Positions 1 through 64,000 of a DNA stretch of 64,000 bases are shown here, in pieces; the first letter of the stretch is position 1, and each line of letters begins with the position of its first letter. This DNA comes from Eledone cirrhosa (lineage: Eukaryota). The stretch is from the NCBI GenBank assembly GCA_964016885.1, contig OZ024742.1, positions 306,466,001-306,530,000 on the forward strand. Direction: 5' to 3'. Both the position numbers and the translations under genes were made by a program. Below the pieces are notes generated by a model. That model had not been told where the DNA came from, ran no database searches, and saw only the letters and a program-made list of their open reading frames with translations.

Positions 1-132
1 AATGTTTATATATATATATATATATATATAGATAGAGAGAGAGAGAGAGTGAGAAATGTTTATATATATATATATATAGAGCGAGAGAGAGAGAGAGAGA
101 GAGTGAAAGAGAGAGAGAGAGTGAGAAATGTT

Positions 133-171
<39 letters not shown>

Positions 172-182
172 TGAGAAATGTT

Positions 183-234
<52 letters not shown>

Positions 235-248
235 GAGTGAGAAATGTT

Positions 249-284
<36 letters not shown>

Positions 285-300
285 GTGTGTGTGTACATTT
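1..300. repeat. Compound microsatellite: GTGAGAAATGTT-(TA)n-(GA)n units, then (TG)n
   Basis: The GAGAAATGTT anchor recurs about 5 times, each followed by TA and GA tracts. Confidence 0.9.
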
Positions 301-637
301 GTGTGTATGGTGAACAATGAAGATAAAAGGTGAAGATTAGTCCTTAATTGACTCATTGTTTTACGATCGTTTCAGAAGGTTGATTGATAATGAATAATCG
401 ATAATGGCTAATCGACAATACTTTGTATGCCATTGTATGTAAGGAAGGCGGTGAGATGGATCTGATATGTCGAGACTAATCATATGGGGGTATATAATTT
501 CTATCGATTTGTGACTTTTATCATGATCAATGAACCTTCTGGAACAATCGAAATACTATTAACTACTTAAGCATTAATCTTCTCTTTTTTTTTCATTGTT
601 CAAAACAAACACACACACACACATATATATATATATA

Positions 638-734
<97 letters not shown>

Positions 735-1280
735 CTGGTTGTGTATGCGTCTGTGTGTCTGTGTGTCTGTGTGGTGATATTGTTTGCGCCTGATTTCCGT
801 GCCTCTGCCGGGATTAAGTTTACGATTTTATTTTTCATTTTAAGCTGCTATTTTGTTAGAGCTGAATACAGGTCCTTATTTCGTACGAACATATTATCCG
901 TTCGATACTAAGTATAAACATGTTCCTCACTATTAAATGAAAGTGTTATTCATTTTGAAACTCTAGATTTTCTGGGCTTAAATCTTCTCCATATTCACAT
1001 GATATCAAATTGGTTCTGAATAGTCTTTTGTTGGTAAACATTCTGTAGCTTATATCCTGGTGTTTTTCATTTTTAATATACATTTGGTGTCTGCTAATTA
1101 GATTTACACCGAGTGTATAAACCAACGCAGCATTGATTTACCTATTGTGAAGGGTACGTCCGCAGAGGAATGACATTAACTAGTATAGGTTAATGAATCG
1201 TTGGTAATCGTCTGGCATTGACAAGTATCCTACAATAGGGTCGGATTGAACAATGCTGTGTGAGCAAAAATTACTACACG

Positions 1281-1405
1281 GAAACTACAAATTAGAAAAC
1301 CATACTGGAGGACGTGCGTTTCACCGAACACACCACATCTATACACGAATTGAAAATCTGTTGGCGAAACGCGCGTCCTCGGGTATGGTTTGCTAATTTG
1401 TTGTG
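1281..1405. repeat. Imperfect inverted repeat carrying the 3' half of a hammerhead motif (PLE-type terminus)
   Basis: GAAA-CGCGCG-TC-CTCGGGTATGG on + near 1366-1390 and a diverged reverse-complement copy near 1298-1325. No CTGATGA half is visible. Confidence 0.45.
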
Positions 1406-1412
1406 GAACTAA

Positions 1413-1443
<31 letters not shown>

Positions 1444-2073
1444 ACTCTCTCTCTCTCTCACTCGCTCTCTCCTTCTCGCTCTCTCTTTCTCTCTCTATCT
1501 CTATCTCCTTATATATAGAGAGAGGGTGAGAGAGAGGAAGAGGGAGAGAGAGAGTGGAGAGAGAACGCCAGTGAGAGAGTGAGAGAGAAGGAGAGAAGGA
1601 GACTGAAAGACATGTGAAATAAGATGTAAAATAGAAAATTCGAGTTGAAACTGAAATAAGGTTACATTTAGGTAAGATGTAAAAATAGCCATATCCACAG
1701 AGGGTGGGATAAAGAGAATGATAGAAAGGAAGAGAGAATAAGAGAGGACTGAAACGGAAAGGAATGCATAACAATCATTTGTTCATTGAATATCATTTGG
1801 TGAAAGAGAAAAGGAGTAAGAAATGAACGGTATGAGGTTGAGTGAGGTTTAGTGTGAGTAAGGAAACAGAGAAAATAAGACACAGGAGAAATTGAAAAGA
1901 AAAAGAAAGGAAAAAATAGGGATAGTGAGAGAGAAGGAGTGGGTCAGTTATATGGGTGAAATGGAAATACTGATAAATGCAACTAGCTGCATGATTAGGT
2001 ATAATCCTGGAGAAGATCTGCGATAAGAGAAATACATGTAAGAGGGGAAAAAAGAAGGGCTGAGAGAGAGGGA

Positions 2074-2108
<35 letters not shown>

Positions 2109-2114
2109 AAGAAT

Positions 2115-2150
<36 letters not shown>

Positions 2151-2354
2151 GAGAAAGGGTGAGATAGAAAGAATGGTAGAGATGATGATGAGAGACAATA
2201 TTGGTTCCATGGGATCTAGCGAACTTAATGCAAACTAATGTAAAATGATGTAAAATCGGGGAAAATACATTCAATTATTCCAACTTCTCCCTAGAAATTT
2301 TCGTTGATGTTCTGTTCAGATACTTATAGAGTCAAGTATGTAAACACGCACACA

Positions 2355-2399
<45 letters not shown>

Positions 2400-3514
2400 T
2401 TATATATATATATGGAAACACAAGAACACTGACAAACATATACACACAAACACATATGTGTGTGTAAGTGTGTGTGTATGTGTGTGTCTGCGTGTGTGTA
2501 TATTTACCAGCAATACTTAGAGATACTCAAATTACATTTTACAAACAACACGTACAATTATTCCCTCAATCACATACGGAATAAGAACAACACACACATA
2601 CAATACACATAGGAAAACACAGATGACACTCATCTGTAACATATACATTTATAAAGCTATTGCGATGCTGCTGGTTAGCAATGATTAGTTAAGAATAAGC
2701 GGTAACAGCGCTGCAGTTAAACCAGAGTGGATAACCACTTCGTTACCCATTCGATAGAATTAGATTAAAGTCTTCTTTAGAAGTGCACGTGTATAGCATG
2801 CTACATAATCGCAGCTTAGAAACCCGAGTGAGTAGCTTTGCATTGGTTCTATAATCAGCAGAGGATTTACCTTGACCAGATGAGGCTCAATGGAAACCAA
2901 TATAAATGTATTTTTCTTTCAGCCCCCTTTCTTTTTCCTTTCTATCTAACTCCCTCATTACCTATCCTGTTTTCTCCCATTCTCTCGTTTTCACTTGTGC
3001 TTTCTCCCTTCTGTATTTTCTGTCTTTCGTTCTAATCTCCCTCGAATGTCTCTTTATTTTCATGTTTTACACTCTCGCCCCATCCTCTATTTCTTTCTCA
3101 TTCTTCCTTTCGGACCCCTAACGAGACTATATGGGGGCAACAATAAACAATATCCCTTTGACTCTGGTTTCAATATGCCACCCTCTATGTAGATTACGCC
3201 ATATTTCTCTATATTTTGACTTACTTCCTCTCTTTCAATGTTGCCTTAATTCCCCAACCTCTTCTATTCTCGTTCTCTATCTCTCATTTGAGTTTTACTT
3301 TATAGCTTATTTCCTAATGTTACCATGTTTCATTATTCTCGCATTTTGTTTCAACATAGAAAGACTGCATCAATCTTGACACTGGAATACGTCGTCGTTC
3401 TAAACAAAGTGTCAATCAGTATATTATCGGTATATCTAATCTTAATCTTCTCTTCCACCTCTCCCCTCTCACACTTTCTCTAACACTTAAGCCCCTTCCT
3501 ACCCCCCACCTCTC

Positions 3515-3593
<79 letters not shown>

Positions 3594-3614
3594 AATTATA
3601 CATATGACACACAC

Positions 3615-3646
<32 letters not shown>

Positions 3647-3672
3647 GTGTCATATGTATAATTCCACACACA

Positions 3673-3719
<47 letters not shown>

Positions 3720-3721
<2 letters not shown>

Positions 3722-3960
3722 TTCGTTTCTGAATTTGTTTAGCAAGATTCTTTATCTGACAACGTGTGTTGAAACCGATATTGTTATACTTTGGGAGGGT
3801 CATGTTGCCAATAAGAAACACACGCACCAGTTGCTTTCACTTCAATTTATTATAATAAATTTATAAATTTAGGAATTTATAAATTTCTGGTTGGTTGGTT
3901 GGTTCCACAACCAGATAGTTGTTTATATATTGTCAAAGTTCATTCGTCACACATTCTGTG
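3720..3960. mobile_element. Dispersed non-coding repeat; related copies at 16540-16860 and 35680-35870
   Basis: Shares TTGGGAGGGTCAT...TTGCCA...AACACAC blocks with the other two loci. Confidence 0.55.
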
Positions 3961-4061
3961 ACCTCTTCAGTAACTGGGGATTCTTTTCTTTGTTTTTGTG
4001 CCTCTCCTTTGTTCTGTCCTACGCCATTTTGTTTCTGTGTGTGTGTTGTGTGCTCAGTCTG

Positions 4062-4420
4062 CATTTGGCGCAAAATCAATTTTTTACATTCACATGACCT
4101 CTACTGACCAATCAAAATTGTTTTGACCACAAGAATTTTTGCAACACGAATTGGCGCAAAACTTATTTTAATACCGCTGGAGCAACTTTTTTTACATAAA
4201 AACAGGTAGAATTCCTCAAACTAATCAGATCAGAGCAAACATCACGGACGCTCTATCTCAAAATTATTTTTGAAAAGCATTAGAAATGCGCAACCGGTAA
4301 AACTTAAAACCAAAACTGAAAACTAACCAATACAATTACTAATTCTCACTTATTCCTAATTAAACTATTTTTCACTGTGAATAATTTGTCAACATTTTCT
4401 ATTCCGTTTACCAATATATA
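4062..4420 (+). repeat. Dispersed ~355-bp repeat, copy 1
   Basis: Near-identical to 13209-13563 (CATTTGGCGCAAAATCAATTTTTTACATTCACATGACC...ATTCCGTTTA), ending at (TA)n. Confidence 0.9.
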
Positions 4421-4449
4421 ATAACTTGTGTGTTACACGTCTTTTCTTT

Positions 4450-4496
<47 letters not shown>

Positions 4497-4541
4497 AAGT
4501 TAAATAAAAAGTCAAATGTTTAAAATTTAGCTTCGTTTATT

Positions 4542-4596
4542 ACTGCTATATATATTTCAGTGACAGCCACCTTTGGCTGTGACCTCTTCAGGCAGT
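4542..4596 (-). ncRNA. Type I minimal hammerhead ribozyme at a PLE-like terminus
   Basis: Minus strand reads ACTGC-CTGAAGA-GGTCACAGCC aaaggt GGCTGTCACT-GAAA-TATATA-TA-GCAGT-AATAAA: stem I, intact core, long stem II, palindromic stem III and a following poly(A) signal. Confidence 0.8.
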
Positions 4597-5474
4597 CCGA
4601 ATTAGTGTGGTATAGACAAGTACATATGTTGTTGAGGTGTATAATTGTGTCAATACTCTGATATGCCCAGTTCCTGGTTGGGTTGTTATTTCACTGAGGA
4701 ACTGGAATGATATGAATTCAAACAAATGAATTTCAGTGTCAAAGGGCCTCTTCTCCTCTCATTGGTCAGTTGTTAGACCATTCCTCATTCTAAGTGTTGT
4801 TATTGTTGGAGTTAGCTTAAGAAATTGATAAAGTGGTAGAAGGGACAAGGTGTTAAAGTAACAAAATAACAAAAAAAGTGTCAAACTTCCCATTGGTCAG
4901 TTCTGAGAGGATTCCTCAGTCAGAAGTCTATAGAATTCTTTCTGGGGTGAGGCTCCCTGTAGTGTTTGTGTTTGCTATTGTTAAGTACATTTGACCTCTA
5001 CCATTATTTTGGTAGTGTTGTTGGTGTTGTGGTCAGCTTATGTCTTGCTGCTGCTGACAATTTAGAAGTATCTGTGTGTGTTTTTTCTTCATCCCTCCTC
5101 CCACCATCTCTCATAGTGGTGGTGGGGGGGGGGGTTATTGAAGAAATATAAGGCAATAAATGAAGAAAACAGAAAATAAATAATATAATTTGTATAATTT
5201 GAAAATAAATAATAAATAGAGAATAAAGAATAAAGAATAAATGAAAAATTGGTGAAAAAGTAATGAAAATGAATATGGAGAAGTGAAAAATAAAATGAAG
5301 ATTCAAATAAAGTAGGATAAAGTGTGTGTGTGTGCTATAACCAATCTCAAGGTCAGAAATATGCTGAATAGATTGGTATGAGGAAAAAGATGGTAAAATA
5401 AGATAATCAAACAAAATGTGTTTGTGTTATAATCAATCTCAACTTAAAAATAAATATAAATATAGGGTGATACA

Positions 5475-8420
<2,946 letters not shown>

Positions 8421-8617
8421 TTCTTTATACTATATATATATATATATATATATATAGTATTAGTTATACTATCTATGGTTATGTAAATACAAAACCTTAT
8501 GCAGTTATATGTATTTTACATACACCCTAAATAGTGGTAGGCAGTAATGTATTACTACCTTATTACCAGTAAGTTAAGTAGCTCAATGTAAAAACATCAG
8601 ATGATTTACAGAGCAGT

Positions 8618-8682
8618 TATATGAAATATAAGAATCAAAGAGCTGTTCAAAACATAATGTTTTGAACAGCTCTTTGATTCTT

Positions 8683-8695
<13 letters not shown>
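8618..8695. repeat. Perfect fold-back hairpin (~38-bp arms) ending a repeat related to 43140-43320
   Basis: TATATGAAATATAAGAATCAAAGAGCTGTTCAAAACAT-a-ATGTTTTGAACAGCTCTTTGATTCTTATATTTCATATA. Confidence 0.85.
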
Positions 8696-8713
<18 letters not shown>

Positions 8714-8737
8714 TTGTGTATATAGAATTATACTTAT

Positions 8738-8774
<37 letters not shown>

Positions 8775-8903
8775 GAAAACGATAAGTTGAAAAAAATGAA
8801 AACGAAAAACGAAATTTCATTTCTCACTCTTAGTATGGCACTTACTTAAATGTAAGTATGTATGTATACGTACATACATATATGTATACAGACGTACAGT
8901 AGC

Positions 8904-8956
<53 letters not shown>

Positions 8957-9109
8957 CATGCAGGTACACATACATATATGCACGCATCAGTTTAGCAGAC
9001 GCTTATTATAGCGCTGCTTTGTTCGTTTGTCAACAAACTGAACAGCCTGAATTTATGCCATACGGTGTTAAGGCAACCACGTCACCTTTTTGTTCAACAC
9101 TGACACAGG

Positions 9110-9154
9110 AACGATGTACTAGTTTCAAGCTTGTTAGCTATCTTCAGCACCGTT
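9110..9154 (-). ncRNA. Type I hammerhead ribozyme (family B, CUGAAGA core)
   Basis: AACGGTG-CTGAAGA-tAGCT aaca AGCTt-GAAA-CTAG-TA-CATCGTT. Confidence 0.82.
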
Positions 9155-9578
9155 TACCCATCTGCCAGATAGTTGAACGTTCGAAAGTATATACTTTCCT
9201 TATGAAAATTAACGGCTGAGCAGCCTAATTTGCATATTGAGTGAGTTAAATCGGTCAGGCATACCGAAAACGATAAGTTGAAAAAAATGAAAACGAAAAA
9301 CGAAATTTCATTTCTCACTCTTAGTATGGCACTTACTTAAATGTAAGTATGTATGTATACGTACATACATATATGTATACAGACGTACAGTAGCATGTAT
9401 ATATATATATATATATATATACATACATGCAGGTACACATACATATATGCACGCATCAGTTTAGCAGACGCTTATTATAGCGCTGCTTTGTTCGTTTGTC
9501 AACAAACTGAACAGCCTGAATTTATGCCATACGGTGTTAAGGCAACCACGTCACCTTTTTGTTCAACACTGACACAGG

Positions 9579-9623
9579 AACGATGTACTAGTTTCAAGCT
9601 TGTTAGCTATCATCAGCACCGTT
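9579..9623 (-). ncRNA. Type I hammerhead ribozyme (family B)
   Basis: AACGGTG-CTGATGA-tAGCT aaca AGCTt-GAAA-CTAG-TA-CATCGTT. Confidence 0.85.
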
Positions 9624-9833
9624 TACCCATCTGCCTGATAGTTGAACGTTCGAAAGTATATACTTTCCTTATGAAAATGAAATTTCGTTTTTCGTTTTCA
9701 TTTTTTTCAACTTATCGTTTTCGGTATGCCTGACCGATTTAACTCACTCAATATGCAAATTAGGCTGCTCAGCCGTTAATTTTCATAAGGAAAGTATATA
9801 CTTTCGAACGTTCAACTATCTGGCAGATGGGTA

Positions 9834-9878
9834 AACGGTGCTGATGATAGCTAACAAGCTTGAAACTAGTACATCGTT
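9834..9878 (+). ncRNA. Type I hammerhead ribozyme (family B, inverted unit)
   Basis: Same motif on +. Stem I is extended by ATGGG/CCTGT, CTGGCA/TGTCAG and GTTCAAC/GTTGAAC. Confidence 0.85.
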
Positions 9879-10107
9879 CCTGTGTCAGTGTTGAACAAAA
9901 AGGTGACGTGGTTGCCTTAACACCGTATGGCATAAATTCAGGCTGTTCAGTTTGTTGACAAACGAACAATGCAGCGCTATAATAAGCGTCTGCTAAACTG
10001 ATGCGTGCATATATGTATGTGTACCTGCATGTATGTATATATATATATATTTATATACATGCTACTGTACGTCTGTATACATATATGTATGTACGTATAC
10101 ATACATA

Positions 10108-10159
<52 letters not shown>

Positions 10160-10494
10160 TAATGTTGCCAGAGAAAAACACCACAGGAGAAGACTACAAT
10201 GGAATGATGATATAACGCTTGATATAGTAGGAAAAGAATGGCCAGTTGTTTCAAGAATACGTTGGTTCAATTTGAATTTTGAAGTGTAGTAGTCCCCACG
10301 TAAATGACAATAACAAAAAATTATATGCTTGAGCAAAACATGTAAAGTACATATGGTGTGTGGGGGAGAAAGTGCTGCGAGCAATCGAAAACAACATTTA
10401 TTGGACATAGTGGGAATGCGTAAATTCCTACATATGAAAAGCGGGGGTAAGTAACACAAAAACACACAGACACACAGACACACAGACACACACA

Positions 10495-10572
<78 letters not shown>

Positions 10573-10590
10573 CACACACACGCGCATATA

Positions 10591-10633
<43 letters not shown>

Positions 10634-11850
10634 TTGTGTGGGTGTTGGGGTGTATAAAGAAATAAAAATATAACGTATCAGTGACTTCGATTTTCAAACA
10701 CAGTGTTGGGTTTCTACGTTATCTGACATTGGTGTATGAACTCTTGTGAAACTATAGATATCTTTCCAACACTTTTATGGTGTATCTTGAGAGGCGTCAA
10801 ATGCTTTTAGGAAATACAGTAATTTCTAAAGCTAAATGACGAGAGCAGCGAACCGCACCCAATACCCTGTCGTTCATGCATACCGATCCACAGCTTGCTA
10901 CTCAATACAATTATTCCCTTTACATATATATGCACTTTTTTGACCACTACCAACACCAAGCGATTTTTACAGACACTCTCATATTTCCCAGCATACGCTT
11001 CCATTCGGCTCTTAATTTTTCTTTTTGCTCACATTTTCCACTACGACAACCACCAGAAAAACGATCAGAATAACCACCACGACAACTACCACAGTAACAA
11101 TCACAGCAATCACCATAACAACCAAGTTAATCATCACAACCAACACAAAATCTACGAAAACAACCACAAGACCAGGAATCACAAACACCAAAAAATGTCC
11201 ACCCACTCCTCACAACAGCCACCATAAATATCACAACAATGTTCAAAACCATTACCATCTCCGCGTTGTTTGTCTTCCTGATATTATACATTCTCAGACT
11301 TTACTCTTGCCTCAAATTCTCGTATTCTATAACCACACCACATTCTCTAGATTCCGTGCTTTTCCACCATGCTCTTCTCAGAGATACAACACTTAACTGT
11401 TGACAATAACAAAAAAGAATATATTGAAAGAAAGAAATAATAATGCGAGAATCTCCGCAGATATTTCGATAGTTCAATTAGTCTTTGTCAGAAATGTCTG
11501 TAATAATGGTTTCCAGGGAAATAGTTTTACTTCAACATTATCATCTCCACCACAAAACAACACTTCACCAACGTCAGCACTCTTCCGTTTTTTATCCGTT
11601 CCCTCTTTCGCAAACACTTCTATTTTTTCTAAATATATTATTCACATTATTACAATTACACAGACACACACACAAACACATATCCATACATATTTATACA
11701 TACATATATGCATATGTGTATATATACGTGTATGTGGGTGCTGGGTGCGCGTGTGAGTGTCTGTGTGTGTGTCTATAAAAGAATAAATATCTCTCCCCCT
11801 CTCTCTCTCTCTGTATATATATATATATATATATATATACACGCACGCAC

Positions 11851-11946
<96 letters not shown>

Positions 11947-12562
11947 CACACACACACATATATATATATATAAATATACAACCCGTGTGCGAATCGAGAT
12001 GTTTGAAAAGGTAAAAGGAAATATATATATAAATGTAATCTGAGTTTTTCGAATATTAATAATAACATTCGATTCGTTTGCAATTTTGCAAACAAGCCTC
12101 AATTTTATAGCCATGTCAGTAGAATGAACACTTCATTCTTGTGCTTGTGTTGGCATGCGAACAGAACTGCAGACACTCACGTTTCTGACTGATCAGCCAG
12201 TCTGCTAATATGCAAATCCGGCCGATCAGTCATTGTGTATTTTTGGAAAATAACAAATATTTTCACTAGCTCTGACAGTTTGGCAGGAGAACAGTGATCG
12301 AATGTTATTATTAATATTCGAAAACCTCAGATTACATTTATTGTATTCAGCCGTGTAGAGCTAAATTTTCCTTTTTATTTGAATTTGGCAAAGCCGGCCA
12401 TTTATCGCTTGTATACAGGAAACTGACTGACCAGTCAGCTGATATGCAAATCTGGCTGATCAGTGTATCTGCTAATATGCAAATCAGGCCGATCAGTCAC
12501 TGGGTATTTTTGAAAATAGCATATATTTTCACTACCTCTGACAGTTTGGCAGGTAAACAGTG

Positions 12563-12610
12563 AGCTGTACTGATGAAGGGTGATACCCAGAAACATTAGT
12601 GTCTGCAGTT
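12563..12610 (+). ncRNA. Type I hammerhead ribozyme (family C)
   Basis: AGCTGTA-CTGATGA-aGGGT gat ACCCa-GAAA-CATTAGTG-TC-TGCAGTT, with GUC cleavage triplet. Stem I is extended by TTGGCA/TGCCAA. Confidence 0.82.
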
Positions 12611-12734
12611 CCGTTCGCATGCCAACACAAGAGCAAGAATGAAGTCTTCATTCTACTGATATGGCTATAAAATTGAGGCTTGTTTGCAAAATTGCAAACG
12701 AATCGAATGTTATTATTAATATTCGAAAATCCAG

Positions 12735-12836
12735 TCGAGTTTAACTTTGCCTTTCATCCTTACGGAATCGATTAAATAAAGTACCAGTAATACACTGGTA
12801 AATTGCTGGCCTTGTGCCAAAAGTAGAAACAATTAT
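12735..12836 (+). mobile_element. SINE 3' fragment
   Basis: TTTGCCTTTCATCCTT..GATTAAATAAAGTACCAGT..GGCCTTGTGCCAAAAGTAGAAACAATTATT. A second copy is at 55592-55682. Resembles the common octopus SINE tail (from memory, not searched). Confidence 0.7.
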
Positions 12837-13103
12837 TAATATTCGAAAAACTCAGACTACGTTTATTGTATTCAGCCATGTAGAGCGAAATTTTATTTTA
12901 TATATATCTATATCTTTTAACATGTTAAAATATCCCCCACACACTTACAGACACATTCCTACTGACCATCCCTCTACCACGAATTACTCTGCTACACACA
13001 CACACACATGTTTTAGTGGGCATTTGAACTGTCAACAGGCTGCGGTTCCCACACACATCCCTGCTGACCATTATCACAACAACGAACCTCTTTACTACTA
13101 CTA

Positions 13104-13165
<62 letters not shown>

Positions 13166-13208
13166 TTGTTGTGAAAGATTTATTTCTCAGTCAGCCGACA
13201 CAAACATA

Positions 13209-13674
<466 letters not shown>

Positions 13675-13821
13675 TATTAAAATAACAGATTAAAGTTTAA
13701 GAAAAGAATCGGTGCTTTCACGCTTAACGGGATCATCCGAAACTAAAACGTCAATCTGTGAACGCAGAAGTAAATATTTCAAAAAACGTTGCAACCGAAG
13801 GAAGACAGGAACACGATATTT

Positions 13822-14104
13822 TGGTTCGTGGAAACGTTCCCTGGCAAAGAACGGAAAAAAACGAATATAATACGTCATTATTTGGTGCAGTGAAAACAAT
13901 TTCACGCGAAGACAAAACCACGTTTATGGTATAAATGAAGTCTTAGACTAATATTCTATTAGGTGGTTCATGGAGACGTTCTCTAGCAATGAACGGAAAA
14001 AACGAAGATAATACGTCATTATGTGGAGCACTGAGAACAATTACACGCAAAGACAAAACCACGTAAATGGTATAACTGAAGTCGTAGACTAAAATTCTAT
14101 TTAG
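13822..14104. repeat. Diverged tandem duplication, ~143-bp unit x2
   Basis: GGTTC.TGGA.ACGTT...GAACGGAAAAAACGAA.ATAATACGTCATTAT...AGACAAAACCACGT...AGACTAA.ATTCTATT occurs twice. Confidence 0.8.
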
Positions 14105-14948
14105 GAAACCGAATGATTCTCAGCTTCAGAGTTAAGAATAAAGTAAATAAAATACAGAGATAATTGAAATTAAATATATACATACACACATCCATATACG
14201 TACATACACAAGCATACGCGAAAACACTTCCCATGGGTATGCACATACAAGCACGTACACAAAAAAAACACACACGCACATACAGAACCCACGCAACGCC
14301 TGTACCGCACACATACGAACGTATACACCAAATAATACACATTAAAAAAAATAAAAACATATATATATACACATATGTGTGTGTGTGTGTGCGTGTATAC
14401 ATATTTAAATAAACGTATATAAATATACACACATAAATACGTATACAAGGCGCGCGCACACACACCCACATGTAAAGACACATATGTTCGCGGACCTACG
14501 TCAACCAAAACACAAAGTACACATATACACACACCCTACATACGTACGAATCCGCATACTCACACAGACGCAAAACGCACGTATACACATAACCAAATGC
14601 ACATGTACCAGTATATATAATATATACGTCAATAACATATAGAAGCAAATATACGTACGAGAAAATATACGTACCTTCACAAAACATACCGGTAATATAT
14701 ACTTACCTATACGAATAAGTAATGGTATTAACATAACATATACTTAGCTACCACATCAAGATGTAAAATATCCGCGTACAGTTCGTACTATCTGTTAGGG
14801 TATAATGCGGGGCTGTAATACAGGAAAGTTTTCTGCAATTTATGTTTACAAGCCGAAATTGCCTCAGATTTTTTGTTTAAGATGTGGTCTTTGGCGTAGA
14901 GTATTTCCAGGGCCTCAGCGGCGCAGGGGTCACATGGTCTTTTATATA

Positions 14949-14988
<40 letters not shown>

Positions 14989-15613
14989 TATATATATATA
15001 TTTATATATATATATTTCCTTTTACCTTTTCAAACATTTCGATTGGCACACGGGTTGCACAAATGTTGTCTCTCGAAGATATATCGGGGGGAGATACAAC
15101 CTGAATTCATTTGTTTTGGGTTTCACCGTAAGTGAAGACTAAACATTCTAGAAGCCTCTTGGAGATCGCGAAACTGTGTAATATAGGAACAGTCGGGATC
15201 AGCTGGTCATTCTTAGTTCTGTAGGAGTTCGCTTTCTAAAAAGAAGTCCTGCATATTAGACCTAGGTGTGCCGCTTTAAATAGTTATTTCTTCGAAGCTG
15301 CTCCTTACATTTAAAACTGCATATCATTACAACATATATGCTCTGCATCTATTGTAACTATATCATAGATATAAATTATTAAAATATTAGTCTTAACTTT
15401 AAAAAAATTATCGTGTAAGTAATCAATATACTATATAAAGGTTTTCTCATTTGCAATCTAATTGTTTAGCAAAATGGAAATTTCCCTATTCATATGTTTG
15501 TCCATATACCCACTAATCCTCGTATGCATATATATATATAGTAAACAAATCTTGGCATCCAAGAATGAAAGAAGCTTAATACTATCGTCATCCCTACTGT
15601 TGACACAGATATA

Positions 15614-15653
<40 letters not shown>

Positions 15654-15695
15654 TGCGTGTTTGTCTGCGTATGTATTTATGTGTGTTTATATGTG

Positions 15696-15737
<42 letters not shown>

Positions 15738-16327
15738 GTTTGAACGAACAGATGAGAAAGAACAACACACATTTAAAAAAAAAAAGAACACAAACAGACT
15801 ATATATTCATCATAAGCTAAGATTATTTCTTCCTCATATCTAAACGTCAGACGTTTCCGATGCTTGGTATATAAATGTTTACTAGTATTTGACAGGATAT
15901 ATGTGTCTCTCTATGAAACTTCCATTTATGACACAAAACGTCTTATTTCATATTTCCATCTATCATGCCATGCGAATTGGTATAATAGTATCATCTATCA
16001 AGTATAAACATTTTCACGTTCTTTTTTTTTTATTCATATCTATATCAATCTTACAAAATAACCGAAAATCTATAAACAACAATGTGGATAAAATATCTTG
16101 TTTACATTGTATTTGACTTTGTTTTTTACTCAAATGATATTGAAATCTCGATTTATGTTGTTCTTAACTGAAACGTGTTAACTTGAATAATTGGAAAAGC
16201 AAATAACGTTCTTTTTTAATGTATTCTACCTAGAAGTAAGGATGGTGATGTAATTAAGAAATTCAAAATGCAGTTCCCTACATTCGAGACTATCCACTGC
16301 TCAAGTAAATGGCTTTCTCTGCAACAG

Positions 16328-16372
<45 letters not shown>

Positions 16373-16390
16373 TGTGTATGTGTGTGTGTT

Positions 16391-16493
<103 letters not shown>

Positions 16494-16539
16494 ACATATA
16501 TATATGTATGTACGTATATGTGTATATAAATATGCATGT

Positions 16540-16860
16540 ATTATACATTTGGAGAGGGTCATAATGTTATAATATTGCCAGAAATAATAACAGAACACAC
16601 TCGCTGCTTGGTTTGACTTGGTTTTCGCTTCTGTATCTTTAATATCTCCATAGTTAATTTATCGGTCAATCAATGTTTATCATTGATTGACCAACGGTTA
16701 AAAATATAGATATAAATGTATATATAGCCTATCAAAGTTCGTTCGTCACACAGTGTGTTCTGTTATAATTTCTGGCAATATTATAACAATATGACCCTCC
16801 CCAAATATAACAATATTTGTTTCAACACACGATTTCATATAAAAAACCTTGCAAATCAAA
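16540..16860. mobile_element. MITE-like or fold-back repeat with ~60-bp inverted arms
   Basis: GAGGGTCATAATGTTATAATATTGCCAGAAATAATAACAGAACACACT (~16554-16601) and its reverse complement at ~16752-16800. Confidence 0.65.
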
Positions 16861-17175
16861 TATATATATATATAAGTTACATCTGTACAAATACAGACGG
16901 TGTAATCAAGATTGTATCAACACTTAGATATAGAATAGGTAGACATGTAAGCATGCGAGAAACTACGAGTTTCCCTGTAAATTGAAAAATATGATTTTCG
17001 GATCTTAATGGACCCTCATCAGAAGACTTTTATATCACACCGTCAACCACAAGAAAACATGTATTTGTTGGGCATATATATGCCCATTCGCTCTTAGTAC
17101 TATTCTGAAATGGACATACAACTGTGTATGTACGGAGCGTGAGTTGGTAATTAATTAATAAATAACAATATATAT

Positions 17176-17413
17176 ATAAAAACAAATAACGAAACGAAAT
17201 TAAATTTCGTTTCGCTTCTAACTCACTTTTGTATGACTGACGCTTAAACAATTAAGTTAAAGTGTACATCTACATATGTATACGGAAGTATTAGTATGCA
17301 TATAAATACACACATGTATACATATGTACATGTACTCAGCTTTTCACTAGACACTTTACAGTGAGTGTCAGCTAGTCTGTATGTAACCACACAGGCGGAC
17401 TGGGTTTTAGAGT
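17176..17413 (-). repeat. Inverted partial monomer of the 469-bp repeat
   Basis: Reverse complement of the unit segment ACTCTAAAACCC...CGTTATTTGTTTTTAT; abuts a short (TA)n. Confidence 0.93.
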
Positions 17414-17442
17414 AAATATTATAGAGTAAATATTTTAAAGTA

Positions 17443-17487
17443 AATATTGCTGATGAGATGTAATAACATCGAAACTAGTCCAATATT
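17443..17487 (+). ncRNA. Type I hammerhead ribozyme (family A, first of 10 copies)
   Basis: AATATTG-CTGATGA-GATGT aata ACATC-GAAA-CTAG-TC^CAATATT: 7-bp stem I, canonical core, 5-bp stem II, palindromic CTAG stem III. Predicted cleavage after 17480. Confidence 0.95.
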
Positions 17488-17805
17488 CCTGTCTGGCCCT
17501 CTGGAGAATAGAGGAAATGTGTTTCCTTGAAAACTCGTATGACTCTAAAACCCGGTCCGCCTGTGTGGTTACATACAGACTAGCTGACACTCACTGTAAA
17601 GTGTCTAGTGAAAAGTTGAGTACATGTACATATGTATACATGTGTGTATTTATATGCATACTAATACTTCCGTATACATATGTAGATGTACACTTTAACT
17701 TAATTGTTTAAGCGTCAGTCATACAAAAGTGAGTTAGAAGCGAAACGAAATTTAATTTCGTTTCGTTATTTGTTTTTATCGTTTCCGCTGAACCGGTGCG
17801 TACAA

Positions 17806-17826
17806 TGACTCACGTTCTATGCAAAT
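17806..17826 (+). promoter_or_regulatory. AP-1-like TGACTCA and octamer ATGCAAAT in each family A monomer
   Basis: TGACTCA at 17806-17812 and ATGCAAAT at 17819-17826, repeating every 469 bp. The octamer is also kept in families B and C. Function is inferred only. Confidence 0.45.
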
Positions 17827-17880
17827 TAGTCTACCCACTACTAATTTTCATAGAAAAAGCATATGACGATATGTGCTTTT

Positions 17881-17978
17881 ACAATTCTCCAGAGAAGCCG
17901 GAAGATGGGTAAATATTGCTGATGAGATGTAATAACATCGAAACTAGTCCAATATTCCTGTCTGGCCCTCTGGAGAAT
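17881..17978 (+). ncRNA. Family A hammerhead with extended, bulged stem I (second copy)
   Basis: ATTCTCCAGAG pairs with CTCTGGAGAAT (11 bp) and AGATGGG with CCTGTCT. A TA(A) bulge precedes the AATATTG/CAATATT stem. Confidence 0.85.
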
Positions 17979-20900
17979 AGAGGAAATGTGTTTCCTTGAA
18001 AACTCGTATGACTCTAAAACCCGGTCCGCCTGTGTGGTTACATACAGACTAGCTGACACTCACTGTAAAGTGTCTAGTGAAAAGCTGAGTACATGTACAT
18101 ATGTATACATGTGTGTATTTATATGCATACTAATACTTCCGTATACATATGTAGATGTACACTTTAACTTAATTGTTTAAGCGTCAGTCATACAAAAGTG
18201 AGTTAGAAGCGAAACGAAATTTAATTTCGTTTCGTTATTTGTTTTTATCGTTTCCGCTGAACCGGTGCGTACAATGACTCACGTTCTATGCAAATTAGTC
18301 TACCCACTACTAATTTTCATAGAAAAAGCATATAACGATATGTGCTTTTACAATTCTCCAGAGAAGCCGGAAGATGGGTAAATATTGCTGATGAGATGTA
18401 ATAACATCGAAACTAGTCCAATATTCCTGTCTGGCCCTCTGGAGAATAGAGGAAATGTGTTTCCTTGAAAACTCGTATGACTCTAAAACCCGGTCCGCCT
18501 GTGTGGTTACATACAGACTAGCTGACACTCACTGTAAAGTGTCTAGTGAAAAGCTGAGTACATGTACATATGTATACATGTGTGTATTTATATGCATACT
18601 AATACTTCCGTATACATATGTAGATGTACACTTTAACTTAATTGTTTAAGCGTCAGTCATACAAAAGTGAGTTAGAAGCGAAACGAAATTTAATTTCGTT
18701 TTGTTATTTGTTTTTATCGTTTCCGCTGAACCGGTGCGTACAATGACTCACGTTCTATGCAAATTAGTCTACCCACTACTAATTTTCATAGAAAAAGCAT
18801 ATAACGATATGTGCTTTTACAATTCTCCAGAGAAGCCGGAAGATGGGTAAATATTGCTGATGAGATGTAATAACATCGAAACTAGTCCAATATTCCTGTC
18901 TGGCCCTCTGGAGAATAGAGGAAATGTGTTTCCTTGAAAACTCGTATGACTCTAAAACCCGGTCTGCCTGTGTGGTTACATACAGACTAGCTGACACTCA
19001 CTGTAAAGTGTCTAGTGAAAAGCTGAGTACATGTACATATGTATACATGTGTGTATTTATATGCATACTAATACTTCCGTATACATATGTAGATGTACAC
19101 TTTAACTTAATTGTTTAAGCGTCAGTCATACAAAAGTGAGTTAGAAGCGAAACGAAATTTAATTTCGTTTCGTTATTTGTTTTTATCGTTTCCGCTGAAC
19201 CGGTGCGTACAATGACTCACGTTCTATGCAAATTAGTCTACCCACTACTAATTTTCATAGAAAAAGCATATAACGATATGTGCTTTTACAATTCTCCAGA
19301 GAAGCCGGAAGATGGGTAAATATTGCTGATGAGATGTAATAACATCGAAACTAGTCCAATATTCCTGTCTGGCCCTCTGGAGAATAGAGGAAATGTGTTT
19401 CCTTGAAAACTCGTATGACTCTAAAACCCGGTCCGCCTGTGTGGTTACATACAGACTAGCTGACACTCACTGTAAAGTGTCTAGTGAAAAACTGAGTACA
19501 TGTACATATGTATACATGTGTGTATTTATATGCATACTAATACTTCCGTATACATATGTAGATGTACACTTTAACTTAATTGTTTAAGCGTCAGTCATAC
19601 AAAAGTGAGTTAGAAGCGAAACGAAATTTAATTTCGTTTCGTTATTTGTTTTTATCGTTTCCGCTGAACCGGTGCGTACAATGACTCACGTTCTATGCAA
19701 ATTAGTCTACCCACTACTAATTTTCATAGAAAAAGCATATAACGATATGTGCTTTTACAATTCTCCAGAGAAGCCGGAAGATGGGTAAATATTGCTGATG
19801 AGATGTAATAACATCGAAACTAGTCCAATATTCCTGTCTGGCCCTCTGGAGAATAGAGGAAATGTGTTTCCTTGAAAACTCGTATGACTCTAAAACCCGG
19901 TCCGCCTGTGTGGTTACATACAGACTAGCTGACACTCACTGTAAAGTGTCTAGTGAAAAGCTGAGTACATGTACATATGTATACATGTGTGTATTTATAT
20001 GCATACTAATACTTCCGTATACATATGTAGATGTACACTTTAACTTAATTGTTTAAGCGTCAGTCATACAAAAGTGAGTTAGAAGCGAAACGAAATTTAA
20101 TTTCGTTTCGTTATTTGTTTTTATCGTTTCCGCTGAACCGGTGCGTACAATGACTCACGTTCTATGCAAATTAGTCTACCCACTACTAATTTTCATAGAA
20201 AAAGCATATAACGATATGTGCTTTTACAATTCTCCAGAGAAGCCGGAAGATGGGTAAATATTGCTGATGAGATGTAATAACATCGAAACTAGTCCAATAT
20301 TCCTGTCTGGCCCTCTGGAGAATAGAGGAAATGTGTTTCCTTGAAAACTCGTATGACTCTAAAACCCGGTCCGCCTGTGTGGTTACATACAGACTAGCTG
20401 ACACTCACTGTAAAGTGTCTAGTGAAAAGCTGAGTACATGTACATATGTATACATGTGTGTATTTATATGCATACTAATACTTCCGTATACATATGTAGA
20501 TGTACACTTTAACTTAATTGTTTAAGCGTCAGTCATACAAAAGTGAGTTAGAAGCGAAACGAAATTTAATTTCGTTTCGTTATTTGTTTTTATCGTTTCC
20601 GCTGAACCGGTGCGTACAATGACTCACGTTCTATGCAAATTAGTCTACCCACTACTAATTTTCATAGAAAAAGCATATAACGATATGTGCTTTTACAATT
20701 CTCCAGAGAAGCCGGAAGATGGGTAAATATTGCTGATGAGATGTAATAACATCGAAACTAGTCCAATATTCCTGTCTGGCCCTCTGGAGAATAGAGGAAA
20801 TGTGTTTCCTTGAAAACTCGTATGACTCTAAAACCCGGTCCGCCTGTGTGGTTACATACAGACTAGCTGACACTCACTGTAAAGTGTCTAGTGAAAAGCT

Positions 20901-21920
20901 GAGTACATGTACATATGTATACATGTGTGTATTTATATGCATACTAATACTTCCGTATACATATGTAGATGTACACTTTAACTTAATTGTTTAAGCGTCA
21001 GTCATACAAAAGTGAGTTAGAAGCGAAACGAAATTTAATTTCGTTTCGTTATTTGTTTTTATCGTTTCCGCTGAACCGGTGCGTACAATGACTCACGTTC
21101 TATGCAAATTAGTCTACCCACTACTAATTTTCATAGAAAAAGCATATAACGATATGTGCTTTTACAATTCTCCAGAGAAGCCGGAAGATGGGTAAATATT
21201 GCTGATGAGATGTAATAACATCGAAACTAGTCCAATATTCCTGTCTGGCCCTCTGGAGAATAGAGGAAATGTGTTTCCTTGAAAACTCGTATGACTCTAA
21301 AACCCGGTCCGCCTGTGTGGTTACATACAGACTAGCTGACACTCACTGTAAAGTGTCTAGTGAAAAGCTGAGTACATGTACATATGTATACATGTGTGTA
21401 TTTATATGCATACTAATACTTCCGTATACATATGTAGATGTACACTTTAACTTAATTGTTTAAGCGTCAGTCATACAAAAGTGAGTTAGAAGCGAAACGA
21501 AATTTAATTTCGTTTCGTTATTTGTTTTTATCGTTTCCGCTGAACCGGTGCGTACAATGACTCACGTTCTATGCAAATTAGTCTACCCACTACTAATTTT
21601 CATAGAAAAAGCATATAACGATATGTGCTTTTACAATTCTCCAGAGAAGCCGGAAGATGGGTAAATATTGCTGATGAGATGTAATAACATCGAAACTAGT
21701 CCAATATTCCTGTCTGGCCCTCTGGAGAATAGAGGAAATGTGTTTCCTTGAAAACTCGTATGACTCTAAAACCCGGTCCGCCTGTGTGGTTACATACAGA
21801 CTAGCTGACACTCACTGTAAAGTGTCTAGTGAAAAGCTGAGTACATGTACATATGTATACATGTGTGTATTTATATGCATACTAATACTTCCGTATACAT
21901 ATGTAGATGTACACTTTAAC

Positions 21921-21951
<31 letters not shown>

Positions 21952-22117
21952 CTTAAGAAGTGCACAGCAGCCGAAGTGCATGATAAGGTTTTATCGGTAT
22001 AAATACACACTCTGTAACCGAGACTGCATCACACACACACATACTCACACACGCGCACACGCGCACACACACACACACACACGCACACGCACATACGCAC
22101 ACTCACACACAGACGCA

Positions 22118-22152
<35 letters not shown>

Positions 22153-22529
22153 GGAGAGAGAGAGAGATATGTATGGACGTACGGATGCCAAATTATGGTT
22201 CAATCGAATAATATTAAAAGGTTGCACACTTTCATATCTTTTTTATTCATGACGTTGTTTTTTAGCTAAGCTGTAATATATTGTCCTTTCTATTCACTTT
22301 ACTGACTCCAATGAGGAAACCACATGACAGGACGAATTGAAATATAAATAAGAGGGAGGAATACGTTCTAAATACACAATAATTGTTTCTATTTTAGGCA
22401 CACACAATAATATTAGTGTTAAGATAGAAATACTTTTCATGAATGATATGTATAACAGGAAACGGCCTCTTTTATCCTCTAGGGTATTTTTCCTTTGCTC
22501 CGCAACGGGATTAAGGAGGAACTGTTTCT

Positions 22530-23700
22530 GAATCATTAAACTACTTTATGAGATAAAGGCCTCGCTCAGCAGTGTCATTTGCAACTTTCATATCATCAAC
22601 AGATGCTTTGATATCGCCATTGGTTTAAAAATCCAACTTGCTTGGAACAATGGCGAGCTGGTGGAAAAATTCTTTGTCTGCATCGTGACGAAGTCACTCA
22701 GTTCTTTTAACCAAAATGAACTCCTTTTCCGTCTATCGTCTTCATCTCCTTCTTTTTTCTTCTTTTGTTAAATTTTGGATCATTTTTTTCTTCTCATCCA
22801 GTCTTTCTTCACAGAAAACCAACACTACTAACGCTTCTGACTAGTAGCACAGGTAACAGCGAATGACTGTCCCTCCCGTTGTCCCGATCTCTTGGTCAGA
22901 ATACATTCGTAGCAGCTTCATCAAATCGTGATCATTCTTTGGAGCCCATCTAAGAACCATTGCTTCGGTCCAGAATTTTACATACACCAAGGTTACAATC
23001 TAAGCGACATTTTGTAGATATCTCGACTCATGTGGTGTAATTTTGAGTTGTTATTTGAGCATAAATATCTTGAGCACATATATGGCCCTGGCCATCCAAC
23101 GAGCGTGATTATAACCGTCTGTGACCGAAAAGAGAACTGGGGAGATGTCCAACCACCATCTTAGCATAGTCTTCTCGGGATTATCTCCAGAAAACAGTAC
23201 GTTAAACCATCTCTTCAGTCTTTTAAAATTCTTCCATGGGCTCATCATCCTCCAACGTTCCTGGTACGTTTTGAACAGTGGGATACCGAGACCAGATTAT
23301 TAGTAAAATATCTCAAATAATTTCTTTAAAACGAGTTCAAGAATGTAATCCTGGTGAGCCAGTCACAATATAGATTTTCTTTGTTTTTTCAGAGCTGCTT
23401 CAAATTTCTTTTGATTTCTTTATGCCTGCGGGTGTTACGGGAAGTGGTGTTGAAGGAAGTACAAATTGGTCTAATCTCAATTCTATGTCGTTGTGTTTCT
23501 TTCAAAATGATTTCATGTGCTTCAATATTCACAAGACTTTGATCCGTGTAGTGAAATTATAGCCTGCAACAGAAATACATCCTTTACGGCATGTCCTCTA
23601 TCTTGTTTTTGTGGGTACTTCAGCTTATATTGTTATCGACCTCTCCCTCGTGTTGTTCAATGCCACCAGCATTTTGCCTGAGAGAGGTGGGTATATGTTA
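22530..23700 (-). pseudogene. Decayed DNA transposase, hAT-related (hATm-like)
   Basis: Minus-strand remnants in the expected order: GKML, SFNTTSRNT (cf. FDTTASNTG), YILELVLKKLF (cf. HHILELVL), NHARWMARAIYVLKIF, KVANDTAERG. Many stops and frameshifts. Confidence 0.7.
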
Positions 23701-24805
23701 CTTTAAGTGAATCCTCTTTTCCAAATTAGCTGAGACGCAAATTTACTCCCGTTTAATAGTATATTGTGATTGTGTAGTTTTCTTCAGCTATTAGATAACA
23801 GCAAGCATATACGATTGAAGGTATGAGAGAAAGGAGGACATATAGAAAGAATGAAAATGGTAGATTGTGTGCGAAGTAGCGAGGATGGTTGAGTCAATGA
23901 TAGAGTTGCATCGAAATCGTAATTTGAGAGGAAAAGAGAGAAATATCTTATGAGCAGTTTGAGATTGTAATAAATTCGAAGTAACGTTTCTGAGAACGAA
24001 TTCTAGTATGAATGTATCGGAGTTAGTTAGGAAATGTGAAATGACGTTACATGACATCTGATTTGAAAGTTAAAGGAACACACCCACACACACTATTAAA
24101 AATTATTGATTGAAGTCAATGCTTTCAATGAACAACTGCGTGTTTACAAAACAGTCCAACCATTTCCTGGTGGAAGCTTCATAGCTTATAAATATTATAC
24201 AGTCCTTCGTGCACGTTCTCTTTGACAATGGGTTCATCCCTATCCAGCACACCTCCTCACCCCCCGTTCGCATCCACAGCACCGTTACATTTCCATGCAT
24301 GTTAGAAATATTGAAATAAATCTTCTGAGCAAGACAAATGTAAAATGCCGGAAGAATTCCCAACGCGACATTACGAAGCTTTCAACAGGAACGAATGTCG
24401 ATTAAAATTTCAGACACACAAAATATATAACAAATTTAAAATTCATACTTAGTAACATATTCATACATTTATATCATATCTCTCTATATTTCCACAGTAT
24501 CATATATATATGCACATATATATGTATAATTTTATATACATAAACACTCGCACGAACACAAACTTCAATACACATACGGACACGAGTGTTGAGTGCATAA
24601 GGAAATGTATATGCATTTATACATCATATGACTGCGTATGTGTAACTCTGTGATTATATGTAAGGAGATATGTTTATATAAATATATACATACCATATAT
24701 ACATACGTATATATTGCTTAACATACATATAGTTCCACGCCCATGCGCCTGTGTATGTATATATATATATATATATATACACAGTCGCATGGGCGTGGAA
24801 CTATG

Positions 24806-24836
<31 letters not shown>

Positions 24837-24917
24837 TGCCCCCTCGTTATCGAGTATGGCCATTGCACAATAAAAAAAAATAAAAAAAAAAATAAATAAA
24901 TAAATAAATAAATAAAA

Positions 24918-24959
<42 letters not shown>

Positions 24960-25128
24960 AAAAAAAAAAAAGGGAAAAGATATATATATATATATACACA
25001 CACACATATACATACATATATATATACACATATATATACACACACATATACATACACATACATACATATATACACACACACATACATACACATACACTCA
25101 CACATATATACACACATACATTAATAAC

Positions 25129-25165
<37 letters not shown>

Positions 25166-25244
25166 GCAATAATAATAATAACGACAACAACAATAATAAT
25201 ATACATATTCATATATATATACACACACACGCACGCACATAAGC

Positions 25245-25282
<38 letters not shown>

Positions 25283-25290
25283 GATAGCAA

Positions 25291-28105
25291 CTAACAGTGC
25301 TGCGATCGAATGTGGCTTTTTAGCCCAGCCAATGATCTAAAATGTCTTGCACAGAGTCGGCAACCAAAACATTTACTGGGAATAGTCGGCTGTGGTTGGA
25401 GTTCGTGTACTTTTGCATGTCGCTTGAGTCCTCCTGCTGATTTACATTCTCTACCACATGTTTGGCAAGCATGATGAGTAGCATCTCCAACAGCAGCCTG
25501 GTAGTCAACCACTGGTCTTACTTTATGACTGCGAAGATGACTTTCGAGTCCAGCTTTGCTTAGGCAGAGTCTCGCACAGACGCTGCATGTCAGAAACATA
25601 GGAGGACCCTCGCCGTCTGGAAGTGCAACAGCAATACCCTTCCTCACGTCCCGCTTTACTTTCTCGTGTGCGATTCGAGATGCCTCAAAGGCAACTTTTC
25701 CCTCATATACAGTCTTTCTCCATTTATTACGATCAGCAGCAATATTTTCCCATGTATCAGCAGAGATGTTAGCGTCTTTCAGAGAGGCCTTCAAGGAATC
25801 CTTATACCTCTTTTTTGGTTTATGTGGCGGTCGTTTTCCTTTAACCAACTCTCCATAGAAGAGTTGTTTTGGTACTCTAGAATCCTTCATCCTGGCAAGG
25901 TGACCACTCCAACGGAGTCGCTGCTTAAGCACAAGAGCTTCTATACTGTCACACATAGAGCTTTCCAAAATCTCGACATCACTGATGTGGTCCCTCCAGC
26001 GAACGCCATGTATCCGTCTGAGACACATCTGATGGAAACGCTCCAATTGCTTAAGGTGGCGTCGATATGTGACCCAGGTCTCGCAGGCATAAAGAAGACA
26101 AGAGAGTACACATGCCCTGTACACCCTTACCTTTGTCCTCCTGCATATGTCTCGCCGACCCCAGAGTCGCCTTTCTAGCTTTCCGAAAGCATCACTTGCT
26201 TTCCTAATCCTAAGTGAGATCTCACTGTCAAGGTTGCCGTATCGATTGACAGTGCTTCCCAGGTAGACAAACTGATCAACCACTCCAAGTCGTTTGCCAT
26301 ACACATAGATGTTTGGTTCAGTGTACTGCCCACCAGGTGCAGGTTGGTACATGACGACGGTTTTCTTGAGACTGACAGTCAAACCCAGGGCAGTGCAAGC
26401 GTCAGAAAATACATTCAAAATGTGCTGCATATCACTCTCTGTGTGCGCTACAAGATCGCAATCATCTGCATACAAGAGGTCTCTTATGACTGATGTAAAT
26501 ACTTTTGTCTTCGCAGCAAAGCGCCTGATGTTAAATATGCTGCCTGAGGTTCGATATCGGATGTAAACACCATGCTCGCAATTCCTGAATGCAATACAGA
26601 AAACCATTGCAAAGTATATGGCAAACAGGGTCGGTGCTGGAATATCCCCCTGTTTCACTCCATTTTTTACTGAGATAGGCTCCGACATGTTACCTCCGAC
26701 ATTAACCCAAGCCTTCATGTCGTCATGGAAAGACCTAACTAAAGCAAGGAACTTATCAGGGCAACCAAGTTTCTGGAGAACCTTCCATAATGCATCTCTG
26801 TTGACAGTATCGAAAGCCTTTGTCAGATCGACAAAAACCTGATACAGATCCAAGCCCTGTTCAATGCACTTCTCCTGGAGCTGTCTAGCTGAGAAGATCA
26901 TATCAGTAGTGCCGCGTCCAACACGAAAACCAGATTGACTTTCAGGAAGGACACAATCTGCAATGTGTGTCAGCAGACGGTCCAGAAGCACCCTACATAA
27001 AACTTTCCCCACGACAGAAAGCAATGATATACCTCTGTAGTTCCCACAATCATTCCTGTTACCCTTTCCCTTGTACAAGACCACCATTACTGCATCTCTC
27101 CAGTCCTCAGGCACGGATTCATTAGCCCATATCCTTCCAAACAGAGAGTGAAGATGTTGCAGGAGTCTCTCACCACCATATTGTAGGAGCTCAGCATGTA
27201 TGCCATCCATACCTGGAGATCTTCCACTGTTCAGCTTCGAAATAGCCACTGCAACCTCCACAAGTGTCGGAGGTTCTGCGAGAGCTACTTTCACAGGACT
27301 TTCCGGAATGAGATTGAGGAAATCTTCACTGACGACAGACGGCTGATTCAAAAGATCATCAAAGTGCTCTCGCCACCTTCGTAGAATTCCCTGTGAGTCA
27401 CGAAGAAGTTCTTTGCCATCCTTGCTGCGAATCGGTGTCACCAGAGAAGAACACGGTCCATAAACCTCACGCAAGAGACTGTACAACAGCTTTGTGTTAT
27501 TGCAATCAGACGCAGTTTGTATCTCACCAGCCTTCTCACTCCACCACTGATCCTTCATCTGAGAAAGACTCCGCCTAACACGTGATTTTACATCCCTGAG
27601 CTCCTCATGCAACGTATTCCTCTCCTGTGGTCTTGCCGTCAAGTAGCGTGACAGAGCGCGCCTCTTATCAGCCAACAAGTCATCTATATGCACATCCTTC
27701 TCATCAAACCAGTCCTGATGTTTTCTCTGCACCAATCCCAGAACACGTCTGCCTACATCATAAACCGACTTTTTAAGAGTCGGCCAATCCTCACCAAGAT
27801 CTGCAGCCTGCATCTCTTCTTCCAATGTCCTCTTCACATTTTTATCCTTAAGACGAGCAGCATTCAATCTTTTGGGCAGGGCAACACCAGGAGCCCGGAT
27901 TTTACGTTTGGTGATTAGATTCACTTTTGCGCGTACCAGGCGGTGGTCCGTCCAGCACTCAGCTCCACGAAGAACACGAACACACTGCACATCCTGTCTG
28001 TCACGCATCCTGACTAGGACGTAGTCCAAAAGATGCCATTCCTTAGATGCAGGATGCATCCATGTGGTCTTGAATTTGTTCTTTTGTTGGAACATGGTGT
28101 TGGTA
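25291..28105 (-). mobile_element. 5'-truncated RTE-type LINE; open ORF with endonuclease C-terminus, RT and three C2H2 zinc fingers
   Basis: TTWMHP..WHLLDY...TDHRLV (APE end); GRSPGMDGI, NYRGISLL, QSGFR, FVDLTKAFD, GVKQG, LLYADD; LRWSGH; three CxxC-x12-HxxxH motifs. The stop is followed by a (TG)n tract. The N-terminal residues of the called ORF come from the flanking microsatellite. Confidence 0.95.
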
Positions 28106-28169
28106 ACATATATATATACATACACAGGCGCATGGGCGTGGAACTAGGTGTATGTTAAGCAATATATAC

Positions 28170-28235
<66 letters not shown>

Positions 28236-28562
28236 TCCAATGATGACAGAATAGGTAGGAAATGAGAACAAACATGGGAGATCAAGAGAAGAACGAAAGA
28301 AGCAGATAGGCTAGAAGGAATTTGACACATTAGTATGTTTTATTCTAATTTGTCTAATCATAGATGTCCTGTTGCATCAGATTGTCTTCAACCATAAAAC
28401 AACAGTACATCTCTTTTGAATGCTCCAACACTTACGTTTTTTGTTACATTCCTTCATGTAAGAGATACCTAGGGAAAGAGTGAAATGTGTCGATAAAATA
28501 GGGCCGGTAATATTTTGGTTACAGATATACATAGAGAGGCTCATTATACATATATATATATG

Positions 28563-28663
28563 CAGGGTGTCCCCCCAAAATGTATACACACTTTGATTGC
28601 CTGTACAGGCAATATTTATTAGAATGTTATTGAAGTATGTATACATTTTTGGAAGACACCCTC
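28563..28663. mobile_element. ~100-bp Tc1/mariner-type MITE
   Basis: Terminal inverted repeats CAGGGTGTCCCCCCAAAATGTATACA / TGTATACATTTTTGGAAGACACCCT beside a TA tract. Confidence 0.65.
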
Positions 28664-29751
28664 TCTCTCTCATATATATGTATATACTCTTTTCCTCTTT
28701 TACTCTTTTCCTCTTTTACTCTTTTACCTGTCCCAGCTGTCCCGCAGAGGCCATGCTGAGGCACAACCCTTGGAAATGTATATATATATATATATAGTTA
28801 TATGTATATCAGAGAGAAAGATATTCATCACTAATATATTTTGACATCGAAAATGTACGTGTACTATCTATTAAATCTTTGTTCATATCCAAAGGATCCT
28901 TCCTATTGGTTCATTGAGATAATTAATATTGTTTCTTATTACCAGAAACTTCATTTATGGAAACAAACGACCGAAATCTTCACATATAAGTTTGTTTAGG
29001 CTTATCTTCCCCTCATGGATATTGTGTTATTAGATAAACTTTGTTTTCACTGCTTCTCTAATTCTTACCATTGACTTATAGAAATATATTAGTGACAAAT
29101 AACTTTCTGTTTGAAGTTTGCTAATCCTTAATTGTTGAGTTGGTATAATGTGTGCTATTTCTACTGTCACTACGATCCTGTCATATTGTCCTGATATGCA
29201 CACATTCATTTGGTAGTCGAATGACGCTCGTGTTAATCAACGCATCATGTTGTTTGATATCGACAAGGTTCGTATACTATCTATTAATTTTTTTTTATAT
29301 CCAAAGTATCCCTCCGTTGGAGGAATTTCTTCCAATGTTGACTATTGGGAAAATTAATATCATTTCTTCATTCCAGAAACTGCAGTCAGTGAGAAGATAT
29401 GAACGAAACATTTCTATTCACGCCACTGGGATGAAGCTGGTACGATGTGTGTATTTTTACAAAATGCAACACGTGCTGCTAGTCATTCGCAGATTTGAAT
29501 TTGCTGTGTAAACACAGATAGTTAAATATTCTACCCTGTTGAAAATCCGGATTTTGACTACTATGGTTTACCGATCGATTAATGGTGAAATATATTTCTT
29601 TAATGAAACATATACAAGGAAGATTAATCAATTTATAAGGTATCTATTTTTAAAGTTCTAATTAAACTTCAATTAGTTACCTACCTAGCTATGTGTGCTT
29701 ACACACTTTTACAAATTATTCCCTGTGATTCTTTCATATGTCTATTTTAGA

Positions 29752-29777
29752 TATATATATGTCAATCAATTTCTAGT

Positions 29778-29854
<77 letters not shown>

Positions 29855-29913
29855 AATCAATTTCTAGTTGATATATATATATATATATATATATGTGTCA
29901 ATCAATTTCTAGT

Positions 29914-29962
<49 letters not shown>
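29752..29962. repeat. Three copies of TGTCAATCAATTTCTAGTTGA separated by (TA)n
   Basis: Read directly from the sequence. Confidence 0.9.
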
Positions 29963-29966
<4 letters not shown>

Positions 29967-30059
29967 AAATTTAGACGGGAACAAAAACAGAGAGGCAGTA
30001 TAAATATGAGTTTATTAGGTTCACGCTTTTGAGAGTGGGGGTGGGGAACGACGTATATA

Positions 30060-30227
30060 TAGAAGTGGTTACACAACAGTTAATTCACCATACCGAGAAC
30101 AATTGTTTCACCTTAGCGGATCCTCAGGTCGTACGGAATAGGTTCTTGAACAGTACGAGGTGAGGTTCCGCTAAGGTGAAACAATTGTTCTCGGTATGGT
30201 GAACTAACTGTTGTGTTACCACTTCTA
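30060..30227. repeat. Fold-back element with a decayed hammerhead motif in each arm
   Basis: Arms of ~65 bp are reverse complements. The minus strand reads CTGAGGA-tCC gctaa GGt-GAAA-CAATTG-TT-CTCG. Confidence 0.65.
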
Positions 30228-30999
30228 CCTAACTCGTCCCATGGACTGAGTGCTCTACCACTACGGATATTACCTTCCAGTGTTCTACCTCTCTATCTCT
30301 CTCTCTATATATATATATATGTATATATAAATATATGTGTGTGAGTGTGAGTGTGTGTGTTTGGGGGTATGAGTTTGTGTGGGTGTGTGCGTGTGCAAGT
30401 GGACAGAAAACGACTGGTTAAAAAGAAGAGAGTTATCAAATTGTGAAAAACGGAAGGTATGTGGTTAACATAATGTAAGCACAAAAATAGGAAAAATGTT
30501 GTTACAGTGGAAACATATACGCTGAATAAAATTGAAGAAATACTCTTGTGTTTTGGGTCAAGCCCTTTATCAAAGTATAGTAGGGAAAGGAAAGAACAAT
30601 AAAAATTATAGGATGGATACAATTTTGGAGAATCTGATGCGATTTACAAAAGCTATATACAGAGAGTGAGAGAGTGAGTGAGAGAGAGAAAGAGAGAGAG
30701 TGAAGGAAAAGCATGGGGTAGGGAGGAGGAAAGAGAAAGGGAGAGTGTGAGTTATTGAACCGCTTTTCGTTAATACATTTACATTAAATCGAATATATGT
30801 ACTTTTTAAAGGAAGATAAAAAAAAATTTTAACTTTCCTCCAGGCAAAATTTCTTATTCTTCTCGTCTTGCTGCATCTAGACTTACTGCAGGCCACAACA
30901 CATGAAAGATATCGTCTGTTTCAATGGAAAGCTCCATAATCTGATACGATCTAATGTTTGTACTTAAGGTTAAATTTGGATTACTTTTACTGCACCTAT

Positions 31000-31004
31000 A
31001 ATAA

Positions 31005-31086
<82 letters not shown>

Positions 31087-31242
31087 GGTGGTGTTGGTGT
31101 TGGTGTTGGTAGTGGTGTTGGTGGTGGTGGTGTTGGTGATCGTGGTGGTTGTAGTAGTAGTAGGAGGAGAAGGAGTGGAGGGAGTGGTGGTGCGGGTGGT
31201 GGACGTGATGATGGGTGTAGTAGTACTACTAGTAGTAGTAGT
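31000..31242. repeat. (AGT)n/(GGT)n trinucleotide tract
   Basis: Read directly from the sequence. Confidence 0.95.
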
Positions 31243-32391
31243 TTAACTCTAAACATTCTCTATAATTTGAGAGTATGTGAGTTTACACCAATACAGTCAT
31301 AAGTTTATCAACTTTATAAATAAAAGAGTGGAAAAGATCTCGGCCTGAAAGTAAACAACAAACAGGTACTTTGGTAGACGGGTGCTTAACAAACTTGGAT
31401 GCGCCCCGTATGACAACTAAGCGTTGGTTCCTGGTTGTATCCGTATAGCTATGTTGTATTCTCCAGTTATCAGGTTATTCGAGAACTTGGGATCTTTGTT
31501 GACTCTATTGGTCAAAATGAAAATTGAAAAGTAAGTAGAACAGAAACTTACACACTTATGGGCTCATAGCTGATCAGTTGAATCCAGGCGACGCTCAAAA
31601 GCTACGAATACACAGAAACTAAAGTCATCACTTCCTATGGCGGAAAATAAACAGAAGATCTGTCTAAAACATTTGAATTGAAGTGGTGCCCTCATCATTG
31701 TCGTTGTATTTACAAGGTTTCCATCGTTGTTCTCGAAACATTAATCCGAAACTATATTCATGTCAAGGAGATAGACTATTCTCAATCTGATACCCTAGCT
31801 TAAATTGTGATATCACTTGCTGGTTTCGCTGCAGTGTATATAAATACACGACACCACGAATTGAAGACAGGCTCATCATATAAACAACCGCATATAACAG
31901 ATAACCAATGTTTATATTGAGTTTGTCATTGCCCCGAGATCATTAAGAAAAACGACAGGCACCTGAAGACGGACGTGCTGAATACTGACTGAAATAATAT
32001 GACTATAACAACGAAGATAGACACGATAAGAAATATATCATAACAGAATATAAAAGTATTTGTTTAAAATAAAAACATGTGGCTTCTTTTTCTTCTAACG
32101 TACTCTTAAGCCATGTACTTTTACGTTAGAAATTTGAAGCTGGTGAAATGTAGCTAAATTTGAAGCAAGTAACTTCTCTGTATGGGCAATATATAAGCTT
32201 TTAGAGTCTTTTTGAGTTAGTCATTGTAGTTCATATATTCCCTCGAGGTCAGTTCCGTTGAAAGCATTCACCGAAACACGTTGTCTTTGGGAACACTCGA
32301 TAATGATGTCCCTGTAGTGACTAATGCATAAATGGATTTACATATACGCATAGAAAGAATATTTATAAATATATATATATATATAACTATA

Positions 32392-32484
<93 letters not shown>

Positions 32485-32503
32485 GTATATATATATATAT
32501 ATA

Positions 32504-32575
<72 letters not shown>

Positions 32576-32577
32576 GC

Positions 32578-32620
<43 letters not shown>

Positions 32621-32658
32621 TATGCATATACATATTTATATATATATATATGCATATA

Positions 32659-32776
<118 letters not shown>

Positions 32777-33247
32777 TAGATACGCTTATATATATGCAAA
32801 TATCTACGTAAACTTAAATATTTACGGTGATGCTATGAACATGAACTGAGGAAAGAATCGAAATGCTATAATGTTCGAAAGTAAACAGAAAACAAAGAAA
32901 TATGTAGGGGATGGCTGGTGGGGAATCAGTGATGTATGGAGGGTGGGAGCTAATATTAAAAAGGAAAGAAAAAAAGACATGTGAATACTAGAAATATAAA
33001 CATCAGCCTAGAAACGAGAGAGACAAATTAATGTATAAACCTGACAAAAGTATTTTCCCGGAGACATCAATACCGGGTGAGCTTTTATGGGAAAATTTTA
33101 CTGTAGCAATTCTGCCAGGCTGAATTACTGAATAAGAACTTTAAGGTTCCATCTTGCATCATTGTTGTATTCATGCGTCCCCATTATCTCTCTTTCTTTC
33201 TCTCACTCTCTCACTCTCTCTCCCCTCTCTCTCTCTCTCGTTCTCTC

Positions 33248-33288
<41 letters not shown>

Positions 33289-33308
33289 TATATGCATATA
33301 TATATATA

Positions 33309-33406
<98 letters not shown>

Positions 33407-33420
33407 TTTTAATATAGATG

Positions 33421-33471
33421 AGATTCTACAGGACTAGAACTGTTTCATTCATTAGAAATCATCAGGAATCT
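33421..33471 (-). ncRNA. Type I hammerhead ribozyme
   Basis: AGATTC-CTGATGA-tTTC taat GAAt-GAAA-CAG ttctagtc CTG-TA-GAATCT. Confidence 0.75.
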
Positions 33472-34305
33472 GGGTATCAAAAAATAAAAATGGTATTTAT
33501 AGGTCTCTACAAGTGGTAGGAGAGGGTGGGGAGTGGGATGGGTGCAGGTCATTGGTTGATAGAAAAGGGAATTCATTAAAAGCTAATTCTACAAAGCTAT
33601 AGTTTATTTTTATTTATTTATGTTTTTAGAGTAACAAGGGCAGACAGAATTCTATAAACAGGTTCCGGATGGCATACCATTCCTTGTCATTAAGTTTCTC
33701 TTAAGCTAACAGATGTCTATAAAATCAGTGGGGGGTCAGTCATGGTCGATAGAATTAAAGAAAAGGGAGATTCTTTAAAAGCTAAAATCATTAAGGTTCT
33801 ACTAAGTGACAAAGGTCTAGAGAATTCTGCAGACAGATTCAAAATACTGAGTGCCTATCTTACTATTATCTTCGAACTTCTCTTAAACTAATCAACTATA
33901 TGCCAAAAATCAACAGACACATCACAAAAAAACAAAAAAACATGCTCACTCACACACTTACGCGCAACCATAAACACACACACAAACACATATACACACA
34001 TAAAAACACACACACATATATAAAAATATATTCATATACATACATATACATACACACATACATACATACATACATATATATATATAAATATATATATATA
34101 CATATATCTATAAGTATATATACATATATACACACACATATATATATACACATACACACACACATACACATACATACACACACACACACATATATACACA
34201 TATAAATACACTCACACACATACATACAAACACAAATATACATGTGTATACATATACACACAAATACATATAGACATATATACATACATATACACAGACA
34301 CATAT

Positions 34306-34341
<36 letters not shown>

Positions 34342-34401
34342 ACACACATACATACATACACATATATATACACACACATATATATACACACACATACATA
34401 T

Positions 34402-34454
<53 letters not shown>

Positions 34455-34686
34455 TACATACACACACATATACATATATATATTAAAAAAAACCATACAC
34501 ACACATATATACATATACACACACATACACACAAACACACACACACATATATATACACATATACATATATATATACATTCATATATATAACCATATACAT
34601 ATATACATATATACACATACATATATATATATATATATACACATAAACAAATATATACACATACAAACACACACACACACATACAT

Positions 34687-34739
<53 letters not shown>

Positions 34740-34780
34740 CACACATATACACATATATAAGGAAAAAGCACCATACATAC

Positions 34781-34899
<119 letters not shown>

Positions 34900-34964
34900 T
34901 ACACATATACACACATATATACACACACCCATACATATACATATATATACACATATATATACAC

Positions 34965-35025
<61 letters not shown>

Positions 35026-35074
35026 AATATATACATATATATAAAAATATACACACATATACATACACACACAC

Positions 35075-35150
<76 letters not shown>

Positions 35151-35377
35151 AAACACACATACAAACATACATATACACATACAAATATATAAACATATAT
35201 ATACACATATATACACGTATGTATATACATATATATATATACATATACATATATATATATACACATATATATATACATATATATATACATATATACACAC
35301 ACATATACATATTATATATACACATATACACACACATACACACACACATATATACACATTTTTATTTTTTGATACCC

Positions 35378-35428
35378 AGATTCCTGATGATTTCTAATGA
35401 ATGAAACAGTTCTAGTCCTGTAGAATCT
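35378..35428 (+). ncRNA. Type I hammerhead ribozyme (inverted twin of 33421-33471)
   Basis: Identical motif on +, with a 6-bp stem I and a closed CAG/CTG stem III. Confidence 0.75.
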
Positions 35429-35510
35429 CATCTATATTAAAACTTTTATACTCTGCTATGTATTGAGTACCTTACTTACTGTGGTTACCTCCGATTCAAC
35501 CCGGAATAAC

Positions 35511-35551
<41 letters not shown>

Positions 35552-36229
35552 TATATGCATATATATATATATATATATGAATATATATATATATGCATAT
35601 ATATATACATATATGCATATATATATATCATGTATAAATATATATATACATATATGGATATATATATATATATATAAATATATAGTTATACTTGGGGAGG
35701 GTCATATTTGCGTAATATTGCCAGAATTAATAACAGAACACACTCACTGTTTGGTTGGTTTTCGCTTCTCGCTGTCTTTTATTATATCTGCGATCTAATT
35801 TATTCGGTCCTCAATGTTGCCATTGACTGACCGGCGGTCAAAAATAATACAGATACAATATAGACACAAACACATATATATATATATATATAGTTTACAT
35901 AATTTACATAAATCTTTCGTTGCACATCTGCAACATCGTCAGTGGTGTTATATTCATTGTTCCTCCTGTTGTGTTGTATGTCTACGCCATTTTTTTTTTT
36001 TGTTCAGTCTGTCTATATATTTATTTATTTATTTGCTTGTTTGTTTATCTTATTTTATTTTGTCTTCTTTGCGCATGCGTTTGCGTGTGTGTATAGTGTT
36101 ATGTGTGATGTGTGACTAGTGTGTATAGTGTTGTGTCTGCTGGGTGACTAGTGTGTGTTTATGTGCTTGTTGTTATTGTGCTTGTGTATGTATTTATTTA
36201 TCTTATTTTATTTAATTTTATTTACTTAT

Positions 36230-38165
36230 TTATACTTCTCTTAGGTCAGTGTTGTTTGTTTGGGTGTTGTTGTTGTTCCACTCATTCTTTCTGTTTAGCT
36301 TTGGTCTTCTAATTTCTATTTCACTGGCCTCTCTGATTTGCCTATCTGCTGGGTCATTCCTATGTTTAGATATTATTCTAATTTCTATGTTGTCTATGTT
36401 ACCGTCATGTTGTTGTCTAGCATGTTCGTATAGTACTGACTCGTTTTTTCGTCCTTTTAGTTCCCCCCAGTGTTGGTCTATCCTTTCACCTATGCTACGA
36501 GCTGTCTCACCTATGTATGTTGTTGTCATGTTTCTGCAAGTACCCTCTGTACATCTTATGCTATAGACTACGTTTCTAGTTTTACAGTTTATCCGGGGGT
36601 TCACCTTACATATGATACACTTCCTATTGGTACAGTGGGTTTTCTTAAAAGGCTAGGTTTTGCTGATCAGGAATTTTATGGTGGTTCCTGGCTTTTCTAC
36701 CACCTTTATTTTTAAGTGGGTCTTTCTCAGGGCCTTTCTACACTGGTTAGCTAATTTCCCTCCAGGGGTGGCGTCCACAAACATGACACTCTGATATCTC
36801 TGGTTGTCGTACCATGATGTGGCCTTCCCTATCTTATGTCTAGCCCTATCTAAGCTATTCCATGATTTGCTCCTCCTGTATAGTGGGCAGATTCCTTTCA
36901 TGTCCAGTTCTATGAGGGTCTTATACTTTTCCATGGCTCCTTCGTATACTCTGACTCTGTCTCTTTGGTTGTAGCCAGAGAACTGCATGCGGTTGATGAA
37001 GTGTTGGATGTGTCCTTCCATTTCTGTTGGGTCGCACATGCTGGACACATTCTTCATCATTCGTACCAAATCTGCGATCAGAATATTAAACTTAGCACTA
37101 CTGGACATTGCTGAGTTTTTTAGTATCAGGTATTTGGAGGCCATGGGTTTAGCATAGTGTGAGTGGAGAATTTGGGCTCTTTCATCTGTAGTGTTAATCC
37201 AGAGTTCTGTGTGTAATACAGGTAGCCTATTGTTAGGGTGTTTGGAAGGGAAGTCTATAGTTACAGTTATACTCTGGTGTATGGAATTAGCTATCTGCTG
37301 GATGCTTTCCATCGTGCTACGTTCTAAATCAAACTTGTTAGTGCTCTCTAGTGGGGGTGTTCTTATAACTATATTGATATCATCTACATAACGAGAGTAC
37401 ATGATGAGGTCTATGGAGCTTTCATTAAGGAGATCTTTAAGTCTCCTTTCCCACCATACCATGAAAAGGTTGGCAACATCACCAGCTATGCTGACGCCGA
37501 TGGCTGCTCCCTCATTTTGGGTGTAGATTTTCTCATTGAACTTAAATATGTGGCCCTTTAGGGTAGTTTTGATACTAGCCCCTATTGCATGTGCGACCAT
37601 TTTTCTTACCTGATCAGTGTTTTGGGGGGTCCGTATGGCTTTGGTCCACCCAATCCACCTTCCTATGGGAGTCTTTTTAGCCATTGAGGTTATGGTGGGG
37701 GGTCTACCTCTTATAGGTCTACTAGGGCAGAAACATCTAAGGTCATGGCTGTCTAGGTAGTCAGTGTCGTAGGTAAGTCTAAGTAGGAGGCCCAGTTCGT
37801 CTGTGTCGACGTCGCAGAACTCCACCTCACTCTCAATGATCATCTCCACACATCTTTTCACAGCAAAATCAATGTTAATGGATGGGTACAGTGACACTAC
37901 ATCCATGCTGCCTATTATGCAGTTGGATAGGCTCCTGTTTTTGTTGCACTCACTGATTCTGCTGAGGAGGTCCACTGTACGTTCACATACATCTGGGGAC
38001 ATCTTGATTATGGGGCGTATAACCACTGAGAGGAAGTAGGAGATCCTGTAGTTTCTAGCTATATTAGCTCCGCATACGTGTCTTGTTGGTGGTCCTGTTG
38101 TCGGGTCGTCGACTGTCTTGTGGTCTTTGCGGAGCCCATACAAGGGTGGTATGCCATTGTTAGAT
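36230..38165 (-). mobile_element. 5'-truncated Penelope-like retroelement (RT + GIY-YIG), one frameshift
   Basis: YGLRKDHK, SMDVVSLYPSI, QNEGAAIG, YSRYVDD, HYAKPMAS; then NVVYSIRC...YIGETARSIGERIDQH...R.IRE...LNRKNE. Confidence 0.93.
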
Positions 38166-38675
38166 GCCTATATATATATAGTTTCATTGACAAGTATATT
38201 AATGTGCACAGTCACGTAGATATATTGCCCTTCGTATGACAGTGTGATTTTAGCTCAATGTAGGATAACTAGTATACTACAGAGCCGTTATTTTTTGTTG
38301 TTGTTTGATCATGCTGAGTAACCCCGTCACTCATTTCTTGCTATCCTCTCTCAACCTTCTTATGATCTATTGGTCCATTTATGTGATAAACTGTTGATGT
38401 AAATTTTTATGACATTATATGCGTCATGCATTGTGTGTTTTTCTATATAGCGTTGGCGTTGGGGCCCCCCTACTTGTCCTTTATCCTTGTTCTGGTGGAT
38501 GAGATCGATGGAGCCTGCAACCTTTGATACATTTTTGTTTATAAGCTCTGATGGATCCTGCCAAAGGGTATGTATGAAACACTGTTAGCAAATAAAACAA
38601 TGTATTTCTAAGCACTCTTTGGTTATTCCTAAACTTATATATATATATATATATAACTATACATATATATATATG

Positions 38676-38706
<31 letters not shown>

Positions 38707-38753
38707 TAGTGAAAAAGAGCAAAGGAACTATTATGACATTATAACAAGTTTAT

Positions 38754-38800
38754 TGCCGACAGCCGTTTCGTCCGACCATATGTGGGACTTTTCAAGGCAT
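38754..38800 (-). ncRNA. Variant minimal hammerhead motif (UUGAAAA core) in the left terminal repeat
   Basis: TGCC-TTGAAAA-GTCC...GGAC-GAAA-CGGCTG-TC-GGCA-ATAAA; the core deviates from CUGANGA. Confidence 0.55.
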
Positions 38801-41150
38801 ATAACATGTGATTGTAAGATCATTATTTACATCAACGTATCACTCAAGACTAGCAGTTTGAAATCGTGGTATACATCAGCAGCTCCGCTTGTATAGTTGG
38901 GGTCTATATTCTAAGGGGGCTCTTTTATATTAGTTGTCGGGGTCAGGGATTGAAGGTTAAAAATTAGATAATATCTAATTTACGCATTAAAAGTAAAGAT
39001 TAAATTAGAAGACTTGGGATCCCGTAGAAGCACCTTAAAAAATCCCTCAATAAGTGCATAAGGCTTACAGGCTCCAATAAACCTAATAAACTAGGAGAAA
39101 TTAAGAGGCTAATAAAATAAAAAAATAAAAAATAAAAATATAGAGTTTCACATTTGAGGATGAAGTGTGGGAGCTGCTCGTTGAGCTCCTTGAGCAAGTA
39201 CAATCCGACGAGGTCTGTCACCTGCGCTGAGTCGCTAGACCCCATAGTGATGTCGAAGTTGTTACGAGTGTTCTTGCGCGTCCACAATTCATCCTCAAAT
39301 GTGATAATTGTTTTACGAGCGGCAAGGACTATGTCAATCTGGGATCTAGTGAGTCCGCCTGTCCGCATTGCCATCATGAGCGCCTTATTTAGTAGTATGG
39401 GGGATATAGACGTATAGTAGGAGTCTATATCGAACTGGATGAAGCGTAGTGATTTGTGGTTGATAATGCTTGAGAACCACTTTATCACTTCAGCAGTGTT
39501 TCCCCATAGGTCCAGGCTAATCCTGTCTTTAACTTTCGGTATGACTTCATCTAGTATTTTTTTACTTATAATCCCTATGTCAGATTTAGAGGGGCTAATG
39601 AGCCTGACAGAGGGGCGCATACATAACTTAAAACAAACAAAAACCCCCTACACACTAAGCTGGAGATGCCTTACTAAAGCTCCTCCATATAGCTCGTTGA
39701 GCAGGTTTTGTAGCCTGTGCCTATCTGAATCTCATGCCATAGTATTCTCAGGGCTCAACTTGCTCAATAGGAGATCAGAAATCTTCTCGTCCTTCCCCCA
39801 TACTATACTTAGCTTTCTTTTTCTTCAGACCAGACACATAGCCCTGACACCACCCTGTCCCGCACTTGGCAGCCCAGTTGGCGAACAGGGTACTCTTTAG
39901 TAACCCCGGCCGCATAGATGCCTCGGCTCCCCGATTGCAGATGGGGACTCTGGTGAGGAACAGACGACCCTGTGTCCCACTTGGCAACTTGGGATTGGTG
40001 GCAGCATTGTTGCTGGGAACCCTGGGGGCAGCTGATGCCTGCGTGTAGGACATTGTGAGTGCCTGGACCCACGTTGACTAATCTGGGAAGGTGCCGTCGG
40101 AGATGTATGTCAACAAACTCGGGAAGATGCCCAGGGATACAGTAACAAAACACCCAATATGGTGGCCGCCCCCTGCCTATAACTAATCAACCCCCACCCT
40201 CCCCTAGTAAACCCCCGCCCAAATAGATGTCCCTCCCCATTCTCCCCCACTCACTTCTTTTGAGTTAGTTCTTCTTTATTATTAGTGATTAGTTCTTTAT
40301 TAATAGGGATTTTTTTGTATTTTACCACAGTTGACTTAATGGGCTTGGAGAGTTGACTCCCTTGATGTCTGACCACTCGATAAGTTAGGGGTTGTGCCCC
40401 TTGAACAGGGGTGTGTCTAGCTGGTCTACCTGCTGTCTGCTACTACCCGAGACTGGACACGGTCGTAGCCACAGGCCAGCGCGTGCGCGATAGCATAGAA
40501 TATATATTTTCTGCTAGTCACCCCGTGTAATATGATACCCCAAGATTCCATGCATGAGATTCACCGAAGCATGCGCAGTCTTAACCGGGAGATGACATGC
40601 GAACTTGAAAATACCACAAGAGAGACCCTTTGGATAGCGTAGACGCCGGACCATACCCGCAAATATATACCCTGATCTGTCTTGAATATACAGGGCTGAC
40701 GGAATATGGATAACACGACCACCATCTAAGCTGGAACCGACCCATACAGCAAACAAAGAGGGGACAGCCCTTCGCATTTGACCAGTCGCGTGTGGGCTTG
40801 GAGTTCGTAGTACACCACCCCAGTCAAATCCACACTGGTTTTTTTTACCAATATAGCATGTAGACCAATACATCCTATGTAGCGAGACCTTGGATTTAGA
40901 ACCGGCAGGCTGATCTATCGCAAACGCGTGCAACCCCCGACACTAAAAGATCGAACGGACCACACCCAGCAACCACTAGCTATTTGATCCACAGGTACAT
41001 TTCCCAGAGAGTCCACACAGCTGATAGTGAATCCCAGTTGATCCGTGGACTATGAACTTTTAAACAAGACCAACTGTGCCTGGAGCTATGCAGATGACTA
41101 CATACGCATAATGGATATCGCACCCACACGGTCACCAGTATTGTTCATCC

Positions 41151-41402
41151 TGCTGTATGTATGTAAATATCCGTGCGCGGGATATCCCTGAGTACATTTT
41201 CTTGACCATCAATTGTTAATTGATTGTTTGTTAATTAGGCAGGAATATAACATTAAGTATGTGTTAATCCTATGTGTTGCTGTATGTGTGTAAAGTATCC
41301 GAGCGCGGGATATCCCTGAGCAAATTTTGCCTGACTGTTAAGAGTGTATTGATTACTTGTTAATTAGGCAGGAATATATTATTATGTCTTTGTTAATCCT
41401 TA
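41151..41402. repeat. Diverged tandem duplication, ~126-bp unit x2, inside the PLE 3' region
   Basis: GCTGTATGT..TATCCG.GCGCGGGATATCCCTGAG...TTGTTAATTAGGCAGGAATATA..TGTTAATCCT occurs twice. Confidence 0.8.
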
Positions 41403-42324
41403 ATTTTTTGATAGTACATTATTAGATTACTGAAGCTACCTTATACCTTCTTAAAAATACATTTTATAATTATTGTCTTTTTGCTTATGTATTTTCTTAT
41501 TTACCACTTTCTTTAATCTTGCCCAACTTGATAAACTCTTTGAATTGCTCCCTAATTAAATTACTTAAATTACTTAAATTATTGTATCTATTATGCCTAA
41601 GTTGTATCTGTTGAAGCAGCCCTTTGAAAATTCCTCGGATATCCCAAATAACGTAATTTTTAACTTTTAATTTATAATTTTCCTCAATTCGTTTATATAT
41701 ATCCTTAAAGGCTCTCTAAAATTTTAATTCTTCGAAGGGTCTCTCGGAGGAAGCTCCTATTAAAAATATTAAAGGGGCTTTTTCTGAGAGATTTATTGAA
41801 GGCTCTTTGAATTAACCTTTAATTGATTAGTTTCTTTCAACTTAGTAGGGAATATCAAAACCTCGTAAGTTTTCTGAAATTTGTTAACGTGATCTCGGGG
41901 GAAGAAAGTTTTTTTCTTTCGAAAAAAAAAATTTTCTCTCGAAGGAATTTCTTAGCAAACTTTATATTTTTAGTGAAACTCTATATTTTTATTTTTTATT
42001 TTTTTATTTTATTAGCCTCTTAATTTCTCCTAGTTTATTAGGTTTATTGGAGCCTGTAAGCCTTATGCACTTATTGAGGGATTTTTTAAGGTGCTTCTAC
42101 GGGATCCCAAGTCTTCTAATTTAATCTTTACTTTTAATGCGTAAATTAGATATTATCTAATTTTTAACCTTCAATCCCTGACCCCGACAACTAATATAAA
42201 AGAGCCCCCTTAGAATATTGACCCCAACTATACAAGCGGAGCTGCTGATGTATACCACGATTTCAAACTGCTAGTCTTGAGTGATACGTTGATGTAAATA
42301 ATGATCTTACAATCACATGTTATA

Positions 42325-42371
42325 TGCCTTGAAAAGTCCCACCATATGGTCGGACGAAACGGCTGTCGGCA
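42325..42371 (+). ncRNA. Variant minimal hammerhead motif (UUGAAAA core) in the right terminal repeat
   Basis: Same motif as 38754-38800, followed by AATAAA. Confidence 0.55.
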
Positions 42372-42524
42372 ATAAACTTGTTATAATGTCATAATAGTTC
42401 CTTTGTTCTTTTTCACTAATATTTCTGCTCTGCTTTCACGCATAGAACTTAACTAGCTACCGTCACATATTTGGTAGGTCAGACGTGATCATCGCGATTC
42501 ACATACGACCTACCATACATCTTG

Positions 42525-42559
<35 letters not shown>

Positions 42560-42562
<3 letters not shown>

Positions 42563-43120
42563 TACAAATAGACCTAGGATCAAGAATGTCCGTCATCAGT
42601 AGCCTGCTGATTATCATTGGTATTTCTTCGCATTAAAGACTAGATACCTAAATTCAGTGCGGTCGATAACTAAATTAAGTTAACGGGACAGAGGAAAACA
42701 GAGGAAAGGAAACAAACAACATGGTAGTAATGCAACGTAAAGAAAGGAAAAGAGAGACAAGTCCGAGCCACGAGCAAAGTGAGAGAGGAAATAATTTCAC
42801 GCAGGTCAGACGGGAGGAACTGAGAGAGGAGGAGTAGCAGAGAGTGAAAGTGTGGGGAAGAGGCCAGCCGAGAGTGAATGATCACAGCGGGAGTGGAGGA
42901 AAGCAAGAGGTGATGGAGAGAGAAGGGGGAGGAGAGAAAGAGGATAGCAGTAAGGTGACAGAAAATATACGAACCACGGCGAAGGGAAAAAATATATGTG
43001 AATGAAAAATGGCGTGGTCCGTTGTTGCGAATATGAACATATGAATAAAAATAGACCGAGAAACAAGAATGTCCGTCATCAGTAGCCTGCTGATTATCAT
43101 TGGTATTTCTTCGCATTAAA
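42560..43120 (-). mobile_element. Non-autonomous PLE-like repeat with ~57-bp direct terminal repeats
   Basis: CAAGAATGTCCGTCATCAGTAGCCTGCTGATTATCATTGGTATTTCTTCGCATTAAA at 42581 and 43064; homologous to 47390-47905. Confidence 0.6.
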
Positions 43121-43323
43121 TGTATATGCATATATGTGATATTAAGGATACTATTTATAGTTATGTATATATTATACTATAAACATCTATAAACAGGTAA
43201 GGTCAGTAATTTATTACTACCTTATTACCAGTAAGATAAATAGCTCAATGTAAGAACATCATTTGTTATACAGAGCAGTAATATAGAATACACAAGAATC
43301 AAAGCTATGTTAGAACATTTAAT

Positions 43324-43370
43324 TGCTGACAATTGTTTCTTCCAAGCCTAGGCTTGGAGTCTTCGGAGCA
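43324..43370 (-). ncRNA. Minimal hammerhead motif with one core substitution
   Basis: TGCT-CCGAAGA-cTCCAAGCC ta GGCTTGGAa-GAAA-CAATTG-TC-AGCA-ATTAAA; U4 is replaced by C. Confidence 0.6.
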
Positions 43371-44072
43371 TTATTAATAATGTTTGTACTTATAATCAAC
43401 CTCCTATTCGGCTGAAGAATCATACAGATACAAATTGTGGACAACAGTTTCATGATTACAGTGTTGGGTGCATGCGACATATATTATGTTATACTATAAT
43501 TGTACAAAAAGATTAGAATCAAAATTAAAATTAAAAGCTTTTGGTGGAGCACATGTGACAGATAATACAAGAGCGTCTAATAAATAAATAAAATTAAAGA
43601 GACAGTACATCGTGACATATGTAATGGATGTGAAACCTGCAACTTTCTTATTCTACACACACACATATTTGATCTACACAGAAAATATCTCCGCATTGCA
43701 ACCACCATAATATAATAACACACCTGCTTTAAGTGCTTGTATTTTTTATACAACACAAACCATTCATATATGCTTTATACTTTTGCTTGTTCAATTGCTT
43801 TATATATGACTAACGCACGCACTGTCTTTTTAATTTTATTTATTATGTATGCTCATCACCAAAATGTTTGGTAGCTACTTGAAATCCCCTCTAGCCATAC
43901 CATGTTGATCTTACAGGATATTTGGGGAACTTATTAAGATCATACCAGCGCGGAGTAAGTGCGCAAAATAGAGCCACTAGCAAAATTGCGTAATTGCAGA
44001 AATAACTACATCTCATAGAAAACATATAGAGCTTATATGTATATATCTGTCACATTGTAAACCAATTTAAGG

Positions 44073-44117
<45 letters not shown>

Positions 44118-44119
44118 GA

Positions 44120-44572
44120 ATCGCTATTTCAGAGCACCAATCCTAATATCTAATATTTGCTGCACCGGCAATCGCTCTGTATAATCAGCTCCTGATTATT
44201 ACTGGAATTCTTTAAGAATACAGCTTCTATAATTTTAGGGGAAAGCAAGGAGTGAGTGGCTCGGATGATCACCAACAGCGTGAAACAGAATGTTAGCTTC
44301 TCTCCCTTCTTTCGCTGATAAGAAGTAAGTGACTACTTTAAAACCGGCAGCGTATGGTCTTCAATATGTTTTAAATTAAACATACGGTATATTGCAAAAT
44401 ATTCTATACATCGCTATTTCAGAGCACCAATCCTAAAAGCTAATTTCTGCCGTACCGGCAATCGCTCTGTATAATCAGCTCCTGATTATTACTGGAATTC
44501 TATAAGATTCCAGCTTCTTTAATTTTTGGCGAAAGCGGGGATGCGTGGCTCTGATGATCGCCAACAGCGTGT
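44120..44572 (+). mobile_element. Decayed retrozyme-like tandem repeat (290-bp unit, ~1.5 copies)
   Basis: TCGCTATTTCAGAGCACCAATCC at 44121 and 44411; hammerhead remnants at 44258-44298 and 44547-44571. Flanked by TA tracts. Confidence 0.6.
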
Positions 44573-44870
44573 ACTATACATAGATTCATATATATATAAA
44601 CAAGAGGTATAAGTCAACATTTCATAATTTACTTCTTTCTTTACCGTTATATATATTTCGGTGATAGCCACAATTCAACAGCTATGACTCCTTGAGACAG
44701 TTAAAAGCAACACATAGAAAACAAAAAACTTTGTTTTTCTTGGAGAAAAAAAAATAGTATCACAGAAAAGTAAAGTTTTTAACAGTTATTTTTACTTTCT
44801 TATATTGTCAGTTGTTGATTGTTTATAAATTTGCTCCTGAGTTAACTGACGCTCTTGTGGACTTCCTTGA

Positions 44871-44946
44871 AGCAGACAGTATTATTGATTTAGGTGTCAC
44901 AGAAACCGTTTTGGATTTTACTATTAATTCTACGCGTCCAGGTTAG

Positions 44947-44993
<47 letters not shown>

Positions 44994-46778
44994 TAGAATT
45001 TTGTCATTTATTTTGTCTGACCTGTTTAGCTTAACTTATTTTGGGGCTTAGGTTGTTAATGCCCTCTTGACCGCCTTCTCAGCTTGTATGGCGTTTATAA
45101 CCTATGTTTATAGCTCTGGGTTTTTTTACCATAGGAGCGGTTGCCAGCATGACTCTAAATTTGCGTTACGTTCCGCTTTTTCTACCCGCCGAAATGTGAT
45201 TCTCGCTAAATTTATATCTGTATTAATCTCCCGAGTCTTACAATTAACCTGTTAATAATCTATTGACAGATTAATTGTAAAAGTTTATTTTAAAACTACC
45301 CAGTTGAATGCTTATTCGATTTGTGCTATTTATGCAATTTTTGCATGATTTACACATACTGAATTCATTTGCCAAATTCTGTGGGGCTTTTCCCCTTGTG
45401 AGTTACACATGTGCTTTTACAAAACACTACGTCATTCACAACACTGGCGCAGAACAAAATACCTGTTGATAACGTGATATTCCTCGCTGGATCATTATAC
45501 CAAAAGCTTATGGCTTTAAGCAGACAGTATTATTAATTTAGGTGTCACAGAAACCCGCTTTGGATTTTACCATCAATTCTAGGGGTCCAGGTTAGTTATC
45601 CATCCTGATGCTGAGGAGGATATTAGAGGGAGCTAGAGCAAAGTGCCTTCCTGCGGTCATGGTTTTCATTGACTTTAGGAAGGTCTTTGATTCTGTGGAC
45701 CGTCACTGCCTGATGAAGATATTACAGGCTTATGGAATCCCCAAGAAGATAGTGGACCTGATATCACTTCTCTACACCAACACCAAAGCCCAAGTCATTA
45801 CACCTGATGGGATGACAAAGTTCTTTGAGATACTGGCTGGAGTGCTCCAGGGAGATACATTGGCTCCCTACCTTTTTATCATCGTAGTGGACTATTGTAT
45901 GCGCCTTGCACTGGAGAAACACCAGGACTCTGGCTTTACTGTAGCACCGGCTCAGAGCAGGAGAGTTAAGGCGAAAAAGGTATCAGATGCTGAATTTGCC
46001 GACGACATAGTTTTGGTGACAAATACAGTGAAGGAGGCAGAGGATTTGATGCGGGAGGTTGAGACTGTGTCGATGAGTATGGGGCTGAGAATGAATGAGA
46101 CTAAAACAAAATATCTGGTAGAGAATGTTGAGAAGCCAGGGGGGATCACTAATGTAGGCGGAAAGCCACTAGAATTGGTTGAGGGCTTCCTGTATTTGGG
46201 ATCAAAGATTGGGAATACGGAAGATGATGTGGTTGAGAGGAAGAGCAAAGCCTGAGCGGCGTGCCACAGCGTGAGATCGGTGTGGAAGTCGGACCTTAGT
46301 ATAGACCTGAAAATCCGCCTCTTCATTGCTGTAGTGGAGTCTGTGCTGCTGTACGGGTCTGAGACTTGGACAGTGACCAAGAAACTCACTCAGATGGTGG
46401 ATGGGTGCTACACGAGAATGCTGAGGATGGCTCTGAACATTAATCAGTATACACTGAGGATGAAAAACTCAGAGCTATATGGGAGCCTCCCAAAAGTCAG
46501 CTCAAAAGTGACACAGAGGAGACTGAGGTTAGCTGGACATTCTCACCGACATCCAGAGTTAACATTGCACTCAGTGCTCCTGTGGGAGCCCCTACATGGA
46601 CACACTGGAAGAGGAAGACCAAGGTTAACGTATGTTGATGCCCTAAGGACAGACACTGGTCTGTTGGAGACGCAGGCATGGCAACAATAATGAGGGACAG
46701 AGACCGCTGGAGAGAACTCGTCCATGGATCTCGGGAATTTTACCCGCCCTAGATATAGATAGATAGGTTAGTTATATA

Positions 46779-46814
<36 letters not shown>

Positions 46815-47025
46815 ATTTTGTCATTTATTTGTCTGACCTGTTTAGCTTGACTTGTTTTTTGGCTTTGGTGGTTAATGCCTTCTTGACCGACTTCTCCGTT
46901 TGTATGTCGTTTATAACCTATGTTTATAGCTCTGTTTTTTTAGTCATAGGAGCGCTTGCCAGCATGACTCTGAATTTGCGATACGTTTCACTTTTTATAC
47001 CCGCCGAAATGCGATTCTCGCTAAT
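44871..47025. repeat. Diverged ~650-bp tandem duplication whose second copy is split by a LINE
   Basis: AAGCAGACAGTATTATT.ATTTAGGTGTCACAGAAACC at 44871 and 45518; 44995-45210 matches 46810-47025. Confidence 0.75.
45600..46764 (+). mobile_element. 5'-truncated RTE-group LINE (RT 3' part) with 11-bp target-site duplication
   Basis: FIDFRKVFD, GVLQGDTLAPYLF, EFADD, LLYGSETW, LRLAGH, GRGRP, with one in-frame stop. (AGAT)n tail; AGGTTAGTTAT at 45589-45599 and 46765-46775. Confidence 0.92.
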
Positions 47026-47046
47026 TACCTATGTTAGAAATCGATG

Positions 47047-47092
<46 letters not shown>

Positions 47093-47098
47093 TGTATA

Positions 47099-47171
<73 letters not shown>

Positions 47172-47340
47172 GACTATATATATAAATATATATATATTAA
47201 TGCGTAAAAATGTCCGTGATCTCCAGCAGACAACTGATGAGGGGAAATATCACCCGTTCGTGTTTTCCTCTTATTGATAAATACACTTTATCCAGCAACC
47301 ACACAGCCCCTGTTTCTTCAAAAACTTATATATATATATA

Positions 47341-47389
<49 letters not shown>

Positions 47390-48912
47390 AATTTGAAATA
47401 GAAGCCAGGACTATCCCTCATCAGTGGTCTACTAGCCATCATAGGTATTTCTTCGCATTACAGACCATATACCTCCGGCTAGGGCAATACAATAACTAAA
47501 TTAATTTATTGGGATAAAAAGAGTTGGGTGGAGAAAGAGAGACAGGTAAACAAACACGAATGGTGAGGCAACGTAAAGAGAGGAAAACATGAGAAAATCA
47601 AGTCAATGATTCATTTTGAACATAAGAACGGGCGAATATTGACGAGGAGGCCGTGCGAATGTGACCGAGGAAAGATTTTCGTACGGTGTTGGACGATGGA
47701 GGAAGTGAGAGAGAGGGTGAGTAGCAGAAGGGGTGAATGAAAGAGAAGGAGAGTGAAGGGGGAGAGAGAAAGTGGATAGCAGTAAGGGACGAGAAAAAGA
47801 CAGGTTATAGCGAAGGGTAAAACATATATGAATGAAAAATGGCGAGCTGTGTTGTTGCAAATATGATATATATAATAAAGAATTAGAAATAGAAGCCAGG
47901 ACTATCCAAAGGAAGCAGATGGACCATAACGCACCAGAGTACTCAATACTTAGGGTAGTAGAGTGGGTAACAGCAAACTTTTTAACCCCGAAGGCAGAGC
48001 TCAAGCCGTATATATATATATATACGATTGCTGAAATTGAAGCGATTTAATGTGCGGCGGTACGATGGAATTGAGACTTCGCAGGTATGAAGCATAAACA
48101 CTAAGCTAGAAGGGAGCGCTCAGCTTCTGGGGTGTGTACGTGGTGTAAAAACATTGGCTTTTGCACGGTCAGTGGTGTGAGAGACGTCGTGGTGGACTGA
48201 TGGGAGGAGGGTTGTCTAAAGGGATAATGGATTAACGCCTGGAGGTGCGGTGGGGTGTGTAGGGATGACAAAGGAAGAGAAGACTGAGTCAAATTCCTGT
48301 TTTTTGGTGGACTTGGGGAAATTGAGAAAGGGGTGAACGAAAGGCCTGTGGACAAAAGAAGAATGTAGACTTTGATGAAATCGCCGTCAAGAGAGCGATC
48401 GGATAGGCGAGAGAGCAGAGGGTCAGCTGTAGGTGATAGTTGAAGAAGTTGGTAATGATGGTTTAGAGGATAGTGCAAAATATAATGTGGGCGTGAAAGT
48501 GAAGGCGGAAAACTCAAGAAATGAAGTTGTTGATGATGCATTGGCTAAAAAATGTCAGTTGATATAGTAACGTGTTTTCGTGAAGAGGTGTTGCGTAAAT
48601 GAAGGAAATGGGCGCGGGAGGCGTTTTGAGTGTGAAATGGACTTCGTGGATGAGTGGCTTGAGATTGGACATGATGGAAGAGTGGGTGTAAGGACAGAAT
48701 GGGGAAAATATAGGAGGATAAACGGAATTAAGGTGAAGAAGAGCAGTAACGTCGTGGAGAGAAGGAAGAAAACACATGGGTGAAAAGTAAAGGAATATGA
48801 GGAAAGGATATGGTAATAGAACAGAAGACAAAGGTGGAGGTGAGAAAAGTAAAAATCAGTGAGACTAGTCTGGAATAGGAATCGAACGAATTCAGAGAAT
48901 CCATGTAACCGT

Positions 48913-48915
<3 letters not shown>
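47390..48915 (-). mobile_element. Highly decayed Penelope-like 5' region and terminal repeat
   Basis: Minus-strand remnants NLT....LLLSTGLSFTP and DPLLSRL resemble PLE N-terminal regions. The terminal block is homologous to 42560-43120. Confidence 0.45.
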
Positions 48916-48959
<44 letters not shown>

Positions 48960-49043
48960 AATAAATATTTGCTCTACGGTTCTTATATATTTGATATATA
49001 CTTATCCTTATCATTGGATTTTAGTCTTCAAATTTATTATTAT

Positions 49044-49178
<135 letters not shown>

Positions 49179-49224
49179 ATTAACAATATTATAACTAGAA
49201 AATATCTTTACAAAACCATATTTA

Positions 49225-49280
49225 TTTTATTATACGTATTTCAAGGGTACTAACATTTTAGTATGTTTCGTCAGATAAAA
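49225..49280 (-). ncRNA. Type I minimal hammerhead motif
   Basis: TTTTAT-CTGACGA-(TACTAA/TTAGTA stem II, poorly paired at its base)-GAAA-TACGTA-TA-ATAAAA. Confidence 0.55.
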
Positions 49281-49559
49281 TATGATATTAGGTGTTAAAA
49301 TAGTGTGATCTTAATGGTAAAAGCCCATTAATGATATTCCAGATAAAAATTGTAGAGTTCTTCTAAACTGTTGTAAAATTAACTTTGTTGAATAATAAAC
49401 AAACCATATAACTCCTTATTTATATATATCAAAAGTATGTATTGAGTTAGAAACTCAAAATAGTCTCATTACAGTAAATGAGCTCTAGGAAAAAGATTTT
49501 TCCGAGCCGTATATATAACTGAACAAAAAGGAAAAACGAACACAGACATATATATATAT

Positions 49560-49867
49560 ATATTAAAATACAAATATTAATAAAATAGATGTTCTTTTGA
49601 TCAATTAAATTGTATTATACATATTTCAAAGGTACAACAGTACGTCCTCATCAGACAAAATATAATGATACATGACATACCCTGAGATGTTAAATGGTTA
49701 AGATTTAATCTACCTTGATTAAATCTTAACTATTTAACATCTCAGGGTATGTCATGTATCATTATATTTTGTCTGATGAGGACGTACTGTTGTACCTTTG
49801 AAATATGTATAATACAATTTAATTGATCAAAAGAACATCTATTTTATTAATATTTGTATTTTAATAT
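49560..49867. repeat. Near-perfect 308-bp palindrome (~151-bp arms, 6-nt loop), each arm with a hammerhead-like motif
   Basis: Arms match with one visible mismatch around the loop TACCTT (49711-49716). CTGATGA-GGACGTAC tgtt GTACCTTT-GAAA-TATGTA-TA at ~49773-49811. Confidence 0.88.
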
Positions 49868-49960
49868 TAATAACTCTGGAAACATATTTTACTGTAGAAT
49901 GCTTCCAATCTACTGTAAAACTCATTCTTTGATGTACTCATTGAATCTTGTTTAACTCTT

Positions 49961-49998
<38 letters not shown>

Positions 49999-50404
49999 TC
50001 AAATCGTAATGGACCAAAATCGCTAAGGTGAAAAAAATACTAACTACAGACAACAGGGTTTGCTAGACTCAATTTAAGAATAAATTAGGAAAAATAAATA
50101 CAAACCAGTATTGTGGTAACTACCATCACCCAGACGGTCTTTGATAGAACCGTTTCGCAATATTATTTGTGAAGAAGTATACCAAATTCCAGGCTTTTTT
50201 TCCTTGTTCAGTTATAGTTATATATATATATGTGTGCGCGCGCGCCCGCGCGCGTGTGTGTGTGTGTGTGTGTGTGCGTGTATCTGTGTGTGTGTGTGTG
50301 TGCATGCGTATGAGAAACGTCAACGAGAAAATGACGTTACAGTACAACGATGATATATGCTTGGTATATATATATATATTTATATATACAGACACGCACG
50401 CCCG

Positions 50405-50440
<36 letters not shown>

Positions 50441-53361
50441 CACAAATGCGCGATAACCTGGATCTATATGTCCGATTGGGATCGCTGTGGTTTCAGCTTA
50501 TCTCACATTTGTAAAACGTCCCTAGAGAAATGAACATAATTTGAACTACGTGTTATATTACAATATAACCGCGATCATACAATACTGCATAAATCTCGTG
50601 AAGGCCATGAAAACCAGCATAACGACGGAGACGTGTAAGAGGTATATAATGTTGTTACGTAATCTGTTTTTTCTCATTGCTGTATATAAATATATATATA
50701 TATCTCAGATGTGAGAAAAACCACAGACCCTCCATCTCAACTCACCTTTTGAAAAGCAGAAGAACTGCGAAACCGGTAAAGGAACGAAATAAATATATAT
50801 ATTTTAAAAAAAAATAAGACTCCAGTTGCATTTTCGATTTCATCTCTTTTTCTTTATATATATATATATACATATGTGTGTGTGTTTGTTTGTGTGTTTG
50901 TGTGTGTGCGTTGTTGTGTATGCGTGTGTGTGTATATAACAAAGTTGCACATACACACTAAAAAAAGAGAATCTTGGGGCAAATAAGGAAAAAATATCCC
51001 CCTCCTCGTGGGCCACTCTCAGAAATACAATTTGGTGCATATATATGTATCCATCCAGTTTTATTCGGTTCACAGACTTCGATTATGAGACATTTTTTAA
51101 ACATATTCTGTCTAGAATCTGCGTAGATGGTCTCTACGATTATAGATATTTGCCCATCTCATATATTTCTTAATCACCTCCTTTTCTCGTTTCTGTACGA
51201 GGATTTCTGTTTTTGATGTTTTCCCTAATTATGTATTTATTCAATTTTTCCATATAATTCTGGTAAACATTACAGTCTAACAAATAATGTTTCTAGTTCA
51301 ATGTTGTTACCTATAGAACCATTTTTGTTATCGTGTCAACTGATGTATATAGTAATTTATTCAAATATTCATTTCTTAATATTTAATTGCTGTTATCACC
51401 AATGTTATCACGTAATCTTTTGACCTTTTCAGGGAGTATGTTTTTGATATCTGTCTCCGCCAAAAAAGAAAGCATCTTCATGGTCAGTCGGCCAGCTAGA
51501 TATTTCAGCCACAACTCCTTCAAATTACACTCATGTTAGAGTGCTACATGCTTCGTGATATGAAAAATAAAACAGTCTGGTCAAAGATATCTGTGGTTAA
51601 ATTAATACATGTATTTAATTTCTTTGCTTTCCACAAAACGCAAGGGTTTACTTACTCTGTGCATAATTGACAATAGCAAGTTTTATCTCGTAACAACTTT
51701 GAAATATTTCTTGTTTGTTATTTATTATTACCATTGTATATCGCTATGAATTCTGCAGCGGTGAGGCAGAGAATTGACCCATAAAGACAGAACGCTGACA
51801 AATTATGATTTATATTTTAGAAGCTAAAATCATGATTTATTGTTGTGCATGCGCATTTTATTTTAAAGGGCCGGATGGCTGACCATTTTAGGAACTTCCC
51901 AAACCGATGGTGTGATGCGATGGTATGTTAGCAAGATGAAGGAAACTGATTAAAGCAAACAAATTTTAATCCACAATAGTAACCACATGATGGATTAAGT
52001 CTACCAGCCAAGACCAGAAACGGACACTTGAGAGAGACAATACATAATCGCTCAGCCCATTTTCATTTACGTGATTACAGCCACAGTGAATCCAACATTA
52101 TGATAGTAGACACTTTCCCAATGTACCCTGTAGTGGATCACAACGAAACAATATCATAGAGCAAACTTCTTAACCACACGATTCTGCTTGTGTTTATATT
52201 CACTTTGAGTAGAGCTTAATATTACATAGGGATAATGTAATATACAATTCTTCTTTTGTTTTCCTTCATTCGAATAGAAAGAGAAAACGTTTTATTTATT
52301 TGAGATGTACATAAAAGTATGTGCTATTTACATTTTTCATAAGGGAACTGAATTACCTTCAATAAGCAAAGAAACGTGAGTCACAGGCTCGACTAGCTGG
52401 AAGCATATATCTAATGTATGAATCGTTAAACATTTATTTTAAACTCTCACACAAGGGAATGTGTATACTCGATTGAAACGCCTATATCAACCTTGTATGG
52501 ATAAAATACAAAGTGGATTCCACAGAGATTTGAACTAGGAACATACATGAACGTATTTAAATACTGCCAGGCATTTCGCTATCCCTTTAGATCACCACTT
52601 CTTATAGTATTATATTCCGAGTATTTTAATGTGTGTATTTATTTTACGTTTCTTTAGTCGGGATTAACCTTTGGCATTAACTTTATTTTTCTATCTTTCC
52701 TTCACGCTCTCTAAACCTTAAATTCACACCAAGTGTGTAAGTCAGCAATCAGCGCTGGAATAATTGCTTGCTTTGCAGTAATTGGCAAGCATACAGGCAA
52801 TAAGCTGCATATTGTGCATTCGAATGAAGACAGCAAATGGCTTTATTGATCTTGGAACTCGCCTGGGACAAATCTGGGATGTTGTTGTAGTTATTCTTAC
52901 ATTGTGCTTGCATGATTTTCTTCAGGTTACGATAATGCAACATTTCAGATGTTTGCAACAGAATTCTCTTCGTATGTCTAAAGTATTGTCCTCTGGGTGA
53001 AAAGCTAAAGAGTGTAACGATAGAACAAACTATAATTATGAGACGAAAGTATAGAGCGATGCTTCCTAATGATTCATTTTATATGAAAGCAGGATGTAAG
53101 TTTGTATTTCCCTTTCTTATATATCCCGCTGTGAGAATGTACAAATAAGAATGAAATAATTACTCTTTGCCAAAATTGTGTATAGGTGATTATCAGAAAT
53201 GTGAATTTTTATTAATTGTCATAATTAGTCAGAGACAGATAAGCACAAATGAGTATGTAAAGACAAACACACACATAGATGTCCTTCTGCAGGTACACAC
53301 ACATATAGGCAAATGAATTTAAATGCATGCACATTGATTTAACTATATAAATGTATGTATG

Positions 53362-53455
<94 letters not shown>

Positions 53456-54061
53456 TAGATAGAGAGAGAGAGAGAGAAAGCGAGAGAGAGATACACTCTT
53501 ATACAAACACACACACATACATAGATATATAAATATATATCATAATAATTGTTTCTGCATTTAGCATTAGGCCAGCAATGTGTACTTTGTATTATCGACC
53601 ACATGGGGTAAAGCTAACCTTGACGAGATTTAAACTCAAAACTTGAATGGACGTAAATATATACCGCAAAGCATGGTGTCCAACGCTTTACAGATAATGC
53701 TTATCCACCGCCGTGTATATATAATAATGGTTTCTGATTTATGCACAAGGCCAACAATTCTGGGTGTAAGGGAACATAGATTAACTTAACCTAAGAGCAT
53801 TATTGGTCTTTTATTATAACGGCTTCGGAAGAATGAAAGGCAAAGCTAACATCGGCGGGATTTAAACTCAGAACTTAAAGCAATGTAATTATATACCACA
53901 AAACCTGTTGTCTTACGTTCTACTGATAAGGCACATCAAGTGTCATGTTTATATCATAATAAAAACAAGTATCAACCACCAGGAAAATAATCATTTGATA
54001 TCTTGCTTCTTACATCTCTCTCTGTTTCACTCTCGCAACATTTACCTATTTGTATACCCGC

Positions 54062-54062
<1 letters not shown>

Positions 54063-54127
<65 letters not shown>

Positions 54128-54128
54128 G

Positions 54129-54166
<38 letters not shown>

Positions 54167-54190
54167 CGTCTATCTGTCTGTCTGTCTATC
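54063..54190. repeat. (TATC)n microsatellite
   Basis: Read directly from the sequence. Confidence 0.95.
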
Positions 54191-55490
54191 AGAGCCATTC
54201 CAAATCGTGCGTTCCATCCGTCAGGGAGGCCCTCTATCCTCCATTCTGTATGTACTGACTATGGAGCCGTTACTGCGGAAGTTGGAGCTGTTGCAGGGCA
54301 TCCCGCTCGAACCAGGACTGCGGAAAGCAGCGTCGGCCTATGCCGACGACATAACCGTAATGGTGTCGAAAACCTCGGAAATCGGGGTAATCGCAAAGGA
54401 ATACGAAATGTCGGTTTGCAACTCGGCACATGGAGAGGAAAACCCATGCCTTCCGACAGTGTCGTTGGACGCTGGACGGAAGGACCGGTGAAATTGCTCG
54501 GGGTCTGGTTTGGTCCAGACCTCCAGGTGGACAAGAACTGGAACGAGGTCACGGCGAAGGTGTTTGCACTCACCCAGAAGTGGGCTGAGTGCAAACTCTC
54601 CTTGAAAGGTCGAGCGGAGGTGTCGAACACTTACATAACGTCCGTCATCTACTACCGCTTGACAGTCGTGCCTTGCCCCCTGCGAATACCTTACCAAAAT
54701 GGGACGCCTACTCTTCAAGTTCCTCTGGAAGAAATAGGGTCCATTGGTGAGGAGATCCATCTGCTGTCAACGCCCTTCTAACGGAGGGCTGGGCATGCTG
54801 TGGCTGATGATGCGAAAACACACGCTGAGGCTACGCCATCTCCAGGTATTCCTAACCGGTGAACCAGTGTGGCTGTCGTTTGTGAGACAAGCTCTTCCAC
54901 AACTCATCTCACTAACAGAGCTGCAGTCCTGGGTCAAGGGAAGACCGAAAATGAGTGCCTACAGGCGCTCACAACCCTCTACCAAGCAGAAACGGCAATC
55001 AGCGGAAACTCCACTTCGACATTCTATATGGGATTAGTGGAGGATAAGTGCGACGATGTTCTCGGGGAAACTCTAGGCATGGAGGAGGACGAACTGACCA
55101 ATCTGTCCGGGAGGACTTTCCGTCCAGGGCCTATGGATAACTTCCAGAGGTCTCTGGCCTGGCAGTGCTACCGAGGAGCTCTACCAGTTCGAGACAAAAT
55201 CTACAGGCACGGACGCCCTGGCAGTGATCCGGCCAAAACGACCTGTCGAAGATGCGAGCAGGACATCGAAACCGTTCTGCACGCAATTGTTCAGTGCCCA
55301 TGGATGACCGACGTGTGGAATTATGTCGAACAGCTACTATCACGTGTGGGACGCATCCAGTTGTCAGCCGAGTCAATCGTGAGGATTACCCCGCCGCCTT
55401 CATTTAAGAACGAAGGAGAGGGGGTTGGTTTCTCTAAGTTTCAAGCCCTTAGAGGGCGAAAATTTACTTTCCAATCTCAAAATTGAAAAA
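54188..55490 (+). mobile_element. Tx1/L1-clade LINE 3' fragment (RT C-terminus + zinc-binding domain), frameshifted
   Basis: RSIRQGGPLSSILY, AYADD, VKLLGVWF, LSLKGRA, GGLG, CRRC...ETVLHAIVQC. Confidence 0.9.
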
Positions 55491-55699
55491 AAATACTATT
55501 TGTGAAAATGTTTAAATGGCTCAGAAATGCTGCCTTCTTTAAACGTTCTTGGTAAGGGGAGCTTAAAAGAAGACATTATATTATAGAAACGGTGCCTTTC
55601 ATCCTTACGGGGTCGATAAAATAAAGTACCAGTAATGCACTGGGTAAATACTGGCCTTGTGCCTAAAGTAGAAACAATTATATCATCTACTACCACCAC

Positions 55700-58600
55700 T
55701 TTCACCAATGCTGAAAGAACAACCGAAAAGAAAACAATTTTCTAGCCAAAAGAATGAAATGGAAAGTGGACTGCTTGCTTACTACCACAGCAGCCTTCTC
55801 CTCTGAAAATAGCAGTCAGCGACAAGGCAAATTCAACAATCCCAGCACAAAGAGAAGACATTCCTATGCCTGCTCACAGACAGCTGGACAGCTGACGTCA
55901 TGCCAAATGTTGCCATGGCAACACAAACAAACAAAAACAACACCAGCAACAACGAAGACACCAACAATAACAAGAACAACAAAAACAACAACTCCAGCAC
56001 AAACGAAAACAACCAAACACACGAAAAAAAAACGTTTGCAGAAATCCTTGCCAAAGAGACAGAGTTTTTAGAATTAGATCTGTCAAACCAAGCGCAGCAC
56101 CTAAAGGATTCTGCGCAACATATAACTTTCGAGGGGAACGGTTTTTGAATAAGTACCCCACCGGAAATTAGGGCAGCGCCCGTAAGAAAAACAATTTTCT
56201 TCCGGACTATCTGCTCACAAACCAAGAAACCCATGGCTCTAAGCAATAGCACGGTTGAAACCGCACTAAAGGAGGCAATACTAGACATTGCTTACCTCCA
56301 GAGGGCCAAGCAATACGGGAGCATATCGGTGCTCTTTAAAAGCAAGGCCCTCGTCCAGAGATATTCGGTGGCTCCAATTAGAACGAGCCAACACATCTTC
56401 TTCCTAACATACATGGGAAGAACCCATAAAATAAGGATCTCCCAGATCCCACCAAACACCAACATTTGGTGGATCCTGGATGGTTTTTTGGAGGAGGGTG
56501 AAGACAACCTCCTCTCTGTAAAAAAAAATCAATCCGGGAGAACTGGATGGGAACGTAAATGGAGCTCCTGGTCCAAATGAAACCGGAGAGGATTGAAAAA
56601 ATACCGGATAGGGTACCGGTGGATGACAAGGGGAAAAAACCCACAATGTTTCAAATGTTGAAAAAACACAAATTTAAAAGCATTTTGCCCAATGCTGGAT
56701 GTGTAAAAACAAAAGAATGCGTTGCTGCCAACCCCAAAAACTACAACAGACACACCCGAAAACAAAAAACACAACCCCCAAACATCAACATTCACCCAAC
56801 CATCACAAACCACAAAAGACACCACACCAAATATTCCCCTGAAGGACTCTGTCCCACCCCTTCTCCCTCTGTCTAACACTCCCACAAACACACACACACA
56901 CACACACATTCCACCACCACACAATATACCCCTCCCATATACCCACAATGATGACACCTCAGGCACGGGAACCTCTACATCTCCAAGTGAGGATAAAGAG
57001 GAACCCCAAAAATCCAAGAAGCAAATAAGACAGAAAAAATACAAAAAATAAACATCAACAGAAAACACGCACACACCCAACACTGACATAAACATACCGT
57101 TGCAAACGACAACCGCACCAACAACACAACCAGACACTTCACCAACAAAACAAACACCCTCACCACCACAATCACAAACCCAACCACAAAAAGAAAACTA
57201 CAAACAGAAACAGTACACATAAAAAACAAACACATTACACATTCATAAAAACAAGAAACAAAAAACTGGTGGAAACTGTCTGAAAGGACCCCACAATCCA
57301 AACGGAAGGGTAAACCTTCCCCACCAACGACCCACCCCAAACCTTAAACTAATCAGGGTAACAACCCTACAATACGAAACATTAAAAGGGGACTTCCCAC
57401 ATGATATGCCCCTCTCCCCTCTTGCCAAAAAAACCTTAACCGTGTCCTGCTAAAATGATTCCCTCCCTTCCCAAACACCCCCAATCTGGACATGGAGATC
57501 GAACAACCCGACATCCAGGAAATGAAAATGTAAGTGTTCCTGCCTTTTCTCTCCCCAACTCTTCTTCACGAACATGGCGACTATACAAATCGGATGTTTG
57601 AATGTACGTGGCCTGGGCACGCCCTGGAAACAGGGCCAGTTTTTAAATGATCTCAAGTCACACTGTATAGATGTGATAGCCATCACCGCGTCTAGGATCC
57701 ACGACAAGCAGCAGCTAACTCCAATGTTCGTTGATTTTGAGATCTATGCATCTCACTGTCAGCCGGATTTCAAACGTGGATTTCAAAGTACAGACGATTC
57801 ACTTGGACACGGAGGGCAGCCTGGTGGTGCTGGATATGAAAGGTAGTGAAGGTGGAGCTTTCAGACTGGTGTCCAACTGGAACATCGCGACCAGAGTTAT
57901 TCAAGCGTATGGAACCATCCCTGGGAACGTTTCACTCCTTAGTGTTAGCGTAGGACTGGAATTGCATCTTAGACGCACGTTGGGACAATGTAGGAGCTTG
58001 TGATATTAGAGTGGGGTGTAATAGCCTCAAACATCTCATCAGCCAATTCCAACTGGATGATAGATATCAACTAGACTTCCCAATTGCATCAATGTGGACG
58101 TGGAGCAACCTCACTGGGTCTTCTAGGTCGTATTTAGATGTATTTCTAATTAGACAGAATGATAAGGAATCCTTAAGCTGTCCACAAATGCACATGGTTG
58201 CCTATTCAGACCATACATTAGTCACCTGCATAGTCAACCTTGATAGAACACATAGCCAGGGACCCGGATACTGGAAGCTAAAGATGTCGCTCCCGGCGCC
58301 TAAGACCTACAGTAAACGGATTAACACCTTAGTTAAGAGCCAGTTGTTGGGAACCACGTCAACAGCAGGTTGTGGAGCTCTCTCAACAGAGCAATTTGAA
58401 TAGAATCGATAGCATTCCATACAAGGGAGTAGCTTTATAAAAAAACAAAACTGAAAAGGAACTGATAGCTAAAGTAGAAGAGGCACTTAGGAATGACAGT
58501 ACAGCTGACGTGCTAGCGGCGAGAATGGCACTAGACCAGTTCTTCAACATGAAACACGACGGTTGTATTGTCAAAAGTAGAACACGTGCTCTATGAAACG

Positions 58601-59150
58601 AGGGAGCCAAAGCTGTTAGCTGGGCCTGAGAGGCAGAGGCGAAATGTGGCTACAAATCCACAATTCGATCTTTGCAAGACAAAGATGGATGCATTCTACT
58701 TGAATCCAAGCAGATATGCACGGCCTTCCGCAGCGCTTTTCACAACTGTTCGAACAAAGCAGTACAACGAGCGAGGTGATGGACTTCAGTTCCTACTCCG
58801 ACGGCCTACCACGAGTCTCGAGCATGAATGCAGAGAGCAGCGAAAGGCCGATCACAGCGTGCGAAATACATGATGCCCTAGGCTGGTGTGGGAAACGCAA
58901 ATCACCTGGTTTAGATGGTCGACCCTATGAGTTTTACATAGGCATGCCAGACTCAGGAGGATTACCAGTTCTGTAGGCAGAGGCGTAGTAACGCTGATCA
59001 GGAAAGATGAGTACAAGAGGCATGAGATAAGCAATTTCAGGCCCATAAGTCTGCTCAACACAGAGTTATAGATTTTGGCCAAGGTGTTAGCAACGAGGCT
59101 GGCGCTTGTCGTCGAGAACATGTTAGGGGAAGCGCAAACGTGTGTAATCC
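55700..59150 (+). mobile_element. Decayed Tx1/L1-clade LINE: ORF1 remnant + endonuclease + RT N-terminus
   Basis: ORF2 begins MATIQIGCLNVRGL (57574); SRSYLD, SDH, GPGYWKL, KSPGLDG, NFRPISLLN, ILAKVLA. The ORF1 region is homologous to the minus-strand copy (PNTNIWWIL, MKPERI). Confidence 0.88.
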
Positions 59151-62100
59151 CGACTTTCGCAGCAGTGGATCGAGAGCCAGCACACACAGAAGGGAGGAGA
59201 GAGCACACCCCTGTCGGATGGACCGCGCGATTTGGAACGGCTCCGAGGGGTAGCCGTTCCCCTTGACCCTCGAGCAGATGCGGCTGCTGTGTATGGCAGT
59301 AATCCAGCCCCTCAAAACGGGTCTGAATCCTGCCGCCGTTATCACCGCATCCAGGTAACCATGGTCGACCCTATCAAACGCCTTAGATTGATCCAAGTTG
59401 ATCAGGGCCCCACCAAAGCCGGGTTCATTCCCTACCTTCTCTATGATGTATCGCTTGTGGGGGAGGTTGTCGTGAATGGACCTGGACGGGATAACGCATG
59501 TCTTTGCATCTCCCACCAGGTTGCCCACGACAAGCGCCAACCTCTTTGCTAACACCTTGGCCAAAATCTTTAACTCCGCATTTAGCAGAGTTATGGGCCT
59601 GAAATTACTTATTTCATCCCCTTTGTTCTCGTCCTTCCTCACTAGCATCACTACGCCCTTGGTCACAGAACAGGGAATTCTTCCGTTCTGTTGCCAGATG
59701 CAGTAGACCGCCTCGAGGAGATCGGAGAAAAAGTTCGGCATCGCTACATAAAGTTCGTATGGAAAACCATCGAGACAAGGGGATTTGCATTTGCCGCATT
59801 GGCTAAGCACCTCCCCTATTCCAGCAGTTGAAATTGGCCTTTCGCAGGACTTCGCCTTCTCGTTCGAAAGACGCCGTAGGCCGTCGAAGTTTGGACCGAA
59901 ATCCACACCCCATCCGGCCCCCGCACTTCCGAACAGTCGTGCAAAGTGCCTTTGAAAGGCTTCACACATAAGTCCATCCTGGTCCTTCAAAGACCGGATA
60001 GTGGATTTAATCCCTTTTTGGCTACTGTCACGTGGGGCCAGCTAACAGCTTTGGCCTCCTCGTTTCTTAGAGCACGTATTTTGCTTCTGACAACGCAGCC
60101 TTCGTGCTTCGCGTCGAAAAACTGGTCTAAGGCCGTTCTCGACGCTAGCACTCTGGCTACGTTGCCGCTTCTAATCGCCTCTTCTACTCTATCTACCAAA
60201 TCCCTTTCCTTCCTATTCCTATCTGAGGCTAATTCCTTACTAAAACCTATCGAGACTACTCTAATCTCTCTCTTGAGAGAGCCCCACCACCTGCTGTTGA
60301 CGATAGCCCCCGTCAACCGTTCCTTAATTAAAGTGCTAATCTGATCCCGATAAGCTTTACATGCCGGTAAGGACAAGTTCAGCTTCCAGTAACCGGGTCC
60401 CTGTCTATGCGTTCTATCAAGGTTGACTAAGCAGGTCATTAATTTGTGATCTGAATAGCCAACCATGCGCATCTCTAGACAACTTAGTAGGTCCCTATCC
60501 TTATTTCTAACTAGGGCCCTATCTAGGTACGACCTAGATGATCCGCTGCGGTTAGTCCAAGTCCAGGTTGGCGCAGTCGGAAAATCTAGTCGATATCTAT
60601 CGGCCAGGTCAAATCGGCCGATTAATCGTTAGAGGCTGTTACACCCCACTCTATCGGGACATGCCCCTACATAGTCTCAACGTGCATCTAGCATACCTTT
60701 CTAGTTCTCCACTAAAAGGAAGGGGCGGGACGTCCCTAGAAAAGTCTCCAGACGTTGGAAGAAGTGCGGCCTCACTGCCCTAAAAGGCGGCGACCTAAAA
60801 GGCGGCGACCATAGGCGGCGACCAACCTAAAGGCTCCACCTTCACCACTGCCAACGTCTAGTACCACCAGTCGACCATCCGGGTCCAAGTGCACCGTCTG
60901 CGTTGCGAGGACAAGGTGTTTTTGTGGCAGAACGACAACCCCCACCCCCACCTCCTGGCTGACAGAGAGATGCATAGATCTCAAAGTCGTTAAAGGTGGG
61001 GGATAGCTGGCGTTCACTGCTGACCCTGGACTCGCACATAGCCATGACATTTATACTGAGCGACCTGAGGTCATTTAGACGTTTTGCCTGCTTCCAGAGT
61101 GAGCTCAGTACACGCGCATTCAAACATACTACTCTCAATACAGCCATGTTGGCGGCGAAGGGGAAGAAAAAGAAAAGTCACCTACCTTCTTATGTCTCGG
61201 GGACCGGGCTGCGCAACTTCCATGGGGGTCAGGGCGGGGTTGTTAGGTGGGGTGGTGGTTTGTGGTGGGGTGGGGACATCATCAGAGTGTGGTGGGGTTG
61301 GGGAGTTTGGTGTGATGTGGGTGTCTGGGGGCGGCGGTGGGGAAATTTTTCAAGAGGACGCGGTTCATTGGTTTTACACAGGAGGGGGGGGGGGAACACG
61401 TCCTCAGGAAAATTGTCTTTTAGTTCTATATCGGAGTTTTAATCATTTTTAAAGAGGGGTTCTCTGTGTCCCTCGTGAAATTTGGCCCTTCGGTTTGCAC
61501 CGAGGGGTTTTGTTCAATTTTGTTTACAAGTTTTATATTTTTTGTGTTGAAGTATGTGTATAGCTGTGTCTGTGTAATTTTTGTTGGTTTTTGTTCTTGT
61601 TTTGGGGATGGGTTATTTTTTTTGTGTGGGTGCGGTGTGTTTTCTTTTTTTGCGCTTTATTTTTTGGAAGGGTTCCCCCTCGTCTTCTGACGTTAAGGTA
61701 TCCTCTTCCATGTTGGAGAGGAGGGGTATATTTTGGGGTTTTGTTATGTATGTTGTTGGAGTTGTTTTAGGTGGAGAGGGGTTGGGTGGGACCATGTTCA
61801 GTTTTTTTGTTGACTTGTTGTGTTTGTTGTTTTGGGGGTGGTGGTGGTGATTGTGTTTTTGTTTGTGGAGTTGTTTTGGATGTGGAGGGGTTGGGTGGTC
61901 CGTGTTCAGTTTTTTGTTGACTTGTGTTTGTTGTTGTTGTTGTGGTGATGGTGGTGGTGATGTTTTAGGAGGTGTTGGCAGTAAAGGTTTTTTATATTGT
62001 TAAGGACAGGCAGCCCTCAGGTGACCTCTGCCTCAACAGAGGTAGCAAGCGGGCCGCCTACCCTCAACTGCAATGTTCATAAATTGGCAGCATTCCAGGG

Positions 62101-63300
62101 ACACTCTTTGGGGTATCTTTGCGATACGTTCTGGTTTCATTCGAACCAGAACCTGTATGCCTATACCGCCAAAGTGGCCCCTGGTGGCTTTGCCTATATC
62201 ACGTAGTTCATCTTCGTCGTCCAGTATCCCTCCTAGTATCCACCAAATATTTGTATTTGGGTGTATACCGGAGATTGTTATTTTTTTAGTTTTCTTCCCC
62301 ATGTAGGTGGGGAAGAAAGTGTACTGTTTGGACACAATTGGCGACACCGAGTATATTTTGGGCCACCAATTGGTCCTTCATCAAAATTATCAGACTCCCA
62401 TATAACTTCCCTCTCTCAATAAAAATCATCTCCTTCAACGCGTCTTTTAACACCAGCTCAATTTCACTATGCGATAATTGAGCTGGTTTTTTCGAAGCAT
62501 TTGATATAGTTCTAAAATTAATTGTCCTCAGGACCGTGTCTCTTTTGGGAGATTATGGTGAATTTACCGTTTTCACCAAAGCTCACCTGTTTTCTCCCCT
62601 CTTTTAGCAATTCCGCTGCATTACTGGGGTGAAAGTTTCGGTCTCCTTAACGACCTGGGCAAAGGATATTCGTGCAGTGGGGTCTTTTTTGTGTGTGTTT
62701 CGTTGCTGTTGTTCTTCTTTTCTTGGGTATTTGCGTTTTGGTTGTTGTTGTTTGCGGTACAGTTTTTTGGGTTTTCACCCATTTTTTCGTGTTTTGAGTT
62801 CACATTTACGTTGTTTTCTTTGTCATTGTTGCTGCTGTTTTTGCTTTTGTGTGTGTTTGTGTTATTTTCTTTGTTATTTGTGTTGGTGTTGTTGGTGTCA
62901 GTGTAATTTATACATTCTTTCAATTTGCTGTTTCCATTGTTTGGGTTATTACCCAAGTTTTTACAATTGTTCGCCAAATCCGCTTCCATAATCGCATGCG
63001 AAAGCGCGAGAAGGGAAGCTTCAGTAGGTTGAGTTACTTGTTCCTCATTATCACTTTCCCTGGGGGGGGGGGGGGCGTGGCAGTGGTGTTTTCATGTATG
63101 GTGTCCATTATTGTAAGTTGGTATACAAATTTTTCAAAGTAGTTTTTACCCCCAAAAAGGGGTAAAAATAAAATAACAACCCGTCTGCAAGTCAAGGCGG
63201 GAGGGTAGGTCACACAAATAAAACAAATGAAACACAAACTCCCAGTCAAAAACGTAATACAAATCCCAAAAGGCTGCAGCTGAAGTAACACACGTCTACT
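59150..63300 (-). mobile_element. Tx1/L1-clade LINE with apparent 5' end, 3'-truncated within RT
   Basis: ORF1 with CYLC*GRGHLRAAC knuckle (~62005-62050). ORF2 from 61147: CLNAR, SDH, GPGYWKLN, NFRPITLLN, LDQSKAFDRVDH, SIRQGCALS. Confidence 0.9.
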
Positions 63301-63306
63301 ATCAAC

Positions 63307-63307
<1 letters not shown>

Positions 63308-63363
<56 letters not shown>
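63308..63363. repeat. (GATA)n microsatellite at the 5' end of the minus-strand Tx1-like element
   Basis: Read directly from the sequence. Confidence 0.95.
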
Positions 63364-64000
63364 GTAAGTCGTCGTAATTTAGTGGATATATGCTGTGTAA
63401 ATGATTAAAGGCATATGCAAGAAAATTAATGTATTTGATTTAAATAAATTTGAATGAAATAGAGTGGTGTTAAGAGGAACAAGGTTAAGGAAAATTGAAC
63501 ATTTCCACATAGAATGTTGTAATCAAGGGTTTAGCAAATTGATATCTTTTTTTATTATAAAACGTACCATTTTTCCAAGTAATACTGTATTATATAACTA
63601 TTTCTACTTTCCTACTTTTTTCTCAGGCATCCGTGGCTTTGACGATATCGCCATGATTCCAGTTCAAATGGTCAAACCCTGATTTAATGATGTGCTGATT
63701 TATATAAGACGAAGGTGTTCCGTCAGTATTGCAACGCCGATTTCTATCGTTATATAATCTCTCACTCAACTCTCCACTACAAACATATTGTCTTCTCCAG
63801 CATCTGCCAACTCATACTCCCTTTCCATCCTCACTACCATCCACAGAATTCACACTCCACACAGATCTACCATATATTTCCTCCCCAAAATCAATATAAT
63901 TATTCCAGTGTTTACTCCTGCAACTGCTCAACCAAACAAATCTTCAAATCCCACGATCTCCACCTCTCCTCCATACCTTCCTTCACTTCCCACCATTTCT

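Follow-up and report, generated by a model that had tools for sequence, protein, structure and literature searches.

A young tandem and inverted hammerhead retroelement insertion in Eledone cirrhosa, consistent with mobilisation in trans by a PLE enzyme

Introduction

Metazoan non-LTR retrozymes are short non-coding tandem elements with a type I hammerhead ribozyme in each unit and a self-paired circle (PMC7229834; bioRxiv 10.64898/2026.07.22.740005). Retrozymes have been argued to derive from Penelope-like elements (PLEs), and the published link is based on common ribozymes, co-occurrence and pLTR phylogeny (10.64898/2026.07.22.740005). Dimer-type hammerheads associated with PLEs have a palindromic helix III in need of a partner, and hammerhead pairs on opposite strands, 100-700 bp apart, were already noted in 2014 (PMC4209133). 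The literature treats as open which enzyme moves animal retrozymes and how the tandem and inverted insertions of PLEs originate.

Insertions of EN+ PLEs (Penelope/Poseidon, Neptune, Naiad, Hydra) contain a partial tandem adjoining an inverted, 5'-truncated, head-to-head copy, and this arrangement is standard, as are a tail on one of the ends and insertion into (TA)n (PMC8557442). Unequal 3' ends, a hammerhead in the repeat and a stem-loop start site have also been reported for these elements (PMC8557442, PMC3846280, PMC11167929). Rotifer PLEs form two direct repeats and one inverted repeat, head-to-head and tailed, also in trans (PMC3846280). In vitro, an anole PLE protein cuts AT-rich DNA on both strands and extends each of them; it has two internal start sites in a stem-loop, prefers uncleaved RNA and does not need ribozyme cleavage, and its start site is reported to be non-homologous to the cut DNA (PMC11167929). 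In L1 twin-priming 5' inversions both DNA ends prime, and head-to-head cDNAs join over short microhomology (PMC2912911).

We analysed a 64,000-nt stretch of the Eledone cirrhosa assembly GCA_964016885.1 (contig OZ024742.1, positions 306,466,001 to 306,530,000; hereafter the window, in whose numbering all positions are given). It contains a hammerhead-bearing insertion, locus B, and related families, A and C. The layout of locus B is not new, since it is an already published PLE insertion pattern, and the locus is a further example of a known element type in a known layout. A literature search of limited coverage found no description joining retrozyme, Penelope and head-to-head and, among the papers listed for octopus with Penelope and hammerhead, none that describes such a family. 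Short young insertions of this kind supply junction-level evidence, point to two candidate sites where RT starts and bring out one conserved motif; the value of locus B is that homologous internal start sites and a conserved octamer make the PLE-retrozyme link testable at the nucleotide level.

Layout of the insertion

Locus B (8772-10111) consists of two minus-strand units followed by one plus-strand unit, with their heads meeting (Table 1). The original prediction of a tandem dimer plus an inverted monomer was correct as to layout but not as to full copy numbers: the minus arm holds 1.89 copies and the plus arm 0.93 copy of a unit of ~469 nt, measured from cut site to cut site, and a complete monomer from cut to cut is encoded only once (9585->9117, 469 nt). 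Exact extension of the arms against the unit set their 5' starts at 9678 (minus) and 9675 (plus), confirming the predicted strand switch over AAAT, and both outer ends enter (TA)n runs as had been claimed. An overlap of at least 4 nt arose in 2.8% of 100,000 random inverted joins of the B unit. The 3' end of u1 (position 325, start site 2) lies in a U-rich tract. Any target-site duplication would be masked by the flanking (TA)n.

Only four substitutions separate units u1, u2 and u3, none of them found in more than one copy, and an internal TA run varies in length, which indicates that the insertion is young. All four are A<->T changes, and divergence is 2-3 substitutions per pair of copies. 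Because each substitution is private, a circular and a multimeric template are indistinguishable. Short inverted repeats, possibly truncated PLE ends, lie beside TA runs at 8618-8694, 16544-16809 and 30060-30227; the first adjoins locus B on the left and sits in a repeat recurring at 43159-43318.

Table 1. Features of locus B, comparator families and RT genes in the window
Feature	Position	Strand	Description
Minus arm	9678->8772	-	907 nt; u2 9678-9263 and u1 9262-8772
Unit u1	8772..9262	-	491 nt; exceeds u2 by 22 nt in its internal TA run; ends (3') at monomer position 325
Unit u2	9263..9678	-	416 nt; 5'-truncated at monomer position 377
Plus arm, unit u3	9675..10111	+	437 nt; monomer position 273 round to 242 (start site 1)
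Head-to-head junction	9675..9678		4-nt microhomology AAAT
Left (TA)n target run	8741..8772		last 3 nt common to element 3' end
Right (TA)n target run	10110..10157		2 nt common to element 3' end
Small hairpin marking start site 1	9335..9348; second copy 8844-8857	-	plus arm stops in the 5' strand of the hairpin
Hammerhead 1	9110..9154	-	core CTGAAGA (CUGAAGA) 9147-9141; predicted cut after A 9117
Hammerhead 2	9579..9623	-	core CTGATGA (CUGAUGA) 9616-9610; predicted cut after A 9586
Hammerhead 3	9834..9878	+	core CTGATGA (CUGAUGA) 9841-9847; predicted cut after A 9871
Octamer hairpin of u1	9201..9236	-	conserved
Octamer hairpin of u3	9752..9787	+	conserved; ATGCAAAT at 9753
Family A comparator	17176..21925		238-nt inverted arm 17176-17413 (-) and 9.6-unit array 17440-21925 (+)
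Family C comparator	12029..12900		405-nt unit, about 50% identical, older; head-to-head, 4-nt overlap 12184-12187
Broken PLE-like RT and endonuclease pieces	5466-7450		Hydra-like CxCX5C linker
Inverted 450-bp repeats, 99% identical	38703-39151 and 41973-42422		flank PLE-like RT fragment (38703-42422)
PLE-like RT frame	36653-38167	-	504 aa; best match 69% identical, protein annotated Octopus vulgaris
Stop-free RT frame	25291-28143	-	950 aa; C2H2 zinc fingers

Judged by sequence criteria, unit B fits a non-LTR retrozyme. At least two consecutive units each carrying a type I hammerhead are present in u2 and u1, whose cut sites are 469 nt apart; GC content is 0.36 (criterion: below 50%); and the unit is without a meaningful ORF, the seven ATG ORFs of at least 50 aa that overlap the locus running through TA repeats or antisense. 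The RT plus GIY-YIG ORF that defines an autonomous PLE is absent, and the element is therefore non-autonomous. Like the metazoan retrozymes, it is predicted to pair strongly with itself as a circle (z -10.3 against 40 shuffles; -5.3 once a TA-rich arm is removed). At 469 nt, the unit is just over the 150-450 bp given in PMC7229834 and within the 51-972 bp of 10.64898/2026.07.22.740005. For its inverted arm and fixed internal 3' ends we found no discussion in the accessible portions of either source, and the word 'inverted' is absent from the main text of PMC7229834.

Hammerhead ribozymes

All three B cores conform to the type I hammerhead (CUGANGA...GAAA...UH, three helices, open end in helix I). 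Each has a helix I of 7 bp, a helix II of 4 bp over a U-U, the palindrome ACUAGU and a GUA triplet, which is found in natural hammerheads (PMC1636495). The U-U at the base of helix II recurs in the axolotl retrozyme HHR_Amex2, and a similar weak palindromic helix III in HHR_Amex1 (PMC7229834). The 7-bp and 4-bp helices are nearer to canonical retrozyme hammerheads than to minimal ones, and the palindromic helix III matches the PLE-associated dimer type; unlike the latter, family B hammerheads lack a G10.1-C11.1 pair (PMC4209133).

A strict descriptor (hairpin helix III of at least 4 bp) gave no matches in the window. When relaxed post hoc to permit a palindromic helix III, it gave 18 matches in the window, including all three B cores, and 1 in total across 30 shuffled windows. 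The outward-pointing ribozymes proposed originally, one with CUGAAGA and two with CUGAUGA, were thus recovered. The core change, at N7, would be kinetically harmless. This location of the difference was also as predicted, position 7 being given as N in the published descriptor 'cuganga' (PMC8557442); support for N7 neutrality was not found in the accessible text of PMC1636495.

Comparing families B and A, 5 of 13 helix pairs had changed on both sides, a compensatory pattern that 2 of 500 shuffles reached (two lineages, three rows). Rfam returned no match at its gathering threshold. At E<=10, Hammerhead_HH9 was placed on the correct strand at two of the three cores with 18.5 bits (gathering 52, E 0.21), among 111 matches, most of them spurious and due to TA hairpins. 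The miRNA matches at this level stem from TA hairpins and were dismissed.

Helix III in locus B is a 6-nt palindrome that does not make a stable monomeric helix, and on their sequence the ribozymes are a dimer-type hammerhead variant. Folded as isolated single strands, they gave no active fold and no gain over shuffles (z -0.3 to -1.7). For the left arm, the predicted double-hammerhead fold lay 11.0 kcal/mol above the MFE, compared with 7.6 per monomer constraint. A weak palindromic helix III points to cleavage as a double hammerhead (PMC4209133), and from this feature the same would be predicted for locus B. Since in vitro cleavage was seen in only 1 of 9 predicted hammerhead dimers (bioRxiv 10.64898/2026.07.22.740005), activity of the B hammerheads is not to be assumed. 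Their likely role precedes insertion: as a double hammerhead they would cut multimeric RNA down to monomers, which would then be circularised.

Related families and insertion ends

The family A unit has the same length as that of B (469 nt) at 63% identity. Its copies are near-identical, and all six substitutions among them are transitions, compared with four A<->T changes in B. Family C is linked to B by blastn (E 8e-6 over 119 nt); it has the layout of A and B in decayed form, with both 3' ends in short (TA)n. Family C also has two octamers, and helix III of its hammerhead is a hairpin; its first ribozyme was removed by an internal deletion of about 140 nt, and it carries an insert, about 100 nt long and found again at 55593-55681, that is flanked by a duplication.

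At loci A, B and C every outer end, six in all, borders (TA)n; such runs make up 5.4% of the window. End and TA run overlap by 3, 2, 3, 2 and 3 nt at the five ends measured of the six (null for at least 2 nt about 0.2 per end). A 4-nt overlap lies at the centre of both B and C (null about 0.025), and the centre of family A has a 2-nt overlap and a 26-nt insert that repeats neighbouring sequence.

The 3' ends lie at positions 242 and 325 in B and 224 and 299 in A, none of them at the ribozyme cut. In the alignment of the two units they fall at columns 250/248 and 344/356, that is 2 and 12 columns apart (rough chance 0.002), and the site-1 ends of both are 2 nt ahead of a common TTTAAG. In B, site 1 is part of a small hairpin; its counterpart in A is weakly predicted. 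The positions of the C ends relative to these hinge on an ambiguous alignment. The offset between 3' ends is 83 nt in B, 75 nt in A and about 37 nt in C; the published PLE tail is 30-40 nt. Measured from the short-arm start, the stop of the long arm lies 135, 130 and 110 nt downstream in the three families (range chance 0.008, post hoc, n=3).

The octamer ATGCAAAT is conserved in all three families, at 9753, 9228, 12210, 12444, 12477 and in each full A unit; elsewhere in the window it occurs only at 32794 and 59783. The sole 9-mer common to the A, B and C units is TATGCAAAT, 88-100 nt upstream of the core. The octamer hairpin has an identical C-U mismatch in A and B, and u2 is without the octamer strand. 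The octamer is a candidate promoter element or protein-binding site. The promoter of newt satellite 2 includes an octamer. This satellite is, like B, a hammerhead tandem repeat, and its promoter is internal and of the snRNA type (PMC2220036). Whereas B contains the conserved octamer, retrozymes reportedly seem to be without promoters or conserved motifs (review PMC7761336).

The window is rich in microsatellites and contains further hammerhead sequences. A family at 33404-35512 is head-to-head, with cores at 33465 (-) and 35384 (+), 1.3 kb of microsatellite between them and both arms ending in (TA)n. At 49170-49867, a hammerhead (49274, -) is accompanied by a 308-nt near-perfect palindrome (49560-49867) with degenerate hammerhead-like cores pointing outward. 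At 50749 (+), a U3-A8 hammerhead-like motif whose helix III is palindromic stands alone between short TA runs.

Local RT genes

Several RT genes lie in the window. The PLE label of the local RTs rests on the CxCX5C linker, which defines Hydra (PMC8557442), and on motifs, in part motifs that we presume to be diagnostic. Pfam gave no family for the RT pieces 5466-6143 and 39003-39647, and RVT_1 below cutoff for 36656-38167. GIY-YIG was found in one of four homologues scanned. The repeats that flank the fragment at 38703-42422 each carry a hammerhead of a U3-A8 core variant, and the left end enters (TA)n. A hammerhead-like motif lies at 4591, on the strand opposite to the broken pieces at 5466-7450. 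The stop-free frame at 25291-28143, which we take to be RTE-like, is possibly a young LINE.

Locus B differs from EN+ PLEs in having no RT/EN ORF and no parent pLTR that could be found in the window, where the five PLE regions gave nothing convincing (weak AT-rich matches). Unit B has no similarity to these regions beyond one 28-nt AT-rich match (E 0.05). The broken PLE-like genes at 5466-7450 and 38703-42422 represent candidate partner families of B.

Insertion mechanism

We attribute locus B to a single recent insertion event of a hammerhead retroelement that is non-autonomous (a non-LTR retrozyme), mobilised in trans by a PLE RT/GIY-YIG enzyme with both DNA ends priming, and give this a probability of roughly 0.6. 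From the unit structure, hammerhead folds, head-to-head layout, end positions and microhomologies we infer the following course. RNA of unit B would be present as a circle or uncleaved multimer, and the endonuclease would cut both strands within a (TA)n run. Each DNA 3' end would then base-pair to a UA/AU stretch of 2-3 nt on the RNA and from there prime reverse transcription internally, away from the ribozyme-cut end: the left DNA end at position 325, the right at position 242 in the small hairpin. The left cDNA would traverse two ribozyme cut sites and the right cDNA one, and the two cDNA ends would be joined over AAAT via end-joining repair. Provided that the arms are cDNA, their starts within the unit and their passage over cut sites mean that a circle or an uncleaved multimer served as template.

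This proposal agrees with the original one of PLE mobilisation in trans, an inference that is well supported: the layout, missing ORF and (TA)n target fit it, and broken PLE-like RT genes lie in the window. Similarity of unit B to those PLE loci was not found beyond the one weak match. The association of tandem and inverted insertions and microsatellite preference with PLEs, also proposed there, matches published accounts (PMC8557442, PMC3846280). The location of every outer end at (TA)n and of none at a ribozyme cut in the three loci argues for double priming, and the homologous internal 3' ends of A and B, far from the cut in the unit sequence, support PLE-type internal priming from both DNA ends, on a template left uncut at the ribozyme sites. 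The templated insert at the centre of family A is expected of end-joining. Against this reading of locus B stand the end offsets of A and B (75-83 nt), which exceed the 30-40-nt tail that C alone fits; the short microhomology at the B ends, unlike the anole start site (PMC11167929); and the lack of similarity between B and the five local PLE regions bar the 28-nt match. The comparison covers three loci in one window.

The same element and PLE enzyme could also have produced locus B with only one DNA end priming, the inverted arm arising by self-priming fold-back or from an antisense template. The cDNA end AAAT would then anneal to ATTT of its own strand, which does exist at 9310-9313, and the second end would come from an endonuclease cut at the conserved hairpin. 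In its favour, self-priming has been put forward for head-to-head PLE junctions (PMC3846280), the PLE tail has been attributed to endonuclease resolution (PMC8557442), and the window contains the palindrome at 49560-49867 with almost no spacer. We nonetheless regard this as unlikely, though it is the alternative to be taken most seriously: the fold-back loops would be 365 nt (B), 102 nt (A) and about 137 nt (C) with no common rule, the family A centre is a templated insert and not a clean fold-back, and both outer ends have the same (TA)n microhomology, as would be expected had both primed. A non-PLE LINE enzyme acting by L1-type twin priming would give the same geometry and microhomologies (PMC2912911), and presumably RTE-like and other LINE RT genes lie in the window, among them the 950-aa frame. 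Locus B has neither poly(A) nor a common LINE 3' tail, its primings would both be internal, and at each end an internal position of the unit gives way to (TA)n; 5' inversions are few among trans-mobilised elements (PMC2912911); and it is a PLE-like RT fragment (38703-42422) that lies between hammerhead-bearing inverted repeats in the same layout. LINE mobilisation is accordingly very improbable. The B arms also differ from twin-primed ones in covering overlapping unit sequence, so that a multimer, a circle or two RNAs would be needed.

Two further explanations lie outside retrotransposition. A plain tandem insertion might have been inverted and duplicated later at the DNA level, by break-induced fold-back or a replication template switch; the 4-nt junction microhomology and fragile (TA)n runs are compatible with such repair, and locus C has a later deletion and a nested insertion. 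This is very improbable: a second, independent switch would have had to strike the homologous hairpin in A as well as in B and, for each of the three families, to land in (TA)n. Divergence is also about even among the copies, at 2-3 substitutions per pair. Least probable of all is an assembly or read fold-back artefact. Inverted tandem PLE structures do cause assembly trouble (PMC8557442), and an all-A<->T spectrum is odd, but the arms are unequal, with a unique spacer between them, private substitutions, different TA-run lengths and different flanks, and their ends coincide with sites conserved in another family. RNA-guided targeting, sought as complementarity between the right flank and the arm 3' end, was rejected for B, where 58 of 145 control flanks scored equally high; in A the same test was marginal (5 of 145).

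Within PLE-driven double priming, a more specific scheme is tentative and in our view rather doubtful: two PLE enzymes would have primed on one uncleaved multimeric RNA, not a circle, with the octamer segment recruiting PLE protein or acting as promoter. The narrow span of 110-135 nt between short-arm start and long-arm stop would fit a first RT halting at the footprint of the second bound protein. This footprint would cover the octamer segment, the one motif common to the three families, and that segment would be a cis-signal for PLE recruitment or an internal snRNA-type promoter. If true, animal retrozymes would resemble SINEs in possessing a promoter of their own and fixed sites at which RT begins, and insertion would not require the ribozyme.

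Read-through transcription

The original prediction that read-through RNA would form a long dsRNA hairpin holds for the geometry, with arms of 282 nt that are 99% complementary around a 94-nt loop; the predicted RNA has 329 cross-arm pairs. Two points had not been part of that prediction: sequestration of the ribozymes by the hairpin, and the recurrence of the layout in the related families A and C nearby. In plus-strand read-through, the single ribozyme fold is predicted to cost 78 kcal/mol, compared with 7.6 alone. In minus-strand read-through one ribozyme would remain free, and the double hammerhead is predicted to cost 215 compared with 11 kcal/mol. Given these fold costs, the three ribozymes would not act together. 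The hairpin would, in these models, sequester the ribozymes and block double-hammerhead cleavage, and transcription entering copy B from one or the other flank would probably lead to its silencing by its own hairpin. RNA is heavily edited in coleoid cephalopods, and each head-to-head insertion of this type is a potential 300-bp dsRNA.

Follow-up and report, generated by a model that had tools for sequence, protein, structure and literature searches.

A host U6-type promoter motif in tandem hammerhead retrozymes: a likely internal promoter

Three families of hammerhead retrozymes hold, in their repeat units, a motif of the host U6 type together with a TATA box. This pair is likely to be an internal promoter, probably one read by Pol III, with a predicted start about 16-28 nt before the ribozyme; we would give this reading a probability of roughly 0.6. 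The window, that is, the whole 64-kb stretch of DNA that was analysed, contains members of the three families, here called A, B and C. An earlier, preliminary description had proposed that each monomer carries a promoter related to those of snRNA genes. The identity of the motif with that of the host U6, U6atac and MRP genes, and its conservation in copies chosen blind to the octamer, speak for an internal promoter of this kind. Two parts of the proposal are to be given up: the motif is not of the distal type, being proximal (-77), and many hammerhead families are without the cassette.

Repeat families and their arrays

17440..21925, + strand: family A tandem array, 9.6 units of 469 bp with one type I hammerhead each; ten cores
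17176..17413, - strand: inverted, 5'-truncated A arm, ending at a T5 run joined to (AT)n
17912..17956, + strand: minimal type I hammerhead of A, cut predicted after 17949; stem III is the palindrome ACTAGT
17773..17777, + strand: T5 run, a candidate leaky Pol III terminator and the commonest 3' end of A insertions
9675..10117, + strand: plus-strand arm of family B
8770..9681, - strand: minus-strand arm of family B, unit of 469 bp, with two cores (9616, 9147) and an octamer (9235-9228)
9688..9721, + strand: T5/T4/T7/T4 cluster ahead of the B promoter
9834..9878, + strand: minimal type I hammerhead of B; predicted cut after 9871
12366..12376, + strand: T4/T5 runs ahead of the C promoter region
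12562..12611, + strand: type I hammerhead of C; predicted cut after 12603

Family B is present as an inverted pair of arms and C as a partial copy of a 430-444 bp unit. The cores of A, B and C have the layout of type I hammerheads by sequence, and stems I and II are recovered in folding; an Rfam scan gave 0 matches at the gathering score. Family A is dispersed and of high copy number (1108 candidate copies on first look), and no ORF of 150 aa is found within its array. A, B and C are taken as non-LTR retrozymes, a class of dispersed, non-coding tandem repeats in which units of 150-500 bp each hold a type I hammerhead. The homology of A and B is patchy, with 68-76% identity, and A and C have no alignable similarity.

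The octamer cassette

17818..17829, + strand: U6-type proximal element TATGCAAATTAG of A, recurring each 469 bp up to 21571; matrix score 17.1
17841..17853, + strand: imperfect inverted copy of the octamer element in A, containing TAATTTTCATA; predicted hairpin partner, z -5.5
17860..17866, + strand: TATA-like box of A, CATATGA here and CATATAA in 8 other copies
17891..17892, + strand: predicted transcription start of A, 30 nt past the TATA box, placed by the host spacing
17806..17812, + strand: TGACTCA, subfamily-specific and unconserved
17898..17904, + strand: CCGGAAG, unconserved and not in B or C
17842-17852 (A) and 9777-9787 (B): TAATTTTCATA
9752..9763, + strand: U6-type proximal element TATGCAAATTAG of B; matrix score 20.5
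9795..9800, + strand: TATA box of B, within the palindrome GAAAGTATATACTTTC; predicted start 9825-9827
12476..12487, + strand: U6-type proximal element TATGCAAATCAG of C; matrix score 17.2
12443..12454, + strand: upstream repeat of the octamer element in C, with another piece at 12210
12520..12527, + strand: TATA-like box of C; predicted start 12551-12552

In the window sequence, ATGCAAAT octamers start at 17819 (A), at 9753 (B) and at 12477 and 12444 (C), and the CTGATGA cores at 17919, 9841 and 12570, which gives octamer-core distances of 100, 88 and 93 nt. These positions and distances agree with the preliminary description, as does the presence of TGACTCA, TAATTTTCATA and CCGGAAG at their sites. 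It had also placed a TATA-like box in A and B; both boxes exist, and the limitation to these two families falls away since C has one as well. The supposed fixed distance between octamer and ribozyme is not borne out, as it varies from 88 to 100 nt in A, B and C and from 90 to 107 nt in two further families. The spacing from octamer to TATA is steadier, at 42-45 nt in A, B and C, and the extended motif can be written as TATGCAAAT(T/G/C)AG followed by a TATA box. In the A copy at 17860-17866 the box has the variant form CATATGAC, and 8 of the 9 A copies in the window have CATATAAC.

The octamer occurs 16 times in the 64-kb window (4.9 expected), nine of these in tandem A copies. Beyond the four sites given above, the additional ones are eight more A copies, 9228-9235 on the minus strand, which lies 88 nt ahead of a CTGAAGA core at 9147, and 12210. 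As for the earlier statement that the cassette precedes each ribozyme, it is true of A, B and C; no site accompanies the cores at 17022 (-) and 49773 (+) or the family with cores at 33465 (-) and 35384 (+).

Relation to host promoters

The motif ATGC(A/T)AAT(T/G)AG is present at -76 to -78 in 4 of the 18 U6 matches listed, namely the two best-scoring genes and two genes of a tandem array on contig C19; the sites thus represent three loci (C5, C9 and the C19 array). At -77, the motif is also found in the best of six U6atac loci, as ATGGAAATTAG, and in the only MRP gene, as ATGCAAATGAG, giving a consensus of ATG(C/G)(A/T)AAT(T/G)AG at -76 to -78 in host U6, U6atac and MRP promoters, all five of which have a TATA box at -30. 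The U6 and U6atac matches without the motif (14 of 18 and 5 of 6) are presumably retrocopies. A matrix built on the five host sites, picked as presumed functional genes, scores 17.1 bits in A, 20.5 in B and 17.2 in C, to be compared with 11.8-18.7 bits for the host sites when each is left out in turn; none of 751 background windows from this 64-kb stretch reaches 17.1. The proximal element of A has 15 nt of identity to a host U6 promoter, and A and the U6 promoter on C9 have TTCTATGCAAATTAG in common.

On eight distinct U1/U2 promoters the U6-type matrix gives only 1.0-7.3 bits, and the motif is absent from all eight. Their own shared motifs are a TCAGT box (-56 to -58) and AATTA (near -90). 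A matrix for this type scores 2.7 bits in A, 2.7 in B and 7.9 in C, against 10-16 in the host promoters and a background 95th percentile of 7.7; the U1/U2-type motif is therefore at background level in A and B and marginal, near the 95th percentile, in C. The match in both matrix score and position argues that the element is a copy of the host proximal U6/U6atac/MRP motif and not a distal enhancer octamer. The octamer had originally been likened to that of snRNA distal elements; the host site is at -77, and in A, B and C the octamer lies 42-45 nt ahead of TATA and not some 200 nt before the start. TAATTTTCATA, TGACTCA and CCGGAAG are all outside the host promoter consensus.

The prediction failed for a held-out RNase P gene, which has no U6-type motif. 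This RNase P RNA gene (G000:C24:12936134-12936474) has an upstream box of the U1/U2 type, AAATCAGTGG, and a T10 tail, with no octamer. The host seems to have two classes of snRNA-type promoters, and the combination of a U1/U2-type box with a T10 tail implies that these classes are seemingly not split simply by polymerase.

Several further observations on the host genes can be added. Vertebrate Pol II snRNA genes are generally described as TATA-less; a TATA-like box at about -32 was found by pattern in 7 of 8 host U1/U2 promoters (loci L051, L053, L083, L115-L125). In some U6 copies the octamer element lies far upstream: it is at -275 in L045, and in two copies of the C19 array, L037 and L038, an insertion has shifted it. 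A U1 gene (L125, G000:C2:180972044-180975207) has a family A insertion in the 1 kb or so ahead of it, and the contig of the window also holds, about 0.8 Mb away, a U2 tandem array with a period of about 2.2 kb (G000:C3:307349256-307453739).

Distribution of the cassette in the genome

A search of the 3.0-Gb genome for an octamer followed after 75-105 nt by a hammerhead core returned 21,513 pairs, and 2 for the reversed control. Without the octamer requirement, a core pattern gave 90,489 matches (960 in the control), so that, as far as two different patterns can be compared, about three quarters of the cores are without a perfect octamer at that distance. Among 50 loci (30 + 20) taken from the first 100 cores listed, A, B and C copies have the site unless truncated, and several families do not, including a tandem family with a 311-bp unit. 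The cassette is therefore the mark of a subset of families and not of every ribozyme. The extended motif was found in three of the four octamer-core matches scored outside A, B and C, these three belonging to two further families (15.5-20.0 bits); the fourth, L130, with a matrix score of only 6.0, was dropped as a cassette family.

The octamer-free families have features of their own. In the 311-bp family (L166-L171, L194; G000:C1:1239857-1244284), CTATAAG is found about 50 nt ahead of the core, CCAAT lies upstream in relatives and a T4 run follows shortly past the ribozyme; judged by these motifs, it possibly has an internal promoter of the Pol II type. In the window, a 1.3-kb (AT)n tract is bordered on its two sides, in opposite orientation, by copies of a different hammerhead-like family (cores 33465 - and 35384 +; 33459-35420). 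This family is very abundant genome-wide, without the octamer, and has TATAAAT about 40 nt upstream. At L044 (G000:C10:48072680-48072786) the 3' end of a U6 copy is fused to the 3' part of this same family, a junction that is possibly a Penelope-made chimera. Further cassette-free, hammerhead-like cores are located in the window at 16990-17030 (-), 49610-49820 and 30100-30135 (-), the cores 49654 (-) and 49773 (+) forming an inverted repeat.

Conservation of the cassette

Thirty C copies and 30 copies of B2, an older B subfamily, were chosen by ribozyme sequence only; they are the first 30 of 1915 and the first 30 of 1653, and a few of them are the two arms of one insertion. Among the copies that cover the site, the octamer is perfect in 15 of 19 (C) and 21 of 25 (B2). 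Deviations from the column majority amount to 4/152 cells in C and 4/200 in B2, 8/352 in total, against 107/1237 in the 30 nt upstream (47/534 and 60/703). The octamer is thus less deviant than the bases upstream of it, which is the opposite of what the preliminary description had named, as regards conservation, among the signs that would refute the promoter. Between TATA and ribozyme, deviations are 90/1172 in C and 136/1122 in B2. The stretch from element to TATA is variable in C (67/667), and in B2 the 28 nt past the element are conserved like the octamer (22/748). No variant in the octamer or TATA columns is common to three copies in the C and B2 samples.

Among 90 distinct A cassettes, CATATAA occurs in 85, TAATTTTCATA in 83 and the octamer in 84, the last figure being inflated because most A loci were found with promoter-containing queries. 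CCGGAAG (55/90) and TGACTCA (26/90) are ruled out by these counts as conserved elements.

It could be imagined that the cassette descends from an ancestral promoter, such as that of a Penelope pseudo-LTR, and persists only as a relic, the arrays owing their transcription to outside read-through. The homology of A and B implies that their cassettes are not independent captures, the samples within families are small and related, and the large share of cores without a perfect octamer at this distance would also suit such a relic. Against it, octamer and TATA are constant while the flanks differ among subfamilies and families, and in C the octamer element is repeated two to three times per unit. 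We therefore consider a mere relic improbable.

Pairing of the element in RNA

Apart from one mismatch, TAATTTTCATA is the reverse complement of TATGCAAATTA. In folding, the element pairs with its own inverted copy in A, B1 and B2, at 11 of 12 positions in A. The cassette folds with z values of -5.5 (A) and -2.6 (B), and the TATA boxes also lie within hairpins. The motif might accordingly act in the RNA, as one arm of a hairpin that serves to compact the circle or to bind the machinery of transposition. The partner arm, however, is TAATTTTCATA in A and B1, TAATATGCATA in B2 and missing in C; the octamer stays constant while its partner drifts, so there is no covariation. Furthermore, the matching host element lies upstream of the gene and is untranscribed there. 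A role at the RNA level is thus very unlikely, and the comparison of the arms is better fitted by an octamer that would be a protein-binding site, also folded away in the RNA, than by a pairing constraint. TAATTTTCATA is ruled out as a PSE: host promoters are without it, B2 has it in altered form, and it is complementary to the arm with the octamer.

Insertions, templates and the polymerase

The 3' ends of A insertions fall at two sites in 39 of 42 cases, 23 of them directly after the T5 run and 16 about 70 nt earlier (two of the entries repeat an insertion). Exact T5-(AT)n junctions number 2017 genome-wide. Among the arms at the first 90 of these, 64 extend beyond the predicted start; the octamer is included in 59, and 31 continue for more than one unit further. 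Arms that reach past the start and the octamer point to a circular or multimeric template with the promoter inside, and the multi-unit insertions with a fixed 3' end are compatible with either. As for a fossil trace of the start site, the 5' ends of 83 closed arms are not clustered at the predicted start (2/83, expected 2.5) or at the cut site (3/83, expected 2.3); the excess that the first 30 arms seemed to have at the cut site was gone with 90. That 3' ends cluster at T5 does not prove an end made by Pol III, since those of B lie 6-8 nt beyond T7, the second cluster is away from a T-run and there is AT microhomology at the junction.

Inverted 5'-truncated arms, fixed 3' ends and (AT)n targets make up a Penelope-like anatomy; inverted arms and (TA)n targets are described for Penelope-like elements in passages of PMC8557442. 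The window also contains retrotransposon reverse transcriptase (RT) frames with Pfam RVT_1 or zf-RVT matches at 25291-28143 (-), 36653-38167 (-), 45596-46255 (+), 54863-55486 (+) and 59055-60041 (-). The 950-aa RT frame has C2H2 zinc-finger matches at its C-terminus too.

A promoter within the template requires that T-runs are read through, by a leaky Pol III or by Pol II. The same octamer-TATA cassette might therefore be read mainly by Pol II, or by both, as is reported for newt satellite 2, in which case multimers would be made directly and T-runs ignored. Copied templates pass the T5 in A, and B has a T7. The octamer-TATA spacing of 42-45 nt is unlike that of the host promoters (46-48 nt in 5/5), and, according to PMC7949045, the PSE-TATA spacer of U6 is critical, a 5-bp change inactivating it. 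The same source attributes to the compact human H1 promoter both Pol II and Pol III activity, each octamer-dependent, and newt satellite 2 is cited as a Pol II case in PMC2220036 and PMC6765202. On the other hand, the extended motif matches U6, U6atac and MRP and not U1/U2, and a T5-T7 run stands shortly ahead of the promoter in all three families. Reading chiefly by Pol II is therefore rather doubtful, though it should be kept in mind.

Other features of the promoter region can be described as follows. No PSE-like block between octamer and TATA is shared across A, B and C; the host promoters have CCT at about -62 in 4/5 (by eye) and no clearly common block, and this CCT is not kept in A, B and C. 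The first T4 past the predicted start comes at +352 (A1), +333 (B1) and +221 (C, full unit), but this scarcity of T-runs in the body does not reach significance when compared with dinucleotide shuffles (P 0.14-0.31, by family).

If the cassette is an internal, U6-type promoter, a POU-type factor and TBP would bind it and transcription would begin 30 nt past TATA, at 17891-92, 9825-27 and 12551-52. Most transcripts would end at the T-run just ahead of the promoter of the next unit, and a read-through fraction would reach the next ribozyme. Two ribozyme cuts would then free a monomer with the promoter inside, able to circularise, which a Penelope-type reverse transcriptase may copy into (AT)n targets, beginning at a fixed site. 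In the new tandem copy, the promoter would once more stand ahead of a ribozyme. Tentatively, this could be taken further: a gene-external Pol III promoter of the U6 type may have become internal and heritable in a circular-RNA replicon, folded away in hairpins, with leaky T-runs setting the share of short RNA and multimer. The more than 20,000 cassettes, several hundredfold more than the host U6 genes, could then compete for POU and Pol III factors.

Comparison with known systems

The source of the high RNA levels of animal retrozymes is left open in the relevant parts of PMC7229834 and 10.64898/2026.07.22.740005. The three families offer a candidate answer, with predicted starts, two motifs that can be mutated and one question of polymerase. 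In addition, the host U6-type promoter is now defined (octamer at -77, TATA at -30, apart from U1/U2) and could serve for guide-RNA expression in this animal group. In the literature searched, outside of which most subscription papers fall, there is no U6-type promoter in a retrozyme and no cephalopod U6 promoter. Since there are precedents for the idea of a promoter and a ribozyme in each unit, the surprise is limited; the variant here is the U6-type motif.

The promoter of newt satellite 2 is made up of an octamer and a PSE, and that of schistosome Sm-alpha is of the tRNA-derived A/B-box type. Newt satellite 2 is alike in layout, its tandem units each holding one hammerhead along with an internal promoter of the snRNA type; this promoter is read by Pol II, as cited in PMC2220036 and PMC6765202, whereas the motif described here is of the host U6/U6atac/MRP kind and not U1/U2. 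In the account of PMC6765202, Sm-alpha and the Penelope pseudo-LTRs have a promoter and a ribozyme in each tandem unit, the upstream unit driving the next. The hammerhead SINE Sm-alpha, a Pol III case there, is also alike in having the promoter before the hammerhead and in the 3' part of the cleaved monomer. It differs in that a gene-external octamer-TATA promoter of the U6 type is carried here within the unit.

The metazoan non-LTR retrozymes resemble A, B and C in their short, non-coding tandem units and type I hammerheads, and a circular intermediate with Penelope-driven mobility has been proposed for them (PMC7229834; 10.64898/2026.07.22.740005, in the parts of both that treat these units). 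In the text of PMC7229834 covered here, no endogenous promoter is named and 'promoter' means the T7 promoter only; the word is absent from the main part of 10.64898/2026.07.22.740005, the supplements of which could mention one. Penelope-like pseudo-LTRs share the internal promoter with a tandem hammerhead, the inverted 5'-truncated arms and the (TA)n targets, and differ by the coding region, absent here, and by the promoter, a U6-type one being undescribed in those parts of PMC6765202 and PMC8557442 that concern them.

Finally, the type 3 Pol III promoters (U6, 7SK, H1), as treated in the pertinent sections of PMC7949045, have likewise an octamer and a TATA box at -30, and the compact layout is like that of H1, with its octamer at -97 to -90. 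The host promoters depart from this type in having the octamer at -77 and no clear PSE, and the retrozymes in a spacing 2-5 nt below that of the host and in a promoter that lies within the transcribed repeat.
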